64,000 nucleotides of DNA from Marsupella aquatica (lineage: Eukaryota; Plantae; Marchantiophyta). The position numbers were made by a program, and so were the translations under genes. Below the pieces are notes generated by a model. The model did no database searches and had not been told where the DNA came from. It saw only the letters and a program-made list of their open reading frames with translations. The stretch lies in contig OZ316895.1 in assembly GCA_973895155.1 (NCBI GenBank), positions 12,655,929 through 12,719,928 of the forward strand, read 5' to 3'. Below are positions 1 to 64,000 of this stretch, piece after piece. Position 1 is the first letter of the stretch. Every line of letters starts with the position of its first letter.

Positions 1-3000
1 TTAGTTCACGATGACAGACACAGACGCAATAGAGACGATAGAGAAGCGGAAGGGCGGCATGAAGGTTCTCGAGGGTCTCCACGGGATAATGATGGTACGC
101 GAGGCAAGGGTAAAAGTAGCATGTGGCGCAAGGATGGTACCCCTTCAGAGATGGGAGGTGATGGCCTTTCCTCACCTCGACATGATGCTCGAGGATCACC
201 CTCTTCTAACCGGATGGATTATATGTCTTCTCCACATTTGGATGATCAACGATCGCCTCGATACTACTCCCAAAGGTCGCCGTCTCATTTGGACAGAAGC
301 TCTGGTGCATCAAGAGGAAAGACAAGCCATGGAGATTGGTTTGAACCAAGCAATAGTGCCAGCAACTCCAGTGGTCCTCAAAGGCGTTCACAAGGGCCTG
401 GCTTGCATATCTCTGATCGTCGAGACCGCTCAAAATGGAATTCTGGTTCAGAAGAAGAGGCGAAGGGTGGGATGTTTAGAGGTAATCGTGTGACGGATGA
501 AGGTAGAGACAGTTCACTAAGTCCGCACCGACTCAATGAACAGCATCTTCTTGTAACACAATCAAAACCTCCTTTGCATGGGCAGGACAGTTTTCCCAGA
601 GGGATGGGAAATCGAGGGATGATGGAGGCAAGAAGTGACCGTGGAGGTTGGCGGGGGGCACTTTCAGGTTTTGATGGTGGTCCATTGGACCATCATGGTC
701 CAGATGACTTATCACCACGAGACAGAAATGACCGAGTGCGTCGCATGCAAATGAACAGGCCACCAGGAAGTCCCATGGTTCGGTCTCAAGGTCCTCAAAT
801 GTCTTCATTACCTGCTCCACCTCTTGCACCCCTCCCACCTCCTCCTCCGTTTAGGCCTGGCATTGATAACCCTGCTGTCCTTGGCCCTATGAATGGAAGC
901 TTTGATGAGGGAGGTGGGTCTCGTGAGCAAGGACGGGGGGAAAGAAAAGGGGGACCTCATCGGAGAGGTGATCAAGGTGGTATGGGTCCAGGGGAAGGAT
1001 GGAGGGGTGTAAACATGGGTGGTTGGAACTCAAGAAATCAGGGGCCTCTTCCAGGCAACGGTTTTGCACCATTCCCTCCTCAATTCGGCCACCCGCCGGC
1101 TGGTGGAGGTGGTTTCCCTGGTATGGGTCAGCAATTCCCTGGCCCCCCAATGTTTCCTGGCGGTGGAGGGAGGCCCCCAATGGATATGGGCTTTGGCGGG
1201 GGCAGATTCTTGGGTCCTGGAGGTCATATGGGTGAAGGTGGAGATGGATATCTTGGTCCTGGCCGAGGAACTGGATGGCATGGACCTGGAGAGGTCGACG
1301 AAGGGCGAGGACCACCGCTTATGGGCCCTGGTGATGGATGGGAAGGTCCAGGTCCTCATGGGGATGATCGGCATCGACATGGTCGGATGGAATGGGAGAG
1401 GGGTGCACCCATGGGAGTCCGTAGCTGGGAGAGAGATAGAGAACGTGACCTTTGGGAGGCACGCAGGGATGGAGCTCCTGACTTCATGCCTCATCGCTCT
1501 CAGATGGACCCTCCGCCACAAAATCAAGCATTTCCTTCACCTGGTGGTGGCTGGGGTATGCCACGGGATTGTCAGATCCCTAATGATCTTAAGCCTCGAC
1601 AAGATCGGCAACCGTTTGATATTCAGGAAGTGAAAAGGAAGCCTGATGGAGGACCTCCTAAGCCAAAGAAACAAAGTGGTCGACCAGTTTCTGCAACTGA
1701 AGGGAAGCTTTCAAAGTATGCAACGTCGACAATGCAGTCCGTTTTATCTCAACTGGAAATCTCACCTGACCTGGCAGGACCAGAGCTATATGCTCAGTAC
1801 CGAGCCTTGTTACCTCGTTCGCCATCTGGAAAACAAAGCACTCCTCAAGACAAGGAAGATTCAATCTCCGAGTCCGACGATGAGGACTTGAACTTAGAGG
1901 TGAACGTCTTTCATTTCTTAAATGAAGAACAAAACGAGCTTTTTCCCTTTTATACAGCCTGCATCAGCCATCCCGCAACTGTCTCTGAAGCACCCCCTTT
2001 CCCGGTCAGACGTTTGTTGGTGATCATGGTCTCAAGATCAATCCCCTTTCGGTATGTTTCGAAAGAAACAGGGTAAGAGTCGTAAGGTTTGCATGACATC
2101 TGTGACATTTACAAACCTAACAGTTACTTCTTATCTGGAACAGGCGGATCCCGAAGGAGAAATTTTCATCACAGGTCCGAACCTGCTGGCAAAGCTTCTT
2201 CCACCTCTTCCAGATGACGTTTTCCAGGTTTGAATACCAGTACATTCCTTCCAAGGCCAGGTTTTCCCGTGATCACAGCGGCCGGAGATGATTGGCGAAA
2301 TAATACTTAGTATCGATGGGCAGGTGTCGCCTTCCTTTTGGTGTTTTGGTCTTTTCGTCAGGGAGGTCGTTCGTTGTGTTAGACAGCTGTTCCGTGCAGA
2401 ATTTTTGGAATTGGTTATTTTTAAATTCATGATCCACTTTTTTCTTGCGATGTATGGCTGCAGGAAGCTTTAAGGCTTTATAGGAAACCAGATACAGAAA
2501 ACCGGGTTCAAAAATCATCAAGGGGGAGCTTTGTTTTGCCTTTCGATCCGTCGACCATCAAAGTACCATCTATTTCTATGAGGCTTGATAGATTTAGTGC
2601 CGGTACAGCCAAAGGTGGACCTCATGATGGGATGGGAGGTTTACGGGATCACCTGGAAGGAAATGTGATAGATACAGAGTTTGCAGATGACGAAACACGG
2701 AATTCCGTTGAGAAAGGGCAAGGGGGCCTTGAACTAGATGGTGCTGAGATAGAAGACACGGGAGGAGAAACTATGCAGGATGAATTCATCTCGTCTCATG
2801 TGGAGGTTGCTGAGTACAGTGACAGAGAATTTGAAGCAGAGATGGAAGATACTCTGGAAGAAGATAGCTTTAAAGACATGCAGGTGGGTGGAGCTGTGTT
2901 TGAAACATTAGATCCTGCTGATGAGGACAAGGATTCATTGGACAATATTATGAATGTATATAAAGAATCAATAGGCCCTGGTAACAGCCTGGGTGAAGCC

Positions 3001-4395
3001 AAGGAGTCTCTTACGGAGACTGATGATAATCGGCAAGCAATGGATGCACCAAAGAGTGACGCTCCTGTAGCAGAGATGGAAGATCGAATATACAGCGTAG
3101 TTGCTGAAGCTGATCAAGTGGACAACTTGGTTGTTGAAGCCGATCATGTGGACAAGGTGGTTGTCGAAGCTGATCAAGTGAACAAGGTGGTGGTTGTCGA
3201 AGCTGATCAAGTCTACAAAATGGTTGTCGAAGCTGATCAAGTAAACAAGGTGGTTGTCGAAGCTGATCAAATGTACAAAATGGTTGTCGAAGCTGATCAA
3301 GTGGACAAGGTGGTTGTCGAAGCTGAGGAAGTCTACAAAATGGTTGTCGAAGCTGATCAAGTCTACGAAATGGTTGTCGAAGCTGATCAAGTGGAGAAGG
3401 TTGTCGAAGGTGATCGCTTGGACAATGTGCTTGTCGACGCTGATCAAGCGGAGAAAGTGCTTGCCGAGGCCTATCACGCTGTCAAGGCGGTTGTCGAAGC
3501 TTATCAGATAGACGACGTGGTTGAGGAAGGGGATGAAGTGGGCAACGTAGTAGACAATGTGGTCGCAGAAGTTATTAAAGTAGACAACATGGTTGCTGAA
3601 GTTGATTTTCGAGATGATGTAAATAGTTTTGTTGTATCACAGGGTGCAGTAAATAACGACAATACTGCTGAGCCAGAGAGGAATATTGTGGTTGAACAGG
3701 AGTCAAGGACCTCGGTAGAAGAGACTGGTGGTCTGGAAGTGCTACAGTCGTCTGAAACGTTAGCAGGAGAATTGGTGAAGCCTCAAGTTGTGCAATTTGT
3801 AGTCGGGGTATATGAAGAGTTCCCTCCGGAAGTCCCAGCCTCCAAAGAGGTGATAGATGTAGCAAAAGACATTGATGAGGAAACTTTGAAGGCAAAGCGA
3901 GGCACTGGAGTAGAGCATGAATATCAGGATGCTCCCGCCAGTGTCGACAGCAATGAACAGATTAAGGGTGTTGAAGAGGCACCGGAGCCCATGAACGGTG
4001 AAGGTAATGGGCTTGATGTTACGCAAGGTCCATCGGAAACTGCGCCAAGCGAACCCATCCAAAAGTACCCACCTGAAGAAGTGCTGACTACTGTGATTGA
4101 GAATGATGTGAGGATGGACACTAATGGAAAGTTGAAAGAGATCGTAGGGAACTCTCCAGCACCTGAGCAACCTGCCATAGAAGAGCCTCAACCAGAGCCG
4201 CTTACAAGGCTCAGAAAGCGAAGGGCCAGTAGTCGCTTACTGGCTCAACAATCAGCAGAAGCCCAGGTGGTGCCTTTGCAAGAGTCTTCTGATCGTTTGG
4301 CGAGTCAAGGGTCAGTTGGGGTAAAGAAATCTGGTTCTAGGGGATCAACTAGGAAATCTCAGCGCAAGTCAAAGCGCCGAGGAAGTACACATTGA
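1..4395 (+). CDS. 3' part of a large low-complexity protein resembling plant HIZ2/At5g53440 (ZC3H13-like m6A-writer-associated protein); exons <1-1899, 2144-2227, 2464-4395
   Basis: Frame is open from base 1. Phase-0 GT-AG junctions (gag|GTGAAC at 1900, CAG|gcg at 2144, cag|GTTTGA at 2228, CAG|gaa at 2464) join LSQLEISPDLAGPELYAQYRALL to LLPPLPDDVFQ|EALRLY, which resembles the conserved C-terminal block of At5g53440-like proteins as I recall it. The gene model is better supported than the name. Confidence 0.7.
3097..3510 (+). repeat. Coding 30-bp tandem repeat encoding about 12-13 VVEADQV-x-K-x decapeptides
   Basis: Repeated gttgtcgaagctgatcaagt(g/c)-(g/t)acaa(g/a) units, visible in the ORF translation. 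Confidence 0.95.
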
Positions 4396-5296
4396 GACCT
4401 CATTTAAGTAATCTTTTGGTTTTTTCTTTTTTAAAAATATTGCATCATATTGTTGACTTATCATGGTCCTGCTTTTTGCTCTACAAATTCTGATGTTCTA
4501 GGTCCATAGACTGGGTTCTGTCCTTGATATAGAGAAGGGTGAAGTTAAAGTTGCATAAATATTATTCATGGTATGGAAGGAACTTCATGAAATTGAGAGT
4601 GTCATCAATAGTGATGACAGATTTCAAAGTCTTGCAAGTCTCCTGTTTGGTCTACTGTGTATTTAATTCTGTTCCTTGACAGTCAACTTTTGCAGTTCGT
4701 TCAAAGTCAAAGCATAATTGGTTTAGGTACTAGGTATTGACTTCTATTGTTGTGATTGGAGGTCGTGTGGTGAGGTCTCATTCTGTTCCCATTTTCTCAG
4801 CTGCTGGTTTCCAAGAAGTCAGAGAGGCTCGACTCTTGCCCGGAAGGTAAGAGCAAATAGTATTAGACCGAGCTCTGTTGCTCCAAATTGTCTTTTCTCT
4901 GCATACTGTGGTGAGCGCAAATCAAACGAACTGTCCCTCCAAGGTGTCTAACTGACCCTACACTTCCTTTTAGCTAGACACTCCCTCTAGTCAGCCAAAT
5001 TTATGAACAGATTCGTTTGAAAGATACGGTTGCCCATGCAATATAAGTATCAAATACCCTTGCTATACTGCTGTGGTTCCATGTGCGAATGTCTGGAGCC
5101 ACTTTTGACTGTACCAGCACCTTCAACCAAATTCTGTCGTCATTGCTGTGCTCATGCTAATGATTTCCTTGCTACAAGTGCTGAAGTTCGCTGTTGCTTG
5201 TCTAGAACCTGCACTTCGACATCCTTGAAACTTTATGTACCTACTCATCTCAATAGTCTGACTGGGCAATGAGTTATCATTTGGAGACTCCATGTT

Positions 5297-5490
5297 CCTC
5301 GGAAGATAAAGCTTGCACCTTACTCGTCGGAAGATATAGCTTGCAGGTGTTTGTAGAAGATATTCCTTGGAAGATATAGCTTGCAGGTGTTTTTCTGAAG
5401 ATATTCCTCGGAAGATATAGCTTGCACCATACTCGGAAGTTATAGCTTGCAGGTGTTTGTTGAAGATATTACTCGGAACCTATAGCTTTG
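5297..5490. repeat. Short degenerate tandem repeat (cggaagatatagcttgca(ggtgttt) units)
   Basis: About six copies of the ggaag(a/t)ta(t/a)agcttgca core with variable spacers. Confidence 0.85.
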
Positions 5491-6619
5491 CAACAAATGG
5501 TCGATGATTGAGCACTTCCTTCCGTAGTTTGTTCCAGATTGGCATCCTTGCCAATTGTGCACGGATTTGTTCATTTAGCTACAAAAAACTACCAATACTT
5601 ACCAATAGCTTGGAAAGAACTTCAACCTGAGGTTGTAGCTGTTAAGATTCGCAAAATCGTTTGTAACAAGAAGATTCCTATACATGATGAGTAGCTTGGA
5701 AAAATTCCACCTTAAACTTTGCTGTGGTTTTGAAAGCATTCCGCCAGTTGAGCTGGCGACTTTCACTTCCAACTGAATTCATTTGGGCAAGTTCAGCATG
5801 TGGCTTGGAAAAATTTTGATCTTAGTAATTGTTGCACTGTGCTTGATTTGTAATGAACTCAAGTTCCCACAATATTTGACAAGATGCTTGTCTATCACAA
5901 CATTTGACAGCATGCTTGAATACAATAGCATGCTCATCTTCATTTTTTGTCTTGTAGTGATGTGTAAATGAATATTGCATAGGATATGCCAAATAAAAGT
6001 ATATTAATATACCTAATTGCAGGGGAAAAGTACAAGTGTTCAAGTATTGAAAAGTTATGAATACTAACTTACTCTAATGATACTCCAATCTATCAAAAGT
6101 TGTGCACATAACTTACAGAAGATACTCCTTTTCCTTAGCTTAACAGGCAACTACAATAAAAAACCATAACTAAGCTTACCAATTAAAAGTATGAGGAGGA
6201 CTTAAAGCAGGAGGTGCTCACATCCTACACTATCAATTCTCTGTCTCTATCACTAGAATTGGCAAAAATTCCATAAATTTGCTAAAGGGGGGTGGATGCC
6301 ATGTATTGAAAAACAAAATGTAGAGGACAATGAGAGCTCTAGAACAGCAAGATAAAAAAACATTTAGAGGGGTGCCAAAATAATTTTAGATCTAAATCAT
6401 ACAAGTCATTCTCATTGTGATGACACATTAAAAAATAAAAATATATAACAAAAAATCTTAGTAAGAAAAATACTGATTTAAGGTTGATTGGCCATATATA
6501 ACAGTGTCAGAAAATTCTGTCACAACATTTGACAAAATGCTTCAATATATAGTTGTAACCCATACAAGTCACTCTAAAACATTATATGTTCTAGATCAGT
6601 CCAAGATATTATGTGTTAG

Positions 6620-6915
6620 TCAGATTCTTGAGCTATTGAGGGTTCTAAACATACAATTTCCTTCCTTCCATCTGTGTCTCCAGAATATTATTTGTTACTC
6701 AGATTCCGGAGCTAGTGAGGGCTCAAACATACAACATTTCCTTCCTTCCATCTGTGTCTCCAGAATATTATTTGTTACTCAGATTCCGGAGCTAGTGAGG
6801 GCTCAAACATACAACATTTCCTTCCTTCCATCTGTGTCTCCAGAATATTATTTGTTACTCAGATTCCAGAGCTAGTGAGGGCTCGACATACAACATTTCC
6901 TTCCTTCCATCTGTT
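6620..6915. repeat. 80-bp minisatellite, about 3.5 copies
   Basis: cttccttccatctgt recurs at 6661, 6741, 6821 and about 6900 with near-identical intervening sequence. Confidence 0.95.
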
Positions 6916-7560
6916 TGTGCACAGGAGAAAGGGAGGAAGGAGAGTGAGTGGGTAGGTGGCAGCAAAGGCCAGGTGCTGGTGTAGTAATGTTACAACATAT
7001 CATTTTTGAAAATGCATAACTCCTTAACCATAAGTTGGGCTGATCCGAGAGAGTTGGATTTGATGAGATCTATGGATGCAAAAATTAAAACAATAGATAT
7101 AAGTTGATGTAGAATTTTCTAAAAATGGATGAAGATTGAGTTTTGTAAGGAAATCAAAACGTCTAATAAGCTAATCAAACAAGGGTCCCCTTAATTTTCA
7201 GTTGGCTTTGCTGAGACAAATGTAATGTCTTTCCTGTATATTAAATGCTCACCTGTTTTTGTGTTAAATTGTCCTGGGTCGACTGGAATCCTCAGACATT
7301 GTGGTCCATCCGAGCACCAGTTTCAACCAGCAGTAAGTCCGACATATGCATAAGTAAACTGGCTTAGTTTGCACATTGATTATTCATTCACTTTCATTGC
7401 AATGCAAGTAATGACATCTACTACAAAGTAACACAACACAGTAGATGTCATTCTTTCACTTCACAACACATTATTAGGTTGCTCTTGCAAGTTTTGTAGT
7501 AAGTGAATGTTTGGATGGGATCCCATCCCAGCCTGGTATGGCTTGAGCACATAGATATAT

Positions 7561-7817
7561 TGGAGGGTTGGTTTTAGCAGATTGAAGGCCAAAGAAACCA
7601 GGAACATATATTCAACAGCCAAGGGTTTTTCCCACCAGTATGTTAGTTTGGAATGACCATAACACTTCTCCAGTATGTAAACCTGCTCTTTTCAATCATG
7701 TGGTTATGTTATGACATACTGATAGAAACAACCACCTCCTGTGGGATAAATGTTCATTGACAATTACTTTTGGCCTTCCACCCGCTAAAACCAACCCGCT
7801 AAAATTAACCCTCTACC
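7561..7817. mobile_element. MITE-like foldback with about 30-bp imperfect terminal inverted repeats
   Basis: gggttggttttagcagattgaaggccaaa at 7565 versus tttggccttccacccgctaaaaccaaccc ending at 7797 (reverse complement gggttggttttagcgggtggaaggccaaa). No clear TSD. Confidence 0.55.
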
Positions 7818-8997
7818 AATTGCATAATCAGGGGGTTACTTATGTATATATTCTGGGATATCACTTCACCTAATTTTACCACCCTTATTAAAAGGGGGAT
7901 TAAAAGTAACTATTCTAAGAATATTATTTGTTTTTCCTTTGAATGATTTATTTTAGCTTATGCACATGCTTCTTACCTATTTCTATAGTAACCCCCTCGA
8001 GGTCCCATAGCCCACAACACATAGATGAGAAACTCTCGAGCATGCTGCTCTCGCCAGCCTCCACCTGCAGTTCCATGCCTAGGGGCTGCCACTTGCATGC
8101 TCCTCTATCCCTCCCCACGGGGAATCACTCTTGATTGCCTCTGCTAGATCCAGGCCACCATGCGATGTAAGTAGGGCCCAACAAAAGCTGATCAATGTAC
8201 TGCTCTTCAAATTACATTCAGAAATAGGACATCCTACAAGATACAGTGCATCTGAGTCGTGACAATGTTAGTGCAATCAAACTTACTAAGAATCCAGTTT
8301 GACATCCAGGTAGACACGGTCGGGACCTGGTCTGGTCTTGTCGATCAGGTATGGTCCCGGGTATGGTCTACCTGGGCGCTTTCCAGAATCAGTAAATGAT
8401 GTGGTGTGGTCCAAAATAGTGCCCGCTGAGTTAGAGGATGAGGCATTTAGCTGTTGTGCCATGGCCGTGGCCTTCTTATGTGAAGGGCACTCAGGGGACG
8501 TGTGCCCAAGAGAGATGCAGCCTTAGTGTCTGGTGGAAGGCCCGTTTCAATACACAATGGTAGTTTAAGTAGGTCAAATTCACTAGAGACGAGGGTTTGC
8601 ATGAAGGAGTAGAAGTAGGCCGGGTCAGTAGTAGAAGCTGTCTCGTACACGTTTGTGTTACTTAACAAAAAGTAGCCCGGGTCTTAAGCGAACTTGTTTG
8701 GAAGGCAAGATATCGCAAGCCCAGCAGCTCGACATCTATGGACTGTTGGTCAGATGAGTTTTGATTATTTCCAACGCTGCCCTTTCTTACAATTTTATTA
8801 CTCTGCGAGTCTTAGTCCGCATCTGAAAAATGATTGTTTTTAAATTTTGATTGAAATCTTCAGATGAAACGCATTAATTAACAAAAGATCTCGGAGTACG
8901 ACGTTACGTCTCTCTCCTTGTCATTCTCATTGCTTGTGTTCCTTTCTTTCTTTCTTTCTTTCTTGATTCTGTTCTTACTCTTTTCCAATGTGATAAC

Positions 8998-9443
8998 TGT
9001 TGGAACTTTCAACAGCATGGACCGGCTAGGAATTGAACCTAGGATCTCCCGTGTACATCGTAACTTTCAACAGCATGGACCGGCTAGGAATTGAACCTAG
9101 GACCTCCCGTGTACATCGTAACTTTCAACAGCATGGACCGGCTAGGAATTGAACCTAGGACCTCCCGTGTACATCGTAGTGCTCTACCACTGAGCTACAG
9201 GCCCTTTGTGGGGGTATCCATCTTCGTTCGAGTGTGGTTCATTTCCAACACCCACCCTTGAGCCGCACTCGCTACAAGGGAAACTCCTTTTCTTTGGCTC
9301 TGATACCATGTTGGAACTTTCAACAGCATGGACCGGCTAGGAATTGAACCTAGGACCTCCCGTGTATCGTAGTGCTCTACCACTGAGCTACAGGCCCTTT
9401 GTGGCTGTATCCATCTTCGTTCGAGTGTGGTTCATTTCCAACA
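8998..9443 (-). mobile_element. TRIM (non-autonomous miniature LTR retrotransposon) with tRNA-derived LTRs, Helenus-like
   Basis: LTRs 8998-9250 and 9309-9443, both TGTTGGAA...TTCCAACA; 5-bp TSD ATAAC (8993-8997, 9444-9448); 58-bp internal region with minus-strand PBS TGGTATCAGAGCC (9296-9308) and PPT AAGGGTGGG next to the other LTR. Confidence 0.93.
9134..9204 (-). other. tRNA-like sequence inside the TRIM LTR (second copy 9329-9397); probably not a functional tRNA
   Basis: Minus strand GGGCCTGTAGCTCAGTGGTAGAGCACTACGATGTACACGGGAGGTCCTAGGTTCAATTCCTAGCCGGTCCA: perfect D stem (GCTC/GAGC) and T stem (CTAGG/CCTAG), A and B boxes, 6 of 7 acceptor pairs including G3:U70, eroded anticodon stem. Confidence 0.85.
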
Positions 9444-10435
9444 ATAACGCTTGAATCAGCAGTAAGACCTTTAATGAGCGGCTTGAATTGGATCCCGTAT
9501 AACAATTGCCCAATGAAACAATAACACGAGAAGTGCTGAGACAGTATTACAATCATCATTTGCAGAAATGCTTGCACATCTGCAGGTCCTGTAACGGTGG
9601 TCAAGCGTTGCACGCACTTAACCTGGGTCAAGAGACTCAACCACATCGACTCCAATAGTTTAGAAACGACTGAAATTAAAGATCCATATAATTAGTCGCA
9701 AAAGTCATTGACAGATTACGCTTTAGTCCGGTCAATGGGACTCAGTATACCATCACCAGTACTTGATTACACTAATTAGTCGATGATTGATTGACTATTA
9801 CCTGCGTTACATTTGCTTTACTTCCGACTAAAGTAGCAAGCAAGTGCCGACCCGGTCATCTCGTATCCAGGAATTTGGAAGCCGCACGTAAGGAGCCCAA
9901 AATCGGTGGAAAGAGGTGGGAATTAAGAGGCAATTTAAGGCAACGACCCATTCAGTTAGTGTACTTGCTATGTCCGCACTCATAACACGAAGAAAAGCAG
10001 CTCTGGTGCTGAGTAAACCAATACTCAGTCAAAATTGCTGAGTAATACTTGTCACAATCCATATTATAATATTGTTTGGAAATCTAAACATCGTGCTCAA
10101 CTTTGTAACCATCTGCAACATTGTCCCTTCTGTGCGTCTCCTCAAGTATGTAAAGTGTCAATATATATCCCCCATCACCTTCACAACTACCAAACCAAAA
10201 TCAGCACTCAAGTCATCCAGCTAACTCTCGATCATATCTCTTCACATTTTGTCAGTCACGTCGGACTTGATCCGGCCTTTCACCTCGGATTGCAAGACTC
10301 CAAGTAAAACTGACAGATTCTATCCCAAAGTGCGTCGTATGAGCCTGAGCCAGCGAATACAAGCGGTACGTACCTAGCTCCTCAACGTCCAGGTGCGGCT
10401 AGCTTAGGGTTCAGTCTGTTCACTAATTTTGATCG

Positions 10436-11084
10436 ATGATGGCCAAGTCACTGGTGCTTGTTGGACTGCTCCTGGCGACAGTGATGGTCTACACTGCTCT
10501 CGCTAGCGATCCCGACCTGACCACGTACTGACTTCAACGTCACCAATCCGACCGCGGAGGATTTCACCTTCAGAGGATTCCGTAACGTTCGACCGCCAGG
10601 CAAGGGCATTGCAATGCCAACTTTCGCCGCCTTCAATTCGAAGCCCGCTCTTCTAGGACTCAACGGGCTGGGTCTCACAGCCGTGCTGTTCGAGTTTGGT
10701 CCAGAGTCACAGATTGATCCCCACACTCATCCTCGTGCAACGGAACTGTTCTACGTGCTCTCAGGGAAAATCGGCGTGGGATTTGTGGACACGGCCAACG
10801 AGCTGTTCGAGACGACGCTACAGGCGGGCGATCTCTTCGTCTTTCCCAAGGGAATGCTGCACTGGCAGCGCAACAATGGTCACGGAACGGCGGCAGGCTT
10901 CTCGGCACTCTCCAGTGAGAACCCTGGTGTTCTCAGCATTGCCAAGGCACTCTTCACCGGCGGCGACACAGGCCTCCCCGACATTGTTCTCAGTACCGCC
11001 TTGGGTATCAATGCGAACTACCAGCAAATAGACGCTCTGAAAGAGGCCGTTGCTGCCAGGAACAACGTGACCCTCAAGTGGTAG
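10436..11084 (+). pseudogene. Germin-like protein (cupin_1), frameshifted just after the signal peptide
   Basis: MMAKSLVLVGLLLATVMVYTALASDPDLTTY* (stop 10529-10531); the germin sequence resumes in the +1 frame (DFNVTNPTAEDFTFRGF...PHTHPRATE...LFVFPKGMLHWQRN) to the stop at 11084. Confidence 0.85.
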
Positions 11085-11476
11085 TGTACAGCCAGACTGA
11101 GCGCATTGGTACAGGCTGAACTGATCCTGAAACGGCTTCCGATCCGGACGAGGAAGTCACGAGTTTATCTACACAGCAAAATTGCATTCGACCACATAAT
11201 TATCTAGAATCTGTGCAGGTCCACCGACCCACGACAGATGTCTTCATCATTCATTTGAGTCGATTAGGAATCGAAGCAATGTAAGCAACGTAAACAAAGT
11301 ACAGTACAGCCAGTAGAGTAGCTACTAAGAGCTCGAGTGTGCTTCCTTACAGAAGAATTATGCCCTGCCGTAGACAGCAGTCGAAGGTCGCCCTACATCG
11401 ACGTTGGTACTTGCTTAGAGAAGTCTTCTTCATATATAGAAGCTCTGAGTTTAGACGTTGGTACTTGCTTAGAGAA

Positions 11477-12199
11477 AGAAATATACACACTTTTTATATA
11501 CAAAGGGACCAAACAGAATACAAATGAACAAACAAAAGAGGGCCCAAGTGGACAAAACCAATCGAAAAAGAAGTGAGCAAAAGGGAACCACTAAACACCA
11601 AGAAAGAGGAACTAAAAATAAGAAATGAACAATAGGGAACCCCTAAAAACCAAGAAAGAGAGAGAGACTAAAACTAACCCAAGCGGACCGAGGTCCTCAT
11701 CATTCCTACCGATTGTGGCAAAAAGCTAATGGTCCACATCAAGAGTCAAAACTAGATCGGCAAGTGGGATTGGAACATCCTCAAGGGGAGCTAGCCGCTG
11801 CGGAGGCACACTAGCACCCACTGTAAGAGATCGACGATAGATGGCCCGAGCTTGAGCACGCTGTAAGGTGACTAAAATGCGTTGGCGAAAGTGCGTGGTC
11901 AAAATAGAAAGCGGGGGTCCGGTGGGACCCATTCGGCCATGAACATCCCGGGCAGCTTGCCGAAGAAGCCCATCAAACTGAGGATGAAGACGCCCAAATA
12001 GCTCCACAGCAAGGGGGAGGAAGCTGTCGGATGAAGCTCGTGCAGCATATTTGGCCTCCTTCGTTGTTGCCGCACGTGACGCTGCTGCCCCTGCCGTAGT
12101 TGCCGCTGTCCCAATGATGTCTTGGCGCAATGGGTTTGCCACCACAACATCTGCCAAAGTACGTTGACCCTCACGGACCATGGTAAGATCCACCCGTAA
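11477..12199 (-). mobile_element. 5'-truncated non-LTR retrotransposon with C-terminal restriction-like endonuclease (CRE-like clade)
   Basis: ORF segment RVD...ADVVV...TKEAKY...FLPLAVELFGRL...FRQRILVTLQRAQARAI matches the RLE-domain pattern; followed by a T-rich 3' UTR; flanked by the 9-bp direct repeat CTTAGAGAA (11468-11476, 12200-12208). Confidence 0.75.
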
Positions 12200-12269
12200 C
12201 TTAGAGAAGTCGTCTTCATATATAGACACTCTGATTTCAGAGGAGAAGTACTAGGATAATCGCTGTCTC

Positions 12270-12720
12270 GGCACAGGGTTACTAGGTTTCATATATAGGC
12301 CCTCGGCACAGGGTTACTAAGTTTCATATATAGGCCCTGAATTTAGGTGAGAAGACGCCCTGAATTTAGGTGAGAAATAGAGGATACTCAATGTTTGGGC
12401 ACAGGGTTACTAGGCTGTAATATAGTGTGACCAGAAAGTGAATCAAAGCGGGCACAGGGTTACTAGGCTCTAATATAGTGTGACCAGAAAGTGAAGCAAA
12501 GCGGGCACAGGGTTTTACTAGACTCGGCAGAGGTTTACTAGGTTATAATAGTGTGACCAGGGCACAGGGTTTACTAGACTTGGCAGAGGTTTACTAGGTT
12601 ATAATAGTGTGACCAGGGCACAGGGTTACTAGGTTGTAAAAGTGTGACCAAAAAGTGAAGAAATTTGGTTCCTGGGGTACAGGTTACTAGGCTGTAGTCC
12701 GGTGACCAGAAAGTGAAAAA
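12270..12720. repeat. Degenerate tandem array of ggcacagggttactagg...tatagtgtgaccag units
   Basis: About ten copies of the (c)agggtt(t)actagg core with 35-55 bp spacing. Confidence 0.85.
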
Positions 12721-15634
12721 AAGCTACAGCCTGCTAGGAAACTTTTCTAAGCAGTTTGGGAATAGGCCCCGGTAGGTTTAGGGTTAAGGGCCGGGTCTAG
12801 AACCCCAGCCCAGACAGTCCTTATACACCTAAATAGAGTCCGGAATAAAAATTAATGGGCAAGACTTTCTGGGCACTACATTATGGATATAGTGGGGCCT
12901 CCAGAAATCCTTACAAACTGGTAACTTTGATTCCATACCTAATTTCTGGTTCTAAAACGGGTGTGCGTATACGTGTGGGTGGGATCATGGAAGTTCTGAT
13001 TATCTACTTGGCCCCTGGTTGTCCACTTTGTGACACTGCTTTATTCCCCACTTTATTCCTCTCTCCCTCCTTGTGTGGGTCCATGTAGGATCAGTGGGGG
13101 GTCACACTGAAATGGGTTCCCTACAATGAATGTATGTCACTATTAGGGTGGGGAGAGTCTACTAATTGTTCTTCCTCATTTCTATTTACTCATTTCTATT
13201 TCCTCATTTCTATTCAAGACAAAAGAAAAGGTTTACTTCAAATATCCTGCAATTGATCATAGTTCATTTTTCTGAAAACCTTTGAGAGATATTAATTGTC
13301 ATGATTATTATTACTAGCTTGGGTGCCCTCTTTGAAAGTAAATAGAGGTGAGTGAAACACACTAGGTAACTGAAGTAGAATCAAGCCTGTTGCCTGCTCA
13401 TCAATTCCCATCAATACCACATGAATTCACGTTTCATTGGTTTCCGGTGACTCTTCACACTTGTCCCATTTTCAAGAACTCAACCTGCCCCCGATCCCCA
13501 TTTTCCACCCGCACCCCCAACCTTGTTACACCCCAGAGTTACAGTCTACAGAGTTCGCCTTAGACCCTAGCCTGCTCTGAACATGAGGTTAACATCACAA
13601 TTATATAGTTAGTTTTGGACATGTTATATATCATCTACAGTGAAGAATTGCTGGAAAATGGCTCTGAGTGACCTCTAGGTTTGCAATTAAAAATGGCTGC
13701 ATAGGCTCACATAAGCAGCATGGATTTCAGCTAAACTTTCTACTTTTCTCAGATAATACCACAAACATTTTTGTCTGACGGTGATGGCACATCAAAAGCA
13801 TCATGAGGTGTACTGTGCTACATGGCAAATGCCCACCATAGCCCAATAAAGCCAATTGTTCTGTTATATCACTGAGTGCACATGGCAAATGCCCACCATA
13901 GCCCAATAAACCCAATGGTTCTTTTATATCACTGAGTGTTACCCAAGTGTCCTTTTATATCAGCTGTGCTGTCTATGTATCCGGCTGTTGCTTTTTGATG
14001 TGTACTTCCCATGCTGGTAAAACAGTTTTTACCGGCAAAAGCATTGTACACTCTTGCCCTTTCCAAACGTTTCTTTGCCATTTAAAAACATATAAACAGC
14101 ATTGTGGAATGCCATCCAAGCTGTTGGGTTTGAAAGGAGATCCCATCCGGTTCATGTGAGAGGCAATACGCTTACTATGATTTTTGACCTCGAGAGAGAT
14201 TGCCAGTATGAAAGACCATCACGTTAACATTTTCACTCGTTTAAGTCAAAGGCCTACTTTGCTGATGGAAGGATTGAAGTGTGGATCGCACGTTGTATCA
14301 GGATGACAAGAGTTCGACGCAACTCATTTTTGGGTGTCGACTAGCCAACGAGTGGAGCATGTCGACTATGTATGTCTCGCATGTTTGTCTTCGAGATTAA
14401 TATAGTATCCAGTACATGACGTGGCCTGTAACTAAACTCACCCACAATTTCTCCAGCCTAACACACATTTTCCGTAGCAAGCTGTTGTGGATGAAGCTAA
14501 TCCATTTGTTTGTGTGGCTCATGGTCGAAACAGAAAGCTTTTACGGCAGTGATCTGAGCCCCATGCTGACCTTTTGCGGTACAGACGAAAGGTTTATAAA
14601 GCTCAAAAGCGGATAGAGTGGCTGGATGTCCTTGCTTACTGCTGCTCTTCCCTACCTACCGAATTGGCCACACAGAACTTGGCCGACCACGGGGTCCTTC
14701 GATGTATAATTCAGCAGATCAGTAGATTCTTAAGAACAGAACTCGTCGTTGTTTTATTCCATCATCTGCGCTTCCACTCGTTTGAAACGCCTTGGCTTGA
14801 GCTAGAAGCCATTTCAAATGGCAGAGAGAAGAAAGGAAAGTTTGCAGCTAGGGTAGTGAATCGGATATATTAGGCACAGGCGAACCCACATACAAGACAT
14901 TAATGTCCCATTCAGATCTTACAAGCACGGCATATGTACTTCTCTCGCCCTTGAGGCCAACTAGGTAAGTCTGCTTGCTACAGCAAATCATTTATTGAAG
15001 AAGGAGAACGCCATTACAAACAGAAAACGTTTTGAGAAACTTCAAAGCATTTAAATGAATTAACGGCAAATGCTTTGAAAGTCACAGGAAATCACACTTC
15101 AGTTACACCTACTATCAAAGTTTCCATCAGGTCGTCAGGCAGTACAATTGTCAAGAAAACACGGTACGAGCAAGTTTTGAAGAGGCTCTCAGCCCTTCCC
15201 ACAAGTACTGAAGGTGTACAAAATCCTGCAAATCTGATTTCAGAAGTTCAACAGTTGTTGTAAGGGGATAATGAGAACATCACTAGAAAGATAAAATTGC
15301 ACATCATTCAATCCCCTATGGTGGCAATCAGTCAGGTGTAATGGACAGGTGTTTGGATGTGGCCACCGGCACTGAGTAGGAAGACACTTCTTGTCAATTT
15401 TCTACCGCATTTACAGTACATTGAAACATTTAAGCAAACTGGTGCCCTTATCATAGCCGTCATCCACTCACCGGATGGATGGAAACACTGAAAAGGAAAG
15501 AATGTATAGTTACAGAAACAGCAGCAGGCTTGCAAACCTATAGATACGACACAATGGGGATAGGAGGGCTTCTTTGCACCTCTTCTGGTCTTCTACAACT
15601 GTGATTTAGATTGATTGGAAAACCTGGAGGCTGT

Positions 15635-18600
15635 CTAGTATATTCGGTCAAGGACATAATCTACAATTCCTTCTAGTGAATGCCGAAGTGGGCTTTGCGG
15701 TAAACATTCTAGATTCTTTAGCGCTAGATTGCCCTTCTCCTGTGCGAGATGTCTGGCCTTTTCAATGCCTCCACCCCGGTTAACCAAGGCAATAGCAGCA
15801 TCTAAAGAACCGTCGTCACTAAATTCTGAACTAATCAGTCCCCTTAGTTCCGGCTCACTTTGCAATGCAAAAAGGACAGGGGCTGTAAGATTTCCCTTGG
15901 CCAGATCGCTACCAGCCGGCTTGCCGAGCTGTTCTGAAGACTGAGTGAAGTCCAGAATGTCGTCTACGACTTGAAATGCTAGACCCAAGTGTAACCCATA
16001 ATCGTACATCTGATCACAGACACTTTTGCCCATTCCACTGAAGATGGCCGCACTCCGAGTGCTGGCGGCAATCAACGAAGCAGTCTTATAGTAGCTCTTA
16101 TCCAAATAATCTTGAAGACTAATGTCGCAGTCGAACAAACTCATCGCTTGCTTTATTTCGCCGCTAGCGAAGTCCTTAATAACCTGTGAAACAGACGATT
16201 GTGTTACTTCTTGAATACTTTCCACTCTCAATTACTCCTGCTAAAATTTCCGCTTCATAGTTCCTTGGTAAAGACGCGCCCATAACAACACCACAATTCC
16301 ACTTCCTTCACATTTAGTTCCCCCTCCCATGGTAACATTGTGCAACTTAACAAATTCATGATGATCAAACATGGACGCAAAGAGAACGGCTTTACCTGAC
16401 TTATCAGCTTGATCACTTCCAGATTGTCGAGGTTAGCTAAATACCACGACGACTGGGCAAACATGAAGTCCCCTGCCAATACTGCTACGCGAGTACCAAA
16501 TACAGTGTGAATTGTGTCCTTGCCTGCAACCATAAAAGACACTCACATCAGCATCTCACGCTCGTTCATTAGCCAGTGTCAGAAAATTCTTCTACTATGA
16601 AGGAACGACACGTAGCTCAGCAGGATTTTAGAACGATATTGGTGAAGAACAGGAAGTCACCTCGTCGGGTGTCACTCTCGTCTAGGACATCGTCGTGGAT
16701 CAAGCTGGCAGTGTGTATCATTTCGATGACTTGAGCTAAACGCCAATGTTGGGGCCTCATTGCCCTGGAAACATAGAATAAAAACGGTTCAGAGGTAATA
16801 AACTGTTGATGATGACTCCATCTCGAGCGAACCAAATCATTGCGTCCTACAGGTAACTGTCCAATCAATTATCTATAGCTTTCTTAAAATCACTCTGGAA
16901 ATCCTAGTTTTGTGCAAGGGGGCTGATAAAAAGGGTCCTAAAAGATGATGCCAAGACACGGCAGGTATCTAACATCCTAACTGAGATACTGCAGCTCAGC
17001 TGTATTAAATAGACCTCTATATGTGGAACACTCTGCGAGACCTAGACATTAGGTGCCAAACCAAAACGACAACCATTTACTAATGGAGTCCAATACCAAA
17101 GAAGCGAAAGGGAACTTCAATCAGTAGATGCGCATAAAATCTGCTGTAGCAACAATTATGGAAACGGCTAACATGAGTTCGAAAAAAATTTAAACAGCTC
17201 CACGCTAAGAATCCTTGACTGCCTCCCTTCCGACCATAAACAAAACTGCCCCGAACTGAGGGAACCTTTCAAAGAGCAAGGTATCCCGTCTAACCATGAA
17301 ACCAGCGGGATTCAGTTTTCAGAGAGTGGTTTGCACCGAAGAACACAAAGCGAACCGGGAATTGCTTTCAGTTCACGTGACTCACTCTAGACCTGCAAGT
17401 TGACTTGTTGCCTTGGAGACTAGAAACACTAAGGCTGGCCTCAGTCTTTTCCCTCCAGCACTAAAAATTTGCTCTGCAGCTGCCATCAGCAATGGATTTT
17501 CAGCACCGACAATCTGCATGAGCCCAGGACAAAATCCTCCGTTTCAGTGGGTAGGAAACAAAGTTTCACAAATATTCGTAAAGCACTTCTACTCGTCAGT
17601 GCAGTCGGGATCCCAATAACCCCCTCCCCATATTTGTTTCTTTAAAGAATTTGTACCCAATTTCAGAGCACCTACTCGTATGAGGGAATTCAGGAGTGAA
17701 TTGAACGACTCACAGCATGGAGATCATCGTTGAGGATACGAAGATCATCTGCAACTGGCTCCACTAAAGTAGATAGAGATTCCTTGGACCTTCGTCGTGG
17801 TTTACTAGGATCCACCAAAGTGCTTCCATTCTGAAGCGGCAGTACACTGACGCCACTTAAACCTGTAGAAGACAGGATCCGGGATAGTCAGAAAAACGTT
17901 TCCTGGGATGAGTGACTGAAATCTGCAGAAATAGCAATCAAATTCTCCCACAACGATCAATGGCAATTGCCTACGCTCACGGCTTCAATCAGCCGTCTTG
18001 CCAGCCTGAACCAAGCTCTAATTGAAGCCCACCGAAACTTGGAGAACGAGGAGGTTTCAGAAAGGAGTCTATAGCCACCAGCAAATATTCACTAGCAGTA
18101 GAGATTTTGAGCAGCATACAGTGAGGCTCTGATTTAATCCTGGGAAATCCACGGCAGGTTCCACAAGCCGAAGGTGGCAGCTCACTACATAAATTGACGC
18201 TCTGACAATAGTGCCCCAAATGCTATCTAAATAACTCCAAGGGGATTCATCTCAGAAGAAACAGCTGCAAACTTCGTCAAAAGCAGGGGTTCCTCCTGAC
18301 ACCCGATAAAGTCCGGACAAAAGTAACCCACACAAAACTGCAGGTCTGGAAATTAGTCTCCGTCCCGGTTTAGGTTAATAAGCGATCTCAAAGTTGTACT
18401 GTGTGACGGCCTGTAGATGCCTTCATTCGAACAGGTCAATGCATGGCTCCACTTCCTTTTGACAATTTTCTCAAAATTAAATTTCTAGCGCCATCACCGC
18501 CGTCGTCTTTAGCCTAGAGTAAGTTGACCTCTGTAGTGGCCTTCCCTTCTAGTTCTGAGGATCCTGTTCCAACTTTCCTGGCTCCAAACGACCCTACATC

Positions 18601-19275
18601 CTCTGCCTAAAAAAATGTAATGTGAATCACCTCAAAAGACAACCAAGGATTCGTTTCTCCCAGTAAACTAGAGATTCTGTTCAACCAGGTCAGACGCTCA
18701 CCACCCAAAAAAACGAGAGTTCAATTAAGGAGGGAAACTCCAGAAGGTTGCTGCCACTAAACTCAAGTGGCAAACAAGGCTCAGAGCAGAGAAGACTGGC
18801 AATGTACACTCCTTTGACTATGATCAAGTACACTCCTTTGACTATGATCAAAATTGACAGCAGTAGAAAGTTGACGAGGGGATCGAACAGGGAACACACC
18901 CGGGATAACCGGTGCAGTCGAAGAACTTTGATTGGGAAGAGTACCGGGAGACTGGGAGCTAATCATGGATCCCAGAGCTTGCTGCACACCAAGTCCGCCT
19001 CCTCTCCTCCCACCACTACCAACAGTACTTTGGTATTCGCTGCTACTCGTCCCTTGACTCGCGTGCTTAAACGTCTCCACCTTACAACTAGCATATCTAC
19101 CTCCTCCCAGCCCCCCTTGGCAAGACGAAACCGAGTTCCGCCTTGGAGATATAAAACCACTAGGGGACGATGAAAATGTCGGACAACTTGACCCACAAAG
19201 CTGCTCTGCTGCAGCTCCACTCCTGCTCAATACAATGTGTGGCATAATTGCCACGCTTCCTCCCACTGCTGCCAT
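15635..19275 (-). CDS. SPS: Solanesyl diphosphate synthase (plastid trans-long-chain prenyl diphosphate synthase); exons 19275-18945, 17862-17714, 17513-17386, 16764-16661, 16523-16396, 16183-15635
   Basis: [32 protein letters not shown] (first Asp-rich motif), [26 protein letters not shown] and [12 protein letters not shown] (second motif); all introns GT-AG with consistent phases; Ser/Gly-rich transit-peptide-like first exon (its 3' boundary is the least certain). Confidence 0.93.
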
Positions 19276-21916
19276 CCCAGCTGTGTCTGTCTCTCTCTCC
19301 TTCCTGTCCCACTCCGACGCACTCGAGGCAATCACCAGGAGATTGCTGATTCGTCCCCAACACCGATCACCAGACAATTCCGTTGCTAGTCCGAGATGAG
19401 CGAGGCACACCTCTCCCTCAAAATGACATCCAAATAGAATCCGCAATCTACCGTACCACCGACTAAGTTTCCCTCTACCGAATCTCTGTCTGTCTACTCT
19501 CTACCTCTTCAACCGAGATCAAAGGGTACGAAATCCTGTCGCCCCGCACAAATACACAAGCTTGATGGATATAGCCGAGTTCCCAGCCATCAACAGTGGC
19601 ACAAAACCAGTGAGTAGTCAATGCGTCAACCCACAGCGTTCTCTACTCAACATTCCGAGCTCCCATCCACAGCCCAGGCTCACTCGCCCGTCGTACAATG
19701 CCAATCCACAAAAAGTTTCACAGAAAGCTTCAGACGCAAGTGACGACTTTGCAGTATCATCAGCGGTGTGGCATCACGGCTGCTGTCGAAGTGCCAGCAG
19801 AGAGCTCACTGCGCAAATGAGTGACCGACGTGAGGAGCTCCAGAGCAGAAGTGACATAAAGCGTGCCTGGGCTTCAATCCAACCGCGCCAACGCAGCCAG
19901 CGTAAGTGGAGGCATTCATTCGACCGACCGATCGATCGATCGATGGGCAACGCAGAGTGCCGAATTGCCCTCTCCAGGACGTTTCGCCTTGTGGGTCATG
20001 TGTCCGTCTGTCTCTCTCCCACTCGGAGTCTGGGCAGCAGACAGCCACTGGTGGCTGATCAACGAGCGAGGAGAGAGGGGGGATGAAGGAAAGGAAAGGA
20101 AGAGCAAGAGGGGGACTTGGAAGTTGGAGTGGACCGCGGGAGATTTGGACCACAGGGCAGAGAGGAGCTTGATAGGCAGAGCGCAAATAGATAGATGAGA
20201 AGCAAACACGTATTGTCCGTCCCCCCCGTTTCCCCGCCTTTCCCTTTCGCTTTCCCTTCCCCCGGGCCCCGCCCGATCTCACACGACTCGGAACTAGTAG
20301 AGTAGTAGTAGTAGGGCGTCTCAAACTTAAGCATTTGGAATTCCGAATGGCACCCGGGATTTCACAGTCGCGGGCCGCCCGGATCAGGTGGTCGGCCCAC
20401 CGATTTGGTGACCGAAAAGTTTTTACCGGGTTTTTTTGGTCACCCGGTCGTCCGCTATGGACTAACCCTGGGTTGGATAGGCAGGTGGCAACTAACTGAA
20501 GCAGCAGACGAGGGCGACTCGAGAATCAAAACCGAACTAGGTGGAGCACTAGACGGGACGAACACGAGAAACGAACACGAACGCGAGACTAGCCCAGACG
20601 GGACAACTGCTAAGAAACAAACACGAACTCGACATTCAACTCGAGGGCCTCCACTTTTCGTATGATTGCGTGGATCAGTCTGTTTCTGTGCTCTCGATTC
20701 GGACGCAGAAAGCAGGAGGACGAGGAGGAGCAGCAGCAAACCTCTCTGTCGCGGGTTCTCTATCGCAATTCTGCGTCAAGGGAAAGGATTCTGGCTGTGA
20801 ATCCGGGAGCTATGGAATTCGAGGATCCATGAGCAGGAGGAGAGCGATTCTAGTTGCTGGAAAGGTTTAGGGCGTGATGGTGGCCGGTCGATGACAGAGT
20901 GATCGTTGTGATGTCGAATTTGGAATGGCTGCTCCACCAGGTGAGAGATAATTTCGAGGGCTGCAGGGGATTAAGGGGTTTCTCGGTTGCGTGAATCCCC
21001 TTCGAGTGTTTGAAGAATAATCTATCCAGGGGATCTAGTTTCCTGTCTCTTTCGATGAAGTTTCTTGTCTCTTCCGATGAAGTTTCCGCCCTCTGTGTAG
21101 TGGTTTGCTCTTCAAATTGCCTGCATAAATGTATGCTTGAAATTTCTGGAGAAATGAACCTTAATGGCAGCTTTACGATGGGCCGTATGTGCTAAACTTT
21201 CCACGCCTGTTCAATTTCTTTGTGCGCAGACGTTAAGGCGGGTTGAGAGTGAGCGATACAAGTGCTGGTCTGCCCGAATAGATTGAGATTTTCGTCGTCG
21301 TTGAGCTGAGATTACATTAGCTGTGGTGATCAAAGATGGCGACAGAGAGAGCAGCAAGATGCTTTTGCAACCACGGCCACGGGCGCGCCTATCACCTTCG
21401 AGCGCCCTCTTCCCACCGAGCTCAAGTTTGCAAAGTCATGTAAGTAGAGCTTTTCTTTGGCAAAGTTATTCGAGTTTGAACCTCGTTGTATCATTTTGCA
21501 TTAATGTCTGCAAGTTAATTAATTAGCCCTTAGATTAGACAGACAAACATGTGTCCCTAAGATGTTTTTCTCATAATGAAATTTATGAGTGAGACGAGTA
21601 GCAACATGTACCTGGCTGATGTCGAGCATTAAATTCAAGTTAATTTTAAAATGGTCCTTAGACTGGTACTGCTCCATCTGCAGTAGCTAGTGGAACTTCA
21701 TGACGATCATCTACGCGTTGCCTTCTGGACAAGAGGAGCGTCTAGGGGGGTACCTCACTTGATCCTCATTTTACCACATTATCGAAATTACATCACCGAA
21801 AGCTAGAGCCCAGGGTAGAAGGTCAAGACTGTAAGCAAACAAGGAACATCCTAGTTTAATTGGGTAATGACAATGTCCTATCGTGAATTGTGTTTGCAGT
21901 AACTTGATCTGACACT

Positions 21917-23460
21917 ATGCCTCGAGTTTCACAACGACAAATACAGCTCAGGGCTGTAAAACAGAAACTTGAGCTTAACATTGCCCTCCTCAGCGACAGT
22001 GATGAGTCTGACGAAGGTGAGAAGGTGTTTCATAAGATGCCTGGACAACTGAAGTGTGCAGGGATTGGAAATTTCAGTAATGAACTGTCTGATGATAGTT
22101 GCCTCCAGCTTGATTCATCTGGAGACAGTGACCATGACGAGTATGACCAAGACGACACAAGACCTGAGGACTTGCTAGAGTTGTATTTTGTGCTATATAA
22201 CACCAGGTATTTCATGCCTCGTCATGTGAGTCTGAAGTCCAATGACTTTGCCACTCAATTCTTCCATAACCTGCCAGAACTACTTTTCAGGCAACTTACA
22301 AGGATGAATAAGAATTCCTTTTTCCATTTGCTTGACTTGGTATCGACTCATCCAGTCTTTCAGAACAGGTCCCAATTTGAGCAAGCTCCTATAGTCAGGC
22401 AAATGGCAGTTTGCCTTGACCGTCTTGGGCATGATGGTAACGGGGCTTGTCTTAACCATATGATCCCTACCTGGGGTGTAAGTACCGGTTCTTTGGTGAA
22501 TTTTTCGAAACGATGCTTCTGTGCACTTGAATCTGTTCTTGCAGACCAGATCCAATGGCCAACTAGGGATGAGCGTCTTCAGCTGAGTGATGGTTTTGCC
22601 AGACTTGGATTCCCTGGATGCATTGGTCTCATAGATGGGTCTCTCCTACCTCTTGCACAAAGACCTGCTCTCCATGGTGAGTGCTATTACGACAGGAAGT
22701 CCAGGTACTCAGTTAATGCTCAAGTGGTTTGTGACAATCGACGCAAAATCCTCTTCATGTTTACAGGTCTGTGTTGCTCCTCACTTCATAACCAGTGCTT
22801 GTATTCTGTCACTGGCATGCTCTTTAACCATTCAATTCCGCTTAGCGTTTAATGTCTTTATCTTGACTTTGTTACAAATCACTCCTTACAGGAATGCCAG
22901 GCTCCTGTAGTGACCTCACATGTGTGAAACGCTCCCCACTATTCCAGTACTGCAATGGAGTTGGTGGAACACTTCTTTTCGATGAAAATCAGTACCTGCT
23001 AGGTGACAGTGGGTACCAAGCTCTTCCCCACTTGGTCTGCGCTTTTAAAAGGTCTGACTTCTGTCAAGACAAGGAGGACTTCAATACTTGCATTGCAAAG
23101 TGCCGGGTCACAAATGAGCACTGTATAGGGGTACTAAAATCCCGTTGGCATTCACTGAAGGAGGTCCGCACTCAATTGAACAAGAGTAAGGACTCTCTCT
23201 GGATGATACGGTGGGTTTCCTTGTGTGGCAAACTGCATAATTACGTTATGAGCATGAACGACGAATGGTCTGAATCTGACATGGAAGAGGATAATTGTGA
23301 TGAGCCCCCAGCTGTAGTGGAGGAGGCAAACATAGTCCCAGACCCTGCACGTTCCTCAAGGCGGAGAACTGCTGAGGCTGGTCACGCTATTTTACTCAGG
23401 GTTATGGACGATGCTCTCACATTCTACCGCCAACCAGGAGGATTTTTGCACCATGACTGA
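21917..23460 (+). CDS. Harbinger transposase (DDE_Tnp_4/HARBI1-like nuclease); exons 21917-22766 and 22892-23460
   Basis: GCIGLIDGS, YYDRKSRYSVNAQVVCD, YLLGDSGY and NEHCIGVLKSRW supply the D-D-E triad; phase-1 intron 22767-22891 (GT...CAG) joins the two ORFs with no internal stop. Confidence 0.92.
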
Positions 23461-25234
23461 AGAAATAGCTTTACAGTGCTATTGTCTAGGAAACAGGAGT
23501 GTTCCTATGTTGGGTTATTCTGTGGAGCCCGAACTTGTCATTTACTAAAGTTGATTGTTTTTTAAACTCGATTTCCTTCTATTGTGGAGAGGAATTGATA
23601 AACAATTACTTGTCTATGTGTTCAGACAAATTGCATTACAACCTCCGTTGTACCCTAAGATTCATTATCGTCTCTTTTCTACTCGACTGTGTGAATTATG
23701 TGAAGATGAATTGTGTGAATTATGTGACTCTCTGCTGTGCTCTGAGTACCTAGCTCTTGTTGAGTGACTTGACTTGGAATCCTTGAGGCTTGATCGTTTC
23801 TCAGACGTGTTACGCGCACACTGTTGTCGTAATTGTTGATCATCGCGCGCACACTGTTGTCGTAATTGTTGATCATCGCACTGTCTCACTCTGGACCCTA
23901 AGCAATCGTTCCGTAAGGAATTGGAGAGGTGTCAGATTGTTGGGACTCTTTGCTTCGGTTCTGGATCTAGCTCTTGCTCCCCAGTTATTGCGCACAATGT
24001 TGTGATAATTTGCTTTTTGTCTCTCAAGCACCCTACGCAGCTTGTTTCTCCATGGAATTGGAGAGAGGTCGGGTTTCGGGTTTAGCCTGGATTCTGGTCG
24101 GGCGACTATGGCGACGCAGTTCGTTTCGATGATATGTGGAAGGAGCTGGCAATGAAACGCCTGAGAGAGCAAGGAAGAGGTATTTCCTACGATGCAGAGC
24201 AATTCACACTTCAGATGGCCGCCGACCTTTCTGCGCGGAAGCGAATTGTTGTTAGGGAATGTCTACAATGTAGTTGTGTTGTTGGAGATCTTCTAATGCA
24301 TGATTGGAGCCCTGACAACCTCATGCGGATTGATGACCAGTGCCGGTGATGTGCGCAATTCATTTAACAAGGGGTACAAAATTATGCAGTTAATTATTCG
24401 ACAGGGATTGGAGTTTGGGCTAACTTGTTGGCCTTCAGTTGTGTTTGAGGAGGAGAGTTCAATGCATTCGTCGATGAATCCAGCCTCGGACCTGAGATGT
24501 AGGAGGTGAATCCGTTTATGTCACTCTGTATCTCCCCTCTTCGTATAGCTCAGGATCGGATTATCAGATATGAGGACCGAAAGGGATGTAAAAGACCCCT
24601 TGACAAGAACGTCACAGCGACGAAGGACGCTGTCGAATATCACCAACCTTTCTCTCTCCGCCAGTTGGGCCAGCGATGCTCGAGAGGGTCTGAAGGCCAA
24701 GACCCCAAGCAAGACACTTAGTTTCAACGAGTCTCAGCACGGACCAATCGATCCCCAGCAACATATCAAGGAAACTAAGGAGTAGAAGTGCACAAAGGCG
24801 ACATTCAATTGGAAACATCGTAATGGACGAGGACTGGAATGATTCGACCAACGTGGACAGTAGAAGCCAAAAGGATGGCGTGAGGAGGTCAGACTTAAGC
24901 AGACGGCGTCCGGCAGTCTCGAAAGAAAGTGGTGGATAATTTAAACCTGATTTGAATATCCACATTCCTCATGGAAGCAGGGAACGAAACAACATGAAGG
25001 CAGTTATGATGGCAACGGAGCCTTAAAATTTGAGAGCCATGAACAAAAGTAGTCTACGGTGACAGTGGAGTTCCTGAGAAACAGGCATCGGCCTGGAGGA
25101 GAGTGGTGTAAAGTTCCTGCGTCTAATCTGCTCAAGTGCTTGGCTTAATTACGGAGAACTATTCCCCCCTGAAGAATGAACTAAGTACTCACCATCGAAT
25201 GAATCTACCTCTACTCTAGTGTACTGATCTACAC

Positions 25235-27473
25235 CTAATCTAGGTCGATTGAATCACCATCTTGTTGGTGAAGCCCAGACTCGGGATGTGTGGTGGAATC
25301 GAACATTGGATTCATCGCTGCAGTAGCACAGAGAACCTTCGGAATTATCCCAAGGAGGGTTTGCATCTCATCACATGTTCTGTTTGTCTTGATGAGCTCT
25401 GTCAACAATGCAAGTGTCTGTTGAGAGTTAATACACCGAAGTTGATGATCATGCTCCACTTTTGCCTTCTTTGCTTCGTGCAATCTGGTGGATCTGTCCC
25501 TATCTCTACTTTCTCATGCTGTGTTCTCTCGCAATTCATTGGCATCTCGTGCAACAGCTTCTCTTGCCTCCCTTGCTTCTCTGGCAGCAGCTTCCCTGAA
25601 CTCTTTTCGTTCCCGCATGTCCTCTAATCTCCATTTATCCTTTGCTTCGATGATCTGCTGCTTAAACACATTTTTCTCATTCAACTTCTCAAGGTAAACT
25701 TCGGCCAAATTAGGCCTGGATGTAGCTTGTGAGGGAACTGCCCTCCTTGGTGTTCCTCGTCGTGGGCCGTGTGGTGTTCCACGAGTTGACTGAGGCAAAG
25801 ATCTGGGTGTTGCCTGAGAAGCATCGGGAGATCCTGTTCTCAGTGGTGTTGGCTCAGGTCCCTCTGGTCGAAGATAACCATGCTGTGGAGACACATCTTC
25901 TGTTGATTCAGGTTCCTCTGGTCGCTCTGAAAAATCATCCACGGGCTGTCCATCAAGGCAGGATTCAGTCCTACATGGCATATTTGTAGTGACATCTGCA
26001 ATCATAAATTCGAAGTTAAATACCACAATCTCCACCCGACAGACCCTAGGCTGACCTTCTTCATCGGCCACACAGCAGAGGCAAGAATCTACGCTACCAT
26101 CCGCAAATGCTGGCATCCATCAGTGACAAGGCAAAATAATTATCTACTCCATTTTCTGACCAGCTAACTACGCAGCTCAATCCGTGATGGGTTGACGGTA
26201 TTCGGCTTGAACATTGAGCTTCTACATTGATGCCATGTTAGAGGACCACACCCATTCAGACTCTGGTATATATTTCAACCTCTCGAATAGACCCATTCTG
26301 AGAGGAGGAAAACATGGCTCGAGGGCCCAACGAAAAGAGATTAGCTAAGATCAAAGAAGATTGAGAGGCACGATCAAAGGGCTAGGGAGATTGTTGCAGA
26401 GGGTCTAGAGTCCGTTTGAAGACTTGTTCTAAGATCTCTGACTGATTAGACACAAAAGATCGCAGCCTCTGCAAATTCCTCTACAGCACATTTGGAGATC
26501 GTCCCTAAACAAGAATTATTTGAAGTATATAAAAAACTACGCCAGAAGGTCAAGCAAATAGACATTTCCTTACTATGCCTGAGAAGCGACTGGAACTCTG
26601 GACATGACTTCTTCGCTGTCTAGTACATCTAACTACGCAAATATAGACGACTACTCCAATCCAGGAAAATCTGGGGGCTGCCGATGAGCTAAAACAATGT
26701 TGATAACCTCCCTGTTACCTGATACGATAGTTCGCAAATGCCATATGAAGGGTTTCTCCTCGTCTCTTACAAACCAAGAGTTGCAGACCATAGTCGTTAA
26801 GTCAGACATTGAATTTGTTACCTGATGGCGTTGGAGCTGCGATGTGTGGAATTTCCTCAGCTTCACCACCATCATCGTCATCGGAGCCCTGATCCACAAA
26901 TATTTCGGAATGTCCAGGCAATCCAACACAACCTGTGCTAGGCGGGGACACATTCGCCCTGTGCCCATACAAGGCATGCATCCTCTCAAAATGAGGGCAG
27001 ATTTTGTCAAGTTTGGCTTCGATAGTAATCCCCGCTCTTATTTCTTCCATGGTAACCCCAAATCCTGAGTCTCGCTTCATACCTAGAGCTTCCTTGTATT
27101 TAGCGACATATCTACCAAATCGTTTACCCAGGTTGTCTCCATTTGCTACGAACGATGCAAAGCCTCTTGACTGAATCCAAACAAGCATCAGTCTAAAAAC
27201 TGTTTTCTTATTTGGATGCTTGGTGGCTGCTCCCTTATCACGCACTCTGTCTCCTCCGTTCAGCATTGCAAAATTATCACCTTCCTCCAGCCATTCAACA
27301 ATCAACAATAAGTTTGCCGGTGTGAGTTTGCGCCCTTCAGAGCTCCCTGCCTGGGTTGCGGGAGTAGTCACCATGGCTGGCAATTCGTGAATGTGCACTG
27401 ATTGGGAATCCTGTGCTTCTTGACGCTCATCAAACAGAGCGCGTTGTCTTGAACCCGACTGAGGAAGCTCCAT
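25235..27473 (-). pseudogene. Harbinger second gene (Myb/SANT-like DNA-binding protein with coiled-coil C-terminus), one premature stop; probable exons 27473-26822 and 25995-25235
   Basis: LLIVEWLEEGDNF...YKEALGMKRDSGFGVT...KLDKICPHFERMHALYGHRANVSP motif block; phase-1 GT-AG join to a S/T/P-rich then charged helical exon; in-frame TGA at 25514-25516 splits two colinear ORFs. Start codon uncertain. Confidence 0.7.
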
Positions 27474-27943
27474 GTTCCTGCTATGTATCCTTGTGTTGTG
27501 TGATTCTTCGATAAATCTTCGAGGCTGAATTCTTGATTTCAAATCAGACGCTCCTCTTAGTGCAGCCGCGGCCCGCGGGGATGTGCCACTGAGGATTGAG
27601 GAAGACGCTCCTCTCAGTGCAGCCGCGGCCGTGAGCAAGTCATTCAAACGGAACCCCTACGTGGCACTTAAACACATTTGATAAACCCAGGTTTAACCCG
27701 TGCCGGGACTCCTTTTAGGTGCGAGATAAAGTTCAGACCCCCGGTTTTTTGGGACCCGATTTTGGGTACCGGTGGTCAATATCGGGCGGCGACCAGAGAC
27801 ATCCGGGTGACCGGAAGGAGTCCTGTAACGCGCAGGGTTGAGACGCCCTAGTAGTGTAGAGTAAAGTTCCGGGTACAGTACAGGAAACTGGTTACCCAAT
27901 TTTCCGTGGAACTACAGTACGCTTGGTTACCCGATTGGCCTAG

Positions 27944-28135
27944 GAACTACAGTGCACCAGTAACTACAGTGCACCAGTAACTACAGTGCACTAGTACACT
28001 AGTAATTTACTAGGGCCTCGGAACTACAGTGCACCAGTAACTACAGTGCACTAGTACACTAGTAATATACTAGGGCCTCGGAACTACAGTACACCAGTAA
28101 CTACAGTGCACTAGTACACTAGTAATTTACTAGGG
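27944..28135. repeat. 60-bp tandem repeat (three copies) built from 17-bp aactacagtgcaccagt subunits
   Basis: Lines 27961, 28021 and 28081 are almost identical. Confidence 0.95.
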
Positions 28136-30750
28136 CGTCTCAAATAGGGGGGAACAAATGACCTCATGGGCGGCCCAGTAAGCCCTTGGGCGCACCTAAA
28201 TTGGGTACACCAGGGCTTTTTCTTTCGGAGTGGGGTCATGGCACTCTCATCGAACACTTGTAAGCCTGACTCTCGACCTTCAACCTTTGAGGACAAAGCA
28301 CAGAGTCACGAGGTAGTCTGCCCATTTTTGCCGGCCCTCCCTATCGATTTTGGGTGCGACATTTGGTGCCCGACCCGGGACAATCTCAGGCATGGTTCCG
28401 CTTGCAAAATTCACATATTAGAGACACCTTACTGGTAGTTCTTTTGTGGCTATTTGGGACTCTTAGGCTTATGGTATATCATAGTGCCCAAGGCAGAAAA
28501 CACCCAACCTTGAGACATTATCTCGAAGGGAAAGCAACCCAATGAAGGGGAGGAAAAGAGGGGAAACGGCCCCAAGAAAAACAAGCCAAGGGGTCCCCAA
28601 CCAAAAGCTAACAAAGGAACAAGGACCAAAAAATAATCTACAAAGGAGATTTGAAGGCTAACACCCTACTGAGCGGAGAACTGAAAAGTCTGGTAGAGCT
28701 CTGGAGTAAACCGCATAGGAAGGTCACAAAGCGGAACTTGTTGGGAGGTCCTAAAACCAACTGCCTAGGCCCACTGAAGGGCCACAGACACCCCTCCCAA
28801 AACAAGGTGGTGAAGACAAAAAAATGGGGGGAAAGGTCTCCTCTCAGTACAAAAATTTGCACAGGCCCGCAGAAATTAGTCTAAGGTAGGGTGGAAAGTA
28901 CCAAAAACCTCAAGGGCAAAGGGGTAGAAAAGATCTCCTCGTATGATTTGCATTGGCCTCCTCCTTGAGCCAGGCTGCCTTGGCAGCCGCATGGTCAAGC
29001 ACATGGGTGACTTATGGGCTCTTTGGTCTCCGTTGTTTTTTGCTTTTTATTGGGTTTCTTTTTATCTTTGGTTTCATAATTTTGTTTAGTGTTCTCCTGC
29101 TTTTAGGCTCTTTGTTGATTGGTCTTCTTGGCTTTTTCCTTTTTATTTGGCTTTTTTTGTCTTGCTTTATCCTATTTATTGGGTTTCTTTTTATCTTTAG
29201 TTTCCTAATTTAGTTTTTTTTTAAATTTAAAAGGGAAATGTGTGAAACCCCACATAAATGGAAGAGTTACCTACAATAATTAAACCCAAGACCTATCAGT
29301 CTTTATTCAAGTGAACTACAACAAAGTCATACCTCTCTGGGCACCTAATTTAGTTTTTAATTCTCTCTTGTTGGCTCTTTGGTCTTCTTTGCTTTTCCCT
29401 ATTTATTTGTTTATTTTGTCATGGTCTCACAATTTAGTTTATTCTCGGGTTTGTTGGCTCTTTGGTCTTTTCTGCTTTTTCCTTTTTATTTGGTTTTTTT
29501 GTCTGGGGGATCATGATTTAGTTTACTCTCGGTTTTGTTGGTCTTCTTTGCTTTTTCCTTTTTATTTTCTTTTTTTCTCTTGCTTTATTTTCTTTTTATT
29601 GGGTTTCCTTTTATCTTTGGTTTCATATTAATTTAGTTTTTTTATTCTCGGGCATGTGTGCTCTATGGTCTTCTTTGCTTTTTCCTTTTTATTTTTTGTT
29701 TTCCTCTTGCTTTATTTTCTTTTTATTGGGTTTCTTTTTATCTTTGGTTTCATGTTAATTTAGTTTTTTTATTCTCGGGCATGTGGGCTCTTTGGTCTTC
29801 TTTGCTTTTCTCTTTTTATTTGGTTTTTTTTTTGGTCTTGGTGTCATAATTTAGTTGATTCTCAGGTTTGTTGGCTCTTTGGTCTTTTGTTTTTTTCTTT
29901 TTATTTGGTTTTTTCTGGTCCTGATAATTTCGTTTACTCTCGGGTTTGTGGGCTCTTTGGTCTTCTCTGCTTTTTCCTTTCTATTTAGCTTTTTCTTGTC
30001 TCGAGGATCATAATAGTTTACTCTCGGGCTTGTGGGCTTTTTGGCTTTCCTGGGATTCCTTCTAATTGGCTTTCTTGTCGTTGGGATCATGACTTAGTTC
30101 ATTCTCAGGCTTGTGGTCTTTTTGGTCTTCCTGAGTTTTCTTTTTTCCCTTTATTGGGTTTTTTTGTATTTGGGATCATAATTTTGTTTACCCTTGGGCT
30201 TGCAGGCTCTTTGGCCTTTTTGGATTTTCTTTTGTTTGCTCCATTCATTGGGTTTCTTTGCTTTGGGATCATAACTTGGTTTGCTATCGGCCTTATGGGC
30301 TCTTTGGTTTTACGGGGTTTTTGTTTTCTTTTGTCCTCTTTATTAGGTATCTTGCTCGACTGTGGGCTCTTGGTCTTCCTGGGTTTTTTTTTTCCTTTTT
30401 ATTGAATGGGTTTCTTGTCTTTGGGATTGTACTTTTGTTTACTCTCGGGCTTGTGGGCTCTATGGTCCTCTTGGTGTATTTTTTTTGGTTTTCTCCCTCA
30501 GTAGGCTTTCTTGCCTTCTGGATTCTAAACTTAGCTATTTGTTTTGCTATTCCAGACCTGGGATCCTGATTTAAATCTTTTGTCATTGTTGAGACTTGGG
30601 ATCCTATTTTAGTTGTTTTGTTCGCCTAGTCTAGGTCTCTTTGGTCTTCATGGGCTTTTATTTTATTTTCCCCCTTTAGTGGATTTCTTACTTTGGGGAT
30701 ATTGTCTTCCAATATGGGGCCTTTTCTTATTGGACAATATTTTATATATT
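28133..30750. repeat. Probable second TE end followed by a long T-rich degenerate repeat tract
   Basis: GGGCGTCTCAAA at 28133 is identical to the left Harbinger TIR; 29010-30700 consists of recurring ggctctttggtcttc / ttttattgggtttc / tttactctcggg motifs. No matching right TIR found. Confidence 0.5.
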
Positions 30751-32449
30751 TTCCAGAATAAATTAAAGGACATATTGAAAATCAAGCTTTGTTATTGAAA
30801 ACATTTTGTAAACAAAAGTGTGTTGATAAATAAATGTAAAGGTGTCAAGGTTACATCCATGGGAACTAAGTGATTAATTTTTGCTAGATTCCACCTCTCC
30901 AAAAATCTTAGCCACTTTTGGCACAAATTGCTCATTTTTCTTTTCACATTCACCAGTTTCCCACCTGGTCACAGGCACAATTTTCCATATACCCAGAATC
31001 TAACTATCCTCTTTAAATCTAAGCAGCTCTAACAAACAGAAAAAAAATAAAGAATCTTCATAACATCTTCGCCTTCACACACCACATTGGCCACTCTGGT
31101 CAATAAGGAAACACCTTAAACATTACAGAGATTTTAAAATTATTTTCAACATTTGTCCGTTAAACTTTGCAATAATTGCTCAATCATTACTCTACTACTA
31201 TTACTCATAAGAAGCTCACAACACATGGATCCTACTGTACTTAGCAAACCCAAACTGCATTCGAGCCCCTCAAGATCGGGCAGCCAACTGACCCAGCTGC
31301 TGCCGGCTGGCACAAAAACTGTTGGGTCCCCCCTGCAACAGAATTTCATTCGTCTGCTTTTTTACCTGCTATGGTCCGCCACATCATTTTGGCCACGTGT
31401 ACGATTTTCAGCCTCGACCTCGTTTTGACTCCGGCCCACGTTTTGAGTTTTTATAGTAACCCAACTTAATCCCCACAAGCTGGAAAGCTCCATTACAATA
31501 GTGAGTGCCACACATTGGTTGGCGACTTCCTTCTTTGCGTTGACAGAAATTTTATTGAAGGATGGACGTACACCCAGTGGCAGTCCAAAATGTGAATGGA
31601 GAAATTACAAACTGAGTGGGGCCCCAGATGCACAAAACCTTGCTTAACCAGACTCTCAAGTTTCAAATTTACTTGCGGTGGCCCTAATCTATGTTAGTGT
31701 AATACCTATGTACCTAAGAGTCTGGGCCAGAAGAAGAAAATAATAACTAAGTGAGGCCGCAAATGTAGGAAACGCACTTGAGCATACCTGCAAGGCATGG
31801 AGGGAGAGCTTAGGGGAAGGAGGAAAAGCTTAAACCTCTTGTTAGTCTATGCACTGATTTGTTAGAGGCTCTAGACAGTGATTTTTAGAAGCTCTTGGCC
31901 AATCTTGGCATCCAGTCAGTCTGCTGTCTAATAGAGAGAAACCTCACTACTGACATAAATTTATTTTCTATCATACCATGTAGCGTTTCTATTATGCTAC
32001 ACTGTCCACTGTAAATAGTGTAAGTATATAATTAATGTGACACCAAAATCAGAATGACACACTTAATTGTGTGAACATTTCTTTCTAACCCGCATCACAC
32101 TAATTAAGTATGTTAACTCACACACTTTACTTTATATTGAAAGTCTGCTTGAGTCTCAGTTTTATGCCTCAATTCTCAGTGTGCACTATTCAAGGCAAAC
32201 ACTTCATTTAGTGAGACCAAAAGTGTACATTCATGTGACCTATAATTAGAGTGACACCTGAAATATTGAAATTAGAGGCACAAGATAACGGTCACTGCAT
32301 CATAGAATCCAAGGACAACCAAGTGACAGGAAAATAAATTTCAAAATTAGAGAAAAATATTTTTCTATATTTGATTTTTATTCAAAAAAATTTCAAAATC
32401 TCAAAGTTTTACAGTTTTTGTAATTTAAGTAAATTTAATGTAAATAAAA

Positions 32450-33470
32450 TTTATTAATATTTTTAGTAATATGTTTTTATCTTGGGCAGTCCAAGACAGG
32501 TCTAGAGGGCAACTTAGGCAGACATTTATTTTAGATGGGGTGTGTGGATAGATCTGTGTATGTCATAAACATTATTTTGATTGAGTGTCAAAACTAGTTC
32601 ACACTTTTTCTTTTTCTTGGAAAACAAATCATACTTTTACAATAATTAATTAATTTAAAGAATTATTATTATTATTATTATTATTAGCCCTATGCCCGTG
32701 CGTTGCACAGTGCAATGAGGGCCGGTCCATAGGGAGTCAGACCGGGAGGCGAGAGGCAGGGGCGAGCGAATTGGGACCGAGGGGAGGGCGAGGCAGGGCG
32801 TAAGGGTGAGGCAGTGCGACCATTGATGCCCATATACTTATATCGGAAGGGAGGTCCATAATGAAGGCACGGGTGTGGGAGGCCTTGCCAGAGAGGGCAA
32901 GTGCTAATCAAACGGATACGAAAATCCTCTAAAATATCTAACAGCTCCAGTTTTGATTCCTGCCGATTCTCAATTTCATAACGGGACGAAGGATGAAAAA
33001 ACGGGATCACTTATTATAGTTGTAAATTATTTTTATTAATATTTTTTATCATGGGCAGTCAAGGGCAGGTCTAAAGGGCAACTTAGGCAGACATTTATTT
33101 TAGATGGGTGTGTGGAGGGATCTGTCAATGTGAAAAACAATATTTTGATGGAAGGTCAAAATTGGTTCACACTTTTTCTTTTTGCTTGGAAAACAGTGCA
33201 CACCAAATAGAATTCACTTTTGGTCTCCTTTCAGGTTTTCTTGTTTTATATCCAAAATAGCAAGTCAAATTTGAATGATAACCATTGTTGGGTGTGTGGA
33301 GAGATCTGTCAATGTAAAAAACAATATTTTGATGGAAGGTCAAAATTGGTTCACACTTTTTCTTTTTGCTTGGAAAACAATGCACACCAAATAGAATTCA
33401 CTCTTGGTCTCCCTTCAGGTTTTCATGTTTTATATCCAAAATAGCAAGTCAAATTTGAATGATAACCATT
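32450..33470. repeat. Local tandem duplications (about 180-bp units) interrupted by a Helitron
   Basis: gggcaacttaggcagacatttattttagatggg near 32507 and 33076; gatctgtcaatgt...aattggttcacactttttctttttgcttggaaaac near 33119 and 33303. Confidence 0.85.
32684..33026 (-). mobile_element. Non-autonomous Helitron, copy 1 (ends slightly mutated)
   Basis: Minus strand begins TTTACAACTATAATA and ends with hairpin CTGTGCAACGCACGG followed by GCATAGGGCTAA; homologous to copies 2 and 3. Confidence 0.75.
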
Positions 33471-33557
33471 GCAATTTTTAGAGCAACAATATATTATAGG
33501 TTTGGATGTAAAAGTTGAAGGACTTTGCAATTAGTAATTATGGTCGACAGTGTAATA

Positions 33558-33920
33558 CGAGCCCTATGCCCATGCATTGCACTGTGCAAGGAAGGCTGGC
33601 CCATATCGGAGGGAGCATTTGCGAGGGGGGATTGTCCATAATGAAGGGAGGGAGGGAATGATGAGGCTCGGAGGGGAGGGGAAATGGTGAGGCATCGTTA
33701 TCCCCTCATTGATGGCTACACGAGGGCGCGAGGCACATATTTGCAAGGTAGGCATAGAGGGATCGGATGGTATTGTTGAGAGTGGAAGTCCCCGCAAGTG
33801 AATCAAACGGATGCGATAAATCCACTCAAATATCTAATGGCCAGTTTAGATCCCGCCTATATTGGATTTTGTAACAGGACAAAGGACAAAAATGGCGGGA
33901 TTGCCTATTATAGTTGTAGA
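33558..33920 (-). mobile_element. Non-autonomous Helitron, copy 2
   Basis: Minus strand A|TCTACAACTATAATAGGCAAT ... GTGCAATGCATGGGCATAGGGCTCG|T: 5' TC, subterminal hairpin remnant, inserted between A and T with no TSD. Confidence 0.8.
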
Positions 33921-35800
33921 TACTAGTTTTCAATTATGATTGTGTAGCACACGTCATGTCTAAGCTTGTATATTGGTTTTCCGTTATGATTGCATAGTAC
34001 ATTTCATTTCTTCATGTTTAATTACATGCCTTCTATCTGACAAACAAAGGGCAATCAAACCTTGCTCACAAGGCCTACTCTCCTAGTGAAATCTCTAGAC
34101 TGTGACTCCTTTTTGATGGCATATAAAATCAGTTTTTCTTCAAGGTTTTTCTCCTTCTCATCATTATGTACGGACCCCACTAGAGGTCCCTTCCAAAATT
34201 CCTGGCACCACATTGTGCCACATCAACAACAACTGCAACAAACAAGACTCATCAATTTTGTGAATCAAACTTATAGTTTTCATTTGTGTTTGTGTCAATT
34301 TGAGTGTAAATTTTGGGACGCCATGCTGTAAAAAGAAAAGTAAAAAATTAGAAATGTAAATAGCAAGACGGTTAAAACTGTCACTATGTAACCGTTTTAT
34401 TTACATTTCCAATTTTAAAACTTAAATTCAAAGATTTATAAAAAATATTTTTCATATAATAAATAATGACTAATAACTAACTTGATAATTTCCTTGTCAA
34501 AAGGTAATTGGCACCTGGAGTAAGATTTTTGGCCCTTTGCAATTAAGATAAACTGTTAACCATGGTCCAAACTTGAACACTCAACTAACTGAAACAATTC
34601 ATTTGATCAGACATTCATCTAATTGCAAATGTCACAAATTGAATTTTGATTCTCTTAACTTGAGAATTTGGTAGCATGTACCAAAAAGGCCTGATTTTGA
34701 AAACTGTTTGTGATAACTAGGCTATCAATTAGTCAAGGGGTCCATGAACTAATTATGTTAAAAGAAAAGGTAATCAGGCTAGCACACTCTGGACACAAGA
34801 TCTGCCTCAGTCATTTCCACTAGAAGGCTGACAGGCTGCATTTTTCGGAGCCAAGCCCACACAAAGTGCTTCTAATCCTTTCTGCTATTAGGCATGTGTA
34901 TTTCAGCTTTCAGTGTTACAGTACAGTAGTAGGGTTTGGAGAAAAATGGGTACTTCTCTACAATGCATACTTTAGTGTTTTAAAATCTCCATATAATCTG
35001 ACGTGTAATTCTCATATTTACATATGTATTCATGGACTTCTAGTAAATCTACAAAGTGGTGATCATGCGTATTAAGGATTTCGCATTTAGGTGATCACTC
35101 ACTGAATGAGCCTTGGGTCGGAGAAACAGCCACGTGGACTGTTGGAAATAGTGACTGCACTTTCCAGATGAAGATCATCCGATGCGGTCCCGGTGTCTCC
35201 ATATGCTTTGTTCGTTACAGATTTACATCGCCTCTCACGTGCACTGCCCGCGGGCAAACAAATAAAAATCGCCAACGTGGACTCCCGCCGTTTCGTTCTT
35301 TACCGTCGGCCCAATTCACCAAATGGTAACTGAAATGCGTTACACTAACTTATTATTACGCTGGGATCTCACCTCCGGTTTGTGCCCCGCGCGGTACAAA
35401 CCACACCACCCCACCTGACCACGGTAAACTAAACCGGACTGGGGTAACGGTAAACTAAACCGAAGCTGAAGAAATCCATCGGAAGAAATCCATCGGAAAA
35501 CATGGGGCAGGAGTGGAGTGGAGTGGAGTGGAGTGGAGCTGAGCTGAGCGCAAGAGAGGAGGATAATTATCTATCTGCATTAAAAGTGGAGCGGCAGTCG
35601 TCGCCCGACGAGCGGAGTTGTTGATCTCCGTCTCAGAATGCTTCGAGGTGGACATTAGTGGAGCAGAAATATCTCAAATCACACTACAGTTTTGGGGAAA
35701 ATGAGTGGTGCTGTTTTAGCGGCCATTGCGAGCACTTTGGTGAATTGAGAGATCGATTGATCGGTTCGGGTGATAGAGGGGAGACGAGAGGAAGTGTTAG

Positions 35801-38800
35801 ATGGGGTGCGTTGGCGTCCGGAATCCTGCGGGGGGAATCCTCTCCCTGATAACAACCGTGCCATCTCCTTCCTGCACCCCCTCGAATTTGTGGAAGTGCT
35901 CTTCGATCCCATCTGTCGGTGGAATTTCCTCAGTTTTAGATTCGCCTTCGGCGTCATGGAGTAGCTCATTCGCCTTGGATCGGGTGTCACTACTGCTTCG
36001 GATTTCCCAATCGCGCTGCTGCAGCAGCTCCTTCGGCACGTTTTGGTTGTCCTCCGCCCATTGCAGCTCTTCGGGTCGGTCAGTCTCGGAGCAGCTTCCG
36101 TTTGTTTCGTCGTCCGGTCTGAGGAGTGGCTTCGTCTTCAATGAGCTGTCGTCGCGTTTGATTGGCGCTCCCAAGTCACGACTTGGAATAAAGAAGTCGA
36201 GGAGGAGGAGCTTTCAAGTGCATGCGACCGGTCCCAATGACAATGATCCTCCGCCCGAGTACAGGTTAGATTCTACAATACCAACGTGCTCCGTGCTTTC
36301 GGCCTCTTATGTTTCGTCACAGCATGTCGTTTGGGTGAATGTCGGAGTGGTATATCCAAACAACGAATTGCATTTTCTCGTCCCTCCAAATGATACGGCT
36401 TGGAACCTAGATGCTTTCACTGCTGTAGAGGTGGAGCCCAAATGTCACGAATATTGTCCATCAATGCCGGGCCACTGACGCTGGGTACACTTGATTAGAT
36501 GCCAGTTAAACTCAACACATTGAACAAGAGAAACCTGGTGACTAATTCCTAGGCATGTCTCGTGTTCAACTCGGAAAAGGTTGTGCTACGTCGAATTATA
36601 AGGTTGAGGTATTATTTGTTTAAAGTTGTTGTCAGTGTCCGTCCTGTATGCCATCTTTGAAGCTGAACTTTGCCCCAACTTCCAAACCCTCTAGGACGTG
36701 GAAAGAAACAATTGTTCTCGTTGAAATCCAATTTTTGGATATGAGCGGAAGAAAATTGCCGTTCAAATTCAAAGTTTGATGTGTTGGTCAAGACAGTAGA
36801 TTGTATCATCCCATCCAAACGTAAGCTTGGTGGGGAAATTTGTTTCTAAAATTATAATTCAGGTGTATGGCTTCCTGCGAAAGGGTTGCAGCCAATGATG
36901 TCTAACCTGTACGAAACAGATCAAAATTTACCATCCTTATGATTTTCTTGATTAAGACTCTGGTGGATCTATTGAATGGTGTGAGGTGGGGGTTATTTGT
37001 GTTTCCGCATACCACTGCTAGATGAAGGAACCTGGACAATGCGCTTCGTCATCTGTCGGTGTTGGATAAACTGGATGTTTGAACGAACTTACGGCAGAAG
37101 CTAAGAGCAGTGAGCGTGAGGAAGATTATCCTGACTCTAGAAAGTGTCGGCGGAATTTTGGGAGAGGATGTTATTGAGTTTACTGAATTTTAAATGAAAT
37201 CTAACTGATTTCTTTATGAAATCTAAATTGGAATACACCAGACATTCTCTCTAAACGCAGGGAGCATATTGGCCTAGGATCGAGTTTTTGTCAAATACTA
37301 TAGTTTTTGTTAAAGCTACGTTGCACCTTACATGGATCTCTGGGGCCAGGTTATGAGTATTGATATCGATTGGATTGACGGTCTACTGTCTTCAAAGGAG
37401 CATAAGACGACCAGTAGAACTGAAGAGTGGAATGTGGCGTGCAAACATTTTCTAGCAAATGTATCACGTAGGCACCTTACAGTGATGTATTGGCCTTGAC
37501 TTGCGCCGAGAAGTCAAAGGAGCTTCACCCGGACATTTTATTCACTCAATGTGGGTAATTTTGGTCGCTTATTTACGAACAAGCGATTAATTAGCAGTGA
37601 GAATGGACTAACGCCTATGCTGGAATTTATGAAAACACGATTCTCTACTGGGGCTATTCTCACAACCCAAAATGGTTTTCTTTGTTTCTGTAAAGAAGGC
37701 CTTGGTTAATTTGATGTGACTAGAATTATGAAGAGTAGGGTCTTTGGCTGAGTAACGGTTCTTGATCTCTCTTCTCGGTTTGTTCGTGAAGCCATTGACC
37801 AACGATGCTTCTTTCTTTCTTATATGCAGCTCAGATACGAAGATCAGGAGTGAAGTTATTTCGCCATTCAGATCGGTGCGGATGTTCTTTTATTTAGCCT
37901 TTATTGCAAGCGGGAGTCTTGGGAGTCTTATCACCTTGACGCGTTTTGCAGCAGCTCTAAGTGATGCTCCAAATGCACAACCGATCCCGGATATTTTTAA
38001 AGACCTGGGAATTGATCTCGGAGCAGTGACACTCTTTGCTCTCCTTTATAGGTCTGACGCCAAAGCTCGCGACATATCTCTTGCGAAGATTTCCAGGGAG
38101 GAGATTCTCTCTACTCTGCGAGTTGAGCTTGTCAATAAGAAGGTGGTAACACTTCAACAACTTAGGGGAATTGCCAGGATCGTCGTTATTTCTGGGTCAC
38201 GGGAGTACATCAAAGAAGCATTTGAGCGAGCTGAACCGTTTAAACAGGATCTTCTCGACAGGGGCGTGTTGGTAGTACCTTACTCACTGGATGGTCCCCT
38301 GCCTGTATCAGAACCAACCGCTAGCACTGGACAACAAAGTGTAGGATCAGTGGCAGTGCAGGAACAGCCTAAAGTAGCTGCCACTGAGAGATGGACAGCA
38401 ATTCCTATCTATACAAGCGAATGGTCGAGGTGAGCGGAGTCTAATATGCTGTGAACATTTTGGCTGTTATGGACACCGTCTCGAATGTTTACTGAGACTT
38501 GCCAAGAGTCTTGATTCGATGCTGCTAGCAGTAAACTTAGACGTAGGAACATCTTCCTTAATGAAAGATACACCAATTCACCATATGTCAGTCAGTGTGC
38601 CATTTTCCTTTGAAAATTGAAGTTTGTGTCAGAGCTCACAAACGAACTTTCACCTAGACATAAATGTTAAATAGGTATTTTTGCAATTTTGATACTAAGG
38701 CAAGCATGAGTAGTGTACCTTACTGTAAAGAAAGGTATGAAGGCACTTAATCCTTCATTCTGGCTTGCTAGTCTCTTCTACTCTTAACACAAGGTGAGCC

Positions 38801-39599
38801 CCTAACCAGTTAGTTTGTGGTAGATGAGTGTCCTTCCAGGAGACTAGTCAGGGGCTTAGAGTGGTGGACCAGGGATTGCTGTCCTCACCGGGTGGCACTC
38901 CTTGTCGACGACCTCGTATTGTTAGGTCTAGAATCAATGCACCGTGCGTCCCTACAGAAATCAATAATCTGATGCTCACACAGATCACCAGGATGGGAGG
39001 TCATATACCTGAAAAGGGTGCGACCACAAGTGGCCTTGTCAAACAGCCAACCATTCCCTCCGTCCTTTTTGTCGTTCCCTCTTTGGGGATCCGGTGGATG
39101 TAAGTCTTTTCGTTCTCTTCATTTCTCTGATTCCATTTTAATTGCCATTGCTTATCTGCAGGTGGCTAAACGTGCAGAAGAAGCTGGCAAATGTTGCAGA
39201 AGAAAGGCCTGTGTAAGTGAAATAACCCATGCTATTCACACGGACTCCTGAAACTTTCTGTTCATGGTATTAGTGTGAGCCTTATTGGATCTGCAGGTGA
39301 CCCGTTTGCATTGTGACTTTAAGACAACGTAATTCTGTGAACCAGCTAACCCTCTCAATTGTTTACTCAGCCTTCAGTGCAGAGAGCTGAAAGTTCATGG
39401 ATGTGTGTTTCCGTCCCATATTCCATGAAAACTTACTGATTTTGTCACTGGCTGCTTCAGATACATTTCCTTAAGATTAGATGGGCGGGTGCGAGGGAGT
39501 GGAGTAGGTTATCCTCCATGGGAAAAATTTGCTGTTCAGCTACCTCCAATGACGGGGATGTGGAAGGGACCGCTAGATGGTTTGGATGGCCGAATATAG
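35801..39599 (+). CDS. LOW PSII ACCUMULATION 1-like protein (DUF3493, At4g28740-type without TPR); exons 35801-36264, 37830-38429, 39162-39212, 39461-39599
   Basis: DTKIRSEVISPFRSVRMFFYLAFIASGSLG, LRGIARIVVISG, LLDRGVLVVP and VYISLRLDGRVRGSGVGYPPW...LPPMTGMWKGPLDGLDGRI*; Ser-rich transit-peptide-like exon 1; all introns GT-AG, phase 2. Confidence 0.9.
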
Positions 39600-39974
39600 A
39601 GCATGCTCCAGTTTGTTTAATGCATCGATTATTAAGTTGGGGACAGCTACATCATGTGGAAAGGGCAGGAGCTCTATCCATCTATCTACTTAACTAGTAA
39701 ACGAAAGTCCTGTGGAAGAAAGATTAGTACTAGTAAAGAAGATTTTTACTGGCGGCCTGCATTTCTCATGCAATGGGAAGGAAGAACGGTGAACAAATTT
39801 ACTGGAAAAGAGGGTCAACAAAGTACAAGAAGGAAAAGAGAAATCAGTGCAGAGAAATATTGTCTCTGTGTGTATTTGCGTTCGTGGGTGTTCATGCCTG
39901 GTTTGTCGAGCACCTTGTTGGGGATATGGTCTTGTCAACCATCTGTTGAGAATGTTCATAAATGTTCGAATATG

Positions 39975-40180
39975 AGTGAGTCAGCCACTGAGACGACCAA
40001 ATACAGAGTGAGAAAGCTTTTCACGGTGGTGAATCGGCCATTAGATGACCAAATACAGAGTGAATAGCTTTTCAGGGAGGTGAGTCAGCCATTTAGATGA
40101 CCAAATGCAGAGTCAGATAGCTTTTCTAGAGGTGAATCACCCAATTAGATGACCAAATACAAGGGAGATAGCTTTTCAGC
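39975..40180. repeat. Tandem repeat of about 52-55 bp, four copies
   Basis: tga(g/a)tc(a/g)gcca(t/c)t(a)ga(t/c)gaccaaat(a/g)cagagt...agcttttc repeated. Confidence 0.9.
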
Positions 40181-40464
40181 CTCAGGTGCGGACATGATAT
40201 AGTTGGTGGAACTCTTTTTTGTCCCTTTCAAAGTGCAAATGGCTATCGACTAAGTTTGTAACACTTGCCTGCATAGCACAGACTGTCTTTACAGCACACG
40301 AACCACCATCATCCCAATTGCAAAGTATGTCGCCGCCGAGCTCCCCATCTGATTTCCCCATCTGAGTCATAGCCTTAACATGCTAAACCTTTCCTTGTAA
40401 CTCCCATTTCTGAACAGGTTTTCCAGCTTCCATCTCAACCTTGACTTTTAAGGATAAACACAGT

Positions 40465-41005
40465 TATCAACTTTGACCAGTGGGCCATAATAGTACCATC
40501 ACCCTTTTCTTCCCCAAAGCAAAACCTGGTGGATCTGGGTTACCAAAACAATTCAATAATGTTTTAAACAAGTGAAAAGAATAGATTGCAATGTTTTGTT
40601 TTCAAAGCAAAACCAGGTGGGTCCAGGTTACCAAAACAATTCAATAATGTTCTAATAAAAATAATTAAAATGCAATGTTTTGTCCTCCTGGAACCTGGGG
40701 TATAGTGGTGGGTTAAGGAAACCCACAATGATCAACTTTGACCACCAGGCCATAATAGTACCATCATCAGTTCAGAGGAGGGCCAACTTATAGTACCATC
40801 ACCCATTTCTTTAAATCCCCCACTAGCCATGTAAAGAGGGGAAGTGTTCAAGGCTTCTCCTTATTTCACTTTCCTCTCATTCTTCTCCTCTCCCCTTCCA
40901 TATTGTTCCACAAATTCAGGAAATGATACTATTCATGGCTAGTGGTGGTTTAAGTAAAACCATAATGATCAACTTTTACCACCGGGCCATAATAGTACCA
41001 TCAGT
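40465..41005. repeat. Dispersed short repeats (atcaactttgaccaccaggccataatagtaccatca x3; aaagcaaaacc..gtgg..ccaggttaccaaaacaattcaataatgtt x2)
   Basis: Direct copies near 40466, 40731, 40968 and near 40516, 40604. Confidence 0.75.
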
Positions 41006-42480
41006 ATTAGGCCAACTAAGATAGGATTAGCTTGAGGGTAGCCTCTTTGTTGACAGTTTGCCAAGGCCCTGCCTCACTAAAAGCTGGTGATAATTTGCCA
41101 AAAAATAAAAACACTGATATGTGGCCTGGGACTATGGAAGAGTATACCCCGCAATCCACAATTTCGTTGCATCATTTGACCATACCCTCTTTAAACAAAG
41201 AGATCTGTAGACACCAAACCTCTGAGGCCAGATACTACGCTGGCTACCAGCCCATGGATTCATGTAGGGCATGAATGATCTTGTATCACACTGGTAATTG
41301 GTTTTACCATCAAAGCTATTTTTTTGCTTACATTGCAGGTGGTCTTTTAAATTTTCTCAGACAAAAATGTTTTAGAGTCTACTTTTCCCACTATTTTGGT
41401 CACACCCAATTCCAAACATGTGTTGGTGGCCTATTTCAACAAAACCCACGTGTTGGGGCTTTCAAAGCCAAAAAGGTTGGCAGTCTACTTTTTCCACTAG
41501 TTTTGCTCACACCTAACCCAAACATGTGTTAATGGCCTATTACAACAAAACTTATGCTGTGGGGCTTTCAAACTGTCCTGTCTGGCATTTAATTTACTCC
41601 CCATTTCCCAAGACTGCTTGCATAAATTTACTCACCATTCCCAAGATGGCTTGCATAACTGTCCAGCCCACGTTTCTAGACATTGTGAATAAGTTAAAAT
41701 AGGCATGCACAAAACAAAATTTTAGGATTTTGCACTTAAAAAGTTAGCATTTAGCGAATGATTCCAAGCCTGTTTGCACTTAGGAAAGGTGCATAAATGT
41801 GGGAACTCCATGTACTATGAAAGGGAAGAACAGAATGACTTGCACTAAACCAGTTTTTGCCTATCCCTTCCTTTTACTAATACCCTGTTGGTAATCACAT
41901 CAAAATGTGGCTGCATTCATTGATTCAAAGAAAAAAACTAGTATTATCATGGTATGCAGGGGTGCCATACATAGTATATGTCATATTTACTAATACAGTA
42001 CCATTGTCCCATCTCCATAATTATGCCCAGGACCTGCATCAAACATTAATTGTTTTCAAATTATTAAAATAACTCAAGGCCCCAAATCTTGCTCTCCCGT
42101 TTTCATTTTTTGTTTTCAAAAAACAATGCATATACTGAGAAGTCAGTGTTTACACCAGGATGCTAACAATGCTCTAATAATTCTTTATTTATTGTGCAAA
42201 CCCATATGATACTACGTGGTGTTACTGTGTTGTTCTGTCTTTGACATCCTACAATAACGTCCCATGAAGGCAGACCGTAAGCCCACATCCTACCTCTGTC
42301 ACCTTCTAGCCAAACCTATGTTGATAGTGGTTGCTGAAATTTTCATTATTCTAGGTATTCTAGCTGAGACCTGGCTCCCTTTGGTGGGATCGGGGGTGGG
42401 ATCCTCTGTGAGATAGGCCTTCCTCACTTGGCCCTCAGTTTATCAGCAGCATTCTGAATCCTTTCATTCATTATATAAGA

Positions 42481-43019
42481 CGAGCCCTATGCCAGTGCTT
42501 TGCACTGTGCAAGGAGGGCTGGGGCATTTATGGAGCAAATCAAGAACAAATGCCCGCGTCGCTGCAGCAGGGCCGGAGTCATGTGGAGACGTGGAGTGGA
42601 GGGGCCAGGCTGGACCTGCTTGGCTGCTTCCTGCCATAATGTCAATGCATTGGGAGTCATTGCTGTCGGGATGGAGGAATCGGTGGGAAGCTGGGAGCAT
42701 TTGCGAGGGAGGGAGAATGAATAATTAAGGTCAAGGGGGGAGGCATAATGAATGCACGGAGTGGAGGTTACGACACGAGGCCAGTATTGAAGATCATATT
42801 GTTGGGCGTGGAACACGCCCTGGATGGAGACGGAGAGGAGGGGCCGACGTGAGGTGATTCAAGATGGTATTATTGGGCGTGGGAGCCCTGGCAAGTGAAT
42901 CGGACAGATACTAAAAATCTGATGCCTATATCTAAAGGTCAGTTTTGATTCCTGCTGAAATTGAAATTTGTAACGGGACAAAGGACAAAATTGGCGGCAT
43001 TGCCTATTATAGTGTTAGA
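42481..43019 (-). mobile_element. Non-autonomous Helitron, copy 3 (longest)
   Basis: Minus strand A|TCTAACACTATAATAGGCAAT ... CAGTGCAAAGCACTG GCATAGGGCTCG|T; perfect 6-bp hairpin stem CAGTGC/GCACTG; AT target. Confidence 0.8.
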
Positions 43020-44614
43020 TTTCATCCTCCGGCTCAGTCATGGTTTTCTGTTCTGGACTCCAATTGGGTTTGTTCTCCCTGGTGTACAGGATAATATCGA
43101 GGGTGGCTATAGTTCTGCACTTACATATTGATCTAGGTGGCAGGATGGGAATCATTCTCCCCATCCGTTCCTAGTATCTGCTTGCATTAATATTTCTCCA
43201 CAGTGATGACCCAAATGAATTACATTTGGGATTGGTAGCTTTTCACCATCTGTCGTGTGGGTATGATATTATGATGGATGACTGCACTTTTCTGGCATTC
43301 TCCGGATTCAGATCAGCTCGCAATTGGGGATTATGAGTTGCGGAAGGTATGGTGGCGTGTCGCTACTCTGGAGAAGGATGGGATCTTTATCGAGTGGTGG
43401 CCAGTGGAGGGTGGAGTTCGGCTTTGTCCCTGTTGAGCCTTGGGCGGTCTTCCGGCTCTAGTTGCAGTTTATGGTAGTTCTCAGGGATTTGATTGTTATT
43501 AGTTATTAGGCTCGTGCCTTAAGATTATTGGGGGCTCCTCTTTCCTATTCTGATCGACCTGCTTCCAATAGGCGATCTGGTTGGAGGATGCCCTTCCTAT
43601 TTTCTATGGGTGTGCTCCTTCCTGCAGCACCCTTAATTTCTCTTGTTCTAACCTGCCTCCTCCTCCCAGGTAGGTGCCCTTGTCCCTTTGGTTTTTTGGA
43701 ACAAAGGTTTGAAAAAAAAATTGCCCAGAGGAAAAAAGAAGAGCAAAAAGGCTGGGTCAGCTTCTCAGGCAACTACTAAATGTACCTTAAGTCTCTGAGT
43801 TTAGTATATGAGGAAGGTTCTGGAATGAGATTGGGAAGGATTTAAATTATGAAGCTGCAAAACGGTGAATCCAACTTTCATATTTTGTCTTATTAAGATT
43901 TTGTGTCCAGTGATTTCATTTTAATGCGCCTTAACAAGGTGAATTATTTCTATTAAATTGATTTTGAATTAACTTTTGGACCCCTTTTAATTTTAGTGAA
44001 CTTAGAGAAATTTGTATGTATTTGGCTCCCCTCATAAATGTTAAATCTTTCATTTTGAATCACTCCTTAGTGAATTCTCTTTTTTCTCATGAGAGTGGAT
44101 GAAATGAATCTTGACAATGTGCACATCTGGTGTACTAAGTTCCCGTCGTGGTTTACTTTACAAAATTTATGGTTTTAGTTGAGTTGACTGTCATTACTAG
44201 AAAATCTGTACTGTAAGTGCACAACTCTTTTCTTTGCATGTGTAGTTAATTATGGTTTTGTGTGTTATGTCACTCACTCTTAATCAATAGATATTAATTT
44301 CTTGGCATATACTTTACATGTACCTACTTCTTTTATCATAAAATAAATTAAGTGAATTACATATCACTACAAGACAAAAACAAGGCATGTTTAGGGATGA
44401 ACATGCTATATGAGGAAGGTTATGGAATGAGATTATTTTGTCCAATCAGAATCAATAGATTTGCAAATTTTGATTAGCCTTCTTGTTCGTGTACTACTTG
44501 GTGCTGAGAAGCTTAGGCATCCTAGGCATTCAGCCTTAGGTATCCTCAATCTGCACGCAAATCAGATTTATCATCTAAAATAACTCTTTGTAAGAATTTA
44601 TGATCAAAATACTA

Positions 44615-44985
44615 CACTGTTCACCTTAATTAGTGTGACTAACACTAATTCAAGATCATCCATTTTCAGGGTCTACTCACAAATTAGTGTTAGTCACACT
44701 AGTTTTGTGCTAACACTATTTTTGCACACATGAATTAGTATTAGTGTTACTGTGGTCTTAAAAGTGAGAAAATAGAGAGAGAAAAAATTATATTGAAAAA
44801 TACACAACAAGTAGTGTTACTTTAGATTCAAGATAGTCCATTTTTTTACAAGCAATTTAAACTGAAGTGAAAAAAATGTTTTGAAAACAAGCAATAAATA
44901 CTGTTACTTGGACTCACTCATTTTTACAAATTAGTGTTAGTAACACTTTTTTTCATACTAGCACTAATTAATTAAGGTGAAAGTG
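44615..44985. mobile_element. AT-rich MITE-like element with CACT...AGTG termini and internal (t)aacacta/tagtgtta repeats
   Basis: cactgttcaccttaattagtg at 44615 versus cactaattaattaaggtgaaagtg ending at 44985; TSD not evident. Confidence 0.55.
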
Positions 44986-45119
44986 GAGGTACTCAGGGCA
45001 CACAAAAATGATCTGATCATGTTGTGAGGTACCAATACTTGTAGCTTGGGCCTACGTGTTGCATTTGCCTCGAGCAACGGGATAGGACTACTGATGCTGC
45101 AGCAGCTATGCCTTGCAGC

Positions 45120-45277
45120 GCTTCTCTACTTCTGATGACACAGGTGTGAGGAGCTGGTTCCTCCTCTTGAAGGGATGACGAGGAATGAGTAGCGCACGAG
45201 GCCAGAAAACGAAACGAGAGAAAGGAGACCATACACTTCTGAGACACAGATGATCAAAGGCCATGGCTGCCACTCTC
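45120..45277 (+). repeat. 158-bp direct repeat, copy 1 (5' leader plus first codons of the SEP-like gene); copy 2 at 47285-47442
   Basis: gcttctcta(c/g)ttctgatgaca...gagacacagatgatcaaaggccatggct(gc/at)cactctc occurs at both positions with scattered substitutions. Confidence 0.95.
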
Positions 45278-47285
45278 GCAAGTCTTCCATTGGCATGAGC
45301 CTCACAGATGCCCTCGACCAGCTCGTCACCAACAGCACCATCTCGCCTCTCCTCGCTGTCAAAGTGCTGATGCAATTTGATAAGGTAGGTCGGTGGTCCG
45401 CCCGGCAAGCCACTCTCTGTCTCGCTCTCCCTTCTTCGTTCTCCTTCATAGTGCACATGACCTCATATTTTTCTTCCTGCTCAGCCGATGCGCATTGAAT
45501 AGGGCGGATGTGAAGTGTACAAGCTTGTTGGCAGCAACCCACCAGATTACGTTCATGCTACGATTTCAGTTTGATCAGTACCTCCTATAACATTGAGAAG
45601 GCGAAATTGAGGTGTGCTGTTGGTCATTTGGTCCGTGTAGATCGCTCTTCGCCTATCCGGCAATCTGCATTCTTGCTAGTGTTACGCCGCACGATCGCCG
45701 TGTGAGCATCGCCGCATAATTCCGCTCCTGCGATTTGTGTGACACAATTTATTCTGTCGCGAGGCCGGTGTCAAGAGTAGATGGCCGAGAGCATATCACG
45801 GTAATTATCTACCAGGAAGGCCTGAAGATGACGTTGATCCTCAAGAACACTGATGATACAATGACCGTGGAAGGGTGTGCACATTTCACTAGTCTGACGA
45901 TGTACTTCAGAATCTCAAAATCCTCGTGCCAGCTCTATGTGGGAAACGAATTGTAGCTTCTTTACTTATCGTAATCGTATCAGTCAGATCCATCCACAGA
46001 AAATTGCCTGATATTCGTTTCTTTTTGCCTACCGAGGAATGGTGGTGAGGTCTGTCGATGATCACCCAGATTCCTTGGACTAGATTATCCACCATATTGC
46101 ATCTGCCTGTTCTGTATCCAGTGCCTAGATAAAGTTGCTCTCGTCTTCAAGCGTTAGAGAAGTAGAAAGGAACCTTAGCAGTTTAGGTTGTATTTAGAAT
46201 CTCTGGCCGTGTCGCATACGCTGAAGAATTTTAGAGTTCCTGAACTAGTGTCCCTATCCAAAACATGGATCTTCTTTTGTTTAGCTGAATCACATGTATT
46301 TTCGCCTGTTAGTGTTTCAATGAAGATCGCCTACTTTGGGACTTCAGACTATAAGTTACAACACTTGCTTGTGTTTGTCTTTAGGACCTTTGTTTAACCT
46401 ATTGTGGAGAATCCGGAGTAACAGCAGTCCGTCACAAATGTTTTATATACTTTTCTGGTTTTGTTTAGGAGTCCCACTCCAGACTAAAAATTACAACTCG
46501 AGCTATTTGTTTGACTTTAGGATTGTTGTTTACAGTATTGTGGAGACTCCGGAATATCAGCAGTGAGTCACAATTGCCTTATATACTTTTCTAGTTTTGT
46601 TTGGAGTCCTGTAAAAGCTTGCTGATGGCCTCTTCACATTTTCGTCTGCAGTCTATGAATGATGCGCTATCGCAGAAGGTGACGACGAAGACAAATTTCA
46701 AGGTGAGAGACGTCTGTACTTTTCTTGTCCAGAATCCAGGCGATATTTCCACATACCCACTTCTATGTAAATCCAAGGTTTATATGAATAGCTTAATTTT
46801 ACTTGTTTCATGAATGGATTCTATCCCGAAACGATGCAAGACCCAAACCGTGAAAATGTAAAAGATTACCTTGTCGAGTAAACCCAACTAGTTGAATGCC
46901 TCATTGTTAAGTTGATTCGATTCTTTGTACAACTTGATCTGCTAAATGGTACAATTCTGTGAGACAGCTGGAGATCCTAAGAGCGAGAATTGAAGCCTTT
47001 CATGAGTAGAGGATGCACGATGTAGCTTTGATCAGTCTCCCAGATCTAATCAAAATCTTTTGGTTAGGACTGAAAATAGCTTTAGTGCTTCTCCAGCGTT
47101 GCCATTATCATCGACCCACCGATCGATAGAAGGGATGAATGTTGTTCCTTCCGTGAGAGGTTGGGGGTATTCTCCCTTCATGACAGTGCCCCGTTCCAAT
47201 TTGGAAGGGTCTGGAAGATCAGGAGAGGAAGCTAACGTCAAGCTTGCATTTTTTATCAGACCTTAGTATGCTCCCTCGCGCATGG
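45277..47285 (+). pseudogene. Partial genomic duplicate of TFIIA-gamma (most of exon 1, intron 1, exon 2 at 46652-46702, part of intron 2; no exon 3)
   Basis: Colinear and highly similar to 59931-62042 including introns; encodes [36 protein letters not shown] and [17 protein letters not shown]. Confidence 0.95.
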
Positions 47286-47427
47286 CTTCTCTAGTTCTGA
47301 TGACAGAGGTGCGAGGAGCTGGTTCCTTCTCTTGAAGGGATGACGACGAATGAGTAGCGGACGAGGCCAGGAAACGAAACGAGAGAAAGGAGACCATACA
47401 GTTCCCAGACACAGATGATCAAAGGCC

Positions 47428-48075
47428 ATGGCTATCACTCTCATCCAAAATCAGCTCTGTCTCTGCAACTCCAATAGCCAATCTCGTCCTGATTCTGCTC
47501 TTGCAAAATCAGTAACACCGTTCTTTGAATTACCCACCTCTTCTTCTTCTCCTGTCCCGTTGCTGCAAGGAGTGCTGTTTGGAGCTGCTCACTCTTCGGC
47601 GATTCATCCGATTCGGATTTCTAAGGCCGTGAGCTCGGTAGAGAAGCCGTCTCGTTGGCCACGGTCTCGTCATGACGACACCAGCATCATCGCAAATGTC
47701 CCAAGAAGTGGCGCCCCAATGCTCGTTGGGAGGAGGGGACGTTGTAGCAAGATGGAAGGAGTCGGATGGGTTCAAGGGGAAGTGGACAGTTCAAGAAGAG
47801 TGACCATGACTAAAGCCACTGGTAGTAACAAGGTCGTAATAATGGTGGATCCAGTGGAGGCCAAGCGACTTGCTGCTGCAGAGATGAAGGCAATTCAAGC
47901 TCGTGCCAAACTGAAGAGGCAAACGGAGATCGAAGCTATCAATGGTGGCTGGGCCATCATTGGGCTCACAGTAGGGATCATCATTGATGGTTACACTGGG
48001 AAAAGCATCCTTCTTCAGATTGCAGGTTATCTTGATTCAGTTGCTGATTTCTTGACACCACTCACATCCTCATGA
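47428..48075 (+). CDS. Intronless LHC-like stress-enhanced protein (At4g28025/SEP5-like)
   Basis: 215-aa ORF with Ser/Pro-rich transit-peptide-like N-terminus and C-terminal MVDPVEAKRLAA...EIEAINGGWAIIGLTVGIIIDGYTGKSILLQI, an LHC-motif variant (ExxNGxxAxxG). Confidence 0.8.
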   Translation: MAITLIQNQLCLCNSNSQSRPDSALAKSVTPFFELPTSSSSPVPLLQGVLFGAAHSSAIHPIRISKAVSSVEKPSRWPRSRHDDTSIIANVPRSGAPMLVGRRGRCSKMEGVGWVQGEVDSSRRVTMTKATGSNKVVIMVDPVEAKRLAAAEMKAIQARAKLKRQTEIEAINGGWAIIGLTVGIIIDGYTGKSILLQIAGYLDSVADFLTPLTSS

Positions 48076-48196
48076 GAACACGAATGCAACAAATAGCATC
48101 TAACCTCTCCATTCGTTTTCTCCGATACCTTTCATTTTCATTTATGTGAAGTAATTGTAGAGGACATTATTTTATCAAGGGTTTGTTTTCTGCAAA

Positions 48197-48227
<31 letters not shown>

Positions 48228-48336
48228 GCGCTTTGCCAAACATTTATCCGTGTTAAATGGTTACTATCTTCCCCTAAAATAGAACGATTGGATGCTATCT
48301 GGAGATGAAGCAAATAGGCTTCTACATATTAGAAAT

Positions 48337-51300
48337 TGTTAGAATCTACCTTTGACCGGACGACCGGACCAGCCGGTCACCCTGGTCCCACTATATGTAC
48401 TCCTATTCCCGACTATATACAGGTTCATTCCATTCTATTCTCACACGTTATCAGCACGAGGTCTCAGCCAGCGGAACCGAAAAGAAGAAAGAGAAGACCA
48501 TGGAGAATTGAATTTTTTTTTTAAAATGCCAAATGGAAGATAAAGCGTGATAAGAGATGGAGCACACGGGTCTCGTTTTTCCTTAGGAAAGCGAACCAAA
48601 GGAAGAGCGAATAAGAACTTTTCGAAAACAGAAAGGAACCTGGAAAACTTCGATCTGGCCTCAGACGATCAAGAGAAGAAGGTCGAAAGCAGCAAATGTG
48701 ATATAGAAACGAGAGATTGAGGCGCAATCTGAAATTACCATGATTTGAAGGCCGAGCCATGACGGAACGATCTCATAAGGACATCGAAGATCACTTAAGG
48801 AGGCAGAAGAGCAGAGCCTAGACATACACGGCAGCCCACCACGAAATCTAAATAGAGACGAAAAGCAGACCCGGGGAGATTCCCATAAGAAACGACAAAG
48901 GGCAATCGGGAAGAACCCTCAAACACTATAATGATATGAAGAAGGCCACAAGTAAAAAGGAGATTTGAAGGTCACACGAAGAGGCGTGAAGGGGGCCACC
49001 AAGAGGTGTCAAATTGAGCAACATTGCAAGGAAGGATGACGAGGGAAAACCGATAAGCAAACCTCCCTCCTTGACTGCACAGTTTTTACAAAGTCATTTC
49101 CTGCACAGCAAGCAATCCATGCACTTAACCAAATAAGAGCACATAACCGAAAAACCTCCAGAACTGCACACCGTAACAAAGAAAATTAACTTTACAAAGA
49201 CACATGTGCACTTAACCAGGGCACGACTAAACAATCACCCATAAATGCAACCCTAAGTGCACAACTGGATAACTGCACAGTTTCACAAAGGAAATAGTGA
49301 TTACAAAGGAAACCTTGCAGTTATACATTTACAAAGAAACCCAACTTAATAAGTGTAAACCCTAAATTCTGCAAAAACCCAAACATTCTCGCTTTACTCG
49401 CCCACGAATTAGATAGCCCTCCTCAACCCTTTCTCCACCATTGCATGCGGCAAATGTGCATTGTCTTTTGACTATATATATTATATATAAACACGCACAC
49501 CACCGCTGCACGCCAGGACCTTAGAGATGACCAACCTTGAGAAACTCACCTTCCCCGCCCTAGAAATAGATGGCGGCAACTACCTAGAATGGTCCATGAA
49601 CCGAAAAGAAAACCTAACCTCGCTAACCCTACTCCTTGCGATAGGGCTCGCTCAACCCATCCTTGCCGGCGAACCACAACCAGACCCATTAAGTAAAGCC
49701 AACGAATCTAAGGCTCTAGTATTCCTGAGACGCCATATCCATAGATTCCTACAAAGACAATACATGCACCTCTCAACCCCCCGTGAACTTTGGACAGCGC
49801 TCCAAACCCGATTCGACCACCAAAAACTGGTCGAACTGCCTAAAGCCAGGCAAGACTGGCTAAACCTATGAGTCCAGGACTTTACCTCTATTTCAGCCTA
49901 CAATAGCGAACTCTTTAGAATAACCTCAACTCTCGCACTATGTGGCGAGCCGGTCACAGACAAGGATCTGCTAGAGAAGACCTTGTCGACATTTCATTCA
50001 TCGAATGTGTGGCTATCAACATAGTATCGAAACATGAAGTTCGGGCAATACTCCGAGCTCATAGCCCACCTCCTAGTCACCGAAAGAAACCAAGAACTTC
50101 TTTTCATAAACTCTAGAAAACGACCTGCGGGCACAATGCCCTCAGGACAACAGAATGAAATCCATAACATAGAAAATGATGAACCCTCCACATCGAGGCA
50201 AGGCATTAAACGCACTAAGAATAGCAATCGGAGAAACACCCACAACAGGGGGAGTTTCTATAACCAACGTCCACAATATAACTCCCAACGAACTTTTTGA
50301 GGACGTGGAGGACGAGGAGGACGAGGAGGACGAGGAGGACGAGGAGGACGAGGAGGACGAGGCGGACGTAGCGGACGCGGAGGACGCGGCGGTGGAAGAA
50401 CATATAACAACAACCGCCGAAATGATTGGTCACAATCCCGACCACAACGGGAACGCCCAAAATGCCATGCATGTGGCATGACCAACCACCTAGCCAGAAA
50501 CTGTAGAATCCCGCAACACCTTAAAGAGCTATATCAACGATCCCTCAGGGACGGACAAACCTCTAGGGCACCACCCCGTGAAACCCACGGGGCGTTTATG
50601 GAGTCTAGCGACCCATTCCGAGACTTTACAGATCTACCTGCCCAACCCAAGACACACTTAGTGGCAAGTAGCCCCACTACACCAGATTTAAATAGTCCAA
50701 GCACATGTATTATTGACAGTGCGACCACGCATACTATCCTCCGGGATAGGCACCTTTTCCACATGATTACACCCTCACGTAGGCCCCTGACCACTATCAA
50801 TGGTCCTAGCCAAATAGAAGAGGGCTTCGGCCCAACTTCTATTAGACTCCCGTAGGGTGCCGAAATACACATAGAATTTGCCATTTTCGCCCCAAACGCA
50901 ACTTGTAATCTCCTCAGTTTCAGAGATATACGAGCAAATGTACTACACGTCCAAACAGGCGATACAAGAGACCAAGAGGTCATCCACTTGGTTGAAAATA
51001 CCCCTACGGGGAAAATCATTAAAGAAACCTTTTTCTCGTATCCTTGCGGGTTTTATGTAACTCATATAGAATGCCTGCATAACAATGCCAACACAAGTGA
51101 ATTGCATGCGCTCTGGCATGCACGCCTCGGCCACCCCGGCCAATCAATGCTAACCAAAATAACTAAGAATTCAAGTGGCATTCCAATCAATACACGCCAC
51201 ATTCAAGCTAGCACCTCATGCACTGCATGCTCACGTGGCAAATTAATAACAAGGCCCACGGCATCAAAATTGTCAACCAACATACCCAAATTCTTGGAAA

Positions 51301-54300
51301 TAATCCATGCCGATGTTTGCGGGCCAATTAACCCATCGAGCGGACCATTCTGCTACTTTATGGTATTAATCGACGCATCAACTAAATGGTCAAATGTGAC
51401 ACTGCTTTCAACGAGGAACATGGTTATGCCTCGCATTTTGGCGCAAATCTTGTGCGTGAAAGCACAATTCCCAGATCACCCCATTAAGACACTAAGGGTG
51501 GACAATGCAGGGGAATTCACATCCGAAACATTTGATGACTTTTGTACATCACTTGGCATCGACGTACAATATCCTGTACCTCACATGCATTTTCAGAACG
51601 GATTAGCTGAAGCAGTCATAAAACGCCTTCAGTTAATTGCACGCCCATTACTAATGCAGTCAAAACTCCCTGTCTCAGCATGGGGACATGCCATATTACA
51701 GGCTAATGCATTAATCCAATACCGCCCATCGGCCCTTAACACCTATAGCCCATACCAAATTGCTAATGGTATAAAACCTGACTTATCCCACCTTCGTTCA
51801 TTTGGATGTCAAGTAATGGTCCCCATTACTCCACCCAAACGAACCAAGATGGGACCCCAACGATAATTGGGGATATACATCGGATTCGACTCACCGTCTA
51901 TAATCTGATATATGGAGCCTACAACTAGTGACGTTTTTAAAGCCAGATTTCTAGATTGTCATTTTGACGAACATATTTACCCACCATTAATAACCCCTGA
52001 ACACCCACAACCACCTTTGGAGTGGGAAAGACATTCGCCATTTTGGCAAGACCTTAGAACGAATCAAGGTGAGAAAGAAGTTCAACGAATTTTGCAACTC
52101 CACAAGATTGTGGAAGAACTTCCTGACGCTTTCATTGACACATCACAATTTACCCGCTCACATATTCCAGCTGCGAGAGCATCTGCTCGCATCGAATTAT
52201 CAAGTGAGCCAGCAAGTACATCCCAACCTCGTGCAAAACGAGGTAGACCCTTGGGATCAAAAGATAAACAACCACGAAGGCGTGGTTCATCTATACCACC
52301 TTCACCTGATGTCGATCATACCGAATCTACATCCCATGAAGAGATCTCTATCCACTACGCACACACAGGTGCGATGTGGGATAGAAATACTACTTTAATA
52401 GATTATGCTTTTGCATTAATGGTGGCAACACATATCACTGACGATACACCCAAACCAATATCTATCTTAGAATGCCAAAACAGACCAGATTGACCTGAAT
52501 GGCAAAAAGCTATAAATGGAGAATTAGATTCCCTACTCAGCAGACACACTTTTGGCCTAGTCAAGCCAACATTGCAAGACGTACACCTAATTGGCTACAA
52601 GTGGACATTTGTCCGCAAAAGAAATAATAAAGGCCAAGTTGTACGCTATAAAGCACGTCTGGTAGGGAAAGGATTTACACAACAACCGGGAATTCATTAC
52701 GATGAAACTTACTCACCGATTATGGATAGCACAACATTCCGATATCTTATCGGATTTGCCATTTTCCATCAACTACAAATGCGACAACTGGATGTTGCGA
52801 CCGCATATCTATATGGAACTTTAGACACTTGTCTATACATGCGATCACCTCCGGAGTTGGAGCAACGTCGCCGAGCTTTAGCTCAAGGCGCTAAATCGCA
52901 TATCCCATATTTACATAAGATTGTAACACAATTATCTCAAGTTACACCTCATGTATCATCTACACATGTAACTCATAATAATGACACCGCTGTGTCAACC
53001 GTACGGAATACTCGCCGTGGACTAGCTATCCGCGTGTTGAAGGCATTATATGGCCTGAAACAAAGTGGCAGAGTATGGTATCAAAGATTTACTGATGAAA
53101 TGATTGCCATGGGTTTTTCCCATGATGCCATTACACCATGTTTATTTATTAAACATGTGGATGATGAATATGCCATCGTTTCTATTTATGTTGATGACTT
53201 AAATATATTTGGGACACCCCAACTTACTGGAAAACACTATTACCAGTCTTAAATCAACATTTGATATGAAAGACCTTGGACATACAAACTTTTGCTTAGG
53301 CTTACAACTGGAGATCTTACCTATTGGCATGATACTCCACCAAACCACACAAACCGAAAAGATCCTAAAATAGTTCAATATGAACCTAGCACACCCATTG
53401 ACGTCACCAATGGTTGTACGTTCATTAGAAAACACCACTGATATTTTTCGCAAGCACGAAGAACATGAACCACTATTAGGACCAGAAACCCCATACCTTT
53501 CTGCGATAGGAGCATTAATGTACCTAGCAAATCAGACTAGACCAGACATTGCATTTGCAGTTAACTTACTAGCCAGACATAGTGCAACTCCCACAGCCAG
53601 ACATTGGAATGGAGTTAAGCACGTATTTAGATATCTACGTGGAACCACCGATACCGGGTTATTTTACCCATTCGGTGCAAACCACAAGCTCATAGGATAC
53701 ACGGATGCCGGATATCTCTCCGACACTGACACCGCAAAATCCCAAACTGGATATGTTTTTACCATAGGGGGTACCGCTTTTTCTTGGAAAAGCGTGAAAC
53801 AGACCCTAACAGCAACCTCATCGAATCACTCAGAAATCTTAGCTCTACATGAGGCTAGTCGTGAAGCCGTTTGGTTACGATCCTTTATAAATCACATCAA
53901 CACCAAATGCGGCCTACCACCACTAACGAAGCCTACTAACATTTTTGAGGATAACGCAGTATGTATACAGCAGATCACAAAAGGATTCATCAAAGGCGAT
54001 CGCGTGAAGCATATAGCTCCGAAGTTTTTCTACACCCACGAACTACATGGAAAAGAGATCAACATTTTGCAAATTTCAAGTACAGACAACTGTGTGGATC
54101 TCTTCACCAAATCACTACCACCATCAGTTCATCATCGACACTGCCAGGCGATTGGACTGCGGAGCGTGCGACGCATGATGACCGTGGAAGCTGTTGCTCC
54201 ACATGATACTTGATGATGTTGACAACATGATGCTGACGATATACTGTTGACGATCCACCGATGAGACAAATGCTAAAGCTAGATTTACTATAACATCTAA

Positions 54301-54648
54301 CTTTATACACTATTGACATTTAATTACAACGAGGACTGTTAGGCTGCACTCTTTTTCCTTTAGCACTCATTTTTTTCTCTGCTCCATTGGTAGAGTTTTT
54401 ACTAAGCTAGAGTTGATAAAGGTTTTTTAACGAGGCAGTCTACCTCAATTGTACTTATATCATGTATTTCCTATGAACATGATATAATAGGTATAGTCTA
54501 TGTTGTCTATATAGTTGTCACTATATATCCAAAGGGGAGTGTTAGACTCTACCTTTGACTGGACGACCGGACCAGCCGGTCACCCTGGTCCCACTATATG
54601 TACTCCTATTCCCGACTATATATAGGTTCATTCCATTCTATTCTCACA
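48337..54648 (+). mobile_element. Full-length Ty1/copia LTR retrotransposon, Bianca-like, coding region disabled
   Basis: 109-bp LTRs 48337-48445 and 54540-54648 (TG...CA, three mismatches); TSD GAAAT both sides; PBS CGTTATCAGCACGA; PPT AAGGGGAG; domain order gag-PR-INT-RT-RH. Confidence 0.97.
49527..54213 (+). pseudogene. gag-pol of the copia element with at least eight nonsense codons and one frameshift
   Basis: gag LTFPALEIDGGNYLEW, zinc knuckle CHACGMTNHLARNC, protease CIIDSATTH, integrase WHARLGHP/IHADVCGP/RVDNAGEF/QNGLAE, RT LYGLKQSGR/IYVDDL, RNase H FEDNAVCI/IKGDRVKHIAPKFF; frame changes near 53230-53250. Confidence 0.95.
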
Positions 54649-54974
54649 GAAATTGTGATTTTAATTGAATAGAGCTCCTGTTGCAGTAGGGTGCCTCTAC
54701 TCTGGAGAGTCTTTATGGGGGACAACTGGACAGTATCGGTTCAAAAGCAAAGCACAACTGAATATTCTAATAAAAAATGTTGTCTCTGTGAGATTGAATT
54801 CAAAGCAGATTCCAATATTGTACATCATGAGGGGTCTTATGAAATTTTTTGCCATCTAAATTCAAATACAACTCATGTCTACTTTACTATAGGCCCCCTT
54901 GGGCCTTCTATTCTATTTGAGTAAAACAATCCAGCCATTCTTTTTGGGAGTAGACGGTAGTATCTTGCCACTTG

Positions 54975-55375
54975 GACAAGGGGATGGGAGTGAAACTCGC
55001 CACAATGGTCTCATGGATCCATATACTAGCACCCACTCTGTCTCATTTCTGGGCAAGGCCATTCTTTTTAGGGGAAGACAGTGGTGTCTCACCACTTACA
55101 TGAGGGGATGAGAGTGAGACTCACCTTAATGGTGTCATGAAACCACACACTAGCTGCCCACGTGTACTCTTTTCAGAAACACTTCGTGGGCAGTGCAAAT
55201 TCCTTTTGTTGGACGACATACTGACTTGGATGAGGGGATGGGAGTGAGACTTACCACAATGGTGCCATGCAATCGCACTCCGGCACCCGCTGCATCCTCA
55301 TTTCAAAAACACTTCCCTGGGCGTGGAAGATGTAGCGACTTGGATGAGGGGGTGGGGGTGAGACTCGCTACAATT
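54975..55375. repeat. Four dispersed copies of gaggggatgggagtgagactc(g/a)ccacaatggt
   Basis: Copies near 54979, 55102, 55232 and 55346. Confidence 0.8.
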
Positions 55376-55852
55376 GGGGGTCTCAAATATGGGGCCCTCA
55401 TAGGTATTCCCGGGAGGTTACCATTGCCCATGAGGAGGCCTGCAGCCAAGTCTAGCCGTAATGAGTAATTTTTGCACCTCAAGTTTTTGAGGCCTCAGCC
55501 TAGGGAGACATGGGTGTGTGGTAACTTACTTGAGTAGTGACTCATAAGTATTGGGTTCAAAAGTTATATGACTGATCCCTTTTGATTTCTTTAAAATTAA
55601 AAGGTTTTTGAGGTCCCTATGTGTGACTTCCCGGTGGAGAAACTACTCGTGAGGGTCGAGAACACCCTCAGCACACAAAAGAGTGAGTAAACACGGCCCT
55701 GGCTGGTGAGTTCAAACTTGGCAAGTGGTGACGTCCGAACCAATCTGTCTTGAAAATCGCGAAACCCAGAGGAGGGGTGCGGGCTAGCTTTGAGGGTGTC
55801 CCGCACAGTTTTGGGCTACATCCGCCCGCAGAACTGCCCCATAACGTATAGG

Positions 55853-55969
55853 ATTAAGGGCTCTGCCCATCCCATAATGGGGTATAGGGTCGAGCGTATG
55901 TGGAGGCCCTGTGGGCCGACGCATACGCATAGACCCGTACCCCATTATGGGGAGGGCCGAGCCCCTAAT
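55853..55969. repeat. 117-bp imperfect palindrome (foldback)
   Basis: attaagggctctgcccatcccataatggggtatagggtcgagcgtatg pairs with catacgcatagacccgtaccccattatggggagggccgagcccctaat. Confidence 0.9.
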
Positions 55970-55974
55970 CAACG

Positions 55975-58900
55975 TTAAGGATCAAAATGAACGACGAAGA
56001 TTACATCGGGAGGAATGGATGGCCTTCCAAGCGTCGTGCTATGTCAGGGTCGTGAAAACTGATGGACAGCTCCGATTGAAAGGAGCTAGGGTGGGCTAAT
56101 CGAACGGCTTAGGTCAAATGCCAACCAAAGGCCGCCAGCTATATGGCGCTCACTATTCAGGTATTTGTCATTATGTCGCAGATGTTCTGTAGATTTGTAG
56201 ATTGGTGTTGCGCTCCCGGTGCACTGCGCTCTTGAGTTGTCGTGTAGACTTCGTGTTGCCAGCAGCTCACTATCGGGAGATTGATTGATTTCGCTACTCA
56301 CATTGCTGCATGTTACCTTCGACTATTGATGCGCGACTGGAGGTTGGCGAGCCGGAGGTGTTGGAGGGCCGGGTCACACTATTGCTTGCAGATTTGTTTG
56401 TGCATTGGTTTGTGTTGATAAATCACGTCGCATTCTCCGTTTGATGACGTTGTTTGGTCTAAATTCATGGATTGTTGTGTGCGCCTACAAGGTGCCGAGC
56501 GGGAAGCATTGGAGGACGAGTTGAATGCTCTTGCCATCGGTTCTTGTTGCCGATTCTAGCCATGGATTGTACACGTATGTGGAGGTTGGCGGGCCAGAGG
56601 CGCTGAGAGGGCTGGGTCACATTCGTCTTGCTATGCTTGCTAACTCATTTTCTTATCTGCAATCTGGTCATTATCGCTTTATCTGCTCTAACTGCTATTG
56701 CCATGGACTGTCCATGTGCAATTGCAGGTTGGTGAATTGAAGCTGTTGGAGGACCTCCTAGTTTGTGCATTGTTGATTTGGATGGACAGGCCATCATTTA
56801 GCATAGGGATGTTGATGATGAAAGGCGCTGCTATCGTTGACGACACAATGAGTAGTTCCTCGAATGATTGCACATTTGGTGACAGTTGTATGGCGGAGCT
56901 GCAACAGCTGAATGCGAGTTTAGACAGCTTACATGTAGATGAGCGTCCCAAGAAAGACCCGATTGTGATCGAAGTTCAGGGCTAGGCAGTTGTAGAGTTT
57001 CTTGTAGAAGATCCACAGTTCCAAAAGACCCTTGCCGAGGGCGGTTCTAACCCAAGCGCTCCTGTGGATCGATGGGCAGTCAATCGATTGACTCGATTTC
57101 GAGAGTTTAAAGGGTGGGATGCCAGTGTTCCATTCGAGGATCTCTCTTTGGCTGAATGTGCATCAATCCTAATCAAGTTTTTTGAGCAGATTTGTAAGAA
57201 GGACGACAGCTTATATCCGACCCAGACATTAATGGGACTGTACCATGCATTTCATCAAGTATTGAGGCGCCGACAGGAAGTTCGAATTGTACAAACAGGG
57301 ATGGACGAGCCCATCTTTCATATGCGCGAGAGTCCTCTGTTTAAGCAAGTTGGCATTGCTTGCGTGTTAGCGATGGAACGGTCAAGATCTAATGGTGCTA
57401 ATTTGCCTTGCAAAAAGGCATCTGTCATCTCATTGGCTGATGAGGCCACTATATTATCTCACCCTTGCACAACCACTATTTACCCTCGTGACCTACAGCG
57501 TCGTGCAGTGTATTTCCTTCTGTTTCGATTTGCCATTCGTGGAGGTGATGAGTTGCATCGGTTGGCGAAGACAGACTTTGAAATTGGATGCAATGAGACT
57601 GGACAGTTCGTAAGATATGATGAGCGTCTATCAAAGAACTACAAAGTTGGTCTTGATCGGTATCAGGATGAGCATTTTTGGCCTGCTGTAACCAACTACA
57701 ATAGTTCCATGGTTGAGACGGTCGAGAGTTTGATTTCTCATTTGCCTGTTGCAGGCATATTTCTATTTTACCAATGCATAGATAGCCCTCAGACTCATGC
57801 ATGGTACTCGACTCAACGCGTGTCTGTGAAGAAGTTGAGTGGTATTCTCAAGGAGATTCATCGGGAGTGTGGTTTGGTTACAGATGGTGTCACTAACAAA
57901 TCTGGCAGGACCACTTGTGTGACTCGCATGGTGACTGAAGGCATTCCTGCAGAAGTTGGGATGATTATCATAGGCCATAAGAGCCAAGGTGCCTACGCCC
58001 GATACGATCGCAGCACAGAGTCGAAGGTTATAGCAGCCCAGAAATGTGCCAGTGGCTCATCCAGTTTTGAAGCAAATTTTCATGAGGAGACAAAACGCTT
58101 CAAGCAGAAGGTGGTCAATGGAGATGATGACGATGTCTCGCCTCACAAACGCAAGAAGGGAGGTGAAGGTAATCTTGTGGAATCTTTGTAATGTCGATCG
58201 ATTCGCAGCCTTTTGATATTGTCTGCTAAATATCTGCAACCACTAATTAGTGTAATTTTGCGACCTGGTGCAGATATGGCTCCGCCTGGTGCAGACATTG
58301 CTCCAACAACGGGTCCAGCAGAGATTCAGACCCCTGCCACAACTGAGATGATGACTCCTCTAAATGAGATGGTTCCTATGGTGATTGAGTTGGCTCCCTT
58401 AACTGAGAGTGAATTATCTTGTGATGTGAATGCAGATGGAGAGGTCGACTGGAGGGATGACGGATGGGTTGACGACTACAACTAGGATGAGCATTTTGAG
58501 AACTTGCGGCCGAGCTCTGTTGTTGTTAATCCAGTGCAGGCACTCTTCACTAAAGTGCAGTCCATCAACAATTGCACTATTTTGATTTCTATTGGGAAGT
58601 TAGGGAACTAGGGAACTAATGTCAGTCGTAGTTACTAGCTTGTAGACATAGGCTTATACCGTCTTGAGTGTAGAACTCATTGTAGTTGGCCCGCATGGCA
58701 TTGTGCTCAGTACTTACGAGGCATATTAGACATAGATATTATAGCCTGAACACGGGTTTTGTCAAACAACCCTCAATCAATCATGTATATACATAGGTTT
58801 TATACCGTCTTGAATTGGTCATATGACCCTTATTGATGTAATTCTTTCCTGTTATCAATAAAGTTTCAAGTCTCTCCACCGCTGGAGTTTTCATTTTCAA

Positions 58901-59033
58901 AAAAAGTTATGTTGGCCGTATGTGAACCATATAAATATACGGTATAAAATAATGAGATATCATCCACCCAAAAAGTGCTAACCTGGCAGAGCCTAAAGCC
59001 CCAAAAAACATTACACCCACCCAATGACCTTAA
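55975..59033 (+). mobile_element. Crypton-like tyrosine-recombinase DNA transposon (boundaries tentative)
   Basis: Encloses a lone tyrosine recombinase gene with no RT or RNase H; candidate ends GTTAAGGATCA (55974-55984) and TGACCTTAAC (59025-59034), each containing TTAA. Confidence 0.6.
56809..58611 (+). pseudogene. DUF3504/Crypton-type tyrosine recombinase with two premature stops; probable intron 58169-58273
   Basis: FAIRGGDE (R at 57538), ERLSKNY, VTNKSGRTT, IGHKSQGAYARY (Y at 58003) give the R-K-(H/K)xxR-H-Y catalytic set; in-frame TAG at 56983 and 58483; C-terminal SINNCTILISI. Start codon uncertain. Confidence 0.85.
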
Positions 59034-59816
59034 CAGTGTCATGTCATGGAACCCCATACTGGCCGCCCCTGCGTCGCTTCAAGGGCCTGGCCCGCAACGA
59101 TACGATAGGGAATCGAATCGTCCATCCCACGCTGTTGTTGCCAGGCGGAGGATCGGATCAGATCGGATCAGATCCGCTCCGCTCATTCGCCGCGCCCTCT
59201 CTCTCTCTCTCTCCTCTCCTCTCTCTTCTCTCGTCTCCTCTCGTCTCCTCTCCTCTCCGCTCGTTCGTATATAAGCTCCACTTCTTCGTATATAAGCGCC
59301 GCTTCCGTGTCTCATTGTTCGCGCGGTGCGTTTAGAGGAGAAGAGAAGAGACGAGAGCAGAAGAGGGAGCATCGCTCTCGTGTCCTGCCCCCTTCCTTCC
59401 TTCCTTTCCTTCCTCGTGCTTTTGTCACGAGGACCAAACAGCTTACTGCCAATCGAGCAAAGCGAGCAGCAGCAGTAGTGTAGGGCGGAGTAGAGGAGGG
59501 CTGAAGATGGGTTTTATTATCATTACTGGCAAATCAAGTTACTGAGTTTTCTAAGTCCGAGAAGAAAGCCTGCATGTCCGGTGGAGCATCTGCCGCCGAG
59601 AAGGTTGCCAGTGATCCCCTGAGCAGTAGGCTGGAAGGAGCAGCAGCACTGGCTATATAAGCGGAGGAAGGAGTCCGAGACAAGTTCTTGCTTGCTTTGC
59701 TCGCTTGCTGCTTTCTCGGCGAGGAGCCGAGGGAGGAGGAGGAGGAGGAGAAAACTTCAAAGGATTGAAGGGCAGAAAAGCAGTAAGCGAAGTGCATAAA
59801 GGAATACGACGACGCG

Positions 59817-59819
<3 letters not shown>

Positions 59820-59856
<37 letters not shown>
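59820..59856 (+). repeat. (GA)n microsatellite in the TFIIA-gamma leader
   Basis: About 18 uninterrupted GA units. Confidence 0.95.
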
Positions 59857-59860
<4 letters not shown>

Positions 59861-59909
59861 GTTTTAGGCTGCTCTAGCTGCCGTACCTGCCTGAAACAAG
59901 GAGGGAGGG

Positions 59910-62881
59910 ATGGGTAGCTATGAACTCTACCGCAAGTCTTCAATTGGCATGAGCCTCACAGACGCCCTCGACGAGCTCGTCACCAACGGCACCATCTCGC
60001 CTCTCCTCGCTGTCAAAGTGCTGATGCAATTTGATAAGGTAGGTCGGTGGTCCGCCAGGCAAGCCACTCTCTGTCTCGCTCTCCCCTTTTCTCTCTCCCT
60101 TCCTCTCTAGCGCTTTGCCGCTCTTAGTAGAGCCACCGGCTGCTGAATCCCGTTTATTGGCCTGCAGTTGCATTTGGACGCTGACACTGCAAGTCCTTTC
60201 CCTCGTTCTCCTTCATAGTGCACATGACCTCATATTTTTCCTGCTCAGCCGATCCACATTGAATAGGGCGGATGTGAAGTGTACAATCTTGTTGGCACTG
60301 CCCAGCAGATGACGTTCATGCTACGATTTCAGTTTGACCAGTACCTCCTATGACATTGAGAAGGCGAAGTTGAGTTGTGCTGTTGGTCATTTGGTCCGTG
60401 TAGATCGCTCTTCGCCTACTCCATCTCCGGCGATCTGCATTCTTGCTAGTGTTACGCCGCACGATCTCCGTGTGAGCATCGCCGCATACTTCCTCTCCTG
60501 CGCATTGTGTGACACATGTTATTCTGTCGCCAGGCCGGTGTCAAGAGTAGATGGCCGAGAGCATATCACGGTAATTATCTAGCAGGAAGGCCTGAAGATG
60601 ACGTTGATCCTCAAGAACACTGATGATACAATGACCGTGGAAGGGTGTGCACATTTCACTAGTCTGACGATGTACTTTAGAATCTCAAAATCCTCGTGCC
60701 AGCTCTATGTGGGAAAACGAATTGTAGCTTCCTGACTGAACGTAATCGTAGCAGTGAGATCCTTCCACAGAAAATTGCCTGATATTCGTTTCCTTTTGCC
60801 TACCGAGGAATGGTGGTGAGGTCTGTCGATGATCACCCAGATTCCTTGGACTAGATTATCCACCATATTGCATCTGCCTGTTCTGTATCCAGTGCCTAGA
60901 TAAAGTTGCTCTCGTCTTCAAGCGTTAGAGAAGTAGGTTAGCAGTTTAGGTTGTATTTAGAATCTCTGGCCGTGTCGCATACGCTGAAGAATTTTAGAGT
61001 TCCTGAACTAGTGTCCCTATCCAAAACACGGATCTTCCATCTTTTGTTTAGCCGAATCACCTGTATTTTCGCCCGTGGGTGTTTCAATGAAGATCGCCTA
61101 CTTTGGCACTTCAGACTATAAGTCACAACTCTTGCTTTATGTGTCTTTAGGATCTTTGTTTAACCTATTGTGGAGAATCCGGAGTAACAGCAGTCCGTCA
61201 CAAATGCTTTATATACTTTTCTAGTTTTGTAGAGTCCCACTTGAGACTATAAATTACAACTCTAGCTATTCGTTTGCCTTTGGGATTGTTACTTACAGTA
61301 TTGTGGAGACTCCGGAATAGCAGCAGTGAGTCACAAGGGCCTTATATACCTTTCTAGTTATGTTTTGGAGTCCTGTAAAAGCTTGCTGATGGCCTCTTCA
61401 CATTTTCGTCTGCAGTCTATGAATGATGCGCTATCACAGAAGGTGAAGGCGAAGACAAATTTCAAGGTGAGAAACGTCTGTACTTTTCTTGTCCAGAATC
61501 CAGGCGATATTTCCACATACCCACTTCTATGTAAATCCGAGGTTTACATGAATAGCTTAATTTTGTGTGTTTCATGAATGGATTCTATCCCGAAACGATG
61601 CAAAAACCAAACCGTGAAAATGTTAAAGATTACCTTGTCGAGTAAACCCAACTAGTTGAATGCCTCATTCTTAAGTTGATTCGATTCTTTGCTACAACTT
61701 GATCTGCTAAATGGTACAATTCTGTGAGACAGCTGGAGATCCTAAGAGCGAGAACTGATGCCTTTCATGAGTAGAGGATGCACGATGTAGCTTTGATCAG
61801 TCTCCCAGATCTAATCAAAATCTTTTGGTTAGGACTGAAAATAGCTTCAGTGCTTCTCCAGCGTTGCCATTAACATCGACCCACCGATCGATAGAAGGGG
61901 TGAATGTTGTTCCTTCCGTGAGAGGTTGGGGTTATTCTCCCTTCATGACAGTGCCCCGTTCCAATTTGGAAGGGTCTGGAAGGTCAGGAGAGGAAGCTAA
62001 CGTCAAGCTTGCATTTTTTGGAGTATGCTCCCTCTCGCATGGTTTTGACTGACCACGCTTTTCTATCGTATGCCCACATTAGGCAATATGCTCTCGATAC
62101 TTGCCACAGATTTATGACCTATAAATATTTTAAGAGAAGGCTAGAGAGTGAGTGCAGTTCCTTGAAATGCCACTAATGGAAACATGTAGCAAGCGACTGA
62201 TCGGAACACGAAGTAATCGCAGCTGATCAATCGTAGGGGCAGGATCAGAATAGAGCAGTGTCCATAAACAGGTAGTGGAAGGGGCTTGGACGTGCTAGGG
62301 GATATGGGACGTAAATTGCGTTACATTCCCTTCCTTTTCATGGTGATAGTTGGCGTAAAAGTGTAGTATGCTTTTTATCTGGTCTAGCATAGACGAGTGG
62401 GCTGGAAAGTCTCCTAGGATTCAATAGCGTCTATTTTTATCAGTGATGATCATGGGCAGAGTAAATCCAGTGAATTTTATTTCATCAGTGGCCAGGATTA
62501 ACACAGCGAAAATGATGGATCTCGTCGATGAATATAGAGCGTCGGAGGTCATTTTGGGGCTGAGAACCACTTACTATGCCAAAGAAGTTCTTTCAGGGAC
62601 GAGGCATGCCCGAGTCTTTTGTCTGTGGTCGTCAATAACTTACAACAAGTGTGTCGTCTCATTTGAGTGATATTATTCGCGATATGTATAGACTGAGATA
62701 CAGAGCTGATTGTTCTTTGTTTGTCATCGATGATCTGCAGGGTCACTTGCACACATATCGATTTTGTGACAATGTTTGGACGTTCATTCTAGAAAAGGCC
62801 GAATTCAAGATTGAAGGTGAGAAGGTTAACGTGGACCGGGTGAAGATTGTTGCCTGTGATGCAAAAATTATATCTCGTTGA
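59910..62881 (+). CDS. TFIIA-S: Transcription initiation factor IIA gamma (small) subunit, 106 aa; exons 59910-60038, 61416-61466, 62741-62881
   Basis: [24 protein letters not shown]...VLMQFDK|[17 protein letters not shown]|[18 protein letters not shown]...[12 protein letters not shown]; two phase-0 GT-AG introns; 43+17+46 = 106 aa. Confidence 0.98.
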
Positions 62882-64000
62882 CGAGGATACGGAGTTCGTC
62901 GGGCCCTTCGAGGATATTGAGCTTCCTTTATGAAGTCAGCCTATTGTTCCATTGGCACAGTGCACAGAAGTACCGCTGGATGACGAGTCCCCTTCCATCG
63001 CACTGAAGCTTTATTTTGAGAAAAAAATCAATACCCAGGATCAGGAATTGTGTATATCACTGAATGTGGGATCAATTGTCAGCGATTTTTGGCTGACTAA
63101 AGGAAAACAAAGGCTGGCGCCTGCAAGTCTAGGGGAAGTAGTTGCTAGTGCTTTTGGCAGGCTATTTTCTGAATCTTATAAACAAAGGATTCAAACATTG
63201 TTGTCAAAATGTCCAGGTAAGCTAGTAGACTTGATGTAGCTAGAGTTATGGTTTGGGTCCTGTGAGGTGGGACAGCCGCTCTCTGGCTTCTGCTAGTTTT
63301 GTTAGGAGAGGAAGATTGGATTATGTTTGTAGTGACATTGTTGCCTCCTACACTGGAGTCAAGAAGAGCGGGGAGGGTTTTGGGAGGCAGGGGGAGGGGG
63401 GGCGCAAGATCATTTTCTCGGGATTTCACCGAAGCATTGTACACCCCGAATTAGTAAAGCTTCATCATGTAAGAGCACGCATTTATGTTTGACGGCCCAC
63501 CCAACGGCAGGTCCGTGACAAGGACATAAATATTGTCATTCATTTACTTCATATATGGTTGCCCTTTGACAGAAACTATACTTGTGGATAGAAACTACAC
63601 TAATTACCGAATTAGTACCATAACCTGTTTCTACTGTACTGAGGTATATGCTTTGTTTCCTGGACTGTACGAAGCATAGTTAATCAGACTGTTTTGGAAG
63701 ATCCGTTGAGTCTATTATGAATGTAACCTTTGATACCATGCAGAAGTCGGACAGAGGACTGGTCATGCTGTATTTTATGGTGGGTTGGCTTGGTCCTATC
63801 TGTACCAAATGGCTTGGTCTGGTTGTACCACCAAATGAGATTGTCAAATCATGGTGAAGAATGGGTTTGAGCAAGGATGAGGACGGGCAATGTGCAATTC
63901 AACAGCATCTTAGTTTCTGGACGAACAGATACCCTTAACAGTCGCAGATGGATCCTCGTAATCGTTCCAATTGTATATCATGAGACCTGGCCTGGTCAAG

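Follow-up and report, generated by a model that had tools for sequence, protein, structure and literature searches.

The window analysed here, a 64,000-nucleotide stretch of the Marsupella aquatica contig OZ316895.1, carries a short LTR element at 8998-9443 on the minus strand, and neighbouring open reading frames encode a cupin, a polyprenyl synthase and an LPA1-like protein. The polyprenyl synthase exon shares 94% identity with Calypogeia fissa, 85% with Marchantia paleacea and 78% with Riccia (best 120 of 642 matches), which on this one gene makes a leafy-liverwort host likely. The germin-like cupin gene (10436-11084, plus strand) is separated from the insertion by about 1 kb; near 10525, as judged by eye, its signal-peptide frame no longer lines up with its cupin frame, so the gene may be frameshifted.

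Further along the window, a DDE_Tnp_4 transposase (21908-23460, plus strand) is split across two ORFs. A Copia element (48337-54648, plus strand) has 109-bp LTRs that are 97% alike, a 5-bp duplication (GAAAT) and a primer-binding site (PBS) of another type than that of the short element, and its integrase and reverse transcriptase pieces are spread over several broken frames. A 401-aa ORF (56986-58191, plus strand) gives a weak tyrosine-recombinase match (E 4.6e-4, below the Pfam cut-off) and possibly belongs to a tyrosine-recombinase mobile element. A segment of about 2 kb occurs twice (45120-47442 and 59924-62045, 93% identity), the first copy being flanked by 158-bp direct repeats without TG..CA ends.

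Structure of the element and its tRNA-like unit

The element measures 446 bp, or 330 bp without the extra repeat units in one LTR, and is bounded by two copies of ATAAC (8993-8997 on the left and 9444-9448 on the right), a 5-bp target-site duplication (TSD) whose match has a chance probability of about 0.001. Its LTRs have TG..CA ends, with a terminal inverted repeat of 8 bp. The 5' LTR (9309-9443, minus strand) is 135 bp long and consists of a 46-nt leader, a 69-nt tRNA cloverleaf and a 20-nt tail, the leader closing with a CAA triplet at -4 to -2 relative to the cloverleaf. A 12-nt PBS (9297-9308, minus strand) abuts the CA of this LTR and begins a non-coding internal region of 58 bp (9251-9308, minus strand), which ends in a polypurine tract (PPT; 9251-9260, minus strand). 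We take the PBS to be the usual plant type that matches the 3' end of initiator tRNA-Met (iMet). The exact 12-nt motif occurs only once in the 64-kb window, and the combination of CA and PBS was seen in 0 of 200 shuffled windows. The element lacks a long ORF and, at less than 1000 bp and with no coding capacity, has the dimensions of a TRIM (terminal-repeat retrotransposon in miniature).

The initial annotation, made from the letters of this DNA, had drawn the same boundaries, TG..CA ends, TSD, iMet-type PBS and 58-bp internal part, and the sequence agrees on all of these. The PPT that it proposed does adjoin the 3' LTR, with one pyrimidine (a T at 9254) inside the tract of the window copy. 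In each of four sequencing runs a purine stands at 9254 in 77-95% of contig depth, and since most aligned copies carry it, the PPT of the family is likely purer than that of the window copy. The length of 135 bp given for both LTRs applies to the 5' LTR only. The 3' LTR (8998-9250, minus strand) extends to 253 bp, that is about 137 bp plus two additional 58-bp units, through a tandem triplication at 9004-9178 (minus strand; Tandem Repeats Finder: period 58, 3.0 copies, 99% matches). Beginning in the anticodon loop and stopping shortly before the LTR end, each unit covers the cloverleaf's 3' half, B box included, together with most of the LTR tail. One of the three units deviates at one base, which speaks mildly against an assembly artefact. 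Because a freshly made element should have identical LTRs, slippage or unequal exchange likely produced the one-sided triplication once the element had inserted. Outside the triplication, a comparison of 129-131 nt shows two adjacent substitutions and a 2-nt indel between the LTRs. At 9212-9213 most aligned copies, with 40 of 137 rows listed, agree with the letters of the 5' LTR, so the changes there are likely private to the 3' LTR of the window copy.

Covariance searching placed Rfam RF00005 in both LTRs, in the sense of the element, at 46.3 bits (cut-off 29; E 2.5e-8). The tRNA-like unit of the 5' LTR (9329-9397, minus strand) fills 69 of 135 bp, about half of the LTR as had been proposed; that of the 3' LTR (9134-9204, minus strand) is 71 nt long. 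The A box (TAGCT..TGG) follows the pattern TRGCY + YGG and the B box contains GGTTC, which are the box definitions used for the Helenus class of TRIMs (PMC10886601). These boxes make the unit a predicted RNA polymerase III (Pol III) promoter. The D stem forms 4 of 4 pairs and the T stem 5 of 5; the acceptor stem includes G3.U70, discriminator A73 and a U6.C67 mismatch. The anticodon arm is 14 nt long in the 5' LTR and 16 nt in the 3' LTR, against the usual 17 nt, and its stem is broken. The description of intact boxes and D and T stems beside a degenerate anticodon arm is thus confirmed. In energy folding the cloverleaf is not the minimum-energy fold and does no better than shuffled sequence (z -0.3 to +0.4 in 5 of 5 stretches), so that the tRNA call rests on the covariance model. 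ARAGORN calls just one of the two units, that of the 3' LTR, as tRNA-Tyr(gta).

The proposal that promoter stems are selectively retained receives some support from other copies, in which all four rows with indels inside the cloverleaf (12 of 13 rows were listed) place them at positions 32-34 and 43, in the anticodon arm or variable loop. Since the anticodon arm is both shortened and variable, the likely role of the cloverleaf is that of a promoter and not of a tRNA in translation. A tRNA-Ala origin, which had been read from G3.U70 and A73, is weakened because Helenus-1_AmAr, a similar fungal element, carries A3-U70 at that pair (by eye; PMC10886601); in addition, ARAGORN reads the 3' unit as Tyr, and a source tRNA was not found. 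Matches to plasmid and phage tRNAs (8 and 79 records) indicate no isotype, the best phage tRNAs being Met, Thr, Asn and Phe at 76-79% local identity. No 5S rRNA match, as would mark a Cassandra or Ajax element, appears among the six Rfam matches up to E 1. A T-run does not follow the tRNA-like unit. A scan for bacterial promoters and terminators, which does not apply to Pol III, returned 0 sites.

Other copies and the empty site

Contigs of four public runs were aligned to 8500-10000 (289, 443, 194 and 449 contigs). Over the element, summed contig depth was about 1,000-13,700, compared with 18-160 in most bins of the flanks, an excess of tens- to hundreds-fold that measures depth and is not a copy number. 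Among the 24 of 452 loose-end rows listed, contigs came loose at the exact LTR end 9309 in all four runs (11, 13, 6 and 14 contigs), and at 9443 in runs X1 (7), X3 (4) and X4 (6). Beyond these points the flanks are unlike one another (consensus agreement 0.42-0.6), as expected for independent insertions or solo LTRs. The element therefore belongs to an interspersed multi-copy family with many other junctions. Of the earlier expectation that other copies would carry their own TSDs, the existence of the copies is borne out, with contigs diverging at the exact LTR ends; their TSDs are illegible in the contig summaries. C>T and G>A changes dominate between copies (31 of 61 places in X1). Further loose ends at 9204-9206 in runs X2-X4 indicate a subfamily that has the same cloverleaf and a different leader directly upstream.

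An empty-site test was performed with contigs aligned to 9426-9800. One 230-nt contig of run X2 follows the window over 9444-9603 and has 70 other letters in front of 9444; of the 30 letters listed there, 27 match the left flank at 8963-8992 by eye. A similar contig in run X4 matches the left flank at 13 of 16 letters. Runs X2 and X4 thus contain a related haplotype in which the site is empty, with one ATAAC where the window has two. LTR elements are not lost by clean excision, which makes the empty form the state before insertion. The possibility that the cloverleaf is a tRNA gene conserved at a syntenic position, on which the initial annotation would have given up its reading, does not hold here: the empty site and the many contigs that leave at the exact ends identify a multi-copy insertion instead.

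Comparison of the empty haplotype (X4) with the window gives 14 mismatches in 357 letters plus 6 gaps, against 2 in 129 between the two LTRs. As the empty haplotype diverges more than the LTR pair, the data fit an insertion later than the haplotype split. The suggestion of near-identical LTRs and a recent insertion was overstated, in that at least four changes have occurred since insertion; it stands to the extent that the split from the empty haplotype came before the insertion.

Runs X2 and X4 also carry filled-junction contigs, which overlap the element by just 27-29 letters, the bridging rule being 31 letters. Both runs are from organism B, in which the empty haplotype is about 96% like the window, and X2 has in addition a full haplotype identical to the window over 9444-9800. 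The presence of empty and filled forms together in organism B could reflect a hybrid, a polyploid or a mixed sample. Run X3 gave only the filled junction in the 57% of the run that was read, and the contigs of run X5 end short of the junction. All these findings come from X1-X5, the shares in X6-X21 (organisms C-J and air metagenomes) being small. Beside the element, X3 contigs leave the window sequence after 9494 and rejoin it at 9681, and this gap at 9495-9680 suggests a replaced or further-inserted segment.

Relation to Helenus, Cassandra and SINEs

Helenus elements (TRIMp3; Kojima 2024, PMC10886601) are TRIMs with tRNA-derived sequence in their LTRs, and a 5-bp TSD is typical of the plant and fungal families. 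Judged by its sequence, the element is of Helenus type: it carries all the sequence-level features of the class. The initial identification of a TRIM with a tRNA-derived LTR, which had already pointed to Helenus, agrees with the Helenus features described in that paper.

The comparisons below with published Helenus consensus sequences were made by eye, with neither an alignment program nor a tree. Helenus-1_SMo, from the lycophyte Selaginella moellendorffii, has an LTR of 120 bp, an internal region of 85 bp, a total length of 325 bp and a TSD of 5 bp (PMC10886601). It resembles the liverwort element in layout, in size (325 against 330 bp without the extra units) and in TSD length. In both, the PBS abuts the LTR, with 11 of 12 nt alike, and the last 8 nt of the LTR, the CAA before the cloverleaf and G3.U70 are shared. 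Leaving the anticodon arm aside, the two cloverleaves have 48 of 55 positions in common. The likeness is confined to the cloverleaf arms, LTR ends, PBS and PPT; the leader, anticodon arm and mid-internal region are dissimilar, and Helenus-1_SMo has a T4 run after the cloverleaf where our copy has none. Because the leader and internal sequences are unlike, the element is, as set apart by eye, a family separate from Helenus-1_SMo.

Among fungal families (PMC10886601), Helenus-1_AmAr of Amylostereum areolatum (Agaricomycetes) agrees with the element at 47 of the 55 positions of the cloverleaf beyond its anticodon arm, and shares the 5-bp TSD, the TGTT..ACA ends and a PBS beginning TGGTA. It differs in its 209-bp LTR, in two additional D-loop bases and in having A3-U70 for G3.U70. 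Most fungal Helenus families prime on tRNA anticodon loops, unlike the element. The oyster family Helenus-4_CVi agrees at about 39 of 55 positions outside the anticodon arm. When the published consensus sequences are compared with each other (PMC10886601 Data S1), Helenus-1_SMo and Helenus-1_AmAr are alike at 53 of 55 such positions, again by eye; the main text of the paper holds no discussion of this likeness, and the word 'horizontal' occurs there solely in a reference title.

Cassandra TRIMs are likewise small non-autonomous LTR elements with a piece of a Pol III gene in each LTR, and provide a working model for transcription of the element (PMC7215508; PMC10886601). They carry 5S rRNA with terminators and measure 565-860 bp, where the liverwort element has a tRNA-like unit. 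T-run terminators lie in the LTRs of both Cassandra (PMC7215508) and Helenus-1_SMo (PMC10886601). Pol III transcription has been demonstrated for Cassandra (PMC7215508; PMC10886601), whereas for the element we infer it. Like tRNA-derived SINEs (SINE2), the element has a tRNA head whose A and B boxes can serve as an internal promoter. However, it possesses LTRs, a PBS, a PPT and a 5-bp TSD and has no tail, which indicates that it moves by the LTR route.

Proposed transposition cycle and alternative explanations

We consider it very probable that the window holds one copy of a multi-copy, non-coding Helenus-type LTR retrotransposon with a 5-bp TSD, likely transcribed by Pol III and likely helped by Ty1/copia. 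In the proposed cycle, TFIIIC would bind the A and B boxes of the tRNA-like unit in the 5' LTR, from which Pol III transcription would start, at or near the CAA directly upstream of the cloverleaf; its place at -4 to -2 falls in the -1 to -20 range in which plant tRNA genes are described as carrying such a triplet (PMC7544208). Since no T4 occurs on the element strand of the window copy until 112 nt past the 3' LTR, the RNA is predicted to pass through both LTRs to that point and to total about 515 nt, though where it ends is a guess. The host initiator tRNA-Met would then prime at the PBS. For the first strand jump, the redundancy at the termini would be that of the cloverleaf and LTR tail, and the second strand would be primed from the PPT. 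A Ty1/copia helper would contribute the enzymes for copying and integration. The 5-bp TSD and the iMet-type PBS make such a helper likely, by an argument also made for fungal Helenus (PMC10886601). An autonomous Copia partner with a matching PBS was not found in the 64-kb window; the Copia at 48337-54648 was rejected as the helper on account of its different PBS and unrelated LTRs.

Pol III transcription of Helenus has been proposed and, according to Kojima, validated for no Helenus (PMC10886601). This, together with the missing T4 terminator in the window copy, leaves room for Pol II transcription of an ordinary TRIM that acquired, within its LTR, a tRNA or SINE head now riding as a functionless passenger. 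We regard that as distinctly improbable: just 46 nt lie upstream of the cloverleaf, scant space for a Pol II promoter, a CAA stands at the plant Pol III start position, and both promoter boxes and the D and T stems are kept whereas the anticodon arm decays. A host tRNA-Tyr gene, working or recently duplicated and with repeat-like flanks, would account for the ARAGORN call at 9134-9204 and for an Rfam score above the cut-off. It has next to no probability given the complete frame of LTR, PBS, PPT and TSD, the broken anticodon stem with arms of 14 and 16 nt, the call of only one of two copies and the absence of a T-run after the unit. The empty site rules out a functional tRNA gene at this locus, where a canonical anticodon arm, a terminator and a conserved position are all lacking. 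The cloverleaf also ends in ..CCA, 20 nt ahead of the PBS, which would suit an element that supplies its own primer. The cloverleaf 3' end, however, matches the PBS over just 3 nt (4 with an added CCA) and at 5-8 of 18 positions, the PBS is of the standard iMet type, and no such complementarity was found for the Helenus elements treated by Kojima either (PMC10886601); self-priming is refuted at the level of the sequence and retains a negligible probability.

A further reading would supplement the Helenus-type, Pol III-driven interpretation and not replace it, and as such we think it unlikely: besides being a promoter, the cloverleaf might act as RNA, being folded and either cleaved by RNase P or Z or recognised in the particle, which would set the ends of the element RNA. 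Relative to Helenus-1_SMo (PMC10886601), pair 5:68 (C-G/A-U) and pair 51:63 (A-U/G-C) have by eye both changed and are still paired, and both lie outside the promoter boxes. Another means of making an RNA end would also help a copy that has no terminator. Yet this is a comparison of two sequences, in which a like pattern would result from separate capture of different tRNAs; a mismatch lies in the acceptor stem, another fold is predicted to be better than the cloverleaf, and cutting the 5' cloverleaf would wreck the template.

A still wider reading, which is doubtful, would unite the liverwort, Selaginella and Amylostereum elements in one lineage, either through a crossing between a basidiomycete and an early land plant or through persistence since the land-plant ancestor; the cloverleaf would then be retained, through compensatory stem changes, both as a DNA promoter and as a folded RNA by which the template is defined or protected. 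Common descent of the three cloverleaves is a lead only, because the counts were made by eye and phage tRNAs already reach 76-79% local identity; convergence on the tRNA consensus is a possible source of the likeness.

Neither the pattern of B box, LTR end and PBS in exact-match scans of viral and metagenome contigs, which are non-plant collections, nor the D-arm/T-arm pattern in an exact-match scan of metagenome contigs, a collection not built from plant genomes, gave any occurrence. A liverwort record of the Helenus type was not found in the open literature on Helenus/TRIMp3, liverwort or Marchantia TRIMs and Calypogeia retrotransposons, and Repbase, subscription journals or the repeat libraries of genome supplements may hold one. 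In the accessible text of PMC13570524 and PMC12859917 Helenus is mentioned in passing only. Table S1 of PMC10886601 has one Viridiplantae row, Helenus-1_SMo from Selaginella. Relative to those records, the element extends the range of Helenus from one lycophyte to liverworts, as a second plant lineage and the first bryophyte; the class is already published, and what is added is a new family in a new plant lineage. At about 330 bp it lies near the small end of the range of 311-1263 bp in that paper. The filled and empty alleles are direct evidence of mobility of a kind absent for the plant Helenus family in PMC10886601, and the locus offers a usable case for testing whether Helenus is driven by Pol III. 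Such copies can also pass as tRNA genes, as in the ARAGORN call of tRNA-Tyr, and will inflate tRNA counts in liverworts.

Follow-up and report, generated by a model that had tools for sequence, protein, structure and literature searches.

The sequence at 55846-59034 of the window (the whole 64,000-nucleotide stretch of Marsupella aquatica DNA that was analysed) is one copy, disabled not long ago, of a recombinase-only DNA element that is present in multiple copies. An earlier note on this DNA had proposed a recently decayed transposon of this kind, related to DUF3504 proteins and Cryptons, and contig depth, the likeness between copies and a six-frame domain scan all bear the proposal out. The left end of the element proved to lie further out than had been proposed, and the TTAA reading had to be replaced by another core, which alters the anatomy of the element, not its class.

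The element and its ends

We aligned contigs of the public sequencing runs X1-X5 (three studies; one of these runs may be the window's own source) to the window, four runs per pass. Contigs were clipped before 55846 in three of four runs (X2, 6 contigs; X3, 6; X5, 4; agreement about 0.5) and behind 59034, likewise in three of four (X1, 4; X2, 4; X3, 3; agreement 0.54-0.59). This end evidence consists of column consensuses of 3-6 clipped contigs per run, in which single flanks are unreadable and to which different runs may contribute shared loci. At the right end, depth fell from 9-13x the flank in the last bin inside to 0.8-1.6x in the first bin outside; in run X5 the right flank is without cover. 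The boundaries and non-coding features are:

55846-59034, + strand: whole element, 3189 bp, bounded by clipped contigs at both ends and by the depth drop at the right end
55839-55845, + strand: left flank CCATAAC, likely target half-site, with 6 of 7 bases identical to the last seven of the element (CCTTAAC)
55852-55970: imperfect palindrome belonging to the 5' terminus, its two 58-nt arms complementary at 76%
55974-55984, + strand: inner GTTAAGG motif, an inverted match to the right terminus, with a second AAC directly before it
55985-56781, + strand: 5' non-coding region, less conserved between copies
58857-58862, + strand: AATAAA, possible poly(A) signal, the sole such hexamer from the stop codon to the right end
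59025-59034, + strand: right terminus TGACCTTAAC, with clipped contigs behind 59034

Contigs of other copies cross 55975 unbroken and join the palindrome to the downstream sequence. Because of this and of the clip positions, the element is 55846-59034 and the 120-bp palindrome belongs to it, inside the left end. Folded as single-stranded DNA, the palindrome has a predicted energy of -48.7 kcal/mol (z -9.95; 0 of 200 shuffles as good). Apart from it, self-comparison of the element found only a 42-bp internal repeat, with no long terminal repeats (TIRs or LTRs), and Rfam gave no match over 54800-60000. The palindrome alone was considered as a Tourist-type MITE and rejected, copies ending at 55846 and running past 55968 rather than at the TIRs.

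The earlier note had bracketed the element with short, TTAA-containing inverted ends. Its right end was within one base of 59034, its left end fell 129 bp short of 55846, and TTAA as the target was rejected on the positions of the clipped contigs. The core common to the junctions is AAC|GT, though the GT is missing at the right junction of this copy. Taken by itself, the 7-bp inverted match GTTAAGG/CCTTAAC is at chance level, the two motifs occurring 4 and 7 times in the window, and its left member, at 55974, stands 128 bp inwards from the element's left end.

The same data bear on a reading to which we give only a slim chance, namely that two adjacent elements are present: a 128-bp palindromic non-autonomous unit (55846-55973) followed by a recombinase element (55974-59034) with the ends GTTAAGG/CCTTAAC, both using AAC|GT and each insertion regenerating the target. 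AAC|GT does stand at both 55843 and 55971, the depth of the palindrome (21-30x) exceeds that of the adjoining 5' non-coding region (1.5-3.5x the flank at its lowest), and left-end-like sequence is also found after right ends. However, the order of palindrome, GTTAAGG and downstream sequence is the same in diverged copies (X3 record 17, 55896-56171; X5 record 24, 55843-56411, with 43 differences), in three further diverged X5 contigs and in the X1/X2 joint 55902>56013, and no clipped pile stood at 55974/55975 among the 24 of 455 loose ends that were listed (6 per run). We keep the single element with the palindrome as its 5' terminus.

Rolling-circle elements typically have a hairpin at the terminus, as this element does. 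TAA flanks the palindrome on both sides, which is also the case for a Tourist MITE, and the window contains a Harbinger-type DDE gene at 21.9-23.5 kb. The recombinase might then be a passenger, the mover being a Helitron or Replitron transposase, or a Harbinger transposase for which the palindrome would serve as a Tourist-like MITE. This is quite improbable: the left end of other copies, at 55846, is 12 bp beyond the TAA-bounded unit, and these copies continue past its right TAA; the TC/CTRR consensus of Helitron ends is missing from the element's ends; and the recombinase is the only gene, with a catalytic set kept across liverworts and ferns.

The recombinase gene

The single gene of the element has two exons:

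56782-58168, + strand: exon 1, tyrosine recombinase, with an ATG start and a GT donor after 58168
56983-56985, + strand: internal TAG, codon 68; most contig depth of other copies has C at 56983
57538 (R253), 57634 (K285) and 57898 (K373, replacing His): catalytic codons in exon 1
57907 (R376), 57976 (H399) and 58003 (Y408): further catalytic codons in exon 1
58169-58273, + strand: 105-bp GT-AG intron, phase 1, predicted from the sequence
58274-58611, + strand: exon 2, an acidic low-complexity tail followed by a conserved VNP..F.K..S..NC motif at the end
58483-58485, + strand: internal TAG, codon 533, where homologues have Trp

The active-site residues were assigned by alignment. The motifs FAIRGGDE, SKN, TNKSGR, GHKS and ARY are present in one frame, as the earlier note had read them, and the phase-compatible spliced exon that it had proposed is backed by homologues P0003 and P0010, which share the VNPI..F.K..S..NC ending, with tblastn alignments extending into exon 2. 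The spliced product has 574 codons with exactly two internal TAGs, in agreement with the count made before, while the frame start moves from 56809 to the ATG at 56782 (MDRPSFSIG), where residue 1 of homologues P0001 and P0007 aligns (tblastn). Both TAGs fit a CHG context, and both would stem from C-to-T decay at methylated CHG sites. No frame longer than 123 codons is found in the element besides the recombinase.

When compared with the Pfam profiles that had been suggested as a check, the protein matched both, each below its cut-off: Phage_integrase scored 20.4 bits against a cut-off of 27.1 (E 4.6e-4) and DUF3504 scored 16.6 bits against 29.7 (E 8.6e-3). A six-frame Pfam scan of 54801-59902 with stops read through returned these two domains plus one weak unrelated match, and no RT, RNase H, gag or DDE transposase; Pfam scans of the element found neither a GCR1_C nor a peptidase domain. 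The statement that no RT or RNase H lies nearby holds for 54801-59902 and fails beyond it, a copia element with RVT_2 and integrase being present at 50.3-54.8 kb. This copia element belongs to another family, whose depth is far higher, and lies outside the ends of the recombinase element.

An AlphaFold model of the 401-residue open stretch, made with an alignment of 78 sequences, reached a pLDDT of 91 and a pTM of 0.83 (an earlier model with 8 sequences was poor, with a pLDDT of 51). The model matched both domains of Cre (Foldseek E 1.7e-8; Z 19.6, rmsd 3.1, 297 aligned residues), and IntI4 was among its top fold matches (Z 15.5). Searched against PDB sequences, the family profile found QRICH1 first (6e-13), then integrases and XerA. 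As modelled, the protein is a tyrosine recombinase with a Cre-like fold. At the HxxR position, which is His in Cre-type enzymes, it carries Lys. Lys is also found there in type IB topoisomerases (PMC2747268, in the part consulted), and because of this parallel it is plausible that a recombinase with Lys for His could be active.

A plant lineage related to DUF3504 Cryptons

Searching with the single sequence found 10 homologues with identities of 52-64%, of which 3 are from Calypogeia fissa, and a profile search gave 2077 matches at E <=0.001, including 72 at <=1e-30. Among the 30 relatives that were looked up, out of 150 listed, were 16 named plants (with Adiantum, Riccia, Calypogeia, Marchantia, Ceratodon, Selaginella and Diphasiastrum), 3 animals and no angiosperm; liverworts, a moss, lycophytes and ferns all have relatives. 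The nearest non-plant profile matches are DUF3504 proteins with NHSLR/NHSG motifs, mostly also with QRICH1 domains. Only one of the scanned plant-group proteins, Riccia P0071 (31.7 bits), passed the DUF3504 cut-off. In Adiantum capillus-veneris, 6 loci are spread over 5 chromosome-length contigs; three of the loci share 98.6-98.7% identity, and this pattern suggests recent movement in ferns too. No related loci were found in metagenome contigs (alignment A2, P0158), viral contigs or prokaryote genomes, and the 20-letter end pattern had no match in viral or prokaryote contigs.

A tree of 31 rows separated 20 plant or plant-like rows from 11 DUF3504 rows on a 100/100 branch, and paired the window's protein with a Calypogeia protein (99/93). 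This tree is unrooted and made without CryptonF/S/I, DIRS or Ngaro sequences, with fragments and near-duplicates left out. In the 102 of 193 proteins that cover the motif, the residue at the HxxR His was K in 62, H in 28, R in 7 and another in 5, and those His-bearing proteins that have a named organism come from animals. Unlike CryptonA/DUF3504, the plant group mostly has Lys, in some members Arg, for the HxxR His, and the two are split at 100/100; the window's protein has R-K-R-Y instead of R-H-R-Y. The earlier suggestion that Lys at HxxR marks a seed-free-plant lineage agrees with this clade and with these residue counts. The most fitting name for the lineage is a sister or offshoot lineage of plants, and we do not file the element as CryptonA because it falls below the DUF3504 cut-off and is without the tetrad His.

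DIRS and Ngaro retrotransposons too encode a tyrosine recombinase, and no such sequence was included in the trees, so that a fragment or non-autonomous derivative of one of them has to be weighed. We consider this extremely improbable, as RT, RNase H and gag are absent in six frames, long inverted or split direct repeats are missing, the gene contains an intron, its nearest non-plant kin are the DUF3504 proteins described above, and an RT domain is absent from all 27 homologues scanned.

Copies of the element

The median depth of the coding region relative to single-copy flank was 13.8x in X1, 26.1x in X2 and 9.6x in X3, rough ratios that are not copy numbers and that we read as about ten or more. 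The 194 contigs of X3 range widely in likeness, with 33 at 99% or more, 39 at 95-99%, 45 at 90-95% and 77 below 90%, and the internal deletions 57335>58509, 57327>58549 and 56215>57546 were each found in 2-3 runs. No joint spanning the whole element (an empty site) was present among the joints listed for the contigs of the public runs, and no circle or transposition event was seen in these contigs. Neither a single-copy, intact orthologue nor an RT-bearing copy, both of which the earlier note had set against its own reading, was seen. There is next to no chance that the locus is a domesticated single-copy host gene turned pseudogene: likely domesticated members of the lineage do exist (Marchantia Mp5g04240 and PAXX-like fusions, described below), but this locus is multi-copy, with sharp ends, deletion derivatives and private stops, and its protein lies in a different branch of the tree from those genes.

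Junctions and proposed movement

At the left junction the sequence is CCATAAC|GT, and the last bases of the element are CCTTAAC, with TAAC before both junctions. GT follows the left junction and is found in the right-end consensus of other copies; in the window copy the right flank begins AG, not GT, and the direct repeat is imperfect at that junction. The left-flank consensuses of other copies end in CCCTTAT, CCCAAAT and CCTAAAT (CC.WWAT; three runs), resembling the 3' end of the element. The clipped consensus after 59034 agrees with the left terminus at 16 of 19 positions (X1/X2) and at 14 of 19 (X3), and 55846 is its sole equally good match among 127,962 places in the window. Because of this agreement, junctions of a right end with left-end-like sequence exist, as tandem copies, re-targeted sites or circles.

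The published Crypton model, in the parts of PMC3212892 and PMC9977147 consulted, involves short direct repeats, a circle and a target that resembles the terminus, and the junction pattern described here follows both the Goodwin model and the active Chlamydomonas CryptonF. A 2026 review notes, in the part consulted, that the Crypton mechanism lacks experimental demonstration (PMC13565253). We consider it likely that the element moves like a Crypton, by site-specific recombination through a circle. The recombinase would be the mobilising enzyme, with Lys working in place of His in catalysis, and would recombine the AAC|GT cores at both junctions. A circle would be released as the intermediate and would insert at a target resembling the element's own 3' end, with a preference near CC.WWAY|GT. 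Once the ends are joined, the palindrome and the inner GTTAAGG motif would form the donor recombination site; when they were joined in silico, the predicted hairpin was modestly deeper (-54.6 versus -50.0 kcal/mol), the right terminus pairing with the inner GTTAAGG.

Integron gene cassettes have attC hairpins with the motifs GTTRRRY and RYYYAAC. Read on the minus strand, the element resembles such a cassette: it starts with GTTAAGG, the inverse CCTTAAC precedes a long imperfect hairpin, and a GTT donated by the flank closes it, and in the predicted fold the joined ends would pair both motifs at the base of the hairpin. In contrast to the cassettes, the element carries its own recombinase, its motifs agree with GTTRRRY/RYYYAAC at no more than 6 of 7 positions, and Cre is the better fold match. 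A more far-reaching joint reading, which we regard as unlikely although its chance is a real one, would combine cassette-like movement with a topoisomerase-IB-like Lys recombinase acting on the ~150-nt hairpin of the joined ends (CCTTAAC/GTTAAGG at its base). Replication would then resolve the single-strand exchange and raise the copy number, the lineage would date from early in land plants and still be mobile in liverworts and ferns, and it would have supplied vascular plants with a PAXX-recombinase fusion protein that may steer end-joining repair to DNA.

Likely domesticated relatives

Sequence comparison indicates that the plant lineage likely produced its own catalytically dead host genes. 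One is Marchantia Mp5g04240: its M. polymorpha and M. paleacea versions share 94.5% identity, the GH motif is absent, and UniRef labels the Marchantia protein 'DUF3504 domain-containing'. The others are fusions, found in Selaginella, Diphasiastrum, Adiantum, Cryptomeria and one further protein, of an N-terminal domain of ~190 residues with a recombinase-derived domain in which the catalytic Arg and the HxxR region are missing (the Cryptomeria isoform ends earlier). A profile of these fusions matched PDB 8P26 (E 6.5e-15), a chain of 238 residues labelled 'U2 snRNP auxiliary factor-like' that we take to be Arabidopsis PAXX. This assignment fits because AtPAXX has ~236 residues according to the consulted part of bioRxiv 10.1101/2023.05.26.542399, whose text gives no PDB code. 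A literature search that did not extend to the bioRxiv supplements found nothing on PAXX in Selaginella. In the 31-row tree the fusions form one clade (100/100), placed on long branches as sister to the Marchantia gene (95/87), a placement that we offer as a lead only.

The domesticated DUF3504 genes of animals (ZMYM2/3/4, WOC, QRICH1, KCTD1 and KIAA1958) belong to the same domain family. The plant domesticates have a PAXX-like head, whereas those of animals have zinc fingers or BTB; unlike the animal genes, the window copy is one of a repeat family and has retained Arg-Lys-Lys-Arg-His-Tyr. The ZMYM/QRICH1/KCTD1 domestications would have a plant parallel in the PAXX-like fusion of lycophytes, a fern and a conifer, tied in this case to a DNA-repair protein family.

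Comparison with known Cryptons

The CryptonA/DUF3504 elements of animals and the Glomhoppers of Glomeromycota, as described in the consulted parts of PMC3212892 and PMC13465315, are likewise recombinase-only, and their RGG.E, SKN, TGH and final Tyr motifs are similar. Those parts report that no terminal repeats were found in animal Cryptons (Kojima and Jurka, PMC3212892) and that the boundaries of Glomhoppers could not be fixed (PMC13465315), whereas the liverwort element has sharp ends and the 5' palindrome, and a land plant as its host. CryptonF, including the active Chlamydomonas CryptonF-1_cRei (PMC9977147, in the part consulted), and CryptonS resemble it in a short direct repeat at the junction, imperfect in the window copy, in a probable terminus-like target and in gene-proximal insertion, the window copy lying ~0.9 kb before a TFIIA-gamma gene. 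The liverwort element differs from both in that it is without a GCR1_C or peptidase domain, has the core AAC|GT and not CAYCG or TATGG, and encodes a DUF3504-type recombinase.

Cryptons have been published from fungi, animals, stramenopiles and a green alga, and elements of the DUF3504 type, in the parts of PMC3212892 and PMC13465315 consulted, from opisthokonts and mostly without known ends. No description of a land-plant Crypton was found in the literature outside subscription papers and Repbase, which the search did not cover; the literature search likewise found no paper on a Marchantia tyrosine-recombinase transposon, and plant names had no match in the supplements of PMC13465315 and PMC3212892. 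In a land-plant lineage whose ends are sharp, whose core is short, whose copies are young and whose enzymes are near-intact, the excision, replication and insertion of a DUF3504 Crypton become testable, as does the question whether a recombinase with Lys for His works. Such an enzyme would give plants a site-specific recombinase of their own, one with a short target.

Surroundings of the element

Tandem units of 124-130 bp occupy 54.9-55.4 kb of the window. The right flank of the element was compared with them as a possible continuation, a candidate that was rejected (score 60, against a shuffled maximum of 66). A solanesyl-diphosphate-synthase exon elsewhere in the window, the one gene by which the host was placed as a likely leafy liverwort, is 93% identical to that of Calypogeia fissa and 85% to that of Marchantia paleacea, the other 20 of 22 matches being below 80%.

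Stop codons of the element's recombinase gene

The two TAG stops that interrupt the recombinase gene of the Crypton-like element, at 56983 and 58484, are each compatible with a C-to-T change at a CHG site, on the plus and the minus strand, respectively, with the original state at 58484 inferred from the Trp present in the homologues. Such an origin of both stops fits what a methylated plant transposon would show.

Relatives of the element in other plants

Six database proteins (P0046, P0058, P0035, P0217, P0216 and P0188) carry a PAXX-like head domain N-terminal to a dead recombinase of the element's lineage, that of the seed-free plants; we take PDB 8P26 to be PAXX. Selaginella has two genes with this fusion, and Diphasiastrum, Adiantum and Cryptomeria carry it as well; identity is 41-58% in the pairs compared, and our literature search found no paper on the fusion. 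In the tree, the sister of the fusion clade is the Marchantia gene Mp5g04240 (P0019 / P0161), a conserved recombinase-like gene that is 94.5% identical between two Marchantia species, lacks the GH motif and is likely domesticated.

The Adiantum capillus-veneris proteins P0011, P0156, P0157, P0013, P0016 and P0017 form two subfamilies on five chromosome-length contigs. Members of one are about 98.6% identical, and the gene models of the other have the complete Lys-type catalytic set. Both are candidates for a fern family active in recent times.

Other features of the window

The window also contains:

2425-4395, acidic frame of 656 codons, with about ten VVEADQV repeats of 13 residues each
21908-23460 and 25514-27656, PIF/Harbinger-type DDE_Tnp_4 gene, its frame split by a stop, together with two frames on the opposite strand
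50301-54800, decayed Ty1/copia element (gag-pre-integrase, rve and RVT_2 domains)
54934-55374, tandem array of four units of 114-130 bp
55375-55730, directly after the array, one or two further repeat families distinct from the tandem units
from 59910, gene for TFIIA-gamma (match to PF02268 at E 8e-21)

The Pfam scan gave no match for the acidic frame or for the two opposite-strand frames, which may be the partner gene of the DDE_Tnp_4 gene. Contig depth over the Ty1/copia element was some hundreds of times that of the single-copy flank. Inside 55375-55730, clipped contigs accumulate at 55565 (22 contigs) and at 55679. The TFIIA-gamma gene starts about 875 bp beyond the right end of the Crypton-like element.
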